Source of the DNA: an uncultured bacterium
GTDB taxonomy: Bacteria > Acidobacteriota > Thermoanaerobaculia > Multivoradales > JAHEKO01
Length of the DNA stretch: 64,000 bases
Direction: 5' to 3'
Assembly: GCA_905479655.1 (NCBI GenBank)
Contig: CAJQNK010000076.1
Location: 331 to 64,330, forward strand
The stretch's first letter is position 1, and each line of letters opens with the position of its first letter. The position numbers and the translations under genes were made by a program. Below are positions 1 to 64,000 of the stretch, piece after piece. The notes below the pieces were generated by a model that worked only from the letters and a program-made list of their open reading frames with translations, made no database searches and had not been told where the DNA came from.

Positions 1-727
1 CCAGCCGCTGTCCGTAGATCTCGTCCCCATCCGCCATCACGTCGTTGCCGTCCCAGACCACCAGATACTCGTCCCGGATCGAGTTGTAGGCCACCTGAAC
101 CCAGGCGGTGGAGTAAAGCGGGCTACCCTCCGGCCCCATGTCGCTGATGCGGAAGTCGTTGACCCCGATCTCCGGATCGACGGTTACCGGGTAGACCGCC
201 GCCGCCAGCCCGTCCGCACCTACCCGGAGCCGGGTCTCCGCGGCGCTCACTTCGAGGTCGGCGGGGAGCTCGCGTCCCCGGGCGTCGAAGACCGAGACGT
301 CGCCCAACCGCACCGCCCGGCGCCCTTCGCCCCACTGCCAGCCGCCGGCCGCCTCCCGGAACCCGCCCGCGCTCTCGACCCGACCGGTGATCACCAGATC
401 CTCTCCCGCGGGTCGCAGCGGCTCCGGGATCACGAACTGCTGTTCGACGCTCGACTCGCGGGCGACGTACCGCTCGACGACCGCACCGCGACGGTAGTCG
501 ACGACCCCCGCCGCGCCCTCGACCGGCTGCACCGCTCCAGGCTCCACCCCGGGAACCCGATCGCCACCGGCCTCGACCGCCAGCAGACGCCAGGACCACG
601 CGACGCTGCCGTCCGGGAGACGGACGGAGACTCCACCGGGTCCCAGCTCGGCGGTGAAGGGGGCAGGCGCGAAGCCGTCCGCGCCGGCCCGCGGCGCGAG
701 CCTCACGAGGCCCGACGAGGCGAGCAT
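1..727 (-). CDS. secreted repeat protein, mature part; 3' end runs off the window start
   Basis: The minus-strand frame with codon-start positions congruent to 1 mod 3 is open from 844 to base 1. It is not in the ORF track because it has no stop in the window. It translates to natural-looking sequence (..DGFAPAPFTAELGPGGVSVRLPDGSVAWSWRLLAVEAGG..VTVDPEIGVNDFRISDMGPEGSPLYSTAWVQVAYNSIRDEYLVVWDGNDVMADGDEIYGQRL) with high GC3. The first ATG in this frame is at 727. A signal peptide sits upstream in a different frame (see the G9 finding). Confidence 0.5.
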   Translation of the reverse strand, partial: MLASSGLVRLAPRAGADGFAPAPFTAELGPGGVSVRLPDGSVAWSWRLLAVEAGGDRVPGVEPGAVQPVEGAAGVVDYRRGAVVERYVARESSVEQQFVIPEPLRPAGEDLVITGRVESAGGFREAAGGWQWGEGRRAVRLGDVSVFDARGRELPADLEVSAAETRLRVGADGLAAAVYPVTVDPEIGVNDFRISDMGPEGSPLYSTAWVQVAYNSIRDEYLVVWDGNDVMADGDEIYGQRL

Positions 728-751
728 CGGCGGCTCTCCACCGACCCGATC

Positions 752-760
752 GGGGGGGGG
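752..760. repeat. G9 (C9 on the coding strand) homopolymer at the signal-peptide/mature-domain junction
   Basis: Read directly: c751 then nine g (752-760) then c761. Confidence 0.9.
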
Positions 761-844
761 CGGCCGCCACCAGGGCCGCCGCCACGGCGATCGCCACCGT
801 GGAGGAGACGCGGCGCCGTCCAGGGTTGAGCTCGAGTCGCTGCT

Positions 845-1018
845 TCATGGGTCGGTTCTTCGTTTCGGTGCGCCCCGAGCCGGCCCGCTCGACGACCTCG
901 GCCGGTCCGGGGCCCACCAGCGTCTCATGGCGCCTGCCGCCGCCCATCGGCTGACCCGTGGATCGGGCGAGGGCCGCGCGAGCTCGCTCAGGACGTTGGT
1001 ATCGACCAGGATCGCCAC
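845..1018 (-). pseudogene. truncated PIN-domain (VapC-like) toxin remnant
   Basis: GTG at 1018, 2 nt after the antitoxin stop codon. It translates VAILVDTNVLSELARPSPDPRVSRWAAAG, the typical VapC N-terminus with the first acidic PIN residue. After about 30 codons the similarity is lost and the frame stops at 845-847. Only 57 codons remain against roughly 130 for a PIN toxin. Confidence 0.4.
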
Positions 1019-1020
1019 GG

Positions 1021-1311
1021 TCAGGTCGACTCACCGCCCCAGCCGTCGCGATCCCGCCGCTTCCCGGTCTCGAGCTCGTAGTCGTATCGGGCCGCGAGCT
1101 CGCGAACCTCGTCGAAGGTCTGGCCCAGGGACCGGCGCCGTCTCTGTTCGCGCCACGCCGCGAACTCCTCGAAGTCGGCGGCCGAGATGACGGCCGCCAC
1201 CGGGCGGTCCCTCCGGAGAATCACCTGGGGCTCCTCCGAGCTCTTTCGAACGACCTCGGAGAACCGCTGCTTCGCCTCGCTCGTGAGCCACTCCCTCGTG
1301 TTGGACAGGAT
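1021..1311 (-). CDS. Phd/YefM-type (prevent-host-death) antitoxin; start codon unclear
   Basis: The track ORF 1021-1224 starts in the middle of the domain. The same frame is open up to 1356 and reads ILSNTREWLTSEAKQRFSEVVRKSSEEPQVILRRDRPVAAVISAADFEEF, the classic antitoxin N-terminal pattern. There is no ATG/GTG/TTG in frame between 1356 and 1224; only ATC at 1311 and CTG at 1308. Confidence 0.55.
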   Translation of the reverse strand: MLSNTREWLTSEAKQRFSEVVRKSSEEPQVILRRDRPVAAVISAADFEEFAAWREQRRRRSLGQTFDEVRELAARYDYELETGKRRDRDGWGGEST

Positions 1312-1385
1312 CGCAGAGCTTCTTGGACAGGAGAGAAGGTCTCGGCGCGCCGCCTCCTATCCTCGCGACCTCCCCGGCGCCGCGC

Positions 1386-1733
1386 TCACCACACCTTCCA
1401 CGGCTCGCCGGAACCCCCCCTCCGCCGGGGCCTGGTGTCCGCGGCGTCGCCTTCGCCGGGCTCGCCTCCGGCGTGGACCGCCGCCCCTCCGATCCGCCGC
1501 AGCCACTCCGCCACCTCCGCCAGCGGGCCCGGCTCCACCCGGCACCACTTCTCCCGCCCCCGCTTCTCGGAGACGAGGAGCCCCGCCTGCTCCAGTGCGG
1601 CCAGGTGCTTCGCGACCGCCGGCCGGCTGATGGGGAAGCGCTCGGCGATCTCGCCCACGGTCCGCTCGGAGGCCACCAGCAACTCGATGATCTCCCGGCG
1701 GGTGGGGTCGGAGAGGATCTGGAAGAGGTCCAT
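1386..1733 (-). CDS. ArsR/SmtB-family transcriptional regulator
   Basis: MDLFQILSDPTRREIIELL..RTVGEIAERFPISRPAVAKHLAALEQAGLL is a winged-HTH ArsR signature. ATG at 1733. Divergent from the efflux operon. Confidence 0.85.
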   Translation of the reverse strand: MDLFQILSDPTRREIIELLVASERTVGEIAERFPISRPAVAKHLAALEQAGLLVSEKRGREKWCRVEPGPLAEVAEWLRRIGGAAVHAGGEPGEGDAADTRPRRRGGSGEPWKVW

Positions 1734-1867
1734 GGAGAGACCACCTTACCTCCGCCGCGAACCCTTCGGCTCTCCGCTGCGTCTGAAACAAAGGAAGAGC
1801 CCGGGCGTAGTTCTGAGTGCAACGGGACGACGAGATCGGAAGCGAAGAGACCACGGAGGGTCGATCG

Positions 1868-3034
1868 ATGGCATACGGCGAGACGAAGACGACGGATGGT
1901 GGCCGAGGCAAGCGACGCTGGCTGCGGGTGTTCCTCATGGTCGCGGGCCTCGTGGTTCTGGTGGGATCAGGTCTGTTCTTCCTGCGCGACGGCACGGCTC
2001 GCGCCGAGGCCGCGGACGCCGACTCGCAGGCCGCCGAGGCCGAGGAGTCTGGAGACGAGGCTGAAGAGAAGGCGGCGATCCCGGTTCGGGTCGCCCGCAT
2101 CGGCACCGGCACCGTCTCGGACTACATCTCGGCCACGGCCAACCTGGTCGCAGAGAACCAGGTCCTGGTGCTCGCCGAGGCGGAGGGTCGGGTCGCGCGG
2201 CTGTTGGTGGACGAGAACGATCGGGTCGAGCGCGGCCAGGTCCTCGCCACGCTGGTCAAGGACGACGAGGAGATCGCATTCCGCAAGGCGGAGCTGAACT
2301 ACGAGAACGCGCGGCTGGCTTTCCAGCGGATCGAGGATCTCGCGGCGAAGGAGCTCATCAGCCGCGAGGAGTTCGACAACGCCAAGCGCGACTTCGAGAT
2401 CGCCGAGCAGGAGTTGGCGGAGGCCCGCTGGAAGCTCGACAAGGCCACGATCCGCTCTCCGTTCGCCGGCCAGATCAGCGAACGCATGATCCAGGTCGGC
2501 CAGCACATGCAGGTCGGTGACGAGCTGTTCCAGATCACCGACACCGACCCGCTCGTCGCCCGTATCTACCTGCCGGAGAAGGACGTCATCGGGCTCGACA
2601 ACTCGCGGCCCGTGCGCATCTCGCTGAACGCCGACCCCGACGTCAAGTTCGACGCGGCCATCCGCCACATCAGCCCGGTCGTCGACACCGAGACGGGGAC
2701 CGTCAAGGTGACGATCGAGGCCAGCTCCGTTCCCTCCAAGGTCCGGTCGGGCAGCTTCGTCACCGTGGACATCGTCCGCAATCAGCGGGCGGGCGCCGTC
2801 CTGCTGCCCCGCGAGGCCGTGGTGCGGGAGCTCAAGAAGGCCCACGTGTTCGTGGCCAGCGACGAGACCGCGGTGCGGCGCGAGGTCGAGCTCGGGCTCG
2901 AGGAGTCGGAGTTCGTCGAGGTGCTCTCCGGCGTCGAGGCCGGCGAGGAGGTCGTCGTCGCGGGCCAGGGCGGCCTGAAGGAGGGCGCCGCCATCAAGGT
3001 CCTGGAGACCGCCGAGGAGGCGGCCCAGGGCTAG
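1868..3034 (+). CDS. RND efflux periplasmic adaptor (MFP/HlyD family)
   Basis: N-terminal TM helix, coiled-coil hairpin region, RSPFAGQI and VDTETGTVKV motifs. ATG at 1868 is preceded by GGAGGG. The track ORF begins at an upstream GTG (1817). Confidence 0.85.
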   Translation: MAYGETKTTDGGRGKRRWLRVFLMVAGLVVLVGSGLFFLRDGTARAEAADADSQAAEAEESGDEAEEKAAIPVRVARIGTGTVSDYISATANLVAENQVLVLAEAEGRVARLLVDENDRVERGQVLATLVKDDEEIAFRKAELNYENARLAFQRIEDLAAKELISREEFDNAKRDFEIAEQELAEARWKLDKATIRSPFAGQISERMIQVGQHMQVGDELFQITDTDPLVARIYLPEKDVIGLDNSRPVRISLNADPDVKFDAAIRHISPVVDTETGTVKVTIEASSVPSKVRSGSFVTVDIVRNQRAGAVLLPREAVVRELKKAHVFVASDETAVRREVELGLEESEFVEVLSGVEAGEEVVVAGQGGLKEGAAIKVLETAEEAAQG

Positions 3035-3218
3035 ACCCTCCGAATGCGCCGCGCGGGCTCCCGGTCACCGGGTCGCCCGCGCGGAACCCCGGACGCCGCC
3101 GTCCCTCCGCTCGGCTCGGAGGACGGACCCGATCGACAGCCCCGACGAGGGGTGAGCGCTCGACGTGTGTCCACCGGACGGGATCGAAACCCCCCAAGGC
3201 AGAAACCGGAGCTTTTCC

Positions 3219-6200
3219 ATGGGCATCATCGAATTCTCGCTGCGCCGCCGAGTGACCATCTCCATGGTCGCGGTCGCCTTGATCCTCTTCGGCATCGTCG
3301 CCTTCACCCGGCTGCCGATCAACCTCTTCCCCGAGCTCTCCTACCCGAGCCTGACGATCGAGACGCGCCTCACCGGGGCCGCCCCGGAGGAGGTGGAGTC
3401 CCTCGTCAGCCGGCCGATCGAGGAGGTCGTGGGCGTGGTCGCCGGCGTCCAGAGGCTGACCTCGGTGGCACGGCCGGGCCTCTCGCAGGTGACCCTGGAG
3501 TTCGACTGGGGCCGCAACATGGACTTCGCGGGCCTGGACGTGCGTCAGAAGCTCGACCTGATCCGGCTGCCCCGGGAGGCCGAGCGCCCGGTGCTGCTCC
3601 GCTTCGACCCGGCGAACGAGCCGGTGGTCCGCCTGTTCCTCACCGGCGGCGCCGACCTCTACCAGCTCCGCTACGTGGCGGAGGAGGTGCTCAAGAAGGA
3701 CCTCGAGTCGACCGAAGGCGTGGCCGCCATCAAGGTCAACGGCGGCTTCGAGGAGGAGATCCAGGTCCGGGTCGACGAGCGCAAGCTGGCGCTCCTCGGC
3801 GTGGGCATCGACGAGGTCAACGCCGTGCTGGGACGCGAGAACGTCAACCAGGCGGGCGGCAGCCTCTACGAGTCCGAGGCCCGCTACCTGGTGCGGGCGA
3901 AGAACGAGTTCGAGAATCTCGACGACATCATGGAGACGGTGCTCGTCTCGCGCGGTGGGCGACAGGTGACGGTCGCCGACATCGCCCAGGTCCAGCGCGG
4001 CCACAAGCCGCGGGAGGTCGTCACCCGCTACGCCGGCCAGGAGGCGGTGGAGCTCGCCGTCTACAAGGAGGGCGACGCCAACACGGTCTCCGTCTCGAAG
4101 GCGCTGGCCGCCCGCCTCGGCACGATCTCCAAGGAGCTGCCCGAGGGCATCGAGGTCGTCACGGGAATCGACCAGTCGCGGTTCATCCAGGCCTCGATCC
4201 GGGAGGTCCTCTCCAACGCCCTCCTCGGCGGCCTCATCGCCATCGCCGTGCTCCTCCTCTTCCTCAAGGACCTCCGCTCCACGCTCATCATCGGCGTGTC
4301 GATCCCGATCTCGGTGGTCGCGACCTTCTTCCTCATGTACCGCACGGGGACGACGCTCAACATCATCTCCATGGGCGGCCTGGCCCTGGGCGTCGGCATG
4401 CTGGTGGACAACGCCATCGTGGTTCTGGAGGCGATCTTCAAGCGCCGCGAGCAGGGGATGGGAGCCTTCGAGGCGGCGCGCGAGGGCGCGTCGGAGGTGG
4501 GCACCGCCGTGGTCGCCTCCACCCTCACGACCGTCGCGGTCTTCCTGCCGGTCGTCTTCCTCGAGGGGATCGCCGCCCAGCTCTTCCGCGACATGGCCCT
4601 GACGGTCTCGTTCGCTCTCCTCGCCTCGCTGGCCGTCTCGCTGACCCTGATCCCCATGATGGCGGGCCTGATGGGCGGCGAGAGGAAGGCGGCGGAGACC
4701 GCCCCGCCGGCCGGCGGGCGCCTGCGTCGCGGCCTGCGCTTCACCCTCGTGCGCGTCCCGAGCCTCGCCCTGCGCGGCATCCGGTTCGTCCTGCGCTGGG
4801 TCCTCAGGATGCTGACCGTCCTCCTCCGGCCGGTGGCGATCGTCTTCGACGGCGCGATGGCGGCCGTGCAGCGCGCCTACCCCGGCACGCTGGGCTGGTG
4901 TCTGCGCCACCGTCTCGTGGTCGTGCTGCTCGCTGTCGGGGCGTTCGCCGGCGCCCTCGCGGCGGTGCCCCGCCTCGGCCTCGACCTCATGCCGACCTTC
5001 TCCCAGGGCGAGTTCGCCTTCCAGGTGCAGCTGCCCGAGGGCACGCCCATCGAGGTCACGGACAGCTACCTGGCCGAGGGCCAGAAGGTGCTGGAGGGAG
5101 ACGAGCGGGTGGCCTCCTTCTCCTCGGTGAGCGGCGGCAAGGGCCTGTCGCTCACGGCCACCGGGACCGAGGGCGAGAACACGGGCCGGATCCAGGTGCG
5201 GATGACGCCCGGCACGACGCCGGCGGACGAGACCACGGTGGCCGACCGGCTGCGTGCCGCGCTGGAGACCGACGGGGACGCGCGGGTCAAGTTCGAACGC
5301 CCGACCTTCTTCTCGTTCCGTACGCCGATCGAGGTCGAGGTCTACAGCGACGACCTGGTCGGGCTGACCGACGCCATGGCGGCCCTGCGCCCGCGTCTCG
5401 CCGAGGTGCCGGGGCTGGTCGAGCTGAAGAGCTCGATGGAGCTCGGCAACCCGGAGCTCCAGGTGCGCTTCGACCGCGACCAGCTGGCGCTCCTGGGGCT
5501 CAACCTGGGAGACGCGGCCCAGACGGTGCGCAACAAGGTCCAGGGCGAGGTGGCCACCCGCTTCCTGGAGGACGATCGGGAGATCGACATCGTGGTCCGC
5601 TCGGTCGATCTCGGCCGGGCCAGCCTCGCCGACGTCCAGAACATGATCGTCGCGCAGCGTGACGGCGTCCCCATCTACCTCAAGTCGGTGGCCGAGGTGC
5701 GCAGGACCGAGGGCCCCACCGAGATCCGCCGGATCGGCCAGAAGCGGGCCGCGGTCCTCTCCGCCAACATCGAGGGCCGCGACATGGGGACGGTGGCGGC
5801 CGAGGTGCGGGAGGTCATCGCGGGCACGCCCCTGCCGACGACGGCCACGGCCTCGCTCTCGGGGCAGGAGGAGGAGCGGACCCGCTCGCTCAACTCGCTG
5901 CTCATGGCCATGGCGCTGGCGATCTTCCTCGTCTACCTGGTGATGGCCTCGCAGTTCGAGTCGTTCCTCCACCCGTTCGTCATCATCTTCACGCTGCCCC
6001 TGGGCGCGGTGGGCGTCGTCGCGGCCCTGACCCTGACCGGCCGCTCCATCAACATCGTCGCGATGATCGGCGCCGTGATGCTCGCCGGCATCGTGGTGAA
6101 CAACGCCATCGTCCTGATCGACGCGGTCAACCAGCGACGCCGGGCGGGCCAGGACCGGGACGAGGCGCTGCGCGACGCCGGGAGCGACCGCATGCGGCCG

Positions 6201-6467
6201 ATCCTCATGACCTCGGCCACCACGATCCTCGGGCTCCTGCCGATGGCCATGGGCCTCGGTGAGGGCGCCGAGTTGCGGGCGCCGCTGGCGATCACGGTGA
6301 TCGGCGGCCTGGCGGTCGCCACCTTCCTGACGCTGTTCGTCATCCCGGTCGTCTACTCGCTCCTCGACCGCGGTGTCGTCCGGGACGTCGCCGCGGCGGC
6401 CGCGGACGGGGAGAGAGAGGACGAGCTCCCCCACCTCGACGCCACCCCCATGCGGGAGGTGGGCTGA
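3219..6467 (+). CDS. RND efflux permease (AcrB/MdtB-like), first of two
   Basis: About 1080 aa. MGIIEFSLRRRVTISMVAVALILFG start, 12-TM RND layout, GGLALGVGMLVDNAIVVLE motif. GGAG lies 8 nt before ATG 3219. Confidence 0.9.
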   Translation: MGIIEFSLRRRVTISMVAVALILFGIVAFTRLPINLFPELSYPSLTIETRLTGAAPEEVESLVSRPIEEVVGVVAGVQRLTSVARPGLSQVTLEFDWGRNMDFAGLDVRQKLDLIRLPREAERPVLLRFDPANEPVVRLFLTGGADLYQLRYVAEEVLKKDLESTEGVAAIKVNGGFEEEIQVRVDERKLALLGVGIDEVNAVLGRENVNQAGGSLYESEARYLVRAKNEFENLDDIMETVLVSRGGRQVTVADIAQVQRGHKPREVVTRYAGQEAVELAVYKEGDANTVSVSKALAARLGTISKELPEGIEVVTGIDQSRFIQASIREVLSNALLGGLIAIAVLLLFLKDLRSTLIIGVSIPISVVATFFLMYRTGTTLNIISMGGLALGVGMLVDNAIVVLEAIFKRREQGMGAFEAAREGASEVGTAVVASTLTTVAVFLPVVFLEGIAAQLFRDMALTVSFALLASLAVSLTLIPMMAGLMGGERKAAETAPPAGGRLRRGLRFTLVRVPSLALRGIRFVLRWVLRMLTVLLRPVAIVFDGAMAAVQRAYPGTLGWCLRHRLVVVLLAVGAFAGALAAVPRLGLDLMPTFSQGEFAFQVQLPEGTPIEVTDSYLAEGQKVLEGDERVASFSSVSGGKGLSLTATGTEGENTGRIQVRMTPGTTPADETTVADRLRAALETDGDARVKFERPTFFSFRTPIEVEVYSDDLVGLTDAMAALRPRLAEVPGLVELKSSMELGNPELQVRFDRDQLALLGLNLGDAAQTVRNKVQGEVATRFLEDDREIDIVVRSVDLGRASLADVQNMIVAQRDGVPIYLKSVAEVRRTEGPTEIRRIGQKRAAVLSANIEGRDMGTVAAEVREVIAGTPLPTTATASLSGQEEERTRSLNSLLMAMALAIFLVYLVMASQFESFLHPFVIIFTLPLGAVGVVAALTLTGRSINIVAMIGAVMLAGIVVNNAIVLIDAVNQRRRAGQDRDEALRDAGSDRMRPILMTSATTILGLLPMAMGLGEGAELRAPLAITVIGGLAVATFLTLFVIPVVYSLLDRGVVRDVAAAAADGEREDELPHLDATPMREVG

Positions 6468-9400
6468 TGAACCTGCCCCGCCTCGCCGTCAACCGGCCGG
6501 TCACGACCGGCATGATCCTGGTCAGCATCCTCGTGCTCGGCGGCATCGCCATGGCGAAGCTGCCCCGGGCCTACCTGCCCGAGGTGGACGTGCCGTTCAT
6601 CATGGTGCAGGTGCCCTACCCCAACTCCAACCCGAGCCAGGTCGAGAAGGAGATCACCAAGCCCATCGAGGAGATCCTCTCCACGCTCTCCGGCGTGAAG
6701 AAGCTGAACTCGGAGGCCAACGCCGACGGCGCCGACTTCTTCCTCGAGTTCGAATGGGGACAGGAGCTCGACATCGTCCGCATGCAGGTCGGCGAGAAGG
6801 TCGAGCAGATCAAGCCCGACCTGCCCGCGGGGACCGGCGAGATCCTCATCTTCTCCTTCAACACCTCCGACATCCCCGTCGTCCAGGCGCGGCTCTCCGC
6901 CCGGGGGGTCGACCTCTCCGCCAACTACGACCTCCTGGAAGCGCGCGTGGCGAACCGCCTGCGGCGGATCCCCGGCGTCGCCCGGGTGACGCTCGAGGGG
7001 GTCGAGCCCAAGGAGATCGACATCGATCTCATCCTGGACAAGATCCGGGAGCACCGGGTCGACGTCGGCGCGCTCATCCAGCAGCTCGAGGGCGCCTCGT
7101 CCAACGTGGTGCTGGGCCAGATCGAGCAGGACGGGCTGCGCTTCAGCGCGCGGGCCGTCGCGGGCTTCGAGTCGGTGGAGGAGATCGGGAACCTCCTGGT
7201 CAACCCGCAGGGGCTCAAGCTGTCGGACATCGCCGAGCTCCACTACGAGGAGCCGCCCATCGCCTACGGCCGCCACCTCGACGGCTCCTACGCCGTCGCG
7301 CTGGAGGTCTACAAGGAGTCCACGGCGAACACCGTCGACGTCGTCAACAACGTGATGCAGATCATCCGCGAGGACATCAACGAGGACCCGCTGCTCCAGG
7401 GGGTCGAGCTGTTCGTCTGGGAGAACCAGGCCGAAGAGATCACGGCCTCCATCGACGGGCTCACGAAGGCGGGGCTGATCGGCGCGCTGCTGGCCGTCCT
7501 GACGCTGTTCTTCTTCCTCCGGCGGCTGGACTCGACGCTGATCGTCGCCTTCTCGATCCCGTTCTCGCTCATCGCCGCCTGCGGCATCCTGTTCTTCATG
7601 GGCAAGAGTCTCAACGTGCTGTCGATGATGGGGCTGATGCTCGCGGTCGGGATGCTGGTCGACAACGCGGTCGTGGTGCTCGAGTCCATCGACCGGGTCC
7701 AGCGCGACGTCCACGACCCCGCGGAGGCCTCGCGGCTGGGCGCCAAGGGCGTCGCCGTGGCCGTCGCGGCCTCGACGCTCACGACCCTCATCGTCTTCCT
7801 GCCCCTCATCGTGGGCGCGAAGAGCGATCTCACGACCTGGCTCAAGGAGGTGGGGATCCCGATCTCCATCGCCCTGGTCTGCTCGCTCTTCTCCTCGCTC
7901 ACCCTGATCCCGCTCATGTCGGCCCACTTCCTGCGCAGGAAGGAGGTCCGGCCCAGCCGCGTCCTCGTCTGGCTCGAGAACCGGTACGTCGGCGCCCTGG
8001 CTTGGACCCTGCGCCACCGGGTCAAGACCTTCGGGCTCCTGGTCGCCGCCCTGGCGGTGGGTCTCCTGCCCTTCTTCACCGGGATGGTGGAGTCGGCCAT
8101 CTTCTCGGGCACGGTCAACAAGCGCCTCTTCCTACGCTACGAGTTCTCCGAGTTCACCTACAAGTCCCAGGCGGAGAAGTTCGTCGACCGGGTGGAGACG
8201 ACGCTCGACTCCCACCGCGAGGAGCTGGGGATCGACTCGATCTACAGCTACTTCGGCGAGAACCGGGCCGAGAGCACGCTGGTCCTGGCGCGCCAGGACT
8301 TCACCGACGACGACATCAAGGAGCTTCGCTCGCAGGTCCGCGAGGTCCTCCCCGAGATCCCGGGCGTGCGCCTCCTGTTCTCCGACGACGCGGACTCCGG
8401 AGGGAGCTCCACCTACTTCCAGGTCAAGTTCTTCGGCCAGGACACCGGCGTCCTGGAGGGCTACTCGGAGGAGGCCGCCCGCCGCCTCGAGACCGTCGAG
8501 GGGGTGCAGGACGTCACCACCTCCCTGCGCGGCCCGCAGCGCGAGATCCGCGTGCGCATCGACCGGCAGAAAGCGCTCCGCTCGGGTCTCTCGGCGCAGG
8601 ACGTGGCCGACGTCTTCTCGTTCACCCTGGGCGGCATGCGTCTCCAGCGCTTCAACGCCGGCGACCGGGAGGTCGAGACCTGGCTCGCACTGCGCCTGGA
8701 GGACCGCCAGGACCTCGAGGACCTGAAGAACCTCACCTTCCTCTCGGCGAGCGGCCGCTCCGTGCTGCTGGGCGACATCGCCACCTTCGAGATCATCCCC
8801 AAGGCCGCCCAGATCCGACGGGAGAACCGCAAGGTCCGGGTGTCGGTGGAGGCCACCTACGAGGGCGAGAGCTGGGACGAGACGAAGGAGGAGATCGAGG
8901 GCCTGATGGACGCCTTCGACCTGCCCCCGGGCTACTCCTGGGGCTGGAGCGACCGCATCCTCGAGCAGGAGGGGCAGAGCCAGCAGATGATGATCAACTT
9001 CCTTCTCGCCCTGATGCTCGTCTACCTGGTGATGGCCTCGCTGTTCGAGTCCCTCGCCCAGCCCTTCGCCATCCTGTTCTCGATTCCGTTCGCGCTGCCG
9101 GGCGCGGCCTGGATGCTCGCCGCGACCGGCACCAAGTTCAACCTCATGGCCCAGATCGGCCTCCTGATCCTCATGGGCATCGTGGTCAACAACGGCATCG
9201 TGCTCCTGGACCACATGAACCAGCTCCGCCAGAGGGGCCTCTCCACCGAGGACGCGATCCTGCAGGCCGGCCGCGACCGCCTGCGGCCTATCCTCATGAC
9301 GGCCGCCACCACGATCATCGGCCTGCTTCCGCTGGCGATCCGCGGATCCGCCGTCTCCGGGCTCTTCTACTACCCGTTGGCGCGCACGGTCATGGGCGGC

Positions 9401-9565
9401 CTCATCTCCTCGGCGGTCTTCACGCTGCTGGTGCTGCCCTACATCAACCTGGGCGTCGAGGGCGTGGCGACCTGGTGCCGCACGCTGTGGGCCGCGTCGA
9501 GCGGGAAGACGGCGGAGTCGGAGGTCCCGGCGAGCGCCGAGCCGGCGACGGGCGCGAGCGCCTGA
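6467..9565 (+). CDS. RND efflux permease (MdtC-like), second of two
   Basis: 1032 aa. NLPRLAVNRPVTTGMILVSILVLG, MGLMLAVGMLVDNAVVVLE. The start overlaps the upstream stop (TGATG at 6465-6469). Confidence 0.9.
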   Translation: MNLPRLAVNRPVTTGMILVSILVLGGIAMAKLPRAYLPEVDVPFIMVQVPYPNSNPSQVEKEITKPIEEILSTLSGVKKLNSEANADGADFFLEFEWGQELDIVRMQVGEKVEQIKPDLPAGTGEILIFSFNTSDIPVVQARLSARGVDLSANYDLLEARVANRLRRIPGVARVTLEGVEPKEIDIDLILDKIREHRVDVGALIQQLEGASSNVVLGQIEQDGLRFSARAVAGFESVEEIGNLLVNPQGLKLSDIAELHYEEPPIAYGRHLDGSYAVALEVYKESTANTVDVVNNVMQIIREDINEDPLLQGVELFVWENQAEEITASIDGLTKAGLIGALLAVLTLFFFLRRLDSTLIVAFSIPFSLIAACGILFFMGKSLNVLSMMGLMLAVGMLVDNAVVVLESIDRVQRDVHDPAEASRLGAKGVAVAVAASTLTTLIVFLPLIVGAKSDLTTWLKEVGIPISIALVCSLFSSLTLIPLMSAHFLRRKEVRPSRVLVWLENRYVGALAWTLRHRVKTFGLLVAALAVGLLPFFTGMVESAIFSGTVNKRLFLRYEFSEFTYKSQAEKFVDRVETTLDSHREELGIDSIYSYFGENRAESTLVLARQDFTDDDIKELRSQVREVLPEIPGVRLLFSDDADSGGSSTYFQVKFFGQDTGVLEGYSEEAARRLETVEGVQDVTTSLRGPQREIRVRIDRQKALRSGLSAQDVADVFSFTLGGMRLQRFNAGDREVETWLALRLEDRQDLEDLKNLTFLSASGRSVLLGDIATFEIIPKAAQIRRENRKVRVSVEATYEGESWDETKEEIEGLMDAFDLPPGYSWGWSDRILEQEGQSQQMMINFLLALMLVYLVMASLFESLAQPFAILFSIPFALPGAAWMLAATGTKFNLMAQIGLLILMGIVVNNGIVLLDHMNQLRQRGLSTEDAILQAGRDRLRPILMTAATTIIGLLPLAIRGSAVSGLFYYPLARTVMGGLISSAVFTLLVLPYINLGVEGVATWCRTLWAASSGKTAESEVPASAEPATGASA

Positions 9566-9631
9566 GGAGGCCGGGCCGGGCGAGGGCCTCCGGAGCTGTG
9601 GGCTTCCGGAGGCTCGGCCCCACCGGCTCGG

Positions 9632-10819
9632 TCAGTTGTCGAGGTAGCCGCCGCGGTGGCGCACCCGGACGCCCATGCCGCGCACCCGCACGTCGACATC
9701 GTGCCAGGAGCCGTCGTTGCGCGACCGCGACGGGTAGAACCCCAGCACGTACTGCTCACGCAGCTCGGCGATGATCTCGCGGAACGCCGGACCGATCTGC
9801 TCCGGTGAGCTCAGGATCTCCGCCCGGCCGCCACTGCGATTCACCGCCTGCTCCAGCATCTTGAACTCGTCCGCGTTGGCATCGCGATCGCGCCACGACG
9901 AGGAAAAGGAGGGGGGCTCGTCCCCGCCGGCCTCCTGGAGGTGGATCCAGTAGACCAGCGCGGAGCTCGTGCGAGCCTTCTTCACGACGGTGTCCATGGA
10001 CAGCGCGCTGTGGACGTCGGCGCCGTCCGAGAACAGAACGACGACCTTGCGACCCTGGCGCTCGTCCAGGAGGTCGAGGCTCATGTAGAGGAAGTCGTTG
10101 ACCGCGGTGCCACCATCCGCCGTGACGCCGTCGAGGGCCGCGACGAGCACGTCCTTCTCCGCGGTGAAGGGTACCGAACGGCGGAGTCGGTCCGAGAACA
10201 GGACGACCTTGGCCTCGTCGAGGCCGCGCATCCCTTCGATGAACGCCCGCGCGCCGCCCAGGGCCGAGTCGAGTCGCCCCCCCACCATGCTCTCGCTCAC
10301 GTCGAGCAGGAGCACCGCGGTGATGGGCACCTCACCCCGAGCGAACGTGACCAGCTTCTGGGAGACCCCGTCGTCGAGGACCTCGAAGTCTTCGGCGTTC
10401 AGCTCGAGGACGCGGCGGCCGCCGCGGGTGGCCGTGACGTAGAGCTGCTGCAGCTCGATGTCGATGGCATCGTCGACGGCGATCGCGGCGGTGCTGATCG
10501 TGGCGCCGGCCCGATCCCCGGACGCGGCGTAGGCCACGACGCGGAACTCGTGGTCCGCGTTCTCCTGGCCCACTTCCACGACCCGTTCCCAGGGGGGCAC
10601 CAGGGCCTCCGCCGCGAGACTGCCGTCGACGAAGAAGAGGACCTTCTCGACGGGCGCGTCGCCCGTGACCTCCGCGGCCACCGTCACCCGCCCGTGGACC
10701 GGCAGGCCGGGCGCCGGCTCGATGATCCGGACGGCCAGGTCCGCCGCGAAGGCCGTGCCCGAGACGAGGAGGAGGGCCGGCAGGAGGACCCCCGGCAGCC
10801 TACGCCGCAGCCACCTCAA
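9632..10819 (-). CDS. secreted von Willebrand factor A (VWA) domain protein
   Basis: VWA MIDAS-like LLLDVSESM, FSDGADVHS, C-terminal ELREQYVLGFYP..GSWHDVDVRV. This pattern is common in Acidobacteria-type VWA proteins. The proposed TTG start at 10819 overlaps the upstream stop (TTGA) and gives the signal peptide RWLRRRLPGVLLPALLLVSGTAFA. The longer track ORF upstream is Arg/Gly junk. Confidence 0.75.
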   Translation of the reverse strand: MRWLRRRLPGVLLPALLLVSGTAFAADLAVRIIEPAPGLPVHGRVTVAAEVTGDAPVEKVLFFVDGSLAAEALVPPWERVVEVGQENADHEFRVVAYAASGDRAGATISTAAIAVDDAIDIELQQLYVTATRGGRRVLELNAEDFEVLDDGVSQKLVTFARGEVPITAVLLLDVSESMVGGRLDSALGGARAFIEGMRGLDEAKVVLFSDRLRRSVPFTAEKDVLVAALDGVTADGGTAVNDFLYMSLDLLDERQGRKVVVLFSDGADVHSALSMDTVVKKARTSSALVYWIHLQEAGGDEPPSFSSSWRDRDANADEFKMLEQAVNRSGGRAEILSSPEQIGPAFREIIAELREQYVLGFYPSRSRNDGSWHDVDVRVRGMGVRVRHRGGYLDN

Positions 10820-11946
10820 GGTCCCGCCTCCGGGGCCGCGCTCTGCAGAGCGCCGGCCAGGACGACGAGCTGCTGGTCCCGGGAGACCGAGAGGTTGCCC
10901 CGGATCTCGTCGAGGAACCCGTGGGGCCAGACCGTGTAGCGGTAGCGCGGAGACTCCTGCGCGCTCTCCTCCTCCACCTGGTCGAGCTCCGTCAGCGCCA
11001 GCGCCGACAGACCCTGGAGGTCGCGCACCCAGGCCACCAGGACGGTGAGGCGCTGGTTGTACGGGTGGCGCTCGCGCGCCGCCATCAACAGGACCTCCGC
11101 GGCCTCCGGGTGCCCCTTGGCCACTTCGAGCTTCGCGAGCTCCTGGTAGGCGAGCACGGCGACCCAGTCGACCTGGTCCTCGTCCGCGAGCTTGCGCAGA
11201 TCCGCCTCGGCCCGCGCCAGCTCGCCCGCCCGCAGTCGGCACAGCGCCAGACGCAGCGCCACCTCCGGCGCGTCGGGGCGTCGGGCCCACGCCCTCTGGA
11301 GGTGCTCCTCGGCGTTCTCGTACTCGCCCCTCTTCTCGAACAGGCTCGCGAGCCCGAGGTGGGCCGCCTCGTTGGACGGGTCGAGCTCGAGAGCGTCAGC
11401 GAACAGGCGGGCGCTGGAGCTCAGCGACCAGCCGTCCTGCAGGTGCCCTCCGAGACTCGAGAGGTAGCGGCCGGCCATCTGCGGAGCGCCCGGATCCGGC
11501 GACTTCGCGGCGGTGAACCGGGCGAGCTCCGCCGTCATGTCGACCGAGTGCCGGGCGAGCAGCGGTTCGCCGAGCTCGCGGTAGTAGCGGTAGGCGTCGT
11601 GGTGGAGGGAGAGGATGGGGACGACGGCGCCCCACTGCTGGCTTCCGAGCAGGTCGCGGATGACCCCGAGCTTCGCCCGCCAGAGGATCTCGAGCGAGCG
11701 GGTCGGATGCTCCGGGTCCACCGCCGCCCGCTCGATCTCCGCGAGCTCCTGCAGCGCCGCCTCGCCCTGCCCCTCAGCCACCAGGTTCAGGACGCCGAGG
11801 TAGCGGAATCGGATGGCGTCGGGCTCGAGGACCGCGGCACGGGCCCCGGTCGTGAACCAAGGAGCGACAGCCAGGAGCAGGAGGAGGCACGAGACGTTGC
11901 GAACGCCTCGACAAACGCGCGTACGGGGAGAATTCTCTGTTTTCAT
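10816..11946 (-). CDS. secreted TPR-like repeat protein
   Basis: ATG at 11946 (MKTENSPRT..CLLLLLAVAPWFTTGARA signal peptide). Helical-repeat content (ALRLALCRLRAGELARAEADLRKLA..). Stop overlaps the VWA start. Confidence 0.6.
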   Translation of the reverse strand: MKTENSPRTRVCRGVRNVSCLLLLLAVAPWFTTGARAAVLEPDAIRFRYLGVLNLVAEGQGEAALQELAEIERAAVDPEHPTRSLEILWRAKLGVIRDLLGSQQWGAVVPILSLHHDAYRYYRELGEPLLARHSVDMTAELARFTAAKSPDPGAPQMAGRYLSSLGGHLQDGWSLSSSARLFADALELDPSNEAAHLGLASLFEKRGEYENAEEHLQRAWARRPDAPEVALRLALCRLRAGELARAEADLRKLADEDQVDWVAVLAYQELAKLEVAKGHPEAAEVLLMAARERHPYNQRLTVLVAWVRDLQGLSALALTELDQVEEESAQESPRYRYTVWPHGFLDEIRGNLSVSRDQQLVVLAGALQSAAPEAGP

Positions 11947-12053
11947 GGTCGGAGCGGAGTCTAGCGCCTGACTGCCGGCCGGGAACCCAGACGGGACGAG
12001 CCGCGCCAGCACGACGACGAACTCTACTCGACACTACCTCGCTCGTCCCGCCG

Positions 12054-12800
12054 TCAGAGGAACTCGCCGCCGTCGACCGGCAGGACGACCCCGGTCAGGA
12101 ATCGATTCGACAGCAGGTGGAGGGTCGCCTCGGCGATCGCCTCGGGCCCTCCGGGCCGCCCGAGCGGCACGTGCTCGGCGGCGAACTCGCGCAGCTCCTC
12201 GTCGCTCCCTCCGGGGGGCGGCAGGATGGCGCCCGGGGCGATCGCGTTGACCCGGATGCTCGGCGCGAGCTCCAGGGCGAGAGAGCCCGTCATCGAGGCG
12301 AGCGCGGCCTTCGTCATCCGGTAGGCCAGGTGGTCGGCGCCGTGGCGAGCCAGACGCGCGTCGAGGAGGTTGACGATCTGCCCCTCGGCGCTCGCGGGCA
12401 GAGCCTCCACGAAGGCGCGGCTCAGAAGGTAGGGCGCCCGCAGGTTGACCGCGAACTGCAGTTCCCAGCTCTCGGGGTCCGTCGTGGTGAGACCGCCGGG
12501 GAGGAACACGCCGGCGCTGTTGACGAGGATGGAGATCGGCTGCCCGAGAGCGGAGGCGGCGGCCGCCACCAGGCTGCGGGTCTCGCCCTCGTCGGCCAGG
12601 TCGGCGCGCACGGTGACCGCGTCGACGCCCGACGACACGGCCCGGGCGCGGGTCCGCCGGGCCTCCTCGCCGGAGCTCCGATAGTGGATGGCGACCGCGT
12701 GGCCCTCGCCGGCGAGCGCCAGCGCGACGGCGCGACCGATGCGGACGGCACCGCCCGTCACGAGGGCGGCGCCGGGGACCGGGGTCGCGGGCGACGTCAC
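12054..12800 (-). CDS. SDR-family oxidoreductase
   Basis: ALVTGGAVRIGRAVALAL (TGxxxxG Rossmann motif), NSAG, YxxxK (YRMTKAAL). Confidence 0.85.
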   Translation of the reverse strand: MTSPATPVPGAALVTGGAVRIGRAVALALAGEGHAVAIHYRSSGEEARRTRARAVSSGVDAVTVRADLADEGETRSLVAAAASALGQPISILVNSAGVFLPGGLTTTDPESWELQFAVNLRAPYLLSRAFVEALPASAEGQIVNLLDARLARHGADHLAYRMTKAALASMTGSLALELAPSIRVNAIAPGAILPPPGGSDEELREFAAEHVPLGRPGGPEAIAEATLHLLSNRFLTGVVLPVDGGEFL

Positions 12801-12964
12801 CGGGAGGGACTCGGGGTCGGGGTCGACGGCATGGACGACATGGGCGGCGTGGACGGCATGGACGGGATCGTTGGGGACGGGTCGGCGGACCCGGCGGAGC
12901 TCGTGTAGGATGCGCGACGACGCGACGAACGCGGCGCGAAGGGCAACCCCAAGGGAGTGCGACG

Positions 12965-13324
12965 ATGCTCACCTACCAGGCCTACAAGCTGATCCATCTC
13001 TTCGGGATCTTCCTCCTGCTCTCCTCGCTGGCCGGGCTCGCCGCCGCGACGTTCGCCGGCGCCGAGCAGAAGGTCCGGAAGCTGGTCCTCGCCGGCCACG
13101 GGATCGGCCTCTTCGTCATCCTCTTCGCCGGCTTCGGCCTGCTGGCGAAGATCGGCGCCTGGGTCGACACGTGGGTGCTGGGCAAGCTGGTGATCTGGTT
13201 CCTCCTGGGCGCCGCGCCGTTCGTGATCCGCAAGGCACGGGGCGCCGCCGGTTGGATCTTCTGGCTGCTGCCGGTGATCGCAGGGCTGGCTGCCTGGCTG
13301 GCACTCTACAAGCCCGGCGCCTGA
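12965..13324 (+). CDS. small integral membrane protein (4 predicted TM helices)
   Basis: 119 aa, hydrophobic helices, GGGAG RBS before the ATG. Confidence 0.6.
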   Translation: MLTYQAYKLIHLFGIFLLLSSLAGLAAATFAGAEQKVRKLVLAGHGIGLFVILFAGFGLLAKIGAWVDTWVLGKLVIWFLLGAAPFVIRKARGAAGWIFWLLPVIAGLAAWLALYKPGA

Positions 13325-13375
13325 GATCCCCAGCGCCTGAGGCCCTCACCGGTCTCGCTCCGCCCAGCTCTGCGC

Positions 13376-13555
13376 TCAGTCCGACCGGTCCACGCGGACC
13401 TGGGGGTCACCCCACTCGTCTCGACGTTCGATCACGAGCTTCCAGGGGTGGCAGCAGACCTCGCAGTCCTGGACCATCTCGCCCACCATGTCGACCGGCA
13501 TGGCGATCTCCACCCACTCGCCGCACCACGGACACTGCACCTCGTACTCTTCCAT
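13376..13555 (-). CDS. CPXCG-motif cysteine-rich small protein
   Basis: MEEYEVQCPWCGEWVEI..DCEVCCHPWKLVI. ATG at 13555. The rest of the 210-aa track ORF is unlikely to be coding. Confidence 0.6.
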   Translation of the reverse strand: MEEYEVQCPWCGEWVEIAMPVDMVGEMVQDCEVCCHPWKLVIERRDEWGDPQVRVDRSD

Positions 13556-13621
13556 GGTCTCCTCCCTCCTCTCGGCACCCTCTCCGAGAATAAACCAATC
13601 CGCACCCGGGTTGCAGGCCTC

Positions 13622-14071
13622 GTGGGTCCAGGAGACGAAGCAGGCGGCGAGGACGGCGCGCGCGGAGTCATCCTGTTCGACGGCTTTTGTCGTCTGTGCA
13701 GCGGCAGCGTGCGCTTCGTCTTCCGGCGCGACCCCGAGGGCCGCTTCCGCTTCGCTGCGCTCGACTCGGAGGTCGGGCGACGCCTGCTGGCCCGCTGCGG
13801 GGTGGTCCCCGAGACGACGGACAGTGTGGTCCTGGTCGAGCCCGGCCGCTGCTCGCTCCGCTCCACCGCCGCGCTCAGGATCTGTCGCGGCCTGCGCTTC
13901 CCGTGGCCGCTGCTGTCGCTCCTCCTCTTGATCCCTCCGCCTCTGCGAGACGCGCTCTACGACTTCGTCGCGCGCCGCCGACTCCGCTGGTTCGGCCGTC
14001 TCGACCAATGCTTCCTACCCGACGCCGAGCTCTCGCGCCGGTTCCTGGACGACGAAGAAGACGGTCGGTGA
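13622..14071 (+). CDS. DCC-family thiol-disulfide oxidoreductase (DUF393)
   Basis: VILFDGFCRLCSGSVRFVFRRD..FRFAALDS..ALYDFVARRRLRWFG. GTG at 13622 was chosen to avoid overlap with the convergent CPXCG gene. Confidence 0.65.
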   Translation: MGPGDEAGGEDGARGVILFDGFCRLCSGSVRFVFRRDPEGRFRFAALDSEVGRRLLARCGVVPETTDSVVLVEPGRCSLRSTAALRICRGLRFPWPLLSLLLLIPPPLRDALYDFVARRRLRWFGRLDQCFLPDAELSRRFLDDEEDGR

Positions 14072-14111
14072 GAGGGCCGGGTCAGGCCCGGCGCACCCTA
14101 TACTCGCCGTC

Positions 14112-15086
14112 GTGTCGGACGAAGTGACGGTCTTCGCCCCCGCCAGCGTCGGCAACGTCGCCGTGGGCTTCGACTCGCTGGGCCTGGCTCTCGAGGCGCC
14201 CGGCGATCGGGTGACCGCCCGCCGCGTCGACGAGCCGGGAGTACGGCTGGAGCGGGTGACCGGAGACCAGGGTCGGCTGCCCAGGGCGACCGGGGAGAAC
14301 TCGGCGTCGGTGGCCGCGCGAGCCGTCGTCGCGCGGCTCGGCGGCTCGGCGGGTCTTGTCCTGACCCTCGACAAGGGCCTGCCCCTCGCCAGCGGACTGG
14401 GCTCGAGCGGCGCCAGCGCCGTGGCCGGAGCCGTGGCCGCCGACCGGGTTCTGGGAACGTGCCTGGCACCGGAGGCGCTCCTCGCCTGCGCCATGGAAGG
14501 CGAGCGGGCCGCCTGCGGCAGTGCCCACGCCGACAACGTTGCGCCGTCGCTCCTGGGTGGCCTCGTGCTGGTCCGCGGCCAGCTCGGTCCCGGTCCGCCC
14601 GAGGCGATCCGGCTTCCCGTCCCGGCGGGCCTCACCGTGGCGGTGGCACGGCCGCACCTGGAGATCCTCACCGGCGAGTCGCGCTCCATCCTGCCCCGCA
14701 CGGTGCCGCTGGACCGGGCGGTGGCCTGGAGCGCGGACCTCGCCGCCCTCGTCGTCGCGCTCTTCCGGAGCGACCTGGCCCTGGTCGGGCGCTCGATCGT
14801 CGACCGGGTGGCCGAGCCGGTCCGCCTACCGAGGATCCGTGGCGGGGCCGCGGCTGTAAACGCCGCCCGCGAGGCCGGAGCGCTGGCGGCCAGCCTCTCG
14901 GGTTCGGGGCCGTCGCTGTTCGCTCTCTGCGCCGACCGGGACACGGCCCGCCGCGTCGTCCGGGCCATGACGAGCGCTCTCCACCGAAACGGCGTGGAGA
15001 GCGATCACTACCTGTCGACGGCGGACGCGCCCGGAGCCCGGGTGGTCGAGCCCCGCTCCGGAACCGACTCGACCCGCGGCGGATAG
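14112..15086 (+). CDS. thrB: homoserine kinase
   Basis: VFAPASVGNVAVGFDSLG and the GHMP-kinase motif PLASGLGSSGASAVAG. Confidence 0.85.
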   Translation: MSDEVTVFAPASVGNVAVGFDSLGLALEAPGDRVTARRVDEPGVRLERVTGDQGRLPRATGENSASVAARAVVARLGGSAGLVLTLDKGLPLASGLGSSGASAVAGAVAADRVLGTCLAPEALLACAMEGERAACGSAHADNVAPSLLGGLVLVRGQLGPGPPEAIRLPVPAGLTVAVARPHLEILTGESRSILPRTVPLDRAVAWSADLAALVVALFRSDLALVGRSIVDRVAEPVRLPRIRGGAAAVNAAREAGALAASLSGSGPSLFALCADRDTARRVVRAMTSALHRNGVESDHYLSTADAPGARVVEPRSGTDSTRGG

Positions 15087-16201
15087 CCGTTCCGGCGCCA
15101 GCGGGGCACCAGGATGCCGGCGGCCACCGCCAGAGCGACCTCCAGCAGGCCACAACCCGCGAACGCGACACCGAATCCCCACGTCTCGTAGGCCCAGCCC
15201 CCCAACAGGGGGCCCACCGCGAAGCCGAGGGATCCCGCCAGGTTGAAGCCGCCGATGGCGCTGCCACGGGTGCGCGGGTCGGCCAGCTGCGCGGTCAGGA
15301 GGATCGCCGGCGGGAACATGACCGCGGCGAACACGCCCAACCCGATCATCACCGGCCACAGCAGGTAGAGATCCGAGTAGCCGACAGCCATGAGCAGGAG
15401 ACCGTAGACCAGCGACCCCAGAATCAGGGGGCGGTAGGGTCCGACCCGCTCCGCCAGGCGTCCCGTGAACATCTGGAGCAGCGCGAACGGCACGAGGAAG
15501 AGCGACAGGTAACGCCCCCGGATCGCCGGGTCGTCGGCGCCGAGCGAGTCGATGTAGAGGGGGAAGACGACGACGAAGAGACCGACGGCGAGCCGGTCCA
15601 CGAAGTGGAAGACCATGGGCAGCGCCAGGCGGGGCCGGGAGCGCAGAGCCGTCACGATCTCCGAGATGCGGACGTGATGGCTCGAGACCCGCCCACCGCG
15701 CAACGCCAGGGCTCCCAGGGCCAGCACGAAGAACAGGACGGCCCCGGCCACCAACGGCGCCCGGGCGCCGAACCAGCGGGTGAGGTAGCCACCCACCGGC
15801 GCGCCGAGGGCCACGCCAAAGATCAGGGCGGCGCCCATCATCCCCATCGTGCGCCCGCGTCGACCTTGCTGCGGGTCGTCGAGGATGATGGCCATCACCG
15901 TCGACCAGCCCATGACCGAGAAGGCCCCCTGGACAAAACGCAGCCCCAGCAGCAGGTCGACCGAATGAACCCGCAGGAAGCTCGCGTAGAGAGCCGCCGA
16001 GCAGAGGAAGCCGACGACGACGAAGGGCTTGCGGACCTGCAACCGATCCGAGAGCAGGCCCCATAGGGGCGCGAACAGGATGTAGGCGACCGTCTCCACC
16101 GAGAAGAAGAGGGTCGCGTCCGTGATCGTCCCCCCCAGCTCGTCGAGGATCAGCTCCTTGAGCCCCGCCACCACCAGGGTCAGATTGAACATCGAGCCCA
16201 T
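15008..16201 (-). CDS. MFS transporter
   Basis: About 12 TM helices, GLLSDRLQVRKPFVVVG (MFS loop 2-3 motif). ATG at 16201; a slightly upstream GTG is possible. The 3' end overlaps thrB by 79 nt (convergent). Confidence 0.8.
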   Translation of the reverse strand: MGSMFNLTLVVAGLKELILDELGGTITDATLFFSVETVAYILFAPLWGLLSDRLQVRKPFVVVGFLCSAALYASFLRVHSVDLLLGLRFVQGAFSVMGWSTVMAIILDDPQQGRRGRTMGMMGAALIFGVALGAPVGGYLTRWFGARAPLVAGAVLFFVLALGALALRGGRVSSHHVRISEIVTALRSRPRLALPMVFHFVDRLAVGLFVVVFPLYIDSLGADDPAIRGRYLSLFLVPFALLQMFTGRLAERVGPYRPLILGSLVYGLLLMAVGYSDLYLLWPVMIGLGVFAAVMFPPAILLTAQLADPRTRGSAIGGFNLAGSLGFAVGPLLGGWAYETWGFGVAFAGCGLLEVALAVAAGILVPRWRRNGYPPRVESVPERGSTTRAPGASAVDR

Positions 16202-16385
16202 GAGGAGCAGGCATGGCAGGACCACGCCGCGCGCCGTTCCCAGGGCCTGCGGGGCAACTGGAGTCTGGGGGTGGGTGGATCCGGTCAAAGCTCCCTCGCT
16301 CCCGGGCCGGTCGCCCCGGGGCCAGCGGAGTCTAGCCGACAACCTCCCGGCCGCGAGCAAGCCCACCCAACGAAGTCGACAGACG

Positions 16386-16539
16386 GGTGCCGGACACGTT
16401 CCCGTTCTGTTCCCGGGTGCTGTTCCCGGGTGCCGGGCACGTTCCCGGAGTTGGGGTCGGAGTCGGTGCCAGACACGTTCCGGAGAATCGCCTCGAGTGC
16501 CGCCTCGAGTGCCAGGCACCGTACGAAGAGACCGTACGA
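16386..16539. repeat. intergenic cluster of short direct repeats (candidate operator array)
   Basis: Three copies of GGTGCCRGRCACGTTCC (16386, 16429, 16465). Perfect tandem CTGTTCCCGGGTG x2 (16407-16432). Perfect tandem CGCCTCGAGTGC x2 (16489-16512). ACCGTACGA x2 (16518, 16531). Confidence 0.7.
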
Positions 16540-16579
16540 GCGGACAACCTGGTGACGATCGCGGGCGTCGGGGACCACG

Positions 16580-16607
16580 AAAAAGGGACCGGGTGAGCCC
16601 CGGTCCC
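16580..16607 (-). terminator. rho-independent terminator after the 18-residue-repeat protein gene
   Basis: 9-bp GC stem GGGACCGGG/CCCGGTCCC (16585-16593 with 16599-16607). On the minus strand it is followed by TTTTT (16580-16584). Confidence 0.6.
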
Positions 16608-16652
16608 TTCCTGATGCCGTCACTGCGACGTCGAGTCGTGCCAGCCGCCCCG

Positions 16653-17408
16653 CTACCGCTTGATGCCGTTCTTCTCGCGGAACCTCTGCGGATCCTCCAG
16701 GTACTTCTGGTACACCCGATCGAGCTGGGCGTCGGTCAGGTCGCGGTGCTTCTGGGCGAACTGCCAGATGTCGCCGACGTGCTCCTTCTTGATGTTCGGG
16801 TGGGCATTGGCGAACTTCACCAACCGGGCCAGCTGGTCCTGCTGGAATCCGGGGTACATCGAGTGGAAGGCCATGAGCTGGGCGAGATCGTCCTGGCTGA
16901 AGCCCGGGTTCTCCGACTGGAACTTGACCAGACGCCCGAGGTCTTCGAGGGCGTAGTTCGGATAGCGCTCGTGCCACTCCATGAGCTGCACGAGCTCGTC
17001 CTGGTCGAAGCCGGGGTGCTCCTTGTTGAACGCCACCAGACGCCCCAGGTCCTCCAGCTCGTAGCCCGGGTAGCGAGCATGCCAATCGAGGAGCTGGGCC
17101 ATCTCCTCCTCGCTGTAGCCCGGGTGGGAGCTGACCCACTGGAACATCTGCCCGATGTCCTCGAGCTCCGTGCCCGAGTGGTTCTTGTGGAACTTGCCGA
17201 TTCGGCCCAGCTCCTCGGTCGTGTAGCTGGGATGGTCCTTCCAGAAGTTCCACAGGCGCTCCGCCTCGGGCTCGGTGAAGGTCGGGTAGGCGTCCCGGAA
17301 CCTCGTCACCCACTCCTCACGGCTGTACTCCCGGTCCTGGGCAACGGCGGGAAGGCTCAGCGCCAGCAGTAGAGCCAGCGCGATCAGGCATTGAGTCCGC
17401 TTTCTCAT
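16653..17408 (-). CDS. secreted protein built from about 11 tandem 18-residue helical repeats
   Basis: ATG at 17408 gives the signal peptide MRKRTQCLIALALLLALSLPAVAQ. Repeats follow the pattern [HY]PG[FY]xx[DE][DE]Lxx[LM]xx[FW]xxx (HPGYSEEEMAQLLDWHAR / YPGYELEDLGRLVAFNKE / HPGFDQDELVQLMEWHER ...). Confidence 0.7.
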   Translation of the reverse strand: MRKRTQCLIALALLLALSLPAVAQDREYSREEWVTRFRDAYPTFTEPEAERLWNFWKDHPSYTTEELGRIGKFHKNHSGTELEDIGQMFQWVSSHPGYSEEEMAQLLDWHARYPGYELEDLGRLVAFNKEHPGFDQDELVQLMEWHERYPNYALEDLGRLVKFQSENPGFSQDDLAQLMAFHSMYPGFQQDQLARLVKFANAHPNIKKEHVGDIWQFAQKHRDLTDAQLDRVYQKYLEDPQRFREKNGIKR

Positions 17409-17523
17409 CTCTCGGTCTCCTCTCCTCGAAGGACCCTCCGCGGAGGGCCGTCGGATTTCAGTAGGGATCACTCGCAACTCACCGAAGATGAACTGCAAGG
17501 CGAATGCCAGAACTAGGGACGAC

Positions 17524-18624
17524 CTAGTCCAGCAAGCGCTCGAGCGCGGCGAGCACCAGCGCCACGTTCCTCTCGCTCGAGGCGTGGCCCATGAGCCCGA
17601 TACGCCAGGCCTTCGCCTTGAATGCTCCGAGCCCGGCGCCGATCTCGATGCCGTACTCGTCGAGCAGACGTCGCCTCACCACAGCGTCGTCCGCTCCTTC
17701 GGGCACCTCGACCGCATTGAGCATCGGGAGCTCGTGTCCACTCTGGGTGACATACCCGATTCCGAGTTCGGCCAGACCCTCCCGCAGGCGGACGTGGTGG
17801 CGCCGATGGCGCTCGAACCGCGCCTCCAAGCCCTCCTCGAAGACGATCTCCAGGGCTTCGTCGAGCGCGTAGAGCATGTTGACGGGCGCCGTGTGGTGAT
17901 ACACGCGATCCTGGCCCCAGTAGCTGCGCAACAGGGTGAGATCGAGGTACCAGCTCTGCACCTTCCGCTCTCTGCGATCGAGCCGCGCGACCGCGCGCGA
18001 CGACAGGGTCACGGGCGCCAGACCGGGGGGGCAGGAGAGGCACTTCTGGGTTCCGCTGTAGGCGGCATCAACCCCCCACGCGTCCACCTCCACCGGCGCG
18101 CCGCCGAGACTGGTGACGCAGTCCAGGAGGAAGAGCGCGCCCACCTCGCGAGCGGCCTCTCCGATGCCGTCGAGGGGCTGATGCGCTCCCGTCGACGTCT
18201 CCGCGTGCACGAGCGCGACGACGTCCGGCCGCTCCTCCCGGATGCGGCGTACCACCTCCTCCGGATCGAAGACCCTCCCCCACGGAACCTCCATGCGGGA
18301 GACATCGGCGCCGCAGCGTTCGGCCACGTCGACCATCCGGCCCCCGAACACTCCGTTGACTCCGACGAGGGCCCGGTCTCCGGGCTCCAGAAGGTTGACG
18401 AACAGGGTCTCCATCCCGGCGGAGCCCGTGCCGCTGATCGCCAGCGTCATCGGGTTCTCCGTCTGGAAGAGACGCCGCAACTTGTCGCGCACGCCGTCCA
18501 TCAGCCGCAGGAAGACCGGGTCCAGATGCCCGACCGTCGGACGGCCCAGGGCTTCGAGCACGCGTGCCGGCACCTGGCTCGGCCCCGGGCCGAGGAGGAT
18601 TCGCTCAGGAATGAGGACGCTCAC
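17524..18624 (-). CDS. class-V aminotransferase (alanine-glyoxylate / serine-pyruvate type)
   Basis: [10 protein letters not shown] start, SGTQKCL PLP-lysine motif, 366 aa. Confidence 0.85.
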
Positions 18625-18643
18625 GGGAAGGTTCCTCCTTCGA

Positions 18644-20230
18644 TCAGAAGTCGGTGCTCACGAGGTTGCTGACGCCGCAGACACCGGGCTCCACGGACTG
18701 GAACAACAGCGTCCGGCCCTCCGCCCCCATCGGAATCAGGGTCGACAGGGTGGCCGTCCCGTCCAAATCGGCCCGGGCCACGCCGAGGAGCCTCGGCGCA
18801 GCGAGGTCCACGGCGCCGCCGCACGGGATCTGCGTGACGCCGGTCGCGACGCCCGCCAGAAAGGCCACGTTGGCGCCCGAGGTGGCGCCGGTCGCGACCA
18901 GGTCGTTGATCTGCCCGGCAATCCCCGGGTCGGGAGCGGCGAGCTGAAAGCCGCCCTCTTCGACGGTGACCCTGAAGACGCCGTTCAGCCCGCCTTCGAG
19001 GGTGGCCTCGAACAGGATCGTCCCGCCGTCGTCGCTCATGGCATAGCCATCCTGTACGCCGCTCAGAGTGTCCACGAGGAGGCCGCCGATCATCGTGACG
19101 CCCTCCTGCGCCACCAACTGTTGGTCCAGGAAGAGACCCGTGTCGAAGTCCGTGTCGGCGTCGTCCCAGTCACCGTACCAGAGGACCGAGCCCGCGTCGC
19201 TCACGATCACGGGTCCGCTGCCGAAGGAGCTGAAGACGAACGGCGAGATCTCCGGCAGCGAGTCCCCCTCCTGCATCAGCTTCGCGCCGTTCAGCGCGAT
19301 GAGCAGGTTGCTGCCCGAGTCGCCATCCAGCGAACCGCTGATCACCGTGTCACCCAGGTTGTTGAGGCTGATCTCGGGCGTCGACAGGCTCGACCAGAGT
19401 CTGCCGGCCACCGGCGAGGGGTCGCCCTCCTGGGCCAGGATCGTGTCGTCGAGGTACACCGCCCGATCGCGCGCGACGTCCCCCGCCAGCTCGGCGACGT
19501 AGAGAACCTGGCCGGCATCGTTGAAGTCGAAGCTGTGCGGCCCCGTCTCGAAGTCCGTGACGGCCTCGGTCTGGCCGGCCAGCACATCGGACTCCTTGGC
19601 GACGACGGATTCGGAGACCAGATTCCCCGCCTCGTCCAGCGTCAGGACCACGAGGGCCCGGTCTACGGACGTGTCGATGGCGACGTCGTCGACCGAAGCC
19701 ATGATCAGGATCGAGCCGGCGTCGTTGATCTTGGTCTCGAAGAAACCGATGTAGGGAGTTCCCGGACTGAGCTCGGGAGCAGTCGAGAGCTCGCCCTCCT
19801 GGATCAGCAGGGAGGTGTTGCGGTAGATGCCCGAGTCGTCGCTCAGGCCCTGGGTCCCATCGAGGAAGAAGTTCCAGCCGCTATCGCCCGCATTGTTGAG
19901 GTTGACGGTGTCGAAGCTGTCGAGGGTCGCGCCCGCCGGCTCGGCCAGCGGATCGCCTTCCCGGAGGTAGAGGGCACCGTCCAGCAGCAGGACCGAGTCG
20001 GCGTCCATGTCGGCGTTGTCGGTATCGGCCTCGACCAGGGTGCTGCCGGCGTCGTTCACGGCGAGGTTGTTGATGGACGTGACCAGCCCGACGCCCGGTA
20101 CGTCGTCGCCCTCGAGGACGACCGTCTCGATGGTGAAGGTCCTCTGGGCGCCGGCGACGCCGGAGCACAGGACGAGGAGTGCCAGGCACAGTGCGGTGCG
20201 GCACGGTGCGGTTCGGCTCGGGTGAAGCAT
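18644..20230 (-). CDS. secreted protein with about 7 N[ND]AG-type propeller-like repeats
   Basis: ATG at 20230 ([28 protein letters not shown]). Recurrent motifs [61 protein letters not shown]. Confidence 0.6.
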
Positions 20231-20341
20231 GGGGTCCCTCCTGGATGGCATGATGGGGACGAGGCGGAGAGCGGCGGCTCCGGTTCTATCACCCGCTCCC
20301 ACGGGTGACAAGACAGCCCGGGGGGGCGGGGTGAGGCAGCG

Positions 20342-21847
20342 TCACTCCACGGCGGGCTCGGCGAGCACGATCCGATAGGGTCCCCCGACCGCGAACACCC
20401 TGGACCGGTCCGAGGGGAGCGCCACCGCCACCGCGATCTCCAACTCGTCTCCCGCGAGAGTGTCCGGGACGAGCCACTGGTAGCGACCGTTGTTCGGAAC
20501 ACCGATCTCGATCGGGTTCCAGGCACCGCCGTCGGCCCGCCAGGCCAGCGCCACGAGCGCGGCCTCGCCGCCCGGTACCGCGGTGGCCCAGTCGATGAAA
20601 CGAACGGAGCCCGGGAGGATCGTCGCGCCCGGCGTCGGTCGGTCGACCCGCACTGTGAAGGTGTCCGGCACCGAGGCCTCGCGGAAGAACCGAAGTTGGT
20701 TCCTCGAGTTGAAGTAGCCGCCTTCGTCGACCACGACGACGATGTCGGCTCGGCCGTTGTGGTCCGCGTCACCACCGACGCGGAAGGCCTCGACGTCCCC
20801 CGGCTCCGGGGTCGTGAAGGAGGTCGCCGGCGTCCACCCCCCGGCGCCGTCGGAGAGCCAGAGGGCGAACCGGCCGTCGCCGTAGGCGACCAGGTCGACG
20901 TTCCCGTCCCCGTCCATGTCCCACAGTTGGGTCGCCTGCCAACCGCCGCTGTCGGGCAGGCCGGCGCCCAGATCGACCCACGCCCCGGCCTCGTCTCGCC
21001 GCCATACCTCGAGCGCGCCGGCGGAGGTCGCCCAGGCGACATCGTCCCGCCCGTCGCCATCGACGTCACCGACGGAGACACCCTGGCGCCAGGAGCCACC
21101 CGGCAGGCCCGTGTCCGCGAGGGTGAACCCGCCGCCACCGTCCCCTAGAAATACGGTGCCCCCGTCCCACGAGGTCACCAGGTCGGGGAGGCCGTCACCG
21201 TCGATCTCGCCGAAATAGAGCTTCTCCCCCGAGTTGCCGCCCTCGCCACCCCAGGAGTGGACCCAGGTCCCGTCGCCCTGGTTGAGGTAGACGTGAACGC
21301 CGTTGCAGCAGCCGAAGCTGATGGAGGCGATATCCAGGTCGCCGTCGGCATCGACGTCGGCGAAGTCGGTGCCGAACATCCCCCAGGTCTCGCCCGCGGT
21401 CGCCAGGCCGTCGTCCCACGGTGTCCACGAGGTGCCCGTGCCGTCACCGAGCGCGACCTCGAGGAGCTGATCGCCGAGGTCGTTGCCCGAGTAGTTGTGG
21501 TGCATGCCGTAGCCGACGTCCATCAGGCCGTCGCCGTTGACGTCACCGAGGGCGACGCCTCCGTAGCCGAAGGTCCCCGACTGGAAGACGTGCCATGAGC
21601 CGGTGCCGTCGCCGAACCAGACCATGACCCCATGCTGGTCGGTGTTGATGTACGGGCTGCCGTGGTCCCCGATCGAAACGAGGTCCACATACCCGTCTCC
21701 GTTGACATCACCCATCTCCACCTCGGTCGCCCCCCCGTCCAGCTTGGGCTCGTCCAACCCATCGATCGACTCGACGTAGGTCGGCGTCTGGGCCGGAAGG
21801 GCCGAAGCGAGCAGGGCGAGGGCGGGAACAAAGAACGTAGATCTCAT
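20342..21847 (-). CDS. secreted FG-GAP/VCBS repeat protein
   Basis: ATG at 21847 with a signal peptide. Repeated GDVNGDGYVDL, GDVNGDGLMD, DVDADGDLD, IDGDGLPDL, GDVDGDGRDD, DMDGDGNVDL. Confidence 0.75.
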   Translation of the reverse strand: MRSTFFVPALALLASALPAQTPTYVESIDGLDEPKLDGGATEVEMGDVNGDGYVDLVSIGDHGSPYINTDQHGVMVWFGDGTGSWHVFQSGTFGYGGVALGDVNGDGLMDVGYGMHHNYSGNDLGDQLLEVALGDGTGTSWTPWDDGLATAGETWGMFGTDFADVDADGDLDIASISFGCCNGVHVYLNQGDGTWVHSWGGEGGNSGEKLYFGEIDGDGLPDLVTSWDGGTVFLGDGGGGFTLADTGLPGGSWRQGVSVGDVDGDGRDDVAWATSAGALEVWRRDEAGAWVDLGAGLPDSGGWQATQLWDMDGDGNVDLVAYGDGRFALWLSDGAGGWTPATSFTTPEPGDVEAFRVGGDADHNGRADIVVVVDEGGYFNSRNQLRFFREASVPDTFTVRVDRPTPGATILPGSVRFIDWATAVPGGEAALVALAWRADGGAWNPIEIGVPNNGRYQWLVPDTLAGDELEIAVAVALPSDRSRVFAVGGPYRIVLAEPAVE

Positions 21848-22086
21848 CGAGGTTCTCCTCTTCCGGGAGGCTGGTCGGGACGATCTCTTGGGGGTCGAAG
21901 TGGAGCCCCCCAAGGCTACCAGCCCTGCCGGGACATGAACCTCTGAGACGCCCTTTCGACCGCGCTCGCCGACCCGGCGGGAATCCCGGGAGCGTGCCTG
22001 GCACCCTCCAGAACCCGGCTCGGTCCTTGTACGATGACCGAGCTCGGCTGCCTTCGGACCCGCCGGGCGACCGTCGGAACGGAAGA

Positions 22087-23391
22087 ATGCGATACATCAG
22101 CACCCGAGGAGCGTCCCCGCCCGTCTCGCTCGCTGTCGCGGTACAGTCGGGCACGGCGCCGGACGGCGGTCTCTACCTGCCCGAATCGATCGAGCCGTTG
22201 CCCGGGGCGACGATCGACTCCTTCCGCGACGCCGACCTCCCGTCGATCGCGGCCCGGGTGATGGCACCGTTCCTGGGGCCGGATCTCTCGGGCGACGCGA
22301 TCCGCCGCCTGGCCGCCGACGCTCTGGACTTTCCGGTGCCCCGCGTCCAGATCGACGGCCGGTCCCAGGTCGTCGAGCTCTTCCACGGTCCCACCCTCGC
22401 CTTCAAGGACATCGCGGCCCGCGTCCTCGCAAGGCTCCTGGCGCTCTTCGCCGAACCCGAGAAGGGGGTATCGACCGTCCTCGTGGCCACTTCCGGAGAC
22501 ACCGGCGGAGCCGTTGCCCAGGCGTTCCACGGTGTCGAGGGAACCCGAGTGGTGGTGCTCTATCCGCACGGCCGCGTAAGTGACCTGCAGGAGCGGCAGT
22601 TCGCCACGCTGGGCGGCAACGTCACCGCGCTGGCGGTGGACGGCACCTTCGACGACTGTCAGAGGCTGGCAAAGGAGGCCTTCTCCGCGGACGACCTCCG
22701 GCGGCGAGCGCGGCTGATCTCGGCGAACTCCATCAACATCGGGCGGCTCCTCCCGCAGATGGCCTACTGGTTCTACGCGGCCGCCGGTGTGACAGGGACC
22801 AGCCAGCCATGGATCGCAGTCCCGAGCGGCAACCTCGGCAGCCTGACCGCGGGCCTGATGGCCCGTCGCCTGGGCCTCGAGGCCACTCCGATCGCCGCCA
22901 CGAACGCCAACGATTCGCTTCCCCGCTACCTCCGGAGCGGCACCTTCGAGCCCCATCCGACCGTGCCCACCCTCAGCACGGCGATGGATGTGGGAGAGCC
23001 GAGCAACTTCGAACGAATCGTCGCTCTGAGTCCGGATCGATGGCCGGGCCTCCGCGAGGAGATCCGGTACGAGGTCGTCGACGACGGTGCCACACGATCC
23101 GCCATGATCGACCTGGCCGACCGCCATGGCTACCTGATCGACCCCCACGGGGCCGTCGGCTGGGTGGGTCTCCAGCGAGCGCTCGTCGAGGCCCCGAGCT
23201 CATGCGGAGGGGCGGTTCTCGCGACGGCCCACCCGGCCAAGTTCCCCCGTCGCGTGGCGGCCGCGACCGGGCGCCCCCCGGAGGTGCCGGTCACGTTGCA
23301 GAGAGTCCTCGAGCGCCCCGTCGTACGGGTCGAGATCGGCGCCAGCCTGGACGCCCTGAGGCCCTTCCTGGAAGCTGGCGGCGCCCCGTGA
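22087..23391 (+). CDS. thrC: threonine synthase
   Basis: MRYISTRG..GLYLPE start, FHGPTLAFKD PLP-lysine motif. Confidence 0.9.
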   Translation: MRYISTRGASPPVSLAVAVQSGTAPDGGLYLPESIEPLPGATIDSFRDADLPSIAARVMAPFLGPDLSGDAIRRLAADALDFPVPRVQIDGRSQVVELFHGPTLAFKDIAARVLARLLALFAEPEKGVSTVLVATSGDTGGAVAQAFHGVEGTRVVVLYPHGRVSDLQERQFATLGGNVTALAVDGTFDDCQRLAKEAFSADDLRRRARLISANSINIGRLLPQMAYWFYAAAGVTGTSQPWIAVPSGNLGSLTAGLMARRLGLEATPIAATNANDSLPRYLRSGTFEPHPTVPTLSTAMDVGEPSNFERIVALSPDRWPGLREEIRYEVVDDGATRSAMIDLADRHGYLIDPHGAVGWVGLQRALVEAPSSCGGAVLATAHPAKFPRRVAAATGRPPEVPVTLQRVLERPVVRVEIGASLDALRPFLEAGGAP

Positions 23392-23437
23392 CCCGTCTGG
23401 CGACGGCCACCGGATCTTCAGCGGCGGGCAGTCCGCC

Positions 23438-23917
23438 TCACGACTCGGCGCCCTCGGACGTCGCACCGCGCTGAGCCGCTGACCGGAAAGCGGAGACCAC
23501 CTCGGGACGGACGAGCGCTCGGCGCGTGACCCAGCCCAGCGCCGTCCCCACGGGGAAGAGGATCAGCGAGACGGCCGCCATGAACCGGCACAGGGCGAGT
23601 CGCCGCCGCTGGAGGAGGGAGGCTCCGGCCAGCGCCATCGCGCCCCCGTAGACGAGACCGGCGACCGCTCCAACCAGGTACACGGTCACCGCGAGCCCCT
23701 GGGGCGGTGTGGAGAGCTGCGCCGGCCCGTCGAGGGCCCACGACTCGAACTGTGGAAGAGCGAGCGCGAGGAGCGGGATCGAAGCCAGCATGCACGCCAG
23801 GGCTCCGACCACGAGATGGAAGAAGCCCAGCACCTCGAGGATCTCGGGCCCTGCCTCCGGACCCTCGACCGCGGGCCTCCCCGCAGCTCCGTCCCACCGC
23901 TTCCCGGGGGTCCCCAC
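23438..23917 (-). CDS. hypothetical membrane protein (about 4 TM)
   Basis: Hydrophobic helices. Lies directly downstream of ychF on the same strand. GTG start. Confidence 0.5.
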   Translation of the reverse strand: MGTPGKRWDGAAGRPAVEGPEAGPEILEVLGFFHLVVGALACMLASIPLLALALPQFESWALDGPAQLSTPPQGLAVTVYLVGAVAGLVYGGAMALAGASLLQRRRLALCRFMAAVSLILFPVGTALGWVTRRALVRPEVVSAFRSAAQRGATSEGAES

Positions 23918-23924
23918 GGACCGC

Positions 23925-24995
23925 TCAGACGTTGAAGCGGAAGTGGATGACCTCGCCGTCGCTCACGGGGTACTCCTTGCCCTCGAGTCGCAGCAGGGCG
24001 CGCTCCCGACAGGCCGCGAGAGAGCCGACGTCCAGCAGGTCCCGCCATCCCACGACCTCCGCCCGGATGAACCCCCGCGCGATGTCCGAGTGGATGGCCC
24101 TTCCGGCCTCGCGGGCCTTCGTACCCCGGCGGACGGTCCAGGCCCGGACCTCGTCCGTTCCGACCGTGAAGAAGGAGATCAGCCCGAGAAGCTCATAGCT
24201 GGCCCGCACGAGGCGATCCACCGAGGGCTCCTCCAGGCCGACCTCCGCCAGGAACTCGGCCTGCTCTGCGGCCTCGAGCCGCGAGATCTCCTGCTCGATG
24301 GGCGCGCTGATGACGACGGAGCGGAGGGCGATCGCCTCCTCGAGACCCCAGTTCTCCGGCTCCGCCTCCGCCAGCTCCGCCTCGTTCACGTTCACCGCCA
24401 CGAGCATCGGCTTGGCCGACAGGAGCTGGAAGCCACGCAGGCGTCGCTCGTCGTCGGCCTCGAAGGCGACCCCACGCAGCGGTCGCTCGCCCTCGAGCGC
24501 CGGCGCGACCTGGGACCTCAGGAGCTCCAGCTCCTGGACTTCCTCCGGCTTCAGGCCCCGCTTCTTCGCCTTCTCCAGCCGCTCGACGCGACGCTCGACG
24601 ATCTCGAGGTCCGCCAAGATCAGCTCCAGGTCGACGAGGCCGACGTCGCGCACGGGATCGATCGAACCCTCGGGGTGCAGGATCTCCGGGTCCTCGAACG
24701 CACGGACGACATGCACCAGGGCGTCGACCTCCCGGAGTCGAGCCAGGTCCAGGCTCGCGGCACCCGAGCCCTTCTCGATCCCCGGAATGTCCACGTAGCG
24801 CACCGTGGCCGGGGTGTACTTCTTCGGGTCGAACAGCTCCCGCAGCGCCTCCAGCCGCGGGTCGGGCACACGGGCGACGCCCAGGTGGGTCGACGAGGAG
24901 ACGGCGTGCTTCGCGGTCTCCTCCGCCGCGGCAGTCAGGGTGTTGAACAGGGTCGTCTTGCCGACTTTCGGCAGACCGATGATTCCGGCTTCCAT
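23925..24995 (-). CDS. ychF: redox-regulated ATPase YchF
   Basis: MEAGIIGLPKVGKTTLFN P-loop, C-terminal TGS-like GEVIHFRFNV. ATG at 24995. Confidence 0.9.
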   Translation of the reverse strand: MEAGIIGLPKVGKTTLFNTLTAAAEETAKHAVSSSTHLGVARVPDPRLEALRELFDPKKYTPATVRYVDIPGIEKGSGAASLDLARLREVDALVHVVRAFEDPEILHPEGSIDPVRDVGLVDLELILADLEIVERRVERLEKAKKRGLKPEEVQELELLRSQVAPALEGERPLRGVAFEADDERRLRGFQLLSAKPMLVAVNVNEAELAEAEPENWGLEEAIALRSVVISAPIEQEISRLEAAEQAEFLAEVGLEEPSVDRLVRASYELLGLISFFTVGTDEVRAWTVRRGTKAREAGRAIHSDIARGFIRAEVVGWRDLLDVGSLAACRERALLRLEGKEYPVSDGEVIHFRFNV

Positions 24996-25219
24996 TCGCG
25001 TGGGCTCCTCGGGTGATGACGGCACCCGGTCGGGGACCGAAGGAGGCGAAGGATAGCCCATCCGGATGTGGACCCACCCGCCGAGGACGATCCCGGCCGA
25101 GCCGCGGTTGACGGCCCCGACACCGTCTCATACAGTTGGACCAACACGCCAATCTGGGTAGAGTCGCAACGTGGCCGCGGCGGCCTCGATCGGCTGGCGG
25201 ACCGCGCGCCCGAACGAAA

Positions 25220-26503
25220 ATGAGGCTCTCACTCCCCCTTGCCCCGCTTGCGAGCCTCGGCCTCGTCCTCCTGGTAGCGGGGGACGCCCGGGCCGGAGGC
25301 TTCGAGGTGCCCACCCAGGCAGCCAAGGCCGCCGCGATGGCGGACGCCTTCGTCGCCCAGGTGAACGACCCGTCGGCCATCTTCTACAACCTGGGAGCGA
25401 TGGCGCTCCTGGAGGAGAAGCCCGTTCTGACGGCAGGGCTCGGAACTTACGGGCTCAACCAGTCCCTCTACCAGGGCCTGCCCCCGGGAATCGGCGCCGG
25501 AACGACGGGGGAACAGGACCAGAACATCGGTCTTCTGCCCCACGCCTACGTCGTCAAGGGCCTGGAGGTGCTGGGGAATCGGATCAAGCTGGGGGTGGGC
25601 GCCTACTCGCCCTACCTTTGGCTGACGCAGTGGAAGAGCGCGGACACGTTCTCCGGGAGCGGCATCAGCCTGCTCACGGATCTCAAGGTCTACGACATCG
25701 CGCCGGCGGTTGCGATCAAGATCTCTGACCGTTTGGGGATCGGAGGCTCCTTCGTCTATCGGATCGCGGACCTGCAGCACGTCCGCCGCCTCCAGGAGAT
25801 CGACCCGTTCACGGGAGAGCCGCTCACCTTCGCGCAGCGGGAGTTCGACTCCCCGACACAGGACGGCTTCGGCCTCAACGCGGGGGCCGTCTTCCGCTTC
25901 AACGACCGGCTTTCCGCGGGGTTCTCGTTCCGGAGCGGGATCGAGATCGACTTCAGCGGCACCGCCATTTTCCGGGAGATCCCCACCGGCCGGGCACCCG
26001 GCGTGATCGGCGGTGACATCCCGTTCGACCAGCAGATCGCCGCCACGACGGAGATCGAGTTCCCGAACCAGACGGTCGTCGGCGTCGCCTTCGGAGTCAC
26101 CGAGGCGATCCGCCTGGAGATCGATCTCGTGCAGACCAGCTGGAGCACCTTCGAGGACCTCGACTTCGGCTACCCGACCCAGGAGGAACTCGACGAGGAG
26201 TACCCGCAGGACTTCGGCAACACCGTGACCTGGCGCATCGGCGCGAGCTTCAAGACCCGCAGCGGCTCCGAGTTCCGTGCCGGCGTGGCCCAGGACGAGT
26301 CCCCCCAGCCCAACATGTCGGTCGGGCCCCTGCTCCCGGACGCCGACCGCCGAATCTTCAGCTTCGGCTGGGGCAAGGACTGGCTCGACACCGCCTTCCA
26401 GTGGATCGACTTCGACCAGCGGCAGATCCTCAACAACCGCGACGACTTCAATGGCAACTACAACGGTAATGCCTGGCTCTTCGTCGTTACGGTGAGCCAG
26501 TAG
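25220..26503 (+). CDS. outer-membrane beta-barrel, FadL/OmpP1/TodX-like
   Basis: Signal peptide MRLSLPLAPLASLGLVLLVAGDARA. GGFEVPTQAAKAAAMADAFVAQVNDPSAIFYNLG is the typical FadL-family start. Alternating beta-strand pattern. Confidence 0.75.
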   Translation: MRLSLPLAPLASLGLVLLVAGDARAGGFEVPTQAAKAAAMADAFVAQVNDPSAIFYNLGAMALLEEKPVLTAGLGTYGLNQSLYQGLPPGIGAGTTGEQDQNIGLLPHAYVVKGLEVLGNRIKLGVGAYSPYLWLTQWKSADTFSGSGISLLTDLKVYDIAPAVAIKISDRLGIGGSFVYRIADLQHVRRLQEIDPFTGEPLTFAQREFDSPTQDGFGLNAGAVFRFNDRLSAGFSFRSGIEIDFSGTAIFREIPTGRAPGVIGGDIPFDQQIAATTEIEFPNQTVVGVAFGVTEAIRLEIDLVQTSWSTFEDLDFGYPTQEELDEEYPQDFGNTVTWRIGASFKTRSGSEFRAGVAQDESPQPNMSVGPLLPDADRRIFSFGWGKDWLDTAFQWIDFDQRQILNNRDDFNGNYNGNAWLFVVTVSQ

Positions 26504-26549
26504 GCGAGCCAGCGTGAGGATCTTGCCGGCGCGGTATACTCGCGGCTCG

Positions 26550-28376
26550 ATGAGAGCGTACCGGTGGCTGGTCCTCGCGATCGTCTCGCCGTTGCTGGGC
26601 TGCGACGCGAGCAATCCGGCCGCACCGGCGCTGCCGGAGGTCTCGGAGCCGACCGACGCGTTCGTGATCATCATCACGCCGGATGTGGCCGAGGTGGCAC
26701 CGGGCGGCACGGTGGGGCTGTCGGTCAACATCACGGACGCCGAGTCGGGTGATCCTCCGGTCGACGGAACCAGCGTGACCATCACCACGAGCGCGGGTCA
26801 GCTCGAGGCCACCAACACCGACCCGGGTCCCCTGGTGCTGGTGCCCACGATCGGCGGCGTGGCCTCGGCGACGCTCAACGCCGTCGGCCTCGCCGATGGA
26901 GACAGCGCCGAGATCCGAGCGACGCTCGAAGACACCTCGACCTCGGTCTCCATACCCGTCGTCGGTGACGCCGGGGGCGGAGGAGGAGCGGCACCCCCGG
27001 CCGCCGCCTTCACGTTCGAGTCGGACGAGCTGCTGGTCCTGTTCTCGGACGCCTCCACGGGGGAACCGACGAGCTGGCAGTGGGACTTCGGCGACCTCTC
27101 CTGTCTTCCGCTCCCCGACTGCAACCAGAGCTCGGAGCAGAACCCTCTGCACCAGTACTCGGCGGTGGACACCTACGTCGTGACCCTCACCGCCGCCAAC
27201 GTCCTGGGAACCAACACGATCCGGCAGTTCGTCGGCGTCGGCACGCCGGTCGAGCCCCTGGAGGCGGCCTTCGAGGCCGACCCCGGGGACGGAACCGGCC
27301 TCCAGGTGCTGTTCACGGACACGACGACCGGTGACCCGACGGGCTGGCTCTGGGACTTCAGCGACGGATCGACCAGTGTCGAGCAGGACCCGATCCACGA
27401 CTATCTGGTCGGCGGCAGCTACGCGGTCACCCTCGAGGTGAGCCGCGGCGCCACGACTTCGTCCACCTCGCAGTTCGTGACGGTGGGCACGGAGATCCCG
27501 GACATCATGGCGGACTTCGAGTTCGTCACCACGTCCGGCTCGTTGGTCGTGACCTTCACGGATCTCTCGGTCGGCGTCATCAGCGAGCGTCTCTGGGACT
27601 TCGGCAACGACTTCTGCACGCCCCAGCCCGACTGCACGACCAGTACCATGGCGAACCCCGTCTACGAGTTCGACTTCACGGGCGAGTACGTGACGGTCCT
27701 CACCGTGACCGACCCGACGGGCGCCACGGAGACCAAGGCACAGAGCGTCTCGGTTGACTCGGGGGAGGTCGCGCCGATCGCCGAGTTCTCCTTCGAGGAG
27801 CTCGACGGCAACGTGGTCCGTTTTACCGACGAGTCCACCAACAACCCGACCCGCTGGACCTGGGACTTCGGCGACGGCGGCTCGGACACCATCGCGAACC
27901 CCGTCCACTCGTACGCCCAGGGTGGCCGCTACACGGTGACTCTGACGGTGGCGAACGGGGGAGGCCAGGCCAGCCGCACCGAGCAGATCAATCTCGATCC
28001 ACTGGTGGCGGAGTTCAGTTTCCAGCAGAACGGCCTCGAGGCGATCTTCACCGATCTCTCCACGGGCGATCCGACCGAGTGGAGCTGGGACTTCGGGGAC
28101 AACGTCTGCATGCCGCAGCCGGATTGCACGGAGAGCACCGAACAGAACCCGAGTCACACCTACCCGGACACCGGCCCCTACACCGTGACCCTCGTGGTGA
28201 AGGACGGGCAGGGCGAGGACTCGATCACGAAGACCATCACGATCTTCCCGTTCGAGGCCCGACCTCTCGGGAGGGTACCGAGTGCCTCCTCCGAGCGTCC
28301 CGGAAGGGCCGCCGCTCCGGTGCTCGTTGGGCGGAGCGCCAAGGGCTCGCAAGGCCGGCCGCCACACCGGCGGTAA
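26550..28376 (+). CDS. lipoprotein with a Big-like domain and five PKD domains
   Basis: Lipobox LLGC after MRAYRWLVLAIVSP. Five WDFGD/WDFSDG PKD cores. Confidence 0.8.
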   Translation: MRAYRWLVLAIVSPLLGCDASNPAAPALPEVSEPTDAFVIIITPDVAEVAPGGTVGLSVNITDAESGDPPVDGTSVTITTSAGQLEATNTDPGPLVLVPTIGGVASATLNAVGLADGDSAEIRATLEDTSTSVSIPVVGDAGGGGGAAPPAAAFTFESDELLVLFSDASTGEPTSWQWDFGDLSCLPLPDCNQSSEQNPLHQYSAVDTYVVTLTAANVLGTNTIRQFVGVGTPVEPLEAAFEADPGDGTGLQVLFTDTTTGDPTGWLWDFSDGSTSVEQDPIHDYLVGGSYAVTLEVSRGATTSSTSQFVTVGTEIPDIMADFEFVTTSGSLVVTFTDLSVGVISERLWDFGNDFCTPQPDCTTSTMANPVYEFDFTGEYVTVLTVTDPTGATETKAQSVSVDSGEVAPIAEFSFEELDGNVVRFTDESTNNPTRWTWDFGDGGSDTIANPVHSYAQGGRYTVTLTVANGGGQASRTEQINLDPLVAEFSFQQNGLEAIFTDLSTGDPTEWSWDFGDNVCMPQPDCTESTEQNPSHTYPDTGPYTVTLVVKDGQGEDSITKTITIFPFEARPLGRVPSASSERPGRAAAPVLVGRSAKGSQGRPPHRR

Positions 28377-28407
28377 ACCACGCGAGGATTGACTCTCGCG
28401 GTTCGGC

Positions 28408-31302
28408 TCAGCAGTCGGCCTGAAGGCCGACAAGCGTAACGTACTCCATGTTCTGCGTGCACACGCAGACGGTAATCGCCAGAGGATCCACCGTCGTGAC
28501 GTGGATCTTTCCGGTGTCCTGCGCTGTCAGACAGGTCGCGACACCGGCTGTGTCGAACACCGGGACCTTCAACACGGTTTGCGCCGTCACCGTGTCCGCC
28601 GCCAGCGAACCCGTCGTCGACAGGTCTCCCCCGCTCAGCGTAGCGGTGCCGTCCGTCAACGCCCCGCCCTGCACCGCCGCCGAGGCCGTCACCGACGTCG
28701 CTCCGGTCAGCGCGCCTCCGGTCAGCGAAGCGGTGCCGTCCGTCAGCGTCCCGCCCTGCACCGTCCCCGAGGCCGTCACCGAAGTCGCACCCGACAGCGC
28801 GCCCGAGGCCAGCGTCGCGATGCCATCCGTCAGCGCCCCCCCACTCACGCCGCCGCCCACCATCAGGCTGCCGTTCGTGTTCAGCGCCAGGTCGCCCACC
28901 AGGGGCATGGTCACGTCCAGGCCGATCGAGGCGCCCGAGAAGGTCCCCGCGGAGTAGTCCACGCTCAACCCCGTGACGTCACCCCCATGGGTGCCCGACA
29001 GGACCAGGTCGAGACCCGTCACGGTGCCGGGATTGTTGGAGCTTCCGGCGAGCGCGACGGTCACCCCCGCGGCCTGGCCGTTGACGTTCGCGCCGCTCTT
29101 CTCGATCCGGAGGGAGCTGAAGGTCCCCATCTCGGTGTCCGACAGGGTGAGCTCTCCGGTTCCCGAGCTGAGGGTCACCAGGGGATCTCCGTCGTAGGCG
29201 TCTTGCAGAGTCACTCCGGTCCCCGCCGCTGCGAGGGCGCAGGCCAGCCCGTCCTGAACGTCGTCGACAGGGCCGCCCGGGCAGGCCGTCGACTCGTCGA
29301 AGCCGACGAACCGCGCTCCGGACAGGTCGATGCCGACTCCGCCGTCGTCGACGGTGGACCTCAGCTCGTCCAGCGCCTCTTGGACACTGGCGCCGAAGGT
29401 CAGCGCCGAGTCGATGCCGATGAGGCTCGCGCCGGTCGGCGCCGATACCGACCCGAGATCCGTCCCCAGGACGTAGAGGGACGAGTGGTCGTGGAGGCCG
29501 CTGGCATCCGCTCCCCCCGTCAGCGTCCCGAGGGCCGTCTCGTCGAGTGTCGTCGCGCCGAGCGTGAGGGTCGAGGCCGAGAGATCGCCCGTGACCGCCG
29601 TCCCCAGGGGGGTGGCGATCAGCACGTCCGTCAGCGGCCCGGAGTCGGCGGCGGCCAGCCGAATGCTCCCGATCGCGTTGCCGGGATCCTCGAGCACTGC
29701 CGAGACGCGGCCGGCCGAGGTCAGGTTGCCCCCGTCGTCCACCGACCGGAACTCGATGCCCGAGCCGATCCCACCGGCGCCGTTGCCACTGCTCAACAGG
29801 TGGTCGACCCTCAGGATGTCGGACACGGCATCGTTGGACGAATCCTCGACCTGGAAGTCGAGGGTGCTCGAGCGCAAGAGCTGAGACGCGAGGTCCGAGC
29901 CCTCGACGCCGAGATCCTGGATCTGGAGGGTGTTGATGCAACCGTCACAGTTCAGGTCGGTGATCGTGACGTTCGTCAACTGCGACCCGTCTCCGATGTA
30001 GAAGCCGGCGGTGACGGTATCGTTCACGGTCAGGTTCTCGGCTGTCAGTTCGGTGATCTGCAGGCTGTCGGACAGCAGCGCACCCTGGATCCGTACCGTA
30101 TTGGTCTCGGACCCGATGGAACCCTCTCCCCCGAGATGGATGTCGTTCCCTGTCGTTCCGCCGGACGCGAAGAGTCCGGTGCCGACGTCGTTGACGAAGT
30201 AGCCGCCGAAGGCCTCGGCACCGGTGGCCGACCCGAGGACCCCCCGGAAGGACCCGGTGCCCCAGACCCCGGCGCCATCCACCGAGGCGCTGTCGCCACG
30301 GACGCCGTAGGCCTGACCGCTGCCCGAATCGGCCAGACCCTCGAGGCCGAACCCCGAGTCGGTGGTCGTCATGCCTCGCACTCCGACACCGCCGCCGAGA
30401 GACACCCCTTCCACCCCGGCGCCGGCGCCGGAGGTCTCTCCACGCACCCCGACCGAGCGCGGGTCCGAGCTGAAGGTCTTGCCGAAGACGCCGTACGTCC
30501 AGCCGTCTTCCGTCTCTCCGAACACGCCGGCCGCACCGGTCTCGGAGCTCTCGGTCAGCCCGTGGACGCCGTAGGTGACGCCAGTCGTCGCCACCGCCTG
30601 CCCCACGACGCCGGAGGAGGTGTTGATCGGGCTACTCGTCTTCCCGCGCAATCCGAAGTAGACGTCGTCGGTGGCCGTGAGTTCGCCGAAGACAGCGGCG
30701 TCGCCCTCGATGAAGACCTCGGGAGCCGGTGTCGCATCGACGGTACGCCGCCCCACGCCCAGGATCGCTCCCGCCAGGTCGCCGACCGCACCCTCCGCGG
30801 CCAGCACCGCCCCGCCCCGCTCCTCGAGATAGCGCGCGAGCACCCGCTCGAGGGCACTCTCGACGTCCTCGATCCGTAACTCGCTGCGCACCCGGAAGAT
30901 CCGCGACTGCGACCACTCGCCCGCCGCCCCGTCGGCGGCCACGGCGCGCACGCCCCAGGCGTAGGTCTCCTCGGCTCGCAGGCAGCGGTCGAGCGGTGGT
31001 GTCCAGGAGGTGACCTCGCCGGGCAGCTCGTTCCAGAGGACCGGCCTCAGCTTCGGAAGCTCTTCACCCGCCCAGACAGCGGCCTGGCCCTCCTCCGATT
31101 CGACCTCGTACACCACCACGTGGAACCGCTCCGCGTCGGGCACGATGCCCCAGCTGAAGGTCGGGCACCGAGTCCCCACGTCCGCGCCGAAGCGAGAGGA
31201 CCCGGGCGACGAGGTCAGGGGCGCTCGCGGCACCGCGAGGACCGGCATCGCGGTGATAAACGCCACCACGAGCGACGACATGAGAGCGCTACGCTGCACC
31301 AT
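28408..31302 (-). CDS. large secreted Gly/Thr/Ser-rich fibre- or adhesin-like protein
   Basis: 964 aa with a signal-like N-terminus. Long low-complexity G/T/S/A region, then three 29-aa repeats and a Cys-containing C-terminal domain. Confidence 0.65.
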   Translation of the reverse strand: MVQRSALMSSLVVAFITAMPVLAVPRAPLTSSPGSSRFGADVGTRCPTFSWGIVPDAERFHVVVYEVESEEGQAAVWAGEELPKLRPVLWNELPGEVTSWTPPLDRCLRAEETYAWGVRAVAADGAAGEWSQSRIFRVRSELRIEDVESALERVLARYLEERGGAVLAAEGAVGDLAGAILGVGRRTVDATPAPEVFIEGDAAVFGELTATDDVYFGLRGKTSSPINTSSGVVGQAVATTGVTYGVHGLTESSETGAAGVFGETEDGWTYGVFGKTFSSDPRSVGVRGETSGAGAGVEGVSLGGGVGVRGMTTTDSGFGLEGLADSGSGQAYGVRGDSASVDGAGVWGTGSFRGVLGSATGAEAFGGYFVNDVGTGLFASGGTTGNDIHLGGEGSIGSETNTVRIQGALLSDSLQITELTAENLTVNDTVTAGFYIGDGSQLTNVTITDLNCDGCINTLQIQDLGVEGSDLASQLLRSSTLDFQVEDSSNDAVSDILRVDHLLSSGNGAGGIGSGIEFRSVDDGGNLTSAGRVSAVLEDPGNAIGSIRLAAADSGPLTDVLIATPLGTAVTGDLSASTLTLGATTLDETALGTLTGGADASGLHDHSSLYVLGTDLGSVSAPTGASLIGIDSALTFGASVQEALDELRSTVDDGGVGIDLSGARFVGFDESTACPGGPVDDVQDGLACALAAAGTGVTLQDAYDGDPLVTLSSGTGELTLSDTEMGTFSSLRIEKSGANVNGQAAGVTVALAGSSNNPGTVTGLDLVLSGTHGGDVTGLSVDYSAGTFSGASIGLDVTMPLVGDLALNTNGSLMVGGGVSGGALTDGIATLASGALSGATSVTASGTVQGGTLTDGTASLTGGALTGATSVTASAAVQGGALTDGTATLSGGDLSTTGSLAADTVTAQTVLKVPVFDTAGVATCLTAQDTGKIHVTTVDPLAITVCVCTQNMEYVTLVGLQADC
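28588..28848 (-). repeat. 3 x 87-bp tandem coding repeat (29-aa units)
   Basis: VSGGALTDGIATLASGALSGATSVTASGT / VQGGTLTDGTASLTGGALTGATSVTASAA / VQGGALTDGTATLSGGDLSTTGSLAADTV. Confidence 0.8.
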
Positions 31303-31389
31303 GAGCTTCCCTCCCGCTGATTGACGAACTACTATAGCCGAGGCCCTTCCGGATCATTGGTGAGCAGACCGGTTCGAACGGATATCGCA

Positions 31390-31872
31390 ATGAAGATCTC
31401 GTCGAAGATCCTCCACCCCTCCGTGATCCTCACGCTGGCGCTCGTCGCCAGCTCGTGCACCACGGTGAACAAGCTCTCCACCAAGACCCGCCAGCTCTTC
31501 GGCGGGGACCTCCAGGTCGAGGTGACGGTCTCGCCGAACCTGAACCAGAAGTCGCCGCTCGCGGTGGAGCTCCTGCTGTTCGAGGACAAGAAGCTCATCC
31601 CCGCCGTCGAGGGCCTGGAGGCCCGGGAATGGTTCCAGTCCAGGGAGCAGTACTTCCTCGACAACAAGAAGGGTGTCCGATCGTACCTGTGGGAGTGGGT
31701 CCCGGGGCAGTCGGTCGAACCGCTCACGGTCAAGATCAAGGCGGGCACGAAGCAGGCGATCCTGTTCGCCAACTACATGGCTCCCGGCGCCCACCGCGAG
31801 AAGCTCGACCCGCGTCGGCACTTCGTGTTGCACCTGGGCGAGCGCAAGTTCCGCGTCGAGGTCGACGAGTAG
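31390..31872 (+). CDS. tssJ: T6SS outer-membrane lipoprotein TssJ-like
   Basis: ATG at 31390. Lipobox LALVASSC. 160 aa with the SciN-like pattern (VEVTVSPNLNQKSPLAVELLLFED...WVPGQSVEPL...AILFANY). Assignment is by pattern only. Confidence 0.55.
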   Translation: MKISSKILHPSVILTLALVASSCTTVNKLSTKTRQLFGGDLQVEVTVSPNLNQKSPLAVELLLFEDKKLIPAVEGLEAREWFQSREQYFLDNKKGVRSYLWEWVPGQSVEPLTVKIKAGTKQAILFANYMAPGAHREKLDPRRHFVLHLGERKFRVEVDE

Positions 31873-31879
31873 AGCCGGG

Positions 31880-32389
31880 TCAAGAGGCGCTGCGAGCAAC
31901 CGTCTCGTCGATCCTCCCGAGCCGGTGACGGATCACGGGGCGCAGGTCCTCGAAGGCGTTGCTCTCCAGGAAAGCCTCGCGCGCTGCCGCCGCCTCGGCC
32001 ATCGAGCCGTACCGCCCCACCCGGACGGAGAGAACGGTCGAGCCCGCGGAGCGGGCGGCCCGGAAGATGCGCCCCTCGTATCCGGAAGCGGCGAGCCGCT
32101 CGACGAGCGCCTGCGCGGGGGTCTCCCGGACGAAGGTCTCGACCTCCAGCTCGTAGAGCCGGACGGCTCGCAAGCCGCCGTCCGCGCCCGATCCCGCGGG
32201 CCGAACGAGCGTACCGTCCGGCGGACCTCCGGCCCCCCCTCCCGGCAGCTCTCCGATCTCCGCCTCCGGCCCCGAAGGCGGCCCGACAGGACGGCTCCAG
32301 CGACTCCCGGCCCACACTCCCAGAAGGAAGATCAGCAGGGCGACGAGGACCCCGAAGCAGCCGAGGCCGAGCGCCCGCGCCCGTTTCAC
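31880..32389 (-). CDS. membrane-anchored SPOR-domain (peptidoglycan-binding) protein
   Basis: GTG at 32389 (VKRARALGLGCFGVLVALLIFLLG TM helix). C-terminal LYELEVETFVRETPAQALVERLAASGYEGRIF..VRVGRYGSMAEAAAAREAF is SPOR-like. Confidence 0.6.
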   Translation of the reverse strand: MKRARALGLGCFGVLVALLIFLLGVWAGSRWSRPVGPPSGPEAEIGELPGGGAGGPPDGTLVRPAGSGADGGLRAVRLYELEVETFVRETPAQALVERLAASGYEGRIFRAARSAGSTVLSVRVGRYGSMAEAAAAREAFLESNAFEDLRPVIRHRLGRIDETVARSAS

Positions 32390-32450
32390 GATCCGGACTC
32401 CTGCCGGTCCCCCGCCATCGCCGCCATCGCCTCGCGGCACCGGCGATCGA

Positions 32451-33971
32451 TCACCGGACCCCTCCCACCAACCCGGTCGCCCCCAGGGCCCGCATCGCGG
32501 CGCCGACCCGTCGAACGTAGGTTCGTGTCTCGGCGAAGGGCGGCACGTCGCCGTACCGGCCGACGGCACCCTCGCCCGCGTTGTAGGCGCCGAGAACGAG
32601 CAGGGGATCGCCATCGTACCGCTCGACCAGCGCATCGAGGTAGCGCACCCCCGCACGGAGGTTGCTGCGGGGGTCGAACAGGGAGTCGGGTCCCACTCCG
32701 AACCGGACGCCCGTCTCCGGCATGACCTGCATCAGCCCGAGGGCCCCCTTCGGAGAGACGGCCTGGGGGTCGAATCTGGACTCGACCCAGACCATGGCCG
32801 CGACCAGCCGGGGGTTCACAGAGTGCGCCTCGGCCTGCTCGAAGATCAGGCGGCCGAACGGAGTCTCCGGGATCGGGCGCGCCGCGCCGAAGACGAGGTC
32901 GGCGCGCCGGAGGGCGGGTGCCGCGTGGGCCGCGTCTAGATCGACGACAGACCATCGCGCCAGACTGCCACCTGACCTCGGATCGGCGGCCTCGAGCAGC
33001 TCCCGCATTCGCCGGGTGCCGCCCGCGAGGGGGTCCCGAGGCTCGCTCGGCGATTCGCCGCTGGCCGCCGTCTCGTCCACCGCCACGGTCGTCGCCGCGG
33101 CCGTCGACCCGCCGGACGGGGCCGGCTCGACCGCCGGGGCCGGAGGCAAGATCGCCTCCTCCAGGGGCCATCGATAGTGACCGAGCACCCGCACCGCGCC
33201 CAGGAGATCCTCCTCCCGAGGCGTGCCTCGGCCACGGCTCGAGTGGTGGATGACCAGGGGCGCACCTCCGGCTCCCCGGCGATCCGAGACGATGCCCAGA
33301 TGCGTGGCGCGAGAACCGTCGGATTCGTTCCAGACGACAATGTCGCCGGCGCGCCAGGAGCGGTCGAGCCCGGTGACCCCGGAGTGACGGTCCAGGTACG
33401 TCACGACGTTTCGAACCCGCCGATGATCGACGCTCGGATCGGGCTCCGTGACGCCGTAGGCCGCAGAATTCGCGCGGATCGCCTCGTGAATCCGCCGCTG
33501 GAGATCGACGCCCACCGCCCGCAGGCTGCGGACGACCAGGTCGGCGGTGGTTCCCCGCTCCCACCCCGGGTCGCCCCCGGGGTACTCGAGAAGGACGTAA
33601 CTGGTGTCGTAGCGGGGAGCCCGTGCCATCGACTCGCGAGCCCCGCGGACGATCGCGGCGCCCATCCGCTGCTCCTCCAAGAGCCGGATCTCCGCCGGAT
33701 CGGGCTCGGGAAGCGGTGGTGGCGACGCTGGCTCGAGCTCGACGAGCGCGGCCGCGACGCGTCGCTCGACCTCGCCGGGAACCACCCAGCGCACGCCGGT
33801 GAGCAGGCCCGCCAGAAACAGGAGCACCGAGGTCGCCACCGCGGCCGCGACGGCCAGGGCCAGGATTCTCCTGTCCTTGAAGATCGACGGGTCCAAGAGC
33901 CTCCTTCGCGAGCCGGCTCGACGCGCGACACCGGCCCCACTGCGCGACGGATGATGGAACGACCATACCAT
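32451..33971 (-). CDS. membrane-anchored DUF1287-like domain fused to an SLT lytic transglycosylase domain
   Basis: N-terminal TM helix. YDTSYVLLEYPGGDP..DHRRVRNVVTYL..GDIVVW..THLGIV..GHYRW is DUF1287-like. C-terminal VWVESRFDPQAVSPKGALGLMQVMP..AYNAGEG is the SLT catalytic-Glu motif. Confidence 0.75.
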   Translation of the reverse strand: MVWSFHHPSRSGAGVARRAGSRRRLLDPSIFKDRRILALAVAAAVATSVLLFLAGLLTGVRWVVPGEVERRVAAALVELEPASPPPLPEPDPAEIRLLEEQRMGAAIVRGARESMARAPRYDTSYVLLEYPGGDPGWERGTTADLVVRSLRAVGVDLQRRIHEAIRANSAAYGVTEPDPSVDHRRVRNVVTYLDRHSGVTGLDRSWRAGDIVVWNESDGSRATHLGIVSDRRGAGGAPLVIHHSSRGRGTPREEDLLGAVRVLGHYRWPLEEAILPPAPAVEPAPSGGSTAAATTVAVDETAASGESPSEPRDPLAGGTRRMRELLEAADPRSGGSLARWSVVDLDAAHAAPALRRADLVFGAARPIPETPFGRLIFEQAEAHSVNPRLVAAMVWVESRFDPQAVSPKGALGLMQVMPETGVRFGVGPDSLFDPRSNLRAGVRYLDALVERYDGDPLLVLGAYNAGEGAVGRYGDVPPFAETRTYVRRVGAAMRALGATGLVGGVR

Positions 33972-33985
33972 TCGACACCCCTCGC

Positions 33986-36427
33986 CTAGACGAAGCTCCC
34001 CAGGGCGTCGACCGTCACGTGGATCGAAGAGAATCCCCGGCCCTGGGCCATCCTCCCCAGGATCCTCACCGAGAGCTCCGGCAGGAGGGCCTCGTGGAAC
34101 ATCCGGTCGATCCGTCGCGCACCGTCCTCCGCGCGGCCGCAGCGATCGGTCAAGACCTCCACTAGCTGCCGCTCGAAGGTCAGCTCGGCTCCGTGCCGTC
34201 GCCGGATGCGCTCCCGGACCTCCTCGAGTCGCATCTCCACGATCCTCCGGATCTCGGCGCCACCGAGGGGGAGGTAGGGAACGACCTCGAGCCTGCCGAC
34301 GAGGCCTCCTGGGAATCTACCGCCGAGGACCGGCCGCAGGAGGTCGCGAAGGTCCTCGAGTCCCGGCTGCCCGGAGGAGCCCTCCGGCTCCTCGAGCAGC
34401 ACGTCCGACCCGACGCCCGTCGTCAGGAGCACCACGGTGTGACGGAAGTCCACCCGAACGCCTTCCGCGTCATCGAGAACCCCCCGGTCGAAGACGGGAT
34501 AGAACATCTCGAGCACGTCCCGGTGGGCCTTCTCCACCTCGTCGAGGAGCACGATGCAGTAGGGCCGCCGACGCACCGCCTCGGTGAGGAGGCCACCGCG
34601 GCCGTACCCGACGTAGCCCGGCGGCGATCCCCGGAGCGTGGCCACCGAGTGGGCTTCCTGGTACTCGGACATGTTCAGCGTCACGAGGCTCCGGGCACCC
34701 CCGAACATCGCGTCGGCGAGCGCCGCGGCGGTCGCCGTCTTGCCGACTCCCGGCGGACCCGCCAGAAGGAAGGTCCCGAGGGGCCGGCCCGGGTCCTCGA
34801 GCCCCGCCCTCGAGGTGACGATCCGGCGGCTGATGGCCTCCATCGCCATCGGTTGTCCTACGATCCTTCGCCCGAGGGCCTTCCGAAGGCCGAGGACCGT
34901 TTCCACGTCGTCGGACTCCATACTGCCGGCGGGTATCCCCGTCCAGGCGGAGAGAACCTCGGCCACGACCGAGCCGTCCACCGCCACGGGCACCAGGGGC
35001 CGGCCCGCCTGGAACTCGCGGCAATCCCGAAGGCGCCTTTGCAGCTCGTCGTCGTCCGTCGCGTTTCGACCCTCGTCCTCCACCAGGACCAGGCGCTGCT
35101 GCGCCGCACGAACGAGTGCCCTCTCCGTCTCCAGCCTCGCCTCGAGCCGGGACCTTTCCGCCGCGAGCTCGGCGATCCTCTCGTCCAGGCCCTCGTCCTC
35201 GATCTCGCCCCGGCGCCCCTCGCGCAGGAGCGTCGATCTCCGGGATCCCAGACGCTCGAGATTCTGGACCACCTCCGCCAGAGGTTGTGGAAGCAGATCC
35301 CGCGCCAGCGCGACGCGGGAGCAGGCCGTGTCCAGAACACTGATCGCCTTGGCCGGGAGCCGCCTCTCCGGCAGGTAGCGCTGCGACATCCGCACCGCGT
35401 CTCGCACGGCTTCCTCGAGGATCCGAACCTCGTGGTGGCTCTCGAGCGCGGGCACCGCCCCGAGGACCATCTCGATGGCCTCCGCTTCGCTCGGCTCGTC
35501 CACCTTGACCGGCTGGAATCGCCGAGCCAGGGCCGGATCCCTCTCGAAGTAGCGCTTGTACTCCGACCACGTGGTCGCCGCGATGGTGCGCAGCTCGCCG
35601 GCTGCCAGCGCGGGCTTCAGGAGGTTCGCCGCGTCTCCGAGGCCCTCCGGACCGCCGGCACCGATCAAGGTGTGCGCCTCGTCGATGAAGAGGATCACCG
35701 GCCGCGGCGCATCCCGGACCTCCGCCACCACGTTCTTGAGACGTCGCTCGAACTCCCCCTTGACGCCGGCGCCGGCCTGAAGAAGCCCGAGGTCGAGGGT
35801 GCGGAGCGAGATCTCGCGCAGTGCCTCGGGCAGGTCGCCCGACACGATCCGCAGAGCGAGCCCCTCGGCGATCGCGGTCTTGCCGACCCCGGCGTCGCCG
35901 ACCAGGATCGGGTTGTTCTGCCGCCGCCGAGTCAGGATGTCGATGACCTGCCGGATCTCGCGCTCCCGCTCGAGGACCGGGTCGATCCGCTCTTCGCGCG
36001 CCAGCGTCACGAGGTCGAGGGTGTAGAGGCGCAAGGCCGAGTCGGTGGAGGCCCCCTCCACCACCCGGCGGGCAGGAGACGGGGCGCGGGAGACCTCGAT
36101 CGTCTCCCCCTCTTCCTCGGGCGGCGCCTTCCTGTGGGCCGGCACCGCGCCCTCGGCGGAGCCGGCGATCAGATCGGCCAGGTCCTTCACGAGACGGTCT
36201 CGCGAAACGTGGGCGAGTACCGGGCACGAATCGAGGGCCCGCCCCCGGAGCTGCTCGTCCTGGAGCAGGGCGAGCAGCACCGTGCCCGAGCGGACGACCT
36301 CGGACTCCAGGTGCAACGAGGAGCGAACCCAGGCCTCCCGCAGCAGGCGGACGACCTCCGGCGACATCGACGGCGTTCGACGGTTGCCACGCTCGAGACG
36401 CCCGAGGGCGGCGTCGAGCTCCCGCAA
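33986..36427 (-). CDS. clpV: ClpV/TssH-family AAA+ ATPase paralogue (the ORF left downstream of an in-frame TAG)
   Basis: Two AAA+ modules: GDAGVGKTAIAEGLA + ILFIDEAHTLIGAG, and LLAGPPGVGKTATAAALA + IVLLDEVEKAH. Collinear with the second ClpV at 55736-58408. The track start at 36427 is a TTG inside the N-domain. Confidence 0.8.
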   Translation of the reverse strand: MRELDAALGRLERGNRRTPSMSPEVVRLLREAWVRSSLHLESEVVRSGTVLLALLQDEQLRGRALDSCPVLAHVSRDRLVKDLADLIAGSAEGAVPAHRKAPPEEEGETIEVSRAPSPARRVVEGASTDSALRLYTLDLVTLAREERIDPVLEREREIRQVIDILTRRRQNNPILVGDAGVGKTAIAEGLALRIVSGDLPEALREISLRTLDLGLLQAGAGVKGEFERRLKNVVAEVRDAPRPVILFIDEAHTLIGAGGPEGLGDAANLLKPALAAGELRTIAATTWSEYKRYFERDPALARRFQPVKVDEPSEAEAIEMVLGAVPALESHHEVRILEEAVRDAVRMSQRYLPERRLPAKAISVLDTACSRVALARDLLPQPLAEVVQNLERLGSRRSTLLREGRRGEIEDEGLDERIAELAAERSRLEARLETERALVRAAQQRLVLVEDEGRNATDDDELQRRLRDCREFQAGRPLVPVAVDGSVVAEVLSAWTGIPAGSMESDDVETVLGLRKALGRRIVGQPMAMEAISRRIVTSRAGLEDPGRPLGTFLLAGPPGVGKTATAAALADAMFGGARSLVTLNMSEYQEAHSVATLRGSPPGYVGYGRGGLLTEAVRRRPYCIVLLDEVEKAHRDVLEMFYPVFDRGVLDDAEGVRVDFRHTVVLLTTGVGSDVLLEEPEGSSGQPGLEDLRDLLRPVLGGRFPGGLVGRLEVVPYLPLGGAEIRRIVEMRLEEVRERIRRRHGAELTFERQLVEVLTDRCGRAEDGARRIDRMFHEALLPELSVRILGRMAQGRGFSSIHVTVDALGSFV

Positions 36428-36496
36428 CAGCTCGTCGACGTCGACCCCGGAGGCGGCGAAGATCGGCGGCAGGTCGATGCCGGGGAGGTCGACCAG

Positions 36497-36625
36497 CTAG
36501 CGCAGGAAGTGCTCGACCTCCACCGAGTAGTGCGTCTCGGCCACACACGAGCCAGCCGCCATCTCGAGCGCCCGCCTGCAGATCGGATTGAGCTTGTGGA
36601 GCAGAACCTCGAGCTGATTCGACAT
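36497..36625 (-). pseudogene. clpV: ClpV N-domain 5' fragment (42 codons) terminated by in-frame TAG
   Basis: ATG at 36625: MSNQLEVLLHKLNPICRRALEMAAGSCVAETHYSVEVEHFLR, then TAG (36497-36499). The same frame then continues LVDLPGIDLPPIFAASGVDVDELLRELDAALG.. into the large ORF. It aligns with MTMDLKGLIEKLNPVCRRALETAAGRCVAQTHYNVEVEHFLLELLEAEG of the other ClpV. Confidence 0.7.
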
Positions 36626-36637
36626 CGGAGGTCGGCC

Positions 36638-37393
36638 TCAAGCCAACAGCAGGTACACCACGGCGCCGAGGGTTGCCGCCTGGAGCGCAAGGAGCCACCA
36701 GACCGCCCGGCCCAGGGTGCGGCTCCTCCGAGTCAGCTCCTCCCGACTCGACTCCAGGGTTCTCGAAAGGCCGAGTCGGAGGTCGACCAGGCCGCGGAGC
36801 AGCACGCCGCTACGTTCCTCCACCTTGGCCTGGAGCTCGATCCGCCCGCCCTCGACCTCGTCGCGAACCCGAGTCAGGGCCGCGGCCGTGGCCTCCTCGT
36901 GGGCCCGCCGCGCCAGGGCGAAGCCGCGGGCCACCTGGGACGACGTCTCGGAGGTCGCCGCCTGATGCTCCTGCCGAAACGCCGAGATCCCCTCGGCGAC
37001 GTCGACCTCGATCCCGGTCAGTCGCCCTTCCAGGCTCTGGCGGGCCTCTCCCACGGCGTGCAGGGCCTCGACCCGCAGGTCCGAGATCTGGCCACCGGTC
37101 GCCTCGAGACCCGCCTGCAGTCTGGTCGGATCGATCGCCTCGAGAATCGAGAGCACGGACGTCATGCGCGTCGTCGTCTCCTCCAGCGCCTCGACATAGT
37201 CGCGTAGCGAGCCGGCGGCTTCCCGCAGCCCGTGGCTTCCCTCCACCACACCGTCGCGCGCGACGTCGATTCGGGCGGTCGCGTCCCGCAGCTCACGGGA
37301 GGCCGCTCCGAGCTTGCGCAGTTGCCGCTCCGCCTCCACGAACCGCCGCTTCACCTGCGCGAGGGCCAGCGTGCCGTCAGATTCCGTCGTCAT
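36638..37393 (-). CDS. coiled-coil protein with a single C-terminal TM helix (tail-anchored)
   Basis: ATG at 37393 forms an ATGA overlap with the upstream stop. 251 aa, Ala/Glu/Arg/Leu-rich, ending RAVWWLLALQAATLGAVVYLLLA. Confidence 0.6.
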   Translation of the reverse strand: MTTESDGTLALAQVKRRFVEAERQLRKLGAASRELRDATARIDVARDGVVEGSHGLREAAGSLRDYVEALEETTTRMTSVLSILEAIDPTRLQAGLEATGGQISDLRVEALHAVGEARQSLEGRLTGIEVDVAEGISAFRQEHQAATSETSSQVARGFALARRAHEEATAAALTRVRDEVEGGRIELQAKVEERSGVLLRGLVDLRLGLSRTLESSREELTRRSRTLGRAVWWLLALQAATLGAVVYLLLA

Positions 37394-45857: not shown

Positions 45858-48800
45858 TTAGTAGGTGAGATCCGCCAGGGGGATCGGGGCCGGTGCGGTC
45901 TCGTCGTGCCAGGCCTTCGCCTTGTCGAGCTCCCCGGCGTCGATGTCGGCCGGCGCCGGTCGGCGATTCGCCTCGGGCCACTGCCAGATCGAACGGTAGC
46001 GGGGCTCCTGGGTCGCGCCGGTATTGTCGGTCCGGTAGAAGCTCCACCCCCGGAGGCGAAGCATGCAGCCCGTGCAGAAGACCCTGTGGACGCTGAAGTT
46101 GTACGACATCAGGCAGCCGCTCTTCGACACGAGCTCGTGCAAGCGGGTGGGATCCCCGATCGCCCCCGCGTGGGGGTGGTTGAGGCCCAGGCAGTGTCCG
46201 ATCTCGTGCCCCAGGGTCTGCTCCCGGGAGTTCCGGCCCTCGGTCGTGTACTTGTTGCCACACAGGACGATGAAGCCGTTGGTGGCGGCTTGCAGGGGCA
46301 CACCGAAGCCGTTGGGACCGCCGAAGTTGTCGAGCTCGTTGACCTGGAAGACGTAGACTCCGTCCGCCCGCGCCGGGTGCTGGGCCGCCAGGTACTGCTC
46401 GACCACCTCGAGGAAGACCATCCGGGCCCAGTTGGTCTGGCAGGCCCCCTCGTAGCCCGACTTCCTCTCCCAGTACGAAGACCTCCAGAGGAGTGAGGTG
46501 GCGTTCTGATCCGGATACTGGTTGAGGACGCTGCCGTCGTCTTGAACCGGGACGACGCCGAAGGGGTTGACCTCGGTCGGGGCGAAGGTCGTGTCGCTCG
46601 TGAAATGGTCGTCCGGATCGCCGGTCGGACCATAGAGGGCGATCATGTTCTGCTTCCAGGTGTCGAAGTCGACGAAGTTGACGGCATCGTCGCTGTCGGC
46701 CCACTGGTCGCCAGTCTGATCGACGGCCGCCACCAGGTAGTCCGGTAGGTTGCCGCTCGTCAGAGCCGCCGCGAACGCCTGGTTCCAGTGAGCCCGGACC
46801 ACCGCGGTGGGACCCGCGGCCTCGTCGACGACCCGGATGAAGGCGTTGTCGTAGCCCGCCTGGATCTGCGTCAGATCGACCGTCTCCATCCGCGGAACTC
46901 CCCCCGGCGCGGGGTTGTCGTAGTGGCCGAGGGGCGCCATCCTCTTCTTGAAGTAGCCGGCGATGTGGACCTCGCGCCAGACCTCGAAGACGCCGGTCGC
47001 AGCGTGCCGCTCCGGCCCCAGATCCTCGGCCGCGGCGGCGAACAGGTCCGGATCCGACTCGTCCAGGTCGTCGGCATCGTGGGTGAGGTAGAGGTGGAGC
47101 CGGTAGCGATCCCCGCCCTGGATCGACGGTTGGAAGATCACACCGGTCCGCCCGACGCAGTCGGCGGCGCCCTCGGACCAGATGCCGCTGGACACGCTCC
47201 AAGTGCGGTCCGTGAGGGGCGCGACCGCGAAGGGGAACTGCTGACCGGGTCTCGGCGAGGCCGGAGTGACCCCGGCCTGCGGCGGGAACACCGCCCGGGC
47301 GGAGCCGCTGCCATCCGTAGGCGTCCCGCGCTTGCCTCCACGATCCGCATGGCAGTTCCTCCCCGCCGGGCTCGTCGGGGTCTCCTCCACCTCGTACTCG
47401 GTCGCCAGCCCGAGAGCCTTCCAGGCATCGAAGCTCATGCCCTTGTCCGCGAGGAAGACCGGGTCGATCGCCCGCTTGCGGAGCTGTGCCTGCTGGTCCT
47501 GCTGCCACTCCAGGTCCGGTGGAGTGGCACGCGGCTTCGCCAACCACTTCTCGAACTCCTCGTCGGCGTCGCGGAGGGCGTCCTCCCCCCCCGGCGCTTC
47601 GTCCACCGTGCCGCGGATGACCTTGGAGCAATCCTCCCAGTCCCAGACACACTTCAGGTTCGACAGGGTCTCCGGGACCGTGTTGGGGGCCCCTCCCGAG
47701 GCCAGGATCCGGAGCCGGGCGAACAGCGGGATGTTGGGCCCGTCGCCCCAGACAGCGCGGTGGGCGTCGTAGGGGTGGTTGTTCCACTGTTGCGCCGTCG
47801 TCGCCGAGAAGCTGTTGCTCCAAAGGTAGACCCGCTTCGTCTGGTCCTCTTCCTCGGTCTTCTTGGGGGGGCGACCCGCCAGGTTCGTGAGGTTCCTGCG
47901 GTCCGAGAGTGAGTTCCAGACCCACTGGTCGCGCTCGTCGTTGCCGGTGCCCAAAGTGGGTGAGGCGGCGAGCACGTCGAGCGGGCCCCATTCGAAGACG
48001 ACGGGCGCCAGCTTGACCTCGAAGTTGGTCCAGGCGAGGCCGGGCTCACCGAAGCCGTCTCCCTCGAGCACGAGCTGGAGGACGTAGGGCGACTCCGAGA
48101 TCGAGAGCACCTCCTGGGGCAACGGGGCGTCCTCGTCGTAGGGCCCGTACTCGTGGAGCCAGAACTCGCCGTTCTCGGATCGCGCTCCCACCGCCTGGGG
48201 CCGGCCGGGAAGGGGCTGGTAGTAGCCCGAGACGCCGTTCCAGCGAAGGTCGTGGTCCCCCGGATCGCACTCGCCCGCCTCCACGTCGAGATCGCGCCGC
48301 CAGAGGAGCTCGCCGTCCCGAGCCCGGCGCAGCTCCAGCCGCCCACCGGTCACGAGATCGTGGTCGTCCTCGATGGAGTAGAGGATGTGCACGACCTCCT
48401 CCAACGGTGCGAAGTGGAAGTCGACCTTGTCGGGTGTCTTGTCCTTGGGATCGGGTACGTGGCTCGTCGACTCCAGATCGCCGCCTTCGTTCTTCAACTG
48501 GAGCTTGGTGACGGCGAAGGTCAGGTCTTCCTTGATCTTCGGCCAGTCCCAGCCACGGATTCGCAGGACGCACAGGCCGCAGAAGCGCTCCGAGTCCTGG
48601 TCGTAGTTCATGATGCAGTTGTCGGTGTGGTGCCCCGTCTCGAGCGGCGGGGGCGGCCGGCGGCCCGTCTTCTCGAGCGCGTGGGGGATGAACAGGGCGT
48701 GAGCCAGCTCGTGGGAAGCGATCGGGTCCGCCGCCTTGTAGAGGATGTCGGAGTCGTCGGACCACGTCCTCTGGGTCCAATGGCCGCCCCCCTCCCAGGT

Positions 48801-51506
48801 CGCGATCTGGGTCAGCGCCAGGGTCCGGCTGCCGGCGTCCGTGTGGAAGGCGCCCGACACGAGGACCTTCCAGTGGCTGTCGCGTCCGGGAGCGTGGAAC
48901 AGAACGGCCCGGGCCGAGTCCTCCCACCCCGAGAGCGCCACGTACCGCTTCAGCAGGCCCTCGAACAGATTCTGGGCCACCGCCTTGTAGTCGGAGACGC
49001 CCTCGAACCACTCGTCCGGGTTGAACCCGTGGCGCAACTTCGTGCCACAGGTCCTGTCGATGTGGTCCAACACCCTCTTGCCCGTCGGTGGCTCGTGGCC
49101 CTGACTGAGCTGCTGCAGGTAGTCGGACACGATGGTCAGCCTCGTCAACGACCGGCTCGACCACTGCAGCGTGCGGTTCTTCGTCTTCCGCCAGGCGATG
49201 ACCGCGACCTCCAGCGTCGCCTCGGGATCCACGTCGAAGGTCGCACGCGCCGCACCCGCCAGGAAGCGGCGGACTCCGGCCGCGAGCTCCTCGGTGAGCT
49301 CGTTCGAGTACGCCCCGAAGCTCAGCCGGTGAATGGCCTCGGCGTCCTCGGGACCGAGCTCGTGGATGGTGCCACCCGCGTTCGCCTGGGCGCGGAGGAC
49401 GATCTGCCGCTCGTTCGCGGCGGACTGCCCCGGTAGCGGGTAGACCACGATGTTCCAGCAACCGCGGGTGACTCCGGTCACCTGGGCCGTGCCCCCGTTG
49501 GACAGGGCCGTCACCGTCTCGTTCTCCTGGAACACTCCGTCGTTCAGGCGCATGACCACGGCGGCGGCAGGCGTCCGGTAGACGACAATTCCGCGGGCGT
49601 TCGAAGTACCACCGACGATCTCCTGGGGCTTGGCCGTCCCACCGAGATCGGCGTCGAGCTCCAGGCGGAGAAGCTGCTCCTTGAAGCTGGCCTCGAGAGC
49701 CTCTACGAACTCGTCGTGGGGCTTGATCACGATGGCCGGACAGCCGTCTTCGACGTCAACGTCCTCCTCGGTCGGGTTCAGGACGCCGAATCGAACGTAG
49801 AGCGGCAGACCCTCACGGGACTGCACCTGGATCTGGTCCCGGTTGATCCTGTCGATTTCCTGATCGAGCGCCGTCCACCAGCGGTCCATGTCCACCGTGT
49901 GGTCGTCGAGCTCCAGGTGGATCCCCAGCTCGTCCCGGTACTGCTCCTTCAGGCCGTTGGTGTCGAGCGCAGTGACGCCCGGGAGGTGAGCGTAGGTGAG
50001 GTCGACGCGCCGGAGAACCTCGAAGGTCCCGGTCGCCGCCGCGGCCGTGCCGGCAGCCGTCCGGAGGTCGGCGGCGGCCTCCTCCGGGGTGTCCAGCGAG
50101 TCGTGGTACTCGAGGCGCACCGTCACCTTGTACGCGTCTCCCCCCATGCGGGAGGGCTGGAAGATCGCGCCCGTCCGACCCTTGAGCACACCCTCTGTCC
50201 ACGCGCTCGAGCGCGCCGCCCAGGCGCGCTCCGAACAGCTGGAGACGGGGAACGGGAAGGCCCCGTCCTTCAACTCGTCGCCGGCCTCGTAGCCCTCCCG
50301 CTCGGGGAAGACCGGCGCCCCACCCTGACCCCGCTTGCCGCCGAATCGTGCCGGACAGTTGTCGGAGGGCACGTCGTCCTTCTCGCCCTCGCCGGCCTCC
50401 CAGACCCCGCGCAGCAGCTCCTGGTCCCTCTCGGTGCCTTCATCACCGGTCCAGGCTTCCCACTTCGGGCTCTCCGCGGGATCCTCCCGATCCTCCCAGT
50501 CCCAGACGAAGGAGGAGCCGCCCACGGCCTCCGGAACGAGCTTGCCCTCGCCGTCGGAGTGGCGGACGAGGATCTCGGCGAGCAGGGGGATTCGGGTCCC
50601 CAGGCCCCAGTGCTTCGAGGTCTCCTGAAAGTCGTTCTCGTACGGGTCCAGGTGCCCCGCCTTGAACAGGTTGCACGGCAGAGGGACGTCCAGGTCCTCC
50701 TCTCCCACACTGTTGAAGAGGCGCAGGTCGGTCGGCTCGCCGTCGACCTGCGCGTTCAAGACCTGCTCCTCCGAGGAGACCTCTCCCACCAGGCCCTCGA
50801 GGACGGCGATCTCGTCCTCGCGGATCGTCTCCTTCCGCTCCTCCGGCATCCCCGGGTCGTCGCGGTCCGTCGGGATGAGGTGCTCGGTGCCCCAGTAGAG
50901 GTCGATCTTGTCGACCAGGATGTCGAAGTAGGTCCAGGCTTCCTTGCGCTCCTCGTCGATCTGCGCGTCCGACGTCACCGCGAGGATCGTCAGCTTCATC
51001 GCGTACGGAGAGTGTCCGACGGTCGGAAAGCGGTCGGGGTAGTGACGCTGGGCCTCCGACGGCAGCTTGCCGTCCCACACGGACTCCGGCGGGGTCGTGA
51101 GCTCCGATCCGTCCAGGTCGCGGCTCCAGATCGCGCTCTCCGAATCGTACGCGAAGAGCTCCAGCCGCGCCCGAGTCACCAGGTCGCCATGCTCCAGCTC
51201 CCAGATCAGATCCGGGGTCTCGAGCACCGGAGCGTAGAAGAACCGGGTACCGTCGCTCGCCACCGCCTCGTGTTCCGGGTCCTGGTACGAGGTCGACGTC
51301 TGGTTCGCGGTCTTCATCTTGAAGCTGACGACGGCACACCGCCTGCAGGTCTGGGTGCCGGTGTCGAGGTTCGACCGCCCGGACGATTCCGACGTCTCCA
51401 GGTTGCTGCTCTCGGACTCCGACCTCTCGCGCGGTGCCGAGGACCCGGTGTCGCCACCGATCCCGAAGAGGCCTGCGGCGAGCGCCAGTGGATAGGTCTC
51501 GGGCAT
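45858..51506 (-). CDS. 1882-aa internally duplicated protein with two metzincin-like zinc-protease motifs (candidate T6SS cargo effector)
   Basis: HELAHALFIPH (48681-48713) and HEIGHCLGLNH (46176-46208). Each is followed by C[IL]M[NS]Y ... FCxxCxLR[IL]RGW. The two halves share further collinear blocks. Confidence 0.8.
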   Translation of the reverse strand: MPETYPLALAAGLFGIGGDTGSSAPRERSESESSNLETSESSGRSNLDTGTQTCRRCAVVSFKMKTANQTSTSYQDPEHEAVASDGTRFFYAPVLETPDLIWELEHGDLVTRARLELFAYDSESAIWSRDLDGSELTTPPESVWDGKLPSEAQRHYPDRFPTVGHSPYAMKLTILAVTSDAQIDEERKEAWTYFDILVDKIDLYWGTEHLIPTDRDDPGMPEERKETIREDEIAVLEGLVGEVSSEEQVLNAQVDGEPTDLRLFNSVGEEDLDVPLPCNLFKAGHLDPYENDFQETSKHWGLGTRIPLLAEILVRHSDGEGKLVPEAVGGSSFVWDWEDREDPAESPKWEAWTGDEGTERDQELLRGVWEAGEGEKDDVPSDNCPARFGGKRGQGGAPVFPEREGYEAGDELKDGAFPFPVSSCSERAWAARSSAWTEGVLKGRTGAIFQPSRMGGDAYKVTVRLEYHDSLDTPEEAAADLRTAAGTAAAATGTFEVLRRVDLTYAHLPGVTALDTNGLKEQYRDELGIHLELDDHTVDMDRWWTALDQEIDRINRDQIQVQSREGLPLYVRFGVLNPTEEDVDVEDGCPAIVIKPHDEFVEALEASFKEQLLRLELDADLGGTAKPQEIVGGTSNARGIVVYRTPAAAVVMRLNDGVFQENETVTALSNGGTAQVTGVTRGCWNIVVYPLPGQSAANERQIVLRAQANAGGTIHELGPEDAEAIHRLSFGAYSNELTEELAAGVRRFLAGAARATFDVDPEATLEVAVIAWRKTKNRTLQWSSRSLTRLTIVSDYLQQLSQGHEPPTGKRVLDHIDRTCGTKLRHGFNPDEWFEGVSDYKAVAQNLFEGLLKRYVALSGWEDSARAVLFHAPGRDSHWKVLVSGAFHTDAGSRTLALTQIATWEGGGHWTQRTWSDDSDILYKAADPIASHELAHALFIPHALEKTGRRPPPPLETGHHTDNCIMNYDQDSERFCGLCVLRIRGWDWPKIKEDLTFAVTKLQLKNEGGDLESTSHVPDPKDKTPDKVDFHFAPLEEVVHILYSIEDDHDLVTGGRLELRRARDGELLWRRDLDVEAGECDPGDHDLRWNGVSGYYQPLPGRPQAVGARSENGEFWLHEYGPYDEDAPLPQEVLSISESPYVLQLVLEGDGFGEPGLAWTNFEVKLAPVVFEWGPLDVLAASPTLGTGNDERDQWVWNSLSDRRNLTNLAGRPPKKTEEEDQTKRVYLWSNSFSATTAQQWNNHPYDAHRAVWGDGPNIPLFARLRILASGGAPNTVPETLSNLKCVWDWEDCSKVIRGTVDEAPGGEDALRDADEEFEKWLAKPRATPPDLEWQQDQQAQLRKRAIDPVFLADKGMSFDAWKALGLATEYEVEETPTSPAGRNCHADRGGKRGTPTDGSGSARAVFPPQAGVTPASPRPGQQFPFAVAPLTDRTWSVSSGIWSEGAADCVGRTGVIFQPSIQGGDRYRLHLYLTHDADDLDESDPDLFAAAAEDLGPERHAATGVFEVWREVHIAGYFKKRMAPLGHYDNPAPGGVPRMETVDLTQIQAGYDNAFIRVVDEAAGPTAVVRAHWNQAFAAALTSGNLPDYLVAAVDQTGDQWADSDDAVNFVDFDTWKQNMIALYGPTGDPDDHFTSDTTFAPTEVNPFGVVPVQDDGSVLNQYPDQNATSLLWRSSYWERKSGYEGACQTNWARMVFLEVVEQYLAAQHPARADGVYVFQVNELDNFGGPNGFGVPLQAATNGFIVLCGNKYTTEGRNSREQTLGHEIGHCLGLNHPHAGAIGDPTRLHELVSKSGCLMSYNFSVHRVFCTGCMLRLRGWSFYRTDNTGATQEPRYRSIWQWPEANRRPAPADIDAGELDKAKAWHDETAPAPIPLADLTY

Positions 51507-51508
51507 GC

Positions 51509-51946
51509 TCAGGGCCCTCCCACGTCACCGACCGGGCCGCCGTCTGCGCGTAGCTCCCGGATCTCCCGCGCGCCGAGGCCCCGGCCCTGCTCCTCCCTGC
51601 GAACCGCCAGACGGTACAGCCGATCCAGGCGGAGGCTGGGGCTGCCGGGCGCGGCCAGCGCCTCGCGGACCCAGGGCAGCGACGGGTCGCGCTCGAAGTC
51701 GCGTCCGAAGGTCAGCATGAGATTCAGGTAGTTCGTCACCGCCCCGGTGGTCGAGACGCCATGTCCCCGGGCGCGTTCGCGCGCCAGCGACACCAGCGCC
51801 CGGATGCCGACGCTACCCAACCGGCTCGCGGCGGCGGGAAAGAAGCGCTCGACGTGGGCGAGCATCCGCGCCTCGAACCCCGCGACCACCACGGCGTCCC
51901 GCATCACTTCGAGCTGGGCCTTCCTGATCACGAACACCGGTTCGGC
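51509..51946 (-). CDS. small helical protein, paralogue of 43733-44143
   Basis: GTG at 51946 aligns with the start of the paralogue: VFVIRKAQLEVMRDAV..MLAHVERFFP..IRALVSLARERARGHGVSTTGAVTNYLNLMLTFGRDFERDP. Its stop lies 2 nt before the giant gene ATG. The 287-aa track ORF upstream is out of frame with real coding sequence. Confidence 0.55.
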   Translation of the reverse strand, partial: AEPVFVIRKAQLEVMRDAVVVAGFEARMLAHVERFFPAAASRLGSVGIRALVSLARERARGHGVSTTGAVTNYLNLMLTFGRDFERDPSLPWVREALAAPGSPSLRLDRLYRLAVRREEQGRGLGAREIRELRADGGPVGDVGGP

Positions 51947-51989
51947 CCTCCTTCGGACCACCGCGAGATCCCCGAGGGAGCGAACGGGC

Positions 51990-52526
51990 TCAAACGGTCT
52001 CCCACTGGATCCGACGCCGCAGCAGCGCCTCGTCCTGGAACCGGAACTCCAGGATCGTGTTGATGGACTCACCCTCGACCAGGTACATCTGAACGGGGCC
52101 GAAGACGTAGTCCAGCTCGTTCTTCTCACAGGTCGGAAGGTAGGCCCGGAGGACCCTGGGGTCGTAGTAGCGAAAGAAGAACCTCTTGCCGCTTTCGTCC
52201 TTGACCTGGAGGAAGCGGCGGAAGTGGCGGCGCAGGTCCTGGAGGATCCGGTCGGAGTGAAGGAAGACGCCCCAGCTCTGACCCCATCCCAGCCGCAGGA
52301 TCTCCCGAGTGGCCAGCGACCGCCGGCCGAGGTGGACCAGGTACGGAGCCACCCGGGCCAGCTCCGGAGCAAGCTCGCCCAGAAACAGGCAGCGGTAGTC
52401 CAGCCGGGACCGTCGCAACAACGGAAGGACCCGCTCGTCGCGGGCGGCGTCCAGGAGCATGAACACGCTGGGAGCTCGATGGATGGCGTCCCGGCTCCAC
52501 AGCGAGGCGGCCAGCCTGTCGACCAT
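51990..52526 (-). CDS. DUF4123 T6SS effector adaptor/chaperone (Tap/TEC-like)
   Basis: VFMLLDAARDERVLPLL..APYLVHL..WGQSWGVFLHS..LRRHFRRFLQV..FFFRYYDPRVLRAYLP..VFGP. ATG at 52526; an alternative GTG at 52610. Confidence 0.7.
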   Translation of the reverse strand: MVDRLAASLWSRDAIHRAPSVFMLLDAARDERVLPLLRRSRLDYRCLFLGELAPELARVAPYLVHLGRRSLATREILRLGWGQSWGVFLHSDRILQDLRRHFRRFLQVKDESGKRFFFRYYDPRVLRAYLPTCEKNELDYVFGPVQMYLVEGESINTILEFRFQDEALLRRRIQWETV

Positions 52527-52635
52527 CGCCTCGGGGACCAGGGAGGCTACCGACTCCCGACTCTCGTGCAAGTCGCCTCCCTCCTGGCTTCCATCCGTCG
52601 CGTCCCGCACCCGGGGGGACTCAGGCCTCGGCCTC

Positions 52636-52788
52636 TCACGTGTCGCAGAAGGGAGCGCCCGAAGCCGACGCGTCGGCGAAGGTCGCCGCCTGAGCCTCGG
52701 GATTCGCGATCAACGGATCCTCGCCAGGCTCCTCCGCAACGGTCGCCGCCTGGAGGGCCGTCTCCTGAGCCTCCTGCGTCGCCCCCAT
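52636..52788 (-). CDS. possible 50-aa peptide ending GAPFCDT, in frame with the preceding ORF
   Basis: MGATQEAQETALQAATVAEEPGEDPLIANPEAQAATFADASASGAPFCDT. Below the size cut-off of the ORF track. High GC3. Confidence 0.3.
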   Translation of the reverse strand: MGATQEAQETALQAATVAEEPGEDPLIANPEAQAATFADASASGAPFCDT

Positions 52789-52827
52789 CGCCGTGACCTC
52801 CACACGGGAGGCCGCACCCTCGTCCTC

Positions 52828-53163
52828 TCACGTCTCGCAAAGGGGGGCGCCCTCCTCCGAGGCCTGTTGAAGGGCCTCCGCCTGGCTCGGCGCCACCTCC
52901 TGGGCGACGGCCTCCTCCTCCGGAGCCGGCTCCTCCTCGGGCGGCGGAGGCGCGGGTGCGGCCTCGCCGGCCTCGCGAGGCGTCGGCAGGTACGGGCGGG
53001 CCTGGGTCGGCGGGGCCCAGGAGACCTCGGGCGCGAAGCTCACGGCCGTCGTCTCCCGGATCAGGTTCATGAGCCACTGCTGGGGGGACATCCCGGCCAT
53101 CCGGGCCGTCATCTGCAGCTTCTGCTCGGTGTGCGGGTCGAGATCCAGGAAGATGCGTCCCAT
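52828..53163 (-). CDS. 111-aa protein: ribbon-helix-helix-like N-terminus, Pro/Glu/Ala-rich tail ending GAPLCET
   Basis: ATG at 53163. RIFLDLDPHTEQKLQMTARMAGMSPQQWLMNLIRE fits a strand-helix-helix pattern. Confidence 0.5.
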   Translation of the reverse strand: MGRIFLDLDPHTEQKLQMTARMAGMSPQQWLMNLIRETTAVSFAPEVSWAPPTQARPYLPTPREAGEAAPAPPPPEEEPAPEEEAVAQEVAPSQAEALQQASEEGAPLCET

Positions 53164-53286
53164 AGCTAGCCACTTCGAAGCGAGAGACCCCGCATCGCCG
53201 GCCCCTGCGCGGACCGCGACAACGCTCCTGGTTTATCGAGCCTGCCGAGCTCGGCGCTCTCTGTCGACGACGTCACTCTTCCTGGC

Positions 53287-53292
53287 ATTATA
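53287..53292 (-). promoter_or_regulatory. perfect TATAAT (-10-like) hexamer in the 154-bp gap between DUF4280 and the cargo genes
   Basis: Plus strand attata = minus strand TATAAT, about 125 nt upstream of ATG 53163. No convincing -35 element. Confidence 0.25.
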
Positions 53293-53317
53293 TGCAAACC
53301 GGCGCGAGGGCTCCCAT

Positions 53318-53857
53318 CTACTCCTCCATCGAAGCCAGGAGCTCCGCCATCTCTTCCTCCGACAGGGGCTCGCCCAGGGGCAGCTCCTCGAAGCTCTCGA
53401 CGCCAGCCGCCTTCAGTGCCGCCTCCAGGGCCTGGTCGGCCGCCGCCGCGGCCTGGTCGGCCGCGTCCATCGCGGCCTGCATGGCGGCCGGAAGGGGGGC
53501 ATCCGCGACCTCGACGCTCTGCTGGCCCGCGTCGTTGATCTTGACCACCCCGCCGATCGAGCACACGCAGACCGACGAGTCCGTCAAGGCGGGCTGGTCC
53601 TCGATCATCACCGTCGGGCTGCCCGGGGACCAGGAGACGGTCGCTGGAACGCACGGCGTGGGCACGCCGAGCGCGGCCGCGGTCAGGATCTTGCAGTTGC
53701 CGAAGGGCGCGATGTTGGTCGTCGGCGCGGCATCCATGATGTTACCCGCGGGTTGGCTCTCGGCCTGAACGGTGCGCGATGGCAGGACGGTGAGCGCGGC
53801 CGTGGACGCCCCGCAGGGGCACTGCAACTGCGCTGTGCTGACCACGAGCTTGGCCAC
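53318..53857 (-). CDS. DUF4280 (PAAR-like) spike-tip protein with an acidic helical C-terminal extension
   Basis: VVSTAQLQCPCG..NIAPFGNC..PTPCVP..WSPGSPTVMIEDQPALTDSSVCVCSIGGVVKI. AGGAG RBS before the GTG at 53857. Confidence 0.75.
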   Translation of the reverse strand: MAKLVVSTAQLQCPCGASTAALTVLPSRTVQAESQPAGNIMDAAPTTNIAPFGNCKILTAAALGVPTPCVPATVSWSPGSPTVMIEDQPALTDSSVCVCSIGGVVKINDAGQQSVEVADAPLPAAMQAAMDAADQAAAAADQALEAALKAAGVESFEELPLGEPLSEEEMAELLASMEE

Positions 53858-53866
53858 CCGACTCTC

Positions 53867-54139
53867 CTAGTTGATCTTCACCTGGCCGCCCGAGGCGGTC
53901 AGTGTGGTGTCCCCGTTGACGGTCGTGTCCGGCGCCGTGACCTCGGCCGACGTCGTCCCCTCGACCTTGACCGTGCCGCCGGTGATCGTGACGCCGCTCG
54001 AATCGATGAGGATGCTGTTCTCGCCCACCTTGAGCTCGATGGAGGTCCCCGCCTCGGTGGTGCTCTTTCCGGCGTCGATCGTGACGGTCCGGTCGCCGGC
54101 GGTGATCGTCAGGGTGTCGTCGCCCTGCTGCAGGGTCAC
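53867..54139 (-). CDS. vgrG: VgrG C-terminal beta-helix segment, in a different frame from the vgrG body
   Basis: (V)TLQQGDDTLTITAGDRTVTIDAGKS..IELKVGENSILIDSSGVTITGGTVKVEG is the typical VgrG C-terminus. GTG at 54139 overlaps the TGA of the upstream ORF (GTGA). Confidence 0.7.
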   Translation of the reverse strand: MTLQQGDDTLTITAGDRTVTIDAGKSTTEAGTSIELKVGENSILIDSSGVTITGGTVKVEGTTSAEVTAPDTTVNGDTTLTASGGQVKIN

Positions 54140-55731
54140 GGTTCGGTGTTGAAGACGTCGATGGTCTGATCGCCGGGGTCCTGCGTCTCCAGTCCGACCT
54201 CGAGCACGTCGTCGTTCTTCACCACTCGTTTCATGTCCTTCTGGGCCTGGACGAAGACCTCCTCCTCCCCCGCCTTGTCCTCGAAGCGGATCTCGTTGTA
54301 ACCCTCGGCCGGACCCCCCGGTGAAGTGGCCGACTTCCAAGCGCTCTTGGTCGGCTCCTCCTCCACGTAGGGCACCGTCTGCTCAGCGTTGTAGACGGAT
54401 CCGGTGACCAGCGGCCGATCGGGATCGCCGTTCTCGAACGTCACCACGACCTCCTGGCCGATCCGCGGCGTCGAGACCCAACCCCAGGACTTGCCCGCCC
54501 AACCGTGGGCCACACGGATCCAGCAGGAGCTGTTCTCATCCTTGACCCCCACCCGGTCCCAGTGGAACTGCACCTTGACCCGGCCGTAGGCGTCGTTGTA
54601 GATCTCCTCGCCCGCCGGCCCGACGACCAGCGCGGTCTGCGCCCCCGCGATCGTCGGCCTGGGATAGGTGCTCGACGGTCGATACGGCACGTCGGAGGGG
54701 TAGGCCACGATCTGGTTCTGGTAGACCCCGACGGCAGCCTGGTAGGAGACCTGACCGACGTAGTACTCGCGGTTCAGCTCGCTTCGGTAGTGGCCCTTCA
54801 GCGTGAACTTGAAACCCGGCACCAGGGCTGGCGCTCGTGTGTCGGCGCGCAAGATCTGCCGTTGGCTCTCGTAGGACTCGATGCGATTCGCGGCCCGGAG
54901 CGCACCCTCGTCGCTCGTCAGGAACCCCCCTGGGTACTCGAAGACCTCGAGGTCACCCGCCACGACGCTCGCTACCTCGGCGGTGACGACATTGGGCGCG
55001 TTCTCGAAGTCGAAGTCCACCATCGCGGCCTTGCCGGGGATCACCTTGTCTTCCCAGGTGCAGCTCGTGAGCCGATTCTGCAAGACGTACTCGCCCGCGC
55101 TTCCATACTCGATCTCCGCGCCGCCGGGAGCCACCTCGAGAGAACTCGGGTCGTCGACCAGAACCAGCGTGTGCTGATCCTCCGCATGCTGGAAGTAGTA
55201 GGCGATCCCAGCCCCGGCGAGGAGGCGATCGATGAAAGCGAGGGTCGTCTCGTCGTACTGGACGGTGTAAGCCCTTGGCTCGTAGGTCGCCGTCAGCCCC
55301 GAACGGTCGATCCGGACCTTGTCCTTGACCAGAGCGTCGAGATCGGGGTCGCCGAGGATCTCCTCCACGATGTCCGGAACGCTCTGGTCCTGGAAGATCC
55401 GACAGTCCGCGTCGAAGTCCAGCAACCAGAGCCACGGGTAGACGTCCGCGTAGTAGATCGCCCACCCTTCCCGGGTCCCGCCCTGGGCCACGCGGCCGAC
55501 CACACCGTTGAGGTACCGGTGATCGGTCCCGTCGTCCGCCAGCCGAATCCCGACGGTCACGCTCTGCCCGATCAGCGAGGCGAGGTCCAGGGCCAGGTTC
55601 TCCGACACCATCTCGAGCCCGAGATGGAACATCCCAGAGATCCTCTCCTCCCCACGAATCCGCTCCAGGTGAAGGACATCGGGCCCCAAGGGGGTCGTCA
55701 GCTCGAAGAAATGCAGGCTCGGATCGGCCAT
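54136..55731 (-). CDS. vgrG: VgrG (TssI) gp27/gp5-like body, 531 aa
   Basis: FFELTTPLGPDVLHLERIRGEERISGMF.., RVAHGWAGKSWGWVSTPRIGQEVVVTFENGDPDRPLVTGSVYN, EEVFVQAQKD. Confidence 0.85.
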   Translation of the reverse strand: MADPSLHFFELTTPLGPDVLHLERIRGEERISGMFHLGLEMVSENLALDLASLIGQSVTVGIRLADDGTDHRYLNGVVGRVAQGGTREGWAIYYADVYPWLWLLDFDADCRIFQDQSVPDIVEEILGDPDLDALVKDKVRIDRSGLTATYEPRAYTVQYDETTLAFIDRLLAGAGIAYYFQHAEDQHTLVLVDDPSSLEVAPGGAEIEYGSAGEYVLQNRLTSCTWEDKVIPGKAAMVDFDFENAPNVVTAEVASVVAGDLEVFEYPGGFLTSDEGALRAANRIESYESQRQILRADTRAPALVPGFKFTLKGHYRSELNREYYVGQVSYQAAVGVYQNQIVAYPSDVPYRPSSTYPRPTIAGAQTALVVGPAGEEIYNDAYGRVKVQFHWDRVGVKDENSSCWIRVAHGWAGKSWGWVSTPRIGQEVVVTFENGDPDRPLVTGSVYNAEQTVPYVEEEPTKSAWKSATSPGGPAEGYNEIRFEDKAGEEEVFVQAQKDMKRVVKNDDVLEVGLETQDPGDQTIDVFNTEP

Positions 55732-55735
55732 GGAC

Positions 55736-58408
55736 TCAGCCCTCCACCCTGTAGGCGAGGCCCCCGCTCTCGCCCAGCGAGACGTGGACCTCGGTGAAGC
55801 TCGCCCCCTCGGCCATCCGGCCGAGCAGCTCGGCCGAGAGCTCGGGCAGCAGGGTCTGACCGAGGAGGAAGTCGACGTTGCGGGCTCCCGTGTCGCGATG
55901 GCCGCTTCTCGCCGCGATGTCCTCCACGACCGCGTCGTCCCAGGTGAGCTCGGCGACGTGCCGCTCGCGGATCCGCCGCCGGATCTCCTCGAGCTTCAAC
56001 CGCACGATGGCCCGGATGTGCCCGACCTCGAGCGGGTAGTAGGGAACCACGACGAGACGGCCCAGGAGGGCCGGCCTGAAATGTGCCACGAGGGCTGAAC
56101 GCACCGCCTCGGTCAGCTCCCCTGGGGACGGCCTCTCCCCTCCCGCTGCCGCGGAGCAGGCGTCGAGGATCACCTCCGATGCGAGGTTGGTGGTCAGCAG
56201 CAGGATCGTGTTGCGGAAGTCCACGGGCACGCCCTCTCCGTCCTCCAGGGTGCCCTTGTCGAACACCTGGTAGAAGAGCTGCATGACGTCTCCGTGGGCC
56301 TTCTCCGCCTCGTCCAGCAGGACGACGCTGTAGGGGCGTCGGCGGACCGCCTCCGTCAGCACGCCCCCCTCCCCGTAGCCGACGTAACCGGGAGGCGAGC
56401 CCTTCAGAGTGGCGACCGAGTGCCCCTCCTGGAACTCGGACATGTTGAGGGAGACCATGTTCCGCGAGCCGCCATAGAGGAGATCGGAGAGGACGATCGC
56501 GGTCTCGGTCTTGCCGACGCCGCTCGGGCCCACGAGGAGGAACACCCCCTGGGGCTTGCTCGGATCGTCGAGCTCCGCCCGGGTGGTGCTGATTCGCCGG
56601 GCGATCACGGAGAGCGCCTGGGGTTGGCCGACCAGGCGCTCCGCCATCCTCTCCTCGAGCGACAGGACGCCCTGAATCTCGTCCGCCAGCATGCGGCCCA
56701 CCGGGATCCCGGTCCAACCGGAGATCACCGAAGTCACCACCCGGGTGTCGACGTGTCGAGGCACCAGCGGCTCCGCTCCCGCCAGTCGCTCGTACTCCTC
56801 GACGAGGCCGGCCAGCCGCGCAACGGGGTCGGTTTCGGAGGAGTCGGTCCCCTCCTCCCCGTTCGCGATGCCCGCCTCGAGCTCCAGGATCTCCCCCACC
56901 ACCTCGAGCTCCCTCTCCCACCGCTCAGACAACGCGGCGCGCTCGCCCTCCAACTCGCGGCGCCGCACCTGGAGGCGCTCAACGGCCTCGCCGTGATCCT
57001 CACCGGTGGCCCGCTCCCGCTCGAGCGCCTCGATCTCGAGAATCACGGGCTGAAGCCTCCGATCCAGCTCCTCCACCGCGGGCGGTGTCCCGTCCAGAGC
57101 CAGAGCCACGCGGGCGCAGGCGGTATCGAGGACGCTGATCGCGCTGTCCGGGAGTCGGCGCTCGGAGAGATAGCGAGCCGAGAGTCGCACGGCGCTCCGC
57201 ACCGCCTCGTCGCGGATTCGGACACCGTGGTGATCGGCGAGATTGACCGCCACCGCCCGCAGCATGTCGACGGCCGCCTCCTCCTCCGGTTCGTCGACCC
57301 GCACCAACTGGAAGCGCCGGGTCAGCGCCGGGTCCTTCTCGAAGTACTTCTTGTACTCGGCCCAGGTCGTCGCGGCGATCGTCCGCACCTCGCCTCGGGC
57401 CAGGGCCGGCTTGAGCAGATTCGCCGCGTCGCCCTGACCCGCCGCCCCGCCGGCGCCGATCAGGTTGTGGGCCTCGTCGACGAACAGGATCACCGGCCTC
57501 GGCGCCGTCCGCACTTCGTCGATCACCTTCTTCAGCCGCTCCTCGAACTCGCCCTTGATTCCCGCGCCCGCCTGCAGAAGGCCCAGATCGAGGATCCGGA
57601 CCGAGATGTCGCGAAGCGCCGACGGCACGTCCTCGGCGGCAACCCTCCGAGCAAACCCCTCGACGATGGCCGTCTTCCCGACCCCGGCGTCACCAACCAG
57701 AATCGGGTTGTTCTGACGACGGCGGGTCAGGATGTCGATCACCTGCCGGATCTCGCGAGATCGCCCCCGAATCGGATCGATTCTCCCCGCTGCCGCCTCG
57801 GCCGTCAGGTCGATCGTGTAGGCACCGAGCGACGGGGTCTGGGAGGGCGTTTCACGACCGGGGGCCCGAGCCGCAGCAGCCGTCGACGAGCGCGTCCCGA
57901 GGGGCCGGCCAGACCCGCCGACGGTGGCCCTCTCCTCGTCCGAGTGGGGCAGCAAGTCGGGCAGGTCGGCCTGGAGCCGGTCCAGTGAAAGGGCGGTCAA
58001 CCCCGGGCAGGAGTCGACGACGATCTGACGGAACTCCTCGCCCTCGACCAGCGCCTTGAGGACGGCGCCGGAGCGCACGGTCGGAGCCCCGAGCTCGACG
58101 GAGGACACGAGCCAGGCCTGCTGGAGGAGCCTCGGCAACTGCGGTGACATCGCGGGAGTCCGGCTGCTCCCCCGCCGGAAGCCGTCGAGGGCGCCGGTGA
58201 GCTCCTTCGCCAGAGAGTCGCGGTCGACCTCGTAGTAGCGCAGGACGACCCGGAGATCGGTGCCCTCCGCTTCCAGGAGCTCCAGCAGGAAGTGCTCGAC
58301 CTCCACGTTGTAGTGGGTCTGAGCGACGCATCGACCCGCGGCGGTCTCCAGCGCGCGACGACAGACCGGATTGAGCTTCTCGATCAGCCCCTTGAGATCC
58401 ATCGTCAT
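55736..58408 (-). CDS. clpV: ClpV (TssH) AAA+ ATPase, intact
   Basis: 890 aa with a full N-domain. GDAGVGKTAIVEGFA / ILFVDEAHNLIGAG and LLVGPSGVGKTETAIVLS / VVLLDEAEKAH. ATGA overlap with tssG. Confidence 0.9.
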   Translation of the reverse strand: MTMDLKGLIEKLNPVCRRALETAAGRCVAQTHYNVEVEHFLLELLEAEGTDLRVVLRYYEVDRDSLAKELTGALDGFRRGSSRTPAMSPQLPRLLQQAWLVSSVELGAPTVRSGAVLKALVEGEEFRQIVVDSCPGLTALSLDRLQADLPDLLPHSDEERATVGGSGRPLGTRSSTAAAARAPGRETPSQTPSLGAYTIDLTAEAAAGRIDPIRGRSREIRQVIDILTRRRQNNPILVGDAGVGKTAIVEGFARRVAAEDVPSALRDISVRILDLGLLQAGAGIKGEFEERLKKVIDEVRTAPRPVILFVDEAHNLIGAGGAAGQGDAANLLKPALARGEVRTIAATTWAEYKKYFEKDPALTRRFQLVRVDEPEEEAAVDMLRAVAVNLADHHGVRIRDEAVRSAVRLSARYLSERRLPDSAISVLDTACARVALALDGTPPAVEELDRRLQPVILEIEALERERATGEDHGEAVERLQVRRRELEGERAALSERWERELEVVGEILELEAGIANGEEGTDSSETDPVARLAGLVEEYERLAGAEPLVPRHVDTRVVTSVISGWTGIPVGRMLADEIQGVLSLEERMAERLVGQPQALSVIARRISTTRAELDDPSKPQGVFLLVGPSGVGKTETAIVLSDLLYGGSRNMVSLNMSEFQEGHSVATLKGSPPGYVGYGEGGVLTEAVRRRPYSVVLLDEAEKAHGDVMQLFYQVFDKGTLEDGEGVPVDFRNTILLLTTNLASEVILDACSAAAGGERPSPGELTEAVRSALVAHFRPALLGRLVVVPYYPLEVGHIRAIVRLKLEEIRRRIRERHVAELTWDDAVVEDIAARSGHRDTGARNVDFLLGQTLLPELSAELLGRMAEGASFTEVHVSLGESGGLAYRVEG

Positions 58409-59454
58409 GTCGCGCCTTCTTCCCCGAAGAGCGCCAGGATGGCGACCTGGCGATCGTCCTCCGGCGTCGGCCTGGTCTTGAGCCAGGTCGTCCAGCCCAG
58501 CCGGGGACCGTCACCGCGTCCCAATCTCAGCTCGGGAACCTCCTCGGCCTCGAGGATCAGGCGGGCGCGAAAGAAGAGCTCGTGCCCGGAGTAGAAGCCG
58601 ACGAGCGAGCGCAACGGCTCCCAGGCTTCACCGATCGGCAGGAAGTCCAGGAAGGTGTCGAATCCCATCGGCCCCAGGCGTAACTCGAAGCCAGCCTCCT
58701 GATCCCACACGCGACGGGCGAGGACCGCGTCGCGCCCGAGGGTCCGGTTGCGACCCGAAGCGCCGATCGCTGTGAGTTGATCCTCTTCCAGCCGGTACCA
58801 GCGCCCCTGGTAGGGTTCGACCTCGGCGCGCACACCGAAGTGACCCTCCACGACCCGCTCCGTCCCGACCATGGTCCGGGCGACCCGGGACAGCAGCCCG
58901 GCGGCGGGCAGGAGCGACCGGTCGGGAAACGCCAGCCGCCGACGGACCGACTCGGTGCCGAGCCCGAAGAACCCGAAGGCGGCTCGGGCGGCTCTCGCCT
59001 CGTCGGGCGCACGCCACTCCATCGCCGTCCGATGGCGGCGCCGGATCTCGAACAGAATCGAGACCAACCGGTGGTTGAAGATGTCGAGGAAATCGCGCGG
59101 CGCGGTATCGTGTTCCGCGATCCTCCGTTGGATCTCCTCGACGAAGCTCCTGGGCAGCGGGCCCTGCACGCTGGCGAGGCCCAGGAAGTTGACCGTCAGC
59201 GTCGGCGGCTCACCGGGATTCCGAGGCTCGTCGAGCCGCTCGATGTCACTCGGAGGAAAGTCCAGGGCCACGCGGGAACGGAAGCGCACCGCCTCCCTGG
59301 ACGGCTCCACTCCCGTACCGACGCCGTGCCGCCCCGGGTCGAGCATCTCCAGGATCTTCACCGCCTGGAAGAAGTCGAAGCGGTGGGGCTCCTGGAAGAG
59401 GCCCTCCTCTACAGAAGAATCTTCTCGCCAGCCGAAGGTCGCCAACGCTTCCAC
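58405..59454 (-). CDS. tssG: T6SS baseplate protein TssG
   Basis: PHRFDFFQAVKILE..NFLGLASVQGPLP. GTG start, uncertain. 46-nt overlap with tssF. Confidence 0.8.
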   Translation of the reverse strand: MEALATFGWREDSSVEEGLFQEPHRFDFFQAVKILEMLDPGRHGVGTGVEPSREAVRFRSRVALDFPPSDIERLDEPRNPGEPPTLTVNFLGLASVQGPLPRSFVEEIQRRIAEHDTAPRDFLDIFNHRLVSILFEIRRRHRTAMEWRAPDEARAARAAFGFFGLGTESVRRRLAFPDRSLLPAAGLLSRVARTMVGTERVVEGHFGVRAEVEPYQGRWYRLEEDQLTAIGASGRNRTLGRDAVLARRVWDQEAGFELRLGPMGFDTFLDFLPIGEAWEPLRSLVGFYSGHELFFRARLILEAEEVPELRLGRGDGPRLGWTTWLKTRPTPEDDRQVAILALFGEEGAT

Positions 59455-61223
59455 TCACCTTCCCTTTGAAAGCTCCGGATCGCCACCTCGGTGAACGAGT
59501 TCGTGGAGCTGTAGAGCGCAAAGAAACGACTGAGAACGGAGCCCAGGAGGAAGGCGTTGGTGCCGACGTAGGACTCCTCGTCGAAGACCAGCGTGATCTC
59601 GTCTCCACGGCAGAAGCCGCGCCAGGCCTCCGCGCCCAACTGCCTCAGGACCCTCCGATGGTACATCTCCCGGATGCCGTTGATCTGCTGGTGCACGGCC
59701 GCGGATTCCGAGAAGCTGTAGAGCTTCAGGATCTCCTTCAGCGCCGTCAGGCTCTCGGGTCCACCGGTCAGAGACAGGTGATTGAGGGAGAGGTGGGACA
59801 GCAGACGCCACAGGGTCTGGCCCTCGATCGGCGGCTGAGCCACCGCCGTGGGCTTGTGCAGCGCGACGATGCTCGATGCGGGGAGGGCCTCGTCGGTCCG
59901 GAGTAGCCCCATCGCGGGGATCTGTCGCGCGAGACTCCGGTTGTGGCACAGGGTCCGTGCGTAGACGACGTCGGTCGGAGGTCGCGTCGGCGTCATGTCC
60001 AGATCGAGGAACGAGAGCTGGATGTCGGTGCCCTCGACGCCGGGCAGGAAGCTCGGAACCCGGCGACCGTGCCAGTACGCGCGATGCCCCCGCTCGACCA
60101 TCGCGTGGTCGTAGGAGTAGAACGGCCGGTACCGCTTCGTCTCGTCGGAGAAGTCCGAGGTCCCCGACACCTCCAGGATGGAGTGGATCTCGGTGACCCG
60201 TTCCCGGCGATGGTCGGGAACGAGCCGGTACTCGGTCGATCTCTGGTCGACTCGGATCGGCTCGGTTGTCTTCGTGAAGAGGTTGATCGCGGGTGTACAG
60301 CCCAGCGGGAAGGTGTTGCGGTCGATGCTGAGTCTCGTCCCCGGCGCACGGCTCAGGAGGAAGAGGAGCTCGATCGACCGCTCGGCCCCACTGCGGTCCA
60401 GGCCTTCGACGTCGAAGAACGAGAACTTCTCCGGGAAGTGGAAGTACTCCTGAAACAGCCGATAGGCCGGTTGCGATTGCCGCGGGTAAGGGATGACCTC
60501 CTCGTCCAGGCCGAAGCCGACCGGCCGGACCCCCGTCTCCGGATCCAGGAAGCGAGGCCTCTTCTCCGAATCCGCCAAGAGAGCCACTCGCCACACCTGC
60601 GCGAACAGGAGCTCGTACAGCGACGCGACCAGGAGCCTGTCGCCGGAGATGTAGAAGCGCAACCGTCGGAGGTCGAGATCCGTGAAGGGATCTGCCCGGG
60701 TCTCGATCCGGATCCTCAGGACGGTGGCGACCTCCGTGGCGGCGTCGAGAAAGTCGTAGTGGTCCGGCGAGACGAATCCCGCCTCGACGACCTCGATCGG
60801 CCACAGGGTGACCGGATAGCAGGTCCGGAAGCGGCAGATCTGACCCTGGCCGGAGTGCAGGTAGAGCCTGGTCCCCCGATCGATCTCGTGTCCTTCCGTC
60901 AACTTGCCCCGCTGGGCATCGACCTGGAAACGAGCGACGGTCATGGACGGCACCGGATTCAGATAGTGCGGATGGAGCAGGTTCAGCAGCTCCGCGGCAA
61001 TCTCCGGAAAGCCGCCGTCGATGTTCCTCTGGAGGCGCGCCGTGAGGAAGGCGAACGACTCGATGAGCCGCTCGACGTGCGGGTCGGGCGATTCGTCCGC
61101 TTGCAGCTCCAGGCGACCGGCGACCTTGGGATAGCGCCGGGCGAACTCGACGCCCATGCGACGCAGGTAGGTCAGCTCACGCCAGTAGTAACGGAGAAAG
61201 GCCTCCTGTTCATGTCGTTGCAT
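59409..61223 (-). CDS. tssF: T6SS baseplate protein TssF
   Basis: FLRYYWRELTYLRRMGVEFARRYPKVAGRL, 604 aa. Confidence 0.85.
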   Translation of the reverse strand: MQRHEQEAFLRYYWRELTYLRRMGVEFARRYPKVAGRLELQADESPDPHVERLIESFAFLTARLQRNIDGGFPEIAAELLNLLHPHYLNPVPSMTVARFQVDAQRGKLTEGHEIDRGTRLYLHSGQGQICRFRTCYPVTLWPIEVVEAGFVSPDHYDFLDAATEVATVLRIRIETRADPFTDLDLRRLRFYISGDRLLVASLYELLFAQVWRVALLADSEKRPRFLDPETGVRPVGFGLDEEVIPYPRQSQPAYRLFQEYFHFPEKFSFFDVEGLDRSGAERSIELLFLLSRAPGTRLSIDRNTFPLGCTPAINLFTKTTEPIRVDQRSTEYRLVPDHRRERVTEIHSILEVSGTSDFSDETKRYRPFYSYDHAMVERGHRAYWHGRRVPSFLPGVEGTDIQLSFLDLDMTPTRPPTDVVYARTLCHNRSLARQIPAMGLLRTDEALPASSIVALHKPTAVAQPPIEGQTLWRLLSHLSLNHLSLTGGPESLTALKEILKLYSFSESAAVHQQINGIREMYHRRVLRQLGAEAWRGFCRGDEITLVFDEESYVGTNAFLLGSVLSRFFALYSSTNSFTEVAIRSFQREGEWKRWRPSAGEKILL

Positions 61224-61683
61224 TGACCTCCGATCCTCCCGGCTCGCTACCGATCCGTGCCGGGAAGGATACGGGCTCCTCGATCGAAGCCACCACGAGC
61301 GTCGCGTCTACCTGAGCTCGGAAGGGCCGGTAACGCCCCTGGAAGCCCTCGACGGTCACCTTGACGCCTCGTAGTCTCGGCTCGAACGCCTCGATCGCCC
61401 GCGCGAGAATCGCGCCGAGGCGGTTCTCGTCCCGGGGATTCCCAGGCGAGAAGCCGAAGAAGTCGGGGATACCGTAGTCGACGACGCTCCACTCGTAGTC
61501 GTCGGCCATCCGGTGCGCCGCGAGCGGGATGCGAGTGTTGAACAGCCGCTCCAGCTCACGACGCACCGACTCCTTCAGCTCTCTGCGGCTCAGCGACCGC
61601 TGCGGCCTGGGCTCCTGCGAGACCCCGGGCTCGCGATCGGTCAGCCGATCGAACAGAGGCATCCGAACGCGTACGTTGGCCAT
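61210..61683 (-). CDS. tssE: T6SS baseplate protein TssE (gp25-like)
   Basis: PLFDRLTD..SVRRELERLFNTR..DYGIPDF, 157 aa. Confidence 0.8.
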   Translation of the reverse strand: MANVRVRMPLFDRLTDREPGVSQEPRPQRSLSRRELKESVRRELERLFNTRIPLAAHRMADDYEWSVVDYGIPDFFGFSPGNPRDENRLGAILARAIEAFEPRLRGVKVTVEGFQGRYRPFRAQVDATLVVASIEEPVSFPARIGSEPGGSEVNATT

Positions 61684-61692
61684 GCCCCTGTT

Positions 61693-62199
61693 CTAGGCGA
61701 TGTCCTTCGTCCGCAGATCGTGACTCGCGGGGATGTCTCCCTGCTTCTGCCCCTGAGAGTCCGACTTGCCATAGGTCGTCGTGATCTTGCCGTAGGACAT
61801 CGCGAAGCTCTCCGTCCCGGCGCTACCCGGCGAGCCGCTGATGTTGTGGTTCTGGATCACCACGTCCTCCAGCTCGATCTTGAAGTACGGGAGGTTCTCC
61901 TCCGAGGTCTTGCCGCCGGTCGACGCGACACAGCTCAGCGTGGCCTTGTCGAGGTGGTCGCCGGACCAGCAGATGCGTTGGAGCTCCGGCGTCGTCGTGT
62001 CGATCTCCTTGACCACCATCACCGGATCATGGGTCGCCTGCTCGATCGTGGACTTGCCCCCCGAGCTTCGGGAGCCGCCCGTCGGCTGGCTCGCCGAGTG
62101 GCTGAAGCTGATCAGCTCGATCTGGTTCTCGTAGCCCTTGGCGGTACTCCCGCCCTCGATGTCGGGACCTTCGAACTTCAGGAAAAATGCCTGTGACAT
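61693..62199 (-). CDS. hcp: Hcp (TssD) tube protein
   Basis: AFFLKFEGPDIEGGSTAKGYENQIELISFSH.., 168 aa. AAGGAG RBS. Confidence 0.85.
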   Translation of the reverse strand: MSQAFFLKFEGPDIEGGSTAKGYENQIELISFSHSASQPTGGSRSSGGKSTIEQATHDPVMVVKEIDTTTPELQRICWSGDHLDKATLSCVASTGGKTSEENLPYFKIELEDVVIQNHNISGSPGSAGTESFAMSYGKITTTYGKSDSQGQKQGDIPASHDLRTKDIA

Positions 62200-62256
62200 C
62201 CCTCATACTCCTTTCGATGCTGTTCTGTTCAGGCTCCAGGCTCCACCGGTCTCGGC

Positions 62257-63741
62257 CTAGGCGGCCGGCGGTGGCAGCTCCGCCACGAGGCGGATCGACG
62301 TGGTCAGCTCCTCGAGCTGGAAATGGGGCCTCAGGAACGCCACGGCCTTGAAGGCTCCCGGCCGCCCCGGGATCTCGGAGACGTCCACGCGAGCCTCCCG
62401 CAGAGGATACCGGGCCTTGTGCTCCTGTCCGGCGTTGTCCGTCGCGAGCACGTAGTTGGCGATCCAGTTGTTGAGGAAGCTGCCGATCGTCTCCGCGGTC
62501 TGGAAGCTGCCGATCTTGTCGCGGCAGATCACCTTCAGGAAGTGGGCGAAGCGTGACGCCGCGAGCATGTACGGCAGCATGGTGGAGAGCTGCGCGTTCG
62601 CGTTGGCGGCGTCGGTCGAATACACCGACGGCTTCTGCACCGTCCGACCACCGAAGAAGGCCGCGTAGTCGGTGCCCTTGCAGTGGCACAGGGAGATGAA
62701 CCCCAGCTTGTTGAGCTCGTTCTCGCGCCGGTCCGTGATCGCGATCTCCGTGGGGCACTTCAGCGCGATGTCTCCCTCGTCCGTCTTGAACGTGTGGGTC
62801 GGGAGGCCCTCGACCAGACCACCCCCCTCGACTCCGCGAATCGCCGCGCACCAGCCGTAGAGCGCGAAGGCGTTGGTGATCCGCTGTCCCAGGGCCCACG
62901 CCGCACTGCCCCACAGGTACCTGTTGTGGTCTCTCCCGTCGACGTCCTCGAGGAAGTCGAACTCCTCGACCGGCTTGGTCGCTGGCCCGTAGGGCAAACG
63001 GAGCAGAATCCGAGGCAGCGCGAGGGAGACGTAACGCGAGTCGTCGCTCTTCTGGAACGATCGCCACTTGACGAGCTCGGTACTCTCGAAGATCTTCGCG
63101 AGATCGCGCGGATCGCCGAGCTGGGCGAACGACTCCATGTCGAAGAGCAGAGGGCTGGCGCCCGCCACGAGGGGCGCATGCGCCGCCGCCGCGACGTTGG
63201 AGAGCTTCTCCATCAGCGCCATGTCCTGGGGATGTCGACCGAACTCGAAGTCGCTCACGAGCAGGCCGAACGGGTTGCCACCGAAGGTCCCGTACTCCTC
63301 CTCGTAGACCTTCTTGAAGAGCTGGCTCTGATCGAACTCCGGCGCCTTCTCCAGGTCCTTGAGAAGCTCTGCCTTCGCCACGGGCATGAGCCTCAGCTTC
63401 AGCATCTCGCCGGTCTCCGTGTTCATCACGAGGTAGTTGAGCCCTCTCCAGGACGACTCGAGCTGCTGGAAGTCCGGGTGATGCATGATCTCGTTGAGCT
63501 GCCGACTCAGCAGCTCGTCGATCTGAGCGATTCGCGACTCGATGGTAGCGACCGTGTCGGCCTCGACCGTCATGCCCTCGTCGAGGATCTGATTGACGAA
63601 CTCGCCGACCAGATCCTTGGCGTACGGCACCTGGTCTTCGTTGATGGCCATGCGTCCCTTGGCCACGATCTGATCCAGCATCGACCCCTGCTCGGTCTTC
63701 TCGGCCGATGCCTTCGCTTGCTCTTTCTTTTCTTTCGCCAT
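62257..63741 (-). CDS. tssC: T6SS sheath large subunit TssC (VipB)
   Basis: HHPDFQQLESSWRGLNYLV..LALPRILLRLPYG..494 aa. Confidence 0.9.
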   Translation of the reverse strand: MAKEKKEQAKASAEKTEQGSMLDQIVAKGRMAINEDQVPYAKDLVGEFVNQILDEGMTVEADTVATIESRIAQIDELLSRQLNEIMHHPDFQQLESSWRGLNYLVMNTETGEMLKLRLMPVAKAELLKDLEKAPEFDQSQLFKKVYEEEYGTFGGNPFGLLVSDFEFGRHPQDMALMEKLSNVAAAAHAPLVAGASPLLFDMESFAQLGDPRDLAKIFESTELVKWRSFQKSDDSRYVSLALPRILLRLPYGPATKPVEEFDFLEDVDGRDHNRYLWGSAAWALGQRITNAFALYGWCAAIRGVEGGGLVEGLPTHTFKTDEGDIALKCPTEIAITDRRENELNKLGFISLCHCKGTDYAAFFGGRTVQKPSVYSTDAANANAQLSTMLPYMLAASRFAHFLKVICRDKIGSFQTAETIGSFLNNWIANYVLATDNAGQEHKARYPLREARVDVSEIPGRPGAFKAVAFLRPHFQLEELTTSIRLVAELPPPAA

Positions 63742-63756
63742 TGCGATCTCCGTTCC

Positions 63757-64000
63757 CTAGTCGTCGGCGTCGGAGGTCTCGGCCTCCTTCTGGATCTTCT
63801 TCAGGTCGCCGCTGTCAGCAGCGATCTCCTGTAGGAGGCCGTCGAGGTTGTCGTTGCCGTCCAGCTTGGCGATCAGGTCGTTCAGCCGCTGGCGCGCTTC
63901 GAACAGCTTCTTCAGTGGCTCGACCTTCTGCACCAGGTTCTGCGGCTCGAACTCGTCGATATGCCGGAACTTCAACTCGACGTTGAGCTTGCTGTCGTCG
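63757..64000 (-). CDS. tssB: T6SS sheath small subunit TssB (VipA); 5' end beyond the window
   Basis: ..DDSKLNVELKFRHIDEFEPQNLVQKVEPLKKLFEARQRLNDL. The frame is open to base 64000. Confidence 0.85.
   Translation of the reverse strand, partial: DDSKLNVELKFRHIDEFEPQNLVQKVEPLKKLFEARQRLNDLIAKLDGNDNLDGLLQEIAADSGDLKKIQKEAETSDADD

What the first reader, a model, noticed from the sequence alone, without database searches (positions are those of the whole stretch)
36497..36625. Second clpV is interrupted by an in-frame TAG at codon 43 of the N-domain
I translated 36625 downwards base by base. MSNQLEVLLHKLNPICRRALEMAAGSCVAETHYSVEVEHFLR is followed by TAG (36497-36499), and the same frame runs on into the 813-aa ORF. 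The intact paralogue has EHFLLELLEAEG at this position, so a single GAG-to-TAG change would explain the stop. TAG is a genuine stop elsewhere in the window (hcp, tssC, MFP and the FadL-like gene end in TAG), so codon reassignment is unlikely. Three outcomes are possible: a fresh pseudogene, a sequencing or assembly error, or an N-terminally truncated ClpV re-initiated at TTG 36427 or a later Met. The truncated form would lack the part of the N-domain that, in characterised ClpVs, docks onto the TssC helix.
Basis: seen in the sequence. Interest (0 to 1): 0.65.

Follow-up and report, generated by a model that had tools for sequence, protein, structure and literature searches.

The report
One-run stop codon in clpV2
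The stop codon that seems to break a second type VI secretion ATPase gene is a single G-to-T difference carried by thin read support from one sequencing run, while every other data set from the same marine bacterial population reads an intact gene, so this is an ordinary artefact or rare variant, not a feature of the organism.

Summary
On the minus strand, TAG sits at 36499-36497 as codon 43 of an otherwise perfect 879-codon tssH/clpV gene (33986-36625).

The stop does not belong to the lineage:
- An independently deposited 181-kb ENA scaffold of the same population matches the window exactly over 13,925-64,000, apart from a tandem-repeat copy number and this one base. It reads GAG (Glu43) and encodes the intact 879-aa protein.
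- Per-run contigs of three public marine metagenome runs from two studies also read GAG.
- Only one run, X5, carries TAG, at word depth about 2.4. It comes from the same sample as two of the GAG runs.

TAG ends at least six other genes in the window, including clpV2 itself, so the codon is not reassigned. The gene shows no other decay.

The most likely explanation (about 0.55) is a library or sequencing error read twice at about 2x depth and then taken up by the assembler. The change is G>T on the coding strand. The main rival (about 0.38) is a genuine rare nonsense allele in the wild population. Either way the organism's clpV2 is intact.

Interest is low.

The parts
36497..36499 (-). In-frame TAG, codon 43 of clpV2. 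The variable base is 36499: A on the plus strand, which is T on the coding strand. All other data sets read C on the plus strand, which gives GAG (Glu).
33986..36625 (-). Full clpV2 (tssH) reading frame: 879 codons plus a TAG stop. It is intact in ENA scaffold_36 as protein P0121.
   Evidence: (TIGR03345 1059 bits)
36500..36625 (-). 42-codon N-terminal stub, called as a separate 42-aa gene (P0122) on the window's own contig. It encodes helices H0 and H1 of the ClpV N-domain.
33986..36367 (-). 793-aa gene call (P0001) on the window's contig, starting at Met87. This is the form an annotator produces because of the stop. The longest mechanical ORF starts at TTG 36427 (813 aa).
55736..58408 (-). 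clpV1, the intact in-cluster paralogue (890 aa), lying between tssG and vgrG. It is 53% identical to clpV2.
36638..37393 (-). 251-aa gene directly upstream of clpV2, ending 12 nt before its ATG. It is predicted helical with a hydrophobic C-terminal tail and has no family match.
37390..40848 (-). 1152-aa gene of unknown family. Its stop overlaps the start of the 251-aa gene, so it is probably in the same operon as clpV2.
32451..33896 (-). 481-aa DUF1287 plus SLT lytic transglycosylase gene, immediately downstream of clpV2.

Best explanation
clpV2 is an intact, full-length (879 aa) TssH/ClpV AAA+ ATPase gene in this marine Acidobacteriota-like (Thermoanaerobaculia-like) population. The TAG at codon 43 is one G-to-T change on the coding strand (C-to-A on the plus strand). 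It exists only in thin read support (word depth about 2.4) from one sequencing run. Most likely it is a library-level error, such as an oxidised guanine or a PCR error in one fragment read twice, for example by overlapping mates. That error passed the k-mer count threshold at about 2x coverage and the assembler that built the window's contig took it. The consequence is annotational: the gene was split into a 42-aa stub and a 793-aa N-terminally truncated protein. Shown here: the base is private to one run and the gene is intact elsewhere. Inferred: that the base arose by damage or error rather than by mutation in a cell.
For: (1): ENA scaffold_36 (180,987 bp) matches the window exactly over 13,925-64,000, except for the copy number of an 87-bp tandem repeat and base 36499, where it reads GAG. 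It encodes P0121, the 879-aa protein with Glu43. (2): contigs of runs X1 (study P1), X2 and X4 (study P2) read C at plus-strand 36499 at all of their depth (2, 5.7 and 2.4), and this is the only difference in 35900-37300. (3): in a query where every 31-mer spans the variant, only run X5 holds the TAG words, on a single 443-bp contig at depth 2.4. X5 is from the same sample as X2 and X4. (4): the sibling runs carry other low-depth variants found in no other run. These include a second C>A in X5 (31573), which the window did not adopt. All five such SNVs change the protein (E43*, L62M, P1430L, T1628I, G841R), none falls on a third codon position, and there is also a 1-bp insertion in vgrG. That is the pattern of changes not yet filtered by selection, as noise would be. 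(5) The gene shows no other decay. Both Walker A and B pairs and the pore-loop motifs are intact, GC3 is 0.89, and the TIGR03345 score is above its cutoff. (6) From my own knowledge, not tested on reads: G>T/C>A is the classic signature of 8-oxoguanine damage.
Against: The T allele reached a k-mer count of at least 2 across 31 consecutive words in X5, and no GAG contig was recovered from X5, so within that run it was the dominant reading. Independent sequencing errors would rarely do that, which means the explanation requires one damaged or mis-copied fragment to have been read twice. The window carries X5's base at 36499 but not at 31573 or 47218, so I do not understand how its assembler chose. 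Only contigs were available, not raw reads, so duplicate status, mate status and read-orientation bias could not be examined. With only five SNVs, the nonsynonymous-only pattern is weak statistics.
Confidence: 0.55

Rival explanations
1. The T is a genuine but rare nonsense allele (E43*) segregating in the natural population. A minority of cells carry a freshly inactivated clpV2, and by sampling chance they dominated the 2-3 reads that covered the site in run X5.
For: The allele is read-supported at a count of at least 2 in X5 and is the only allele assembled from that run. clpV2 is a second, out-of-cluster copy beside an intact clpV1, so losing it may cost little. GC-to-AT changes are also the usual direction of real mutation in GC-rich genomes. 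New, slightly deleterious variants at low frequency are expected to be mostly nonsynonymous.
Against: It is absent from X2 and X4 of the same sample, from X1 of another study and from the ENA scaffold. None of the six run-private variants is shared between runs, and all five SNVs among them are nonsynonymous. The population is otherwise clonal over 50 kb.
Confidence: 0.38
2. The window comes from a distinct strain in which clpV2 is a fixed, fresh pseudogene.
For: The deposited contig carries the stop, and its annotation splits the gene into P0122 (42 aa) and P0001 (793 aa).
Against: A distinct strain should differ elsewhere, yet the window and scaffold_36 show no other point difference in about 50 kb. 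Sibling runs of the very sample that holds TAG read GAG at higher depth. There are no secondary lesions and no relaxation of codon bias.
Confidence: 0.05
3. The TAG is decoded, either by reassignment, pyrrolysine or programmed read-through, or it is bypassed by re-initiation at TTG67 or Met87 to give a functional N-terminally truncated ClpV.
For: The frame stays open and conserved on both sides of the stop.
Against: TAG terminates 6 of the 18 genes checked, including clpV2 itself. The alternative allele is a plain GAG, and homologues carry K, E, Q, R or N at this position, so no special residue is conserved there. No Shine-Dalgarno-like motif precedes TTG67 or Met87. A Met87 product would lack H0, H1 and the H4-H5 loop that form the TssC cleft (PMC5048182).
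Confidence: 0.02

Closest known systems
Single-base consensus errors or minority-read variants in low-coverage metagenome assemblies, which produce false internal stops and split gene calls
   Same: One base is involved, supported at about 2x depth in one run. It is contradicted by every other data set of the same population, is a G>T/C>A change, and causes the gene to be annotated as two pieces.
   Different: The base is not a pure assembler invention, since Logan's independent per-run assembly of X5 also carries it. It therefore sits in reads, and a real rare allele cannot be excluded without those reads.
TssH/ClpV, the type VI secretion sheath-recycling AAA+ ATPase (TIGR03345; N-domain structures 3ZRI/3ZRJ, 4UQW, 4HH5/4HH6)
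   Same: The match to TIGR03345 is full-length and above the cutoff. There are two AAA+ modules with intact Walker motifs. The N-domain is homologous to solved ClpV N-domains, and the H1 glutamate (E21, equivalent to EAEC E24) is conserved.
   Different: clpV2 is not in the T6SS core cluster. It lies about 20 kb downstream, after the VgrG / DUF4280 / DUF4123 / 1882-aa module and behind two genes of unknown family. It is only 53% identical to clpV1 and at most 58% identical to anything else in the databases searched.
Non-interchangeable paralogous ClpVs of enteroaggregative E. coli (Douzi et al. 2016, PMC5048182)
   Same: One genome carries two ClpV paralogues, and the N-domain cleft (H0, H1, H4-H5 loop) determines which TssC is recognised.
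   Different: In EAEC each ClpV has its own T6SS cluster and its own TssC. Here only one tssBC pair is visible, and the H0-H1 segment of clpV2 is 69% identical to that of clpV1. Redundancy on the same sheath is therefore plausible, but it was not tested.

Membership tests
TssH/ClpV (TIGR03345) | Full-length match to the equivalog model above its curated cutoff | tested here: met
   1059.1 bits against a cutoff of 884.95, residues 12-871 on model positions 1-851 (codon 43 masked as X). ClpB and ClpA models score far below their own cutoffs.
TssH/ClpV (TIGR03345) | Two AAA+ modules with intact Walker A and B motifs, plus the ClpB_D2-small domain | tested here: met
   (AAA, AAA_lid_9, AAA_2, ClpB_D2-small). 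One search shows GDAGVGKT / ILFIDEAH and GPPGVGKT / VLLDEVEKAH.
TssH/ClpV (TIGR03345) | ClpV-type N-domain with the H0/H1 cleft | tested here: met
   E = 2.4e-18 to V. cholerae ClpV-N (3ZRI), 2e-14 to P. aeruginosa ClpV1-N (4UQW) and 1e-10 to 4HH5. This holds for the intact allele; the TAG allele would truncate the domain.
TssH/ClpV (TIGR03345) | Encoded within a T6SS core gene cluster | tested here: not met
   clpV2's neighbours have no T6SS family match, and the core cluster with clpV1 lies about 20 kb away on the same strand. The closest foreign homologues, P0002 and P0003, do sit after tssG.
TssH/ClpV (TIGR03345) | Binds the TssC N-terminal helix and disassembles contracted sheaths | not testable with these tools
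   Biochemical and cell-biological assay required.
Fixed pseudogene | The lesion is present in all copies of the lineage or population | tested here: not met
   GAG in X1, X2, X4 and ENA scaffold_36. TAG is found only in X5.
Fixed pseudogene | Secondary decay, such as further stops, frameshifts, lost motifs or relaxed codon bias | tested here: not met
   a single stop; GC3 0.89; motifs intact.
Stop-codon reassignment or recoding | TAG occurs in-frame in other conserved genes and is not used as a terminator | tested here: not met
   6 of 18 genes end in TAG, and none of the other 17 has an internal stop.
Sequencing or assembly artefact | The variant is confined to low-depth data of one run and contradicted by the others | tested here: met
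Sequencing or assembly artefact | The supporting reads trace to one fragment, or show damage-type orientation bias or low quality | not testable with these tools
   Only Logan contigs of these runs were available, not raw reads.

The most novel reading that the evidence does not exclude
The TAG is a real nonsense allele caught while segregating in a wild, otherwise clonal marine Acidobacteriota-like population. That would be the first step in losing a redundant, out-of-cluster second ClpV, observed before any secondary decay. It would suggest that clpV2 is dispensable when clpV1 is present.
Probability: 0.35. Interest if true: 0.25.

Novelty: not a real feature. Interest (0 to 1): 0.08.

Why it matters
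The value is mainly quality control. The deposited contig and its protein calls (a 42-aa stub and a 793-aa N-terminally truncated TssH) misrepresent a gene that is intact in the population, so anyone counting ClpV pseudogenes or N-domain-less ClpVs in metagenome-assembled genomes would be misled. It also shows that a contig built from runs of about 2-6x word depth can carry the private base of a single run. If the allele turned out to be real, it would be a minor example of ongoing loss of a redundant paralogue. The more interesting open question lies beside the finding: what an orphan, divergent ClpV does in an operon with two proteins of unknown family.

Tried and rejected
Codon reassignment or pyrrolysine: rejected, because TAG terminates six other genes and the other allele is GAG.

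Recent duplication of clpV1: rejected. clpV2 is 53% identical to clpV1, clpV2 is 58% identical to the foreign homologue P0003, and clpV1 is 61% identical to P0003.

Metatranscriptomes of study P1: no usable cover of clpV2, only 18-nt spurious matches.

Looking for a close relative genome to compare the codon: the genome-contig scan gave nothing closer than 55% identity, and the 5.8-billion-protein search gave nothing closer than 58% apart from the same population.

Pfam, NCBIfam, PADLOC and PDB sequence searches of clpV2's neighbours (394, 136, 608, 315, 1152 and 251 aa): no meaningful hits, only a weak beta-propeller signal for the 315-aa protein and coiled-coil noise for the 251-aa protein.

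A contig 'joint' 31246->38752 that would delete clpV2: its shorter side is only 21 nt and there is no microhomology at the junction, so I did not treat it as evidence of a deletion form.

Full report
**1. The observation**

Reading the minus strand from ATG 36625 gives MSNQLEVLLHKLNPICRRALEMAAGSCVAETHYSVEVEHFLR. TAG follows at 36499-36497, and the same frame then continues without another stop to 33986. The mechanical ORF list shows the 813-aa ORF from TTG 36427.

This is a broken gene rather than a chance ORF boundary. With codon 43 masked, the 879-residue product scores 1059 bits on NCBIfam TIGR03345 (TssH/ClpV; cutoff 885), and the match starts at residue 12, upstream of the stop. In addition, 29 of the first 42 residues match the paralogue at 55736-58408(-), which reads VEVEHFLLELLEAEG at this point.

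TAG ends hcp, tssC, tssF, the Toluene_X/FadL-like gene, the 405-aa gene at 1817-3034 and clpV2 itself, which is 6 of 18 genes checked, and none of the other 17 has an internal stop.

**2. What other data from the same organism say**

The protein database holds three members of this protein's 90% cluster:
- A 793-aa call and a 42-aa call, both on the window's own 64.6-kb contig. This is the gene split by the stop.
- An 879-aa protein, P0121, on a 180,987-bp ENA scaffold (ERZ23498415, SOLA22-1_SAMEA7060535 scaffold_36). Its sequence is the read-through product with Glu at position 43.

I fetched three overlapping stretches of that scaffold and compared them with the window base by base. Over window 13,925-64,000 the two are identical except in two places. 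One is a copy-number difference in an 87-bp tandem repeat at about 28,628-28,855. The other is base 36499, which is G in the scaffold and T in the window on the coding strand. So the stop is the only point difference in about 50 kb.

**3. Run-level evidence**

A k-mer search found marine-metagenome runs from two studies that hold this region. Their per-run Logan contigs were laid on the window.
- Runs X1 (study P1), X2 and X4 (both sample S2, study P2) read C at plus-strand 36499, which is GAG, at all of their depth (2, 5.7 and 2.4). This is their only difference from the window in 35900-37300.
- I then searched with a 61-base query in which every 31-mer spans the variant. Only run X5, also from sample S2, holds those words.
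- X5 has one 443-bp contig (36206-36648, word depth 2.4) identical to the window.

The T is therefore present in reads and is not invented by the window's assembler. But it is confined to thin support in one run, while sibling runs of the same sample, a run of another study and the ENA scaffold all read the sense codon. The ENA scaffold may share data with X1, so I count these as at least three independent supports for GAG, not four.

**4. Artefact or rare allele?**

Laying the sibling runs on 27,000-64,000 showed that each run carries a few private low-depth variants:

| Position | Change | Run | Effect |
|---|---|---|---|
| 31573 | C>A | X5 | L62M |
| 47218 | G>A | X5 | P1430L |
| 46624 | G>A | X2 | T1628I |
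| 55888 | C>T | X2 | G841R in clpV1 |
| 54147 | +G | X8 | frameshift in the last four codons of vgrG |

- 55888 is covered by no other run, so strictly it is not shown to be private.
- With E43*, all five SNVs change the protein. None falls on a third codon position, although GC3 is about 0.9, and none is shared between runs.
- Variants filtered by selection should be rich in synonymous third-position changes. The observed pattern fits unfiltered noise, or very recent mutations, better. With five events this is only suggestive.
- Two of X5's three private SNVs are C>A on the plus strand, the change type associated with oxidised guanine. That association is my own knowledge and was not tested at read level.

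Against the artefact reading:
- The T reached a count of at least 2 over 31 consecutive words, and no GAG contig came out of X5. This requires one altered fragment to have been read twice, for example by overlapping mates or a PCR duplicate.
- The window adopted X5's base at 36499 but not at 31573 or 47218, and I cannot explain that choice.

I put the artefact at about 0.55 and a true rare nonsense allele at about 0.38. A fixed pseudogene in a distinct strain gets about 0.05, because there are no linked differences in 50 kb and no secondary decay. Recoding or functional re-initiation gets about 0.02.

**5. What the gene is and how it would work**

The intact clpV2 has both AAA+ modules with Walker A and B motifs (GDAGVGKT / ILFIDEAH and GPPGVGKT / VLLDEVEKAH) and the ClpB_D2-small domain. 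Its N-domain is homologous to the solved ClpV N-domains of V. cholerae (3ZRI/3ZRJ, E = 2.4e-18), P. aeruginosa (4UQW) and 4HH5/4HH6.

In enteroaggregative E. coli, the TssC N-terminal helix docks in a cleft formed by H0, H1 and the H4-H5 loop of the ClpV N-domain, and this contact sets ClpV-T6SS specificity (PMC5048182). By the alignment, ClpV2 E21 corresponds to the H1 glutamate E24, and the H4-H5 loop falls at about residues 79-86. A product restarted at TTG67 would therefore lose H0 and H1, and one restarted at Met87 would lose all three cleft elements. However, neither restart codon has a Shine-Dalgarno-like motif, and since the main allele is intact no such product needs to be proposed.

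By inference from the family, the intact protein is a hexameric unfoldase that recycles contracted TssBC sheaths. Its H0-H1 segment is 69% identical to that of clpV1, so it could plausibly act on the same sheath. This is untested.

**6. Context**

The window carries one T6SS core cluster on the minus strand: tssC, hcp, tssE, tssF, tssG, clpV1, vgrG. In the ENA scaffold, tssB, tssA and tssM continue beyond the window. Next come DUF4280, DUF4123 and a 1882-aa protein, and then a run of genes without family matches (394, 136, 608, 315, 1152 and 251 aa). After those come clpV2, a DUF1287-SLT protein and a SPOR protein.

clpV2 is not a recent copy of clpV1 (53% identity). Its best foreign relatives are at most 58% identical and sit in the canonical position after tssG. 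No close relative genome was found among GTDB species representatives. The organism is an Acidobacteriota/Thermoanaerobaculia-like marine bacterium, judged only by the source names of the best hits.

**7. Verdict**

The stop codon is really in the window, but it is not a feature of the organism. It is a one-base, one-run, low-depth difference that splits the annotation of an otherwise intact gene. Novelty: not a real feature, or at best an ordinary rare nonsense variant. Interest is low.

Noticed in passing
window 33986-40848 (-), with L001 5778-12640: clpV2 is an orphan, divergent TssH, at most 58% identical to anything else in the databases searched. It appears to form an operon with a 1152-aa protein and a 251-aa helical protein that has a hydrophobic C-terminal tail. 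The stop of the 1152-aa gene overlaps the start of the 251-aa gene, and a 12-nt gap separates the 251-aa gene from clpV2. Neither partner has a Pfam, NCBIfam, PADLOC or PDB sequence match. The 1152-aa protein has a stretch (LLVIDEVEAICPWCPEFGHP) that looked to me like a degenerate RecQ-type motif II; that is only an impression.
   Followed up: partly
window 28628-28855 (gene 28408-31302, -): An 87-bp (29-aa) tandem repeat has 2.6 copies in the window and one more copy in ENA scaffold_36 (964 aa against 993 aa). This is either a repeat-length polymorphism or an assembly collapse in a large protein of unknown function.
   Followed up: partly
window 31573, 46624, 47218, 55888, 54147: Low-depth variants found in only one run of sample S2: L62M, T1628I, P1430L, G841R in clpV1, and a +G frameshift in the last four codons of vgrG. 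All change the protein and none is shared between runs. This suggests noise at the per-run contig level, or very young microdiversity.
   Followed up: partly
window 31246 -> 38752: Contigs of X5, X2 and X8 (depth 2) were reported as a joint that skips 7505 bases, which would remove clpV2 and its neighbours. The shorter side is only 21 nt, there are 2 unmatched letters between the sides, and there is no microhomology at the junction. It is probably a spurious alignment of a contig from elsewhere.
   Followed up: partly
window 45858-55731 (-): Downstream of vgrG lies a typical cargo module: DUF4280 (PAAR-like), DUF4123 (adaptor) and a 1882-aa protein with no family match. The 1882-aa protein is a candidate large T6SS effector.
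   Followed up: no
L004 (ENA ERZ25039483 contig_7017) compared with window 24000-33900: In a related Acidobacteriota genome, the T6SS cluster is followed within a few kb by SPOR and Toluene_X genes. In the window the same two landmarks lie beyond clpV2. The roughly 20-kb block from the 1882-aa gene to clpV2 therefore looks like a lineage-specific insertion between vgrG and the SPOR gene.
   Followed up: no
window 40276-40426: One 151-nt contig from a metatranscriptome run (X10, depth 2.1) matches the 1152-aa gene exactly. It may be a weak sign of transcription, or DNA carry-over.
   Followed up: no
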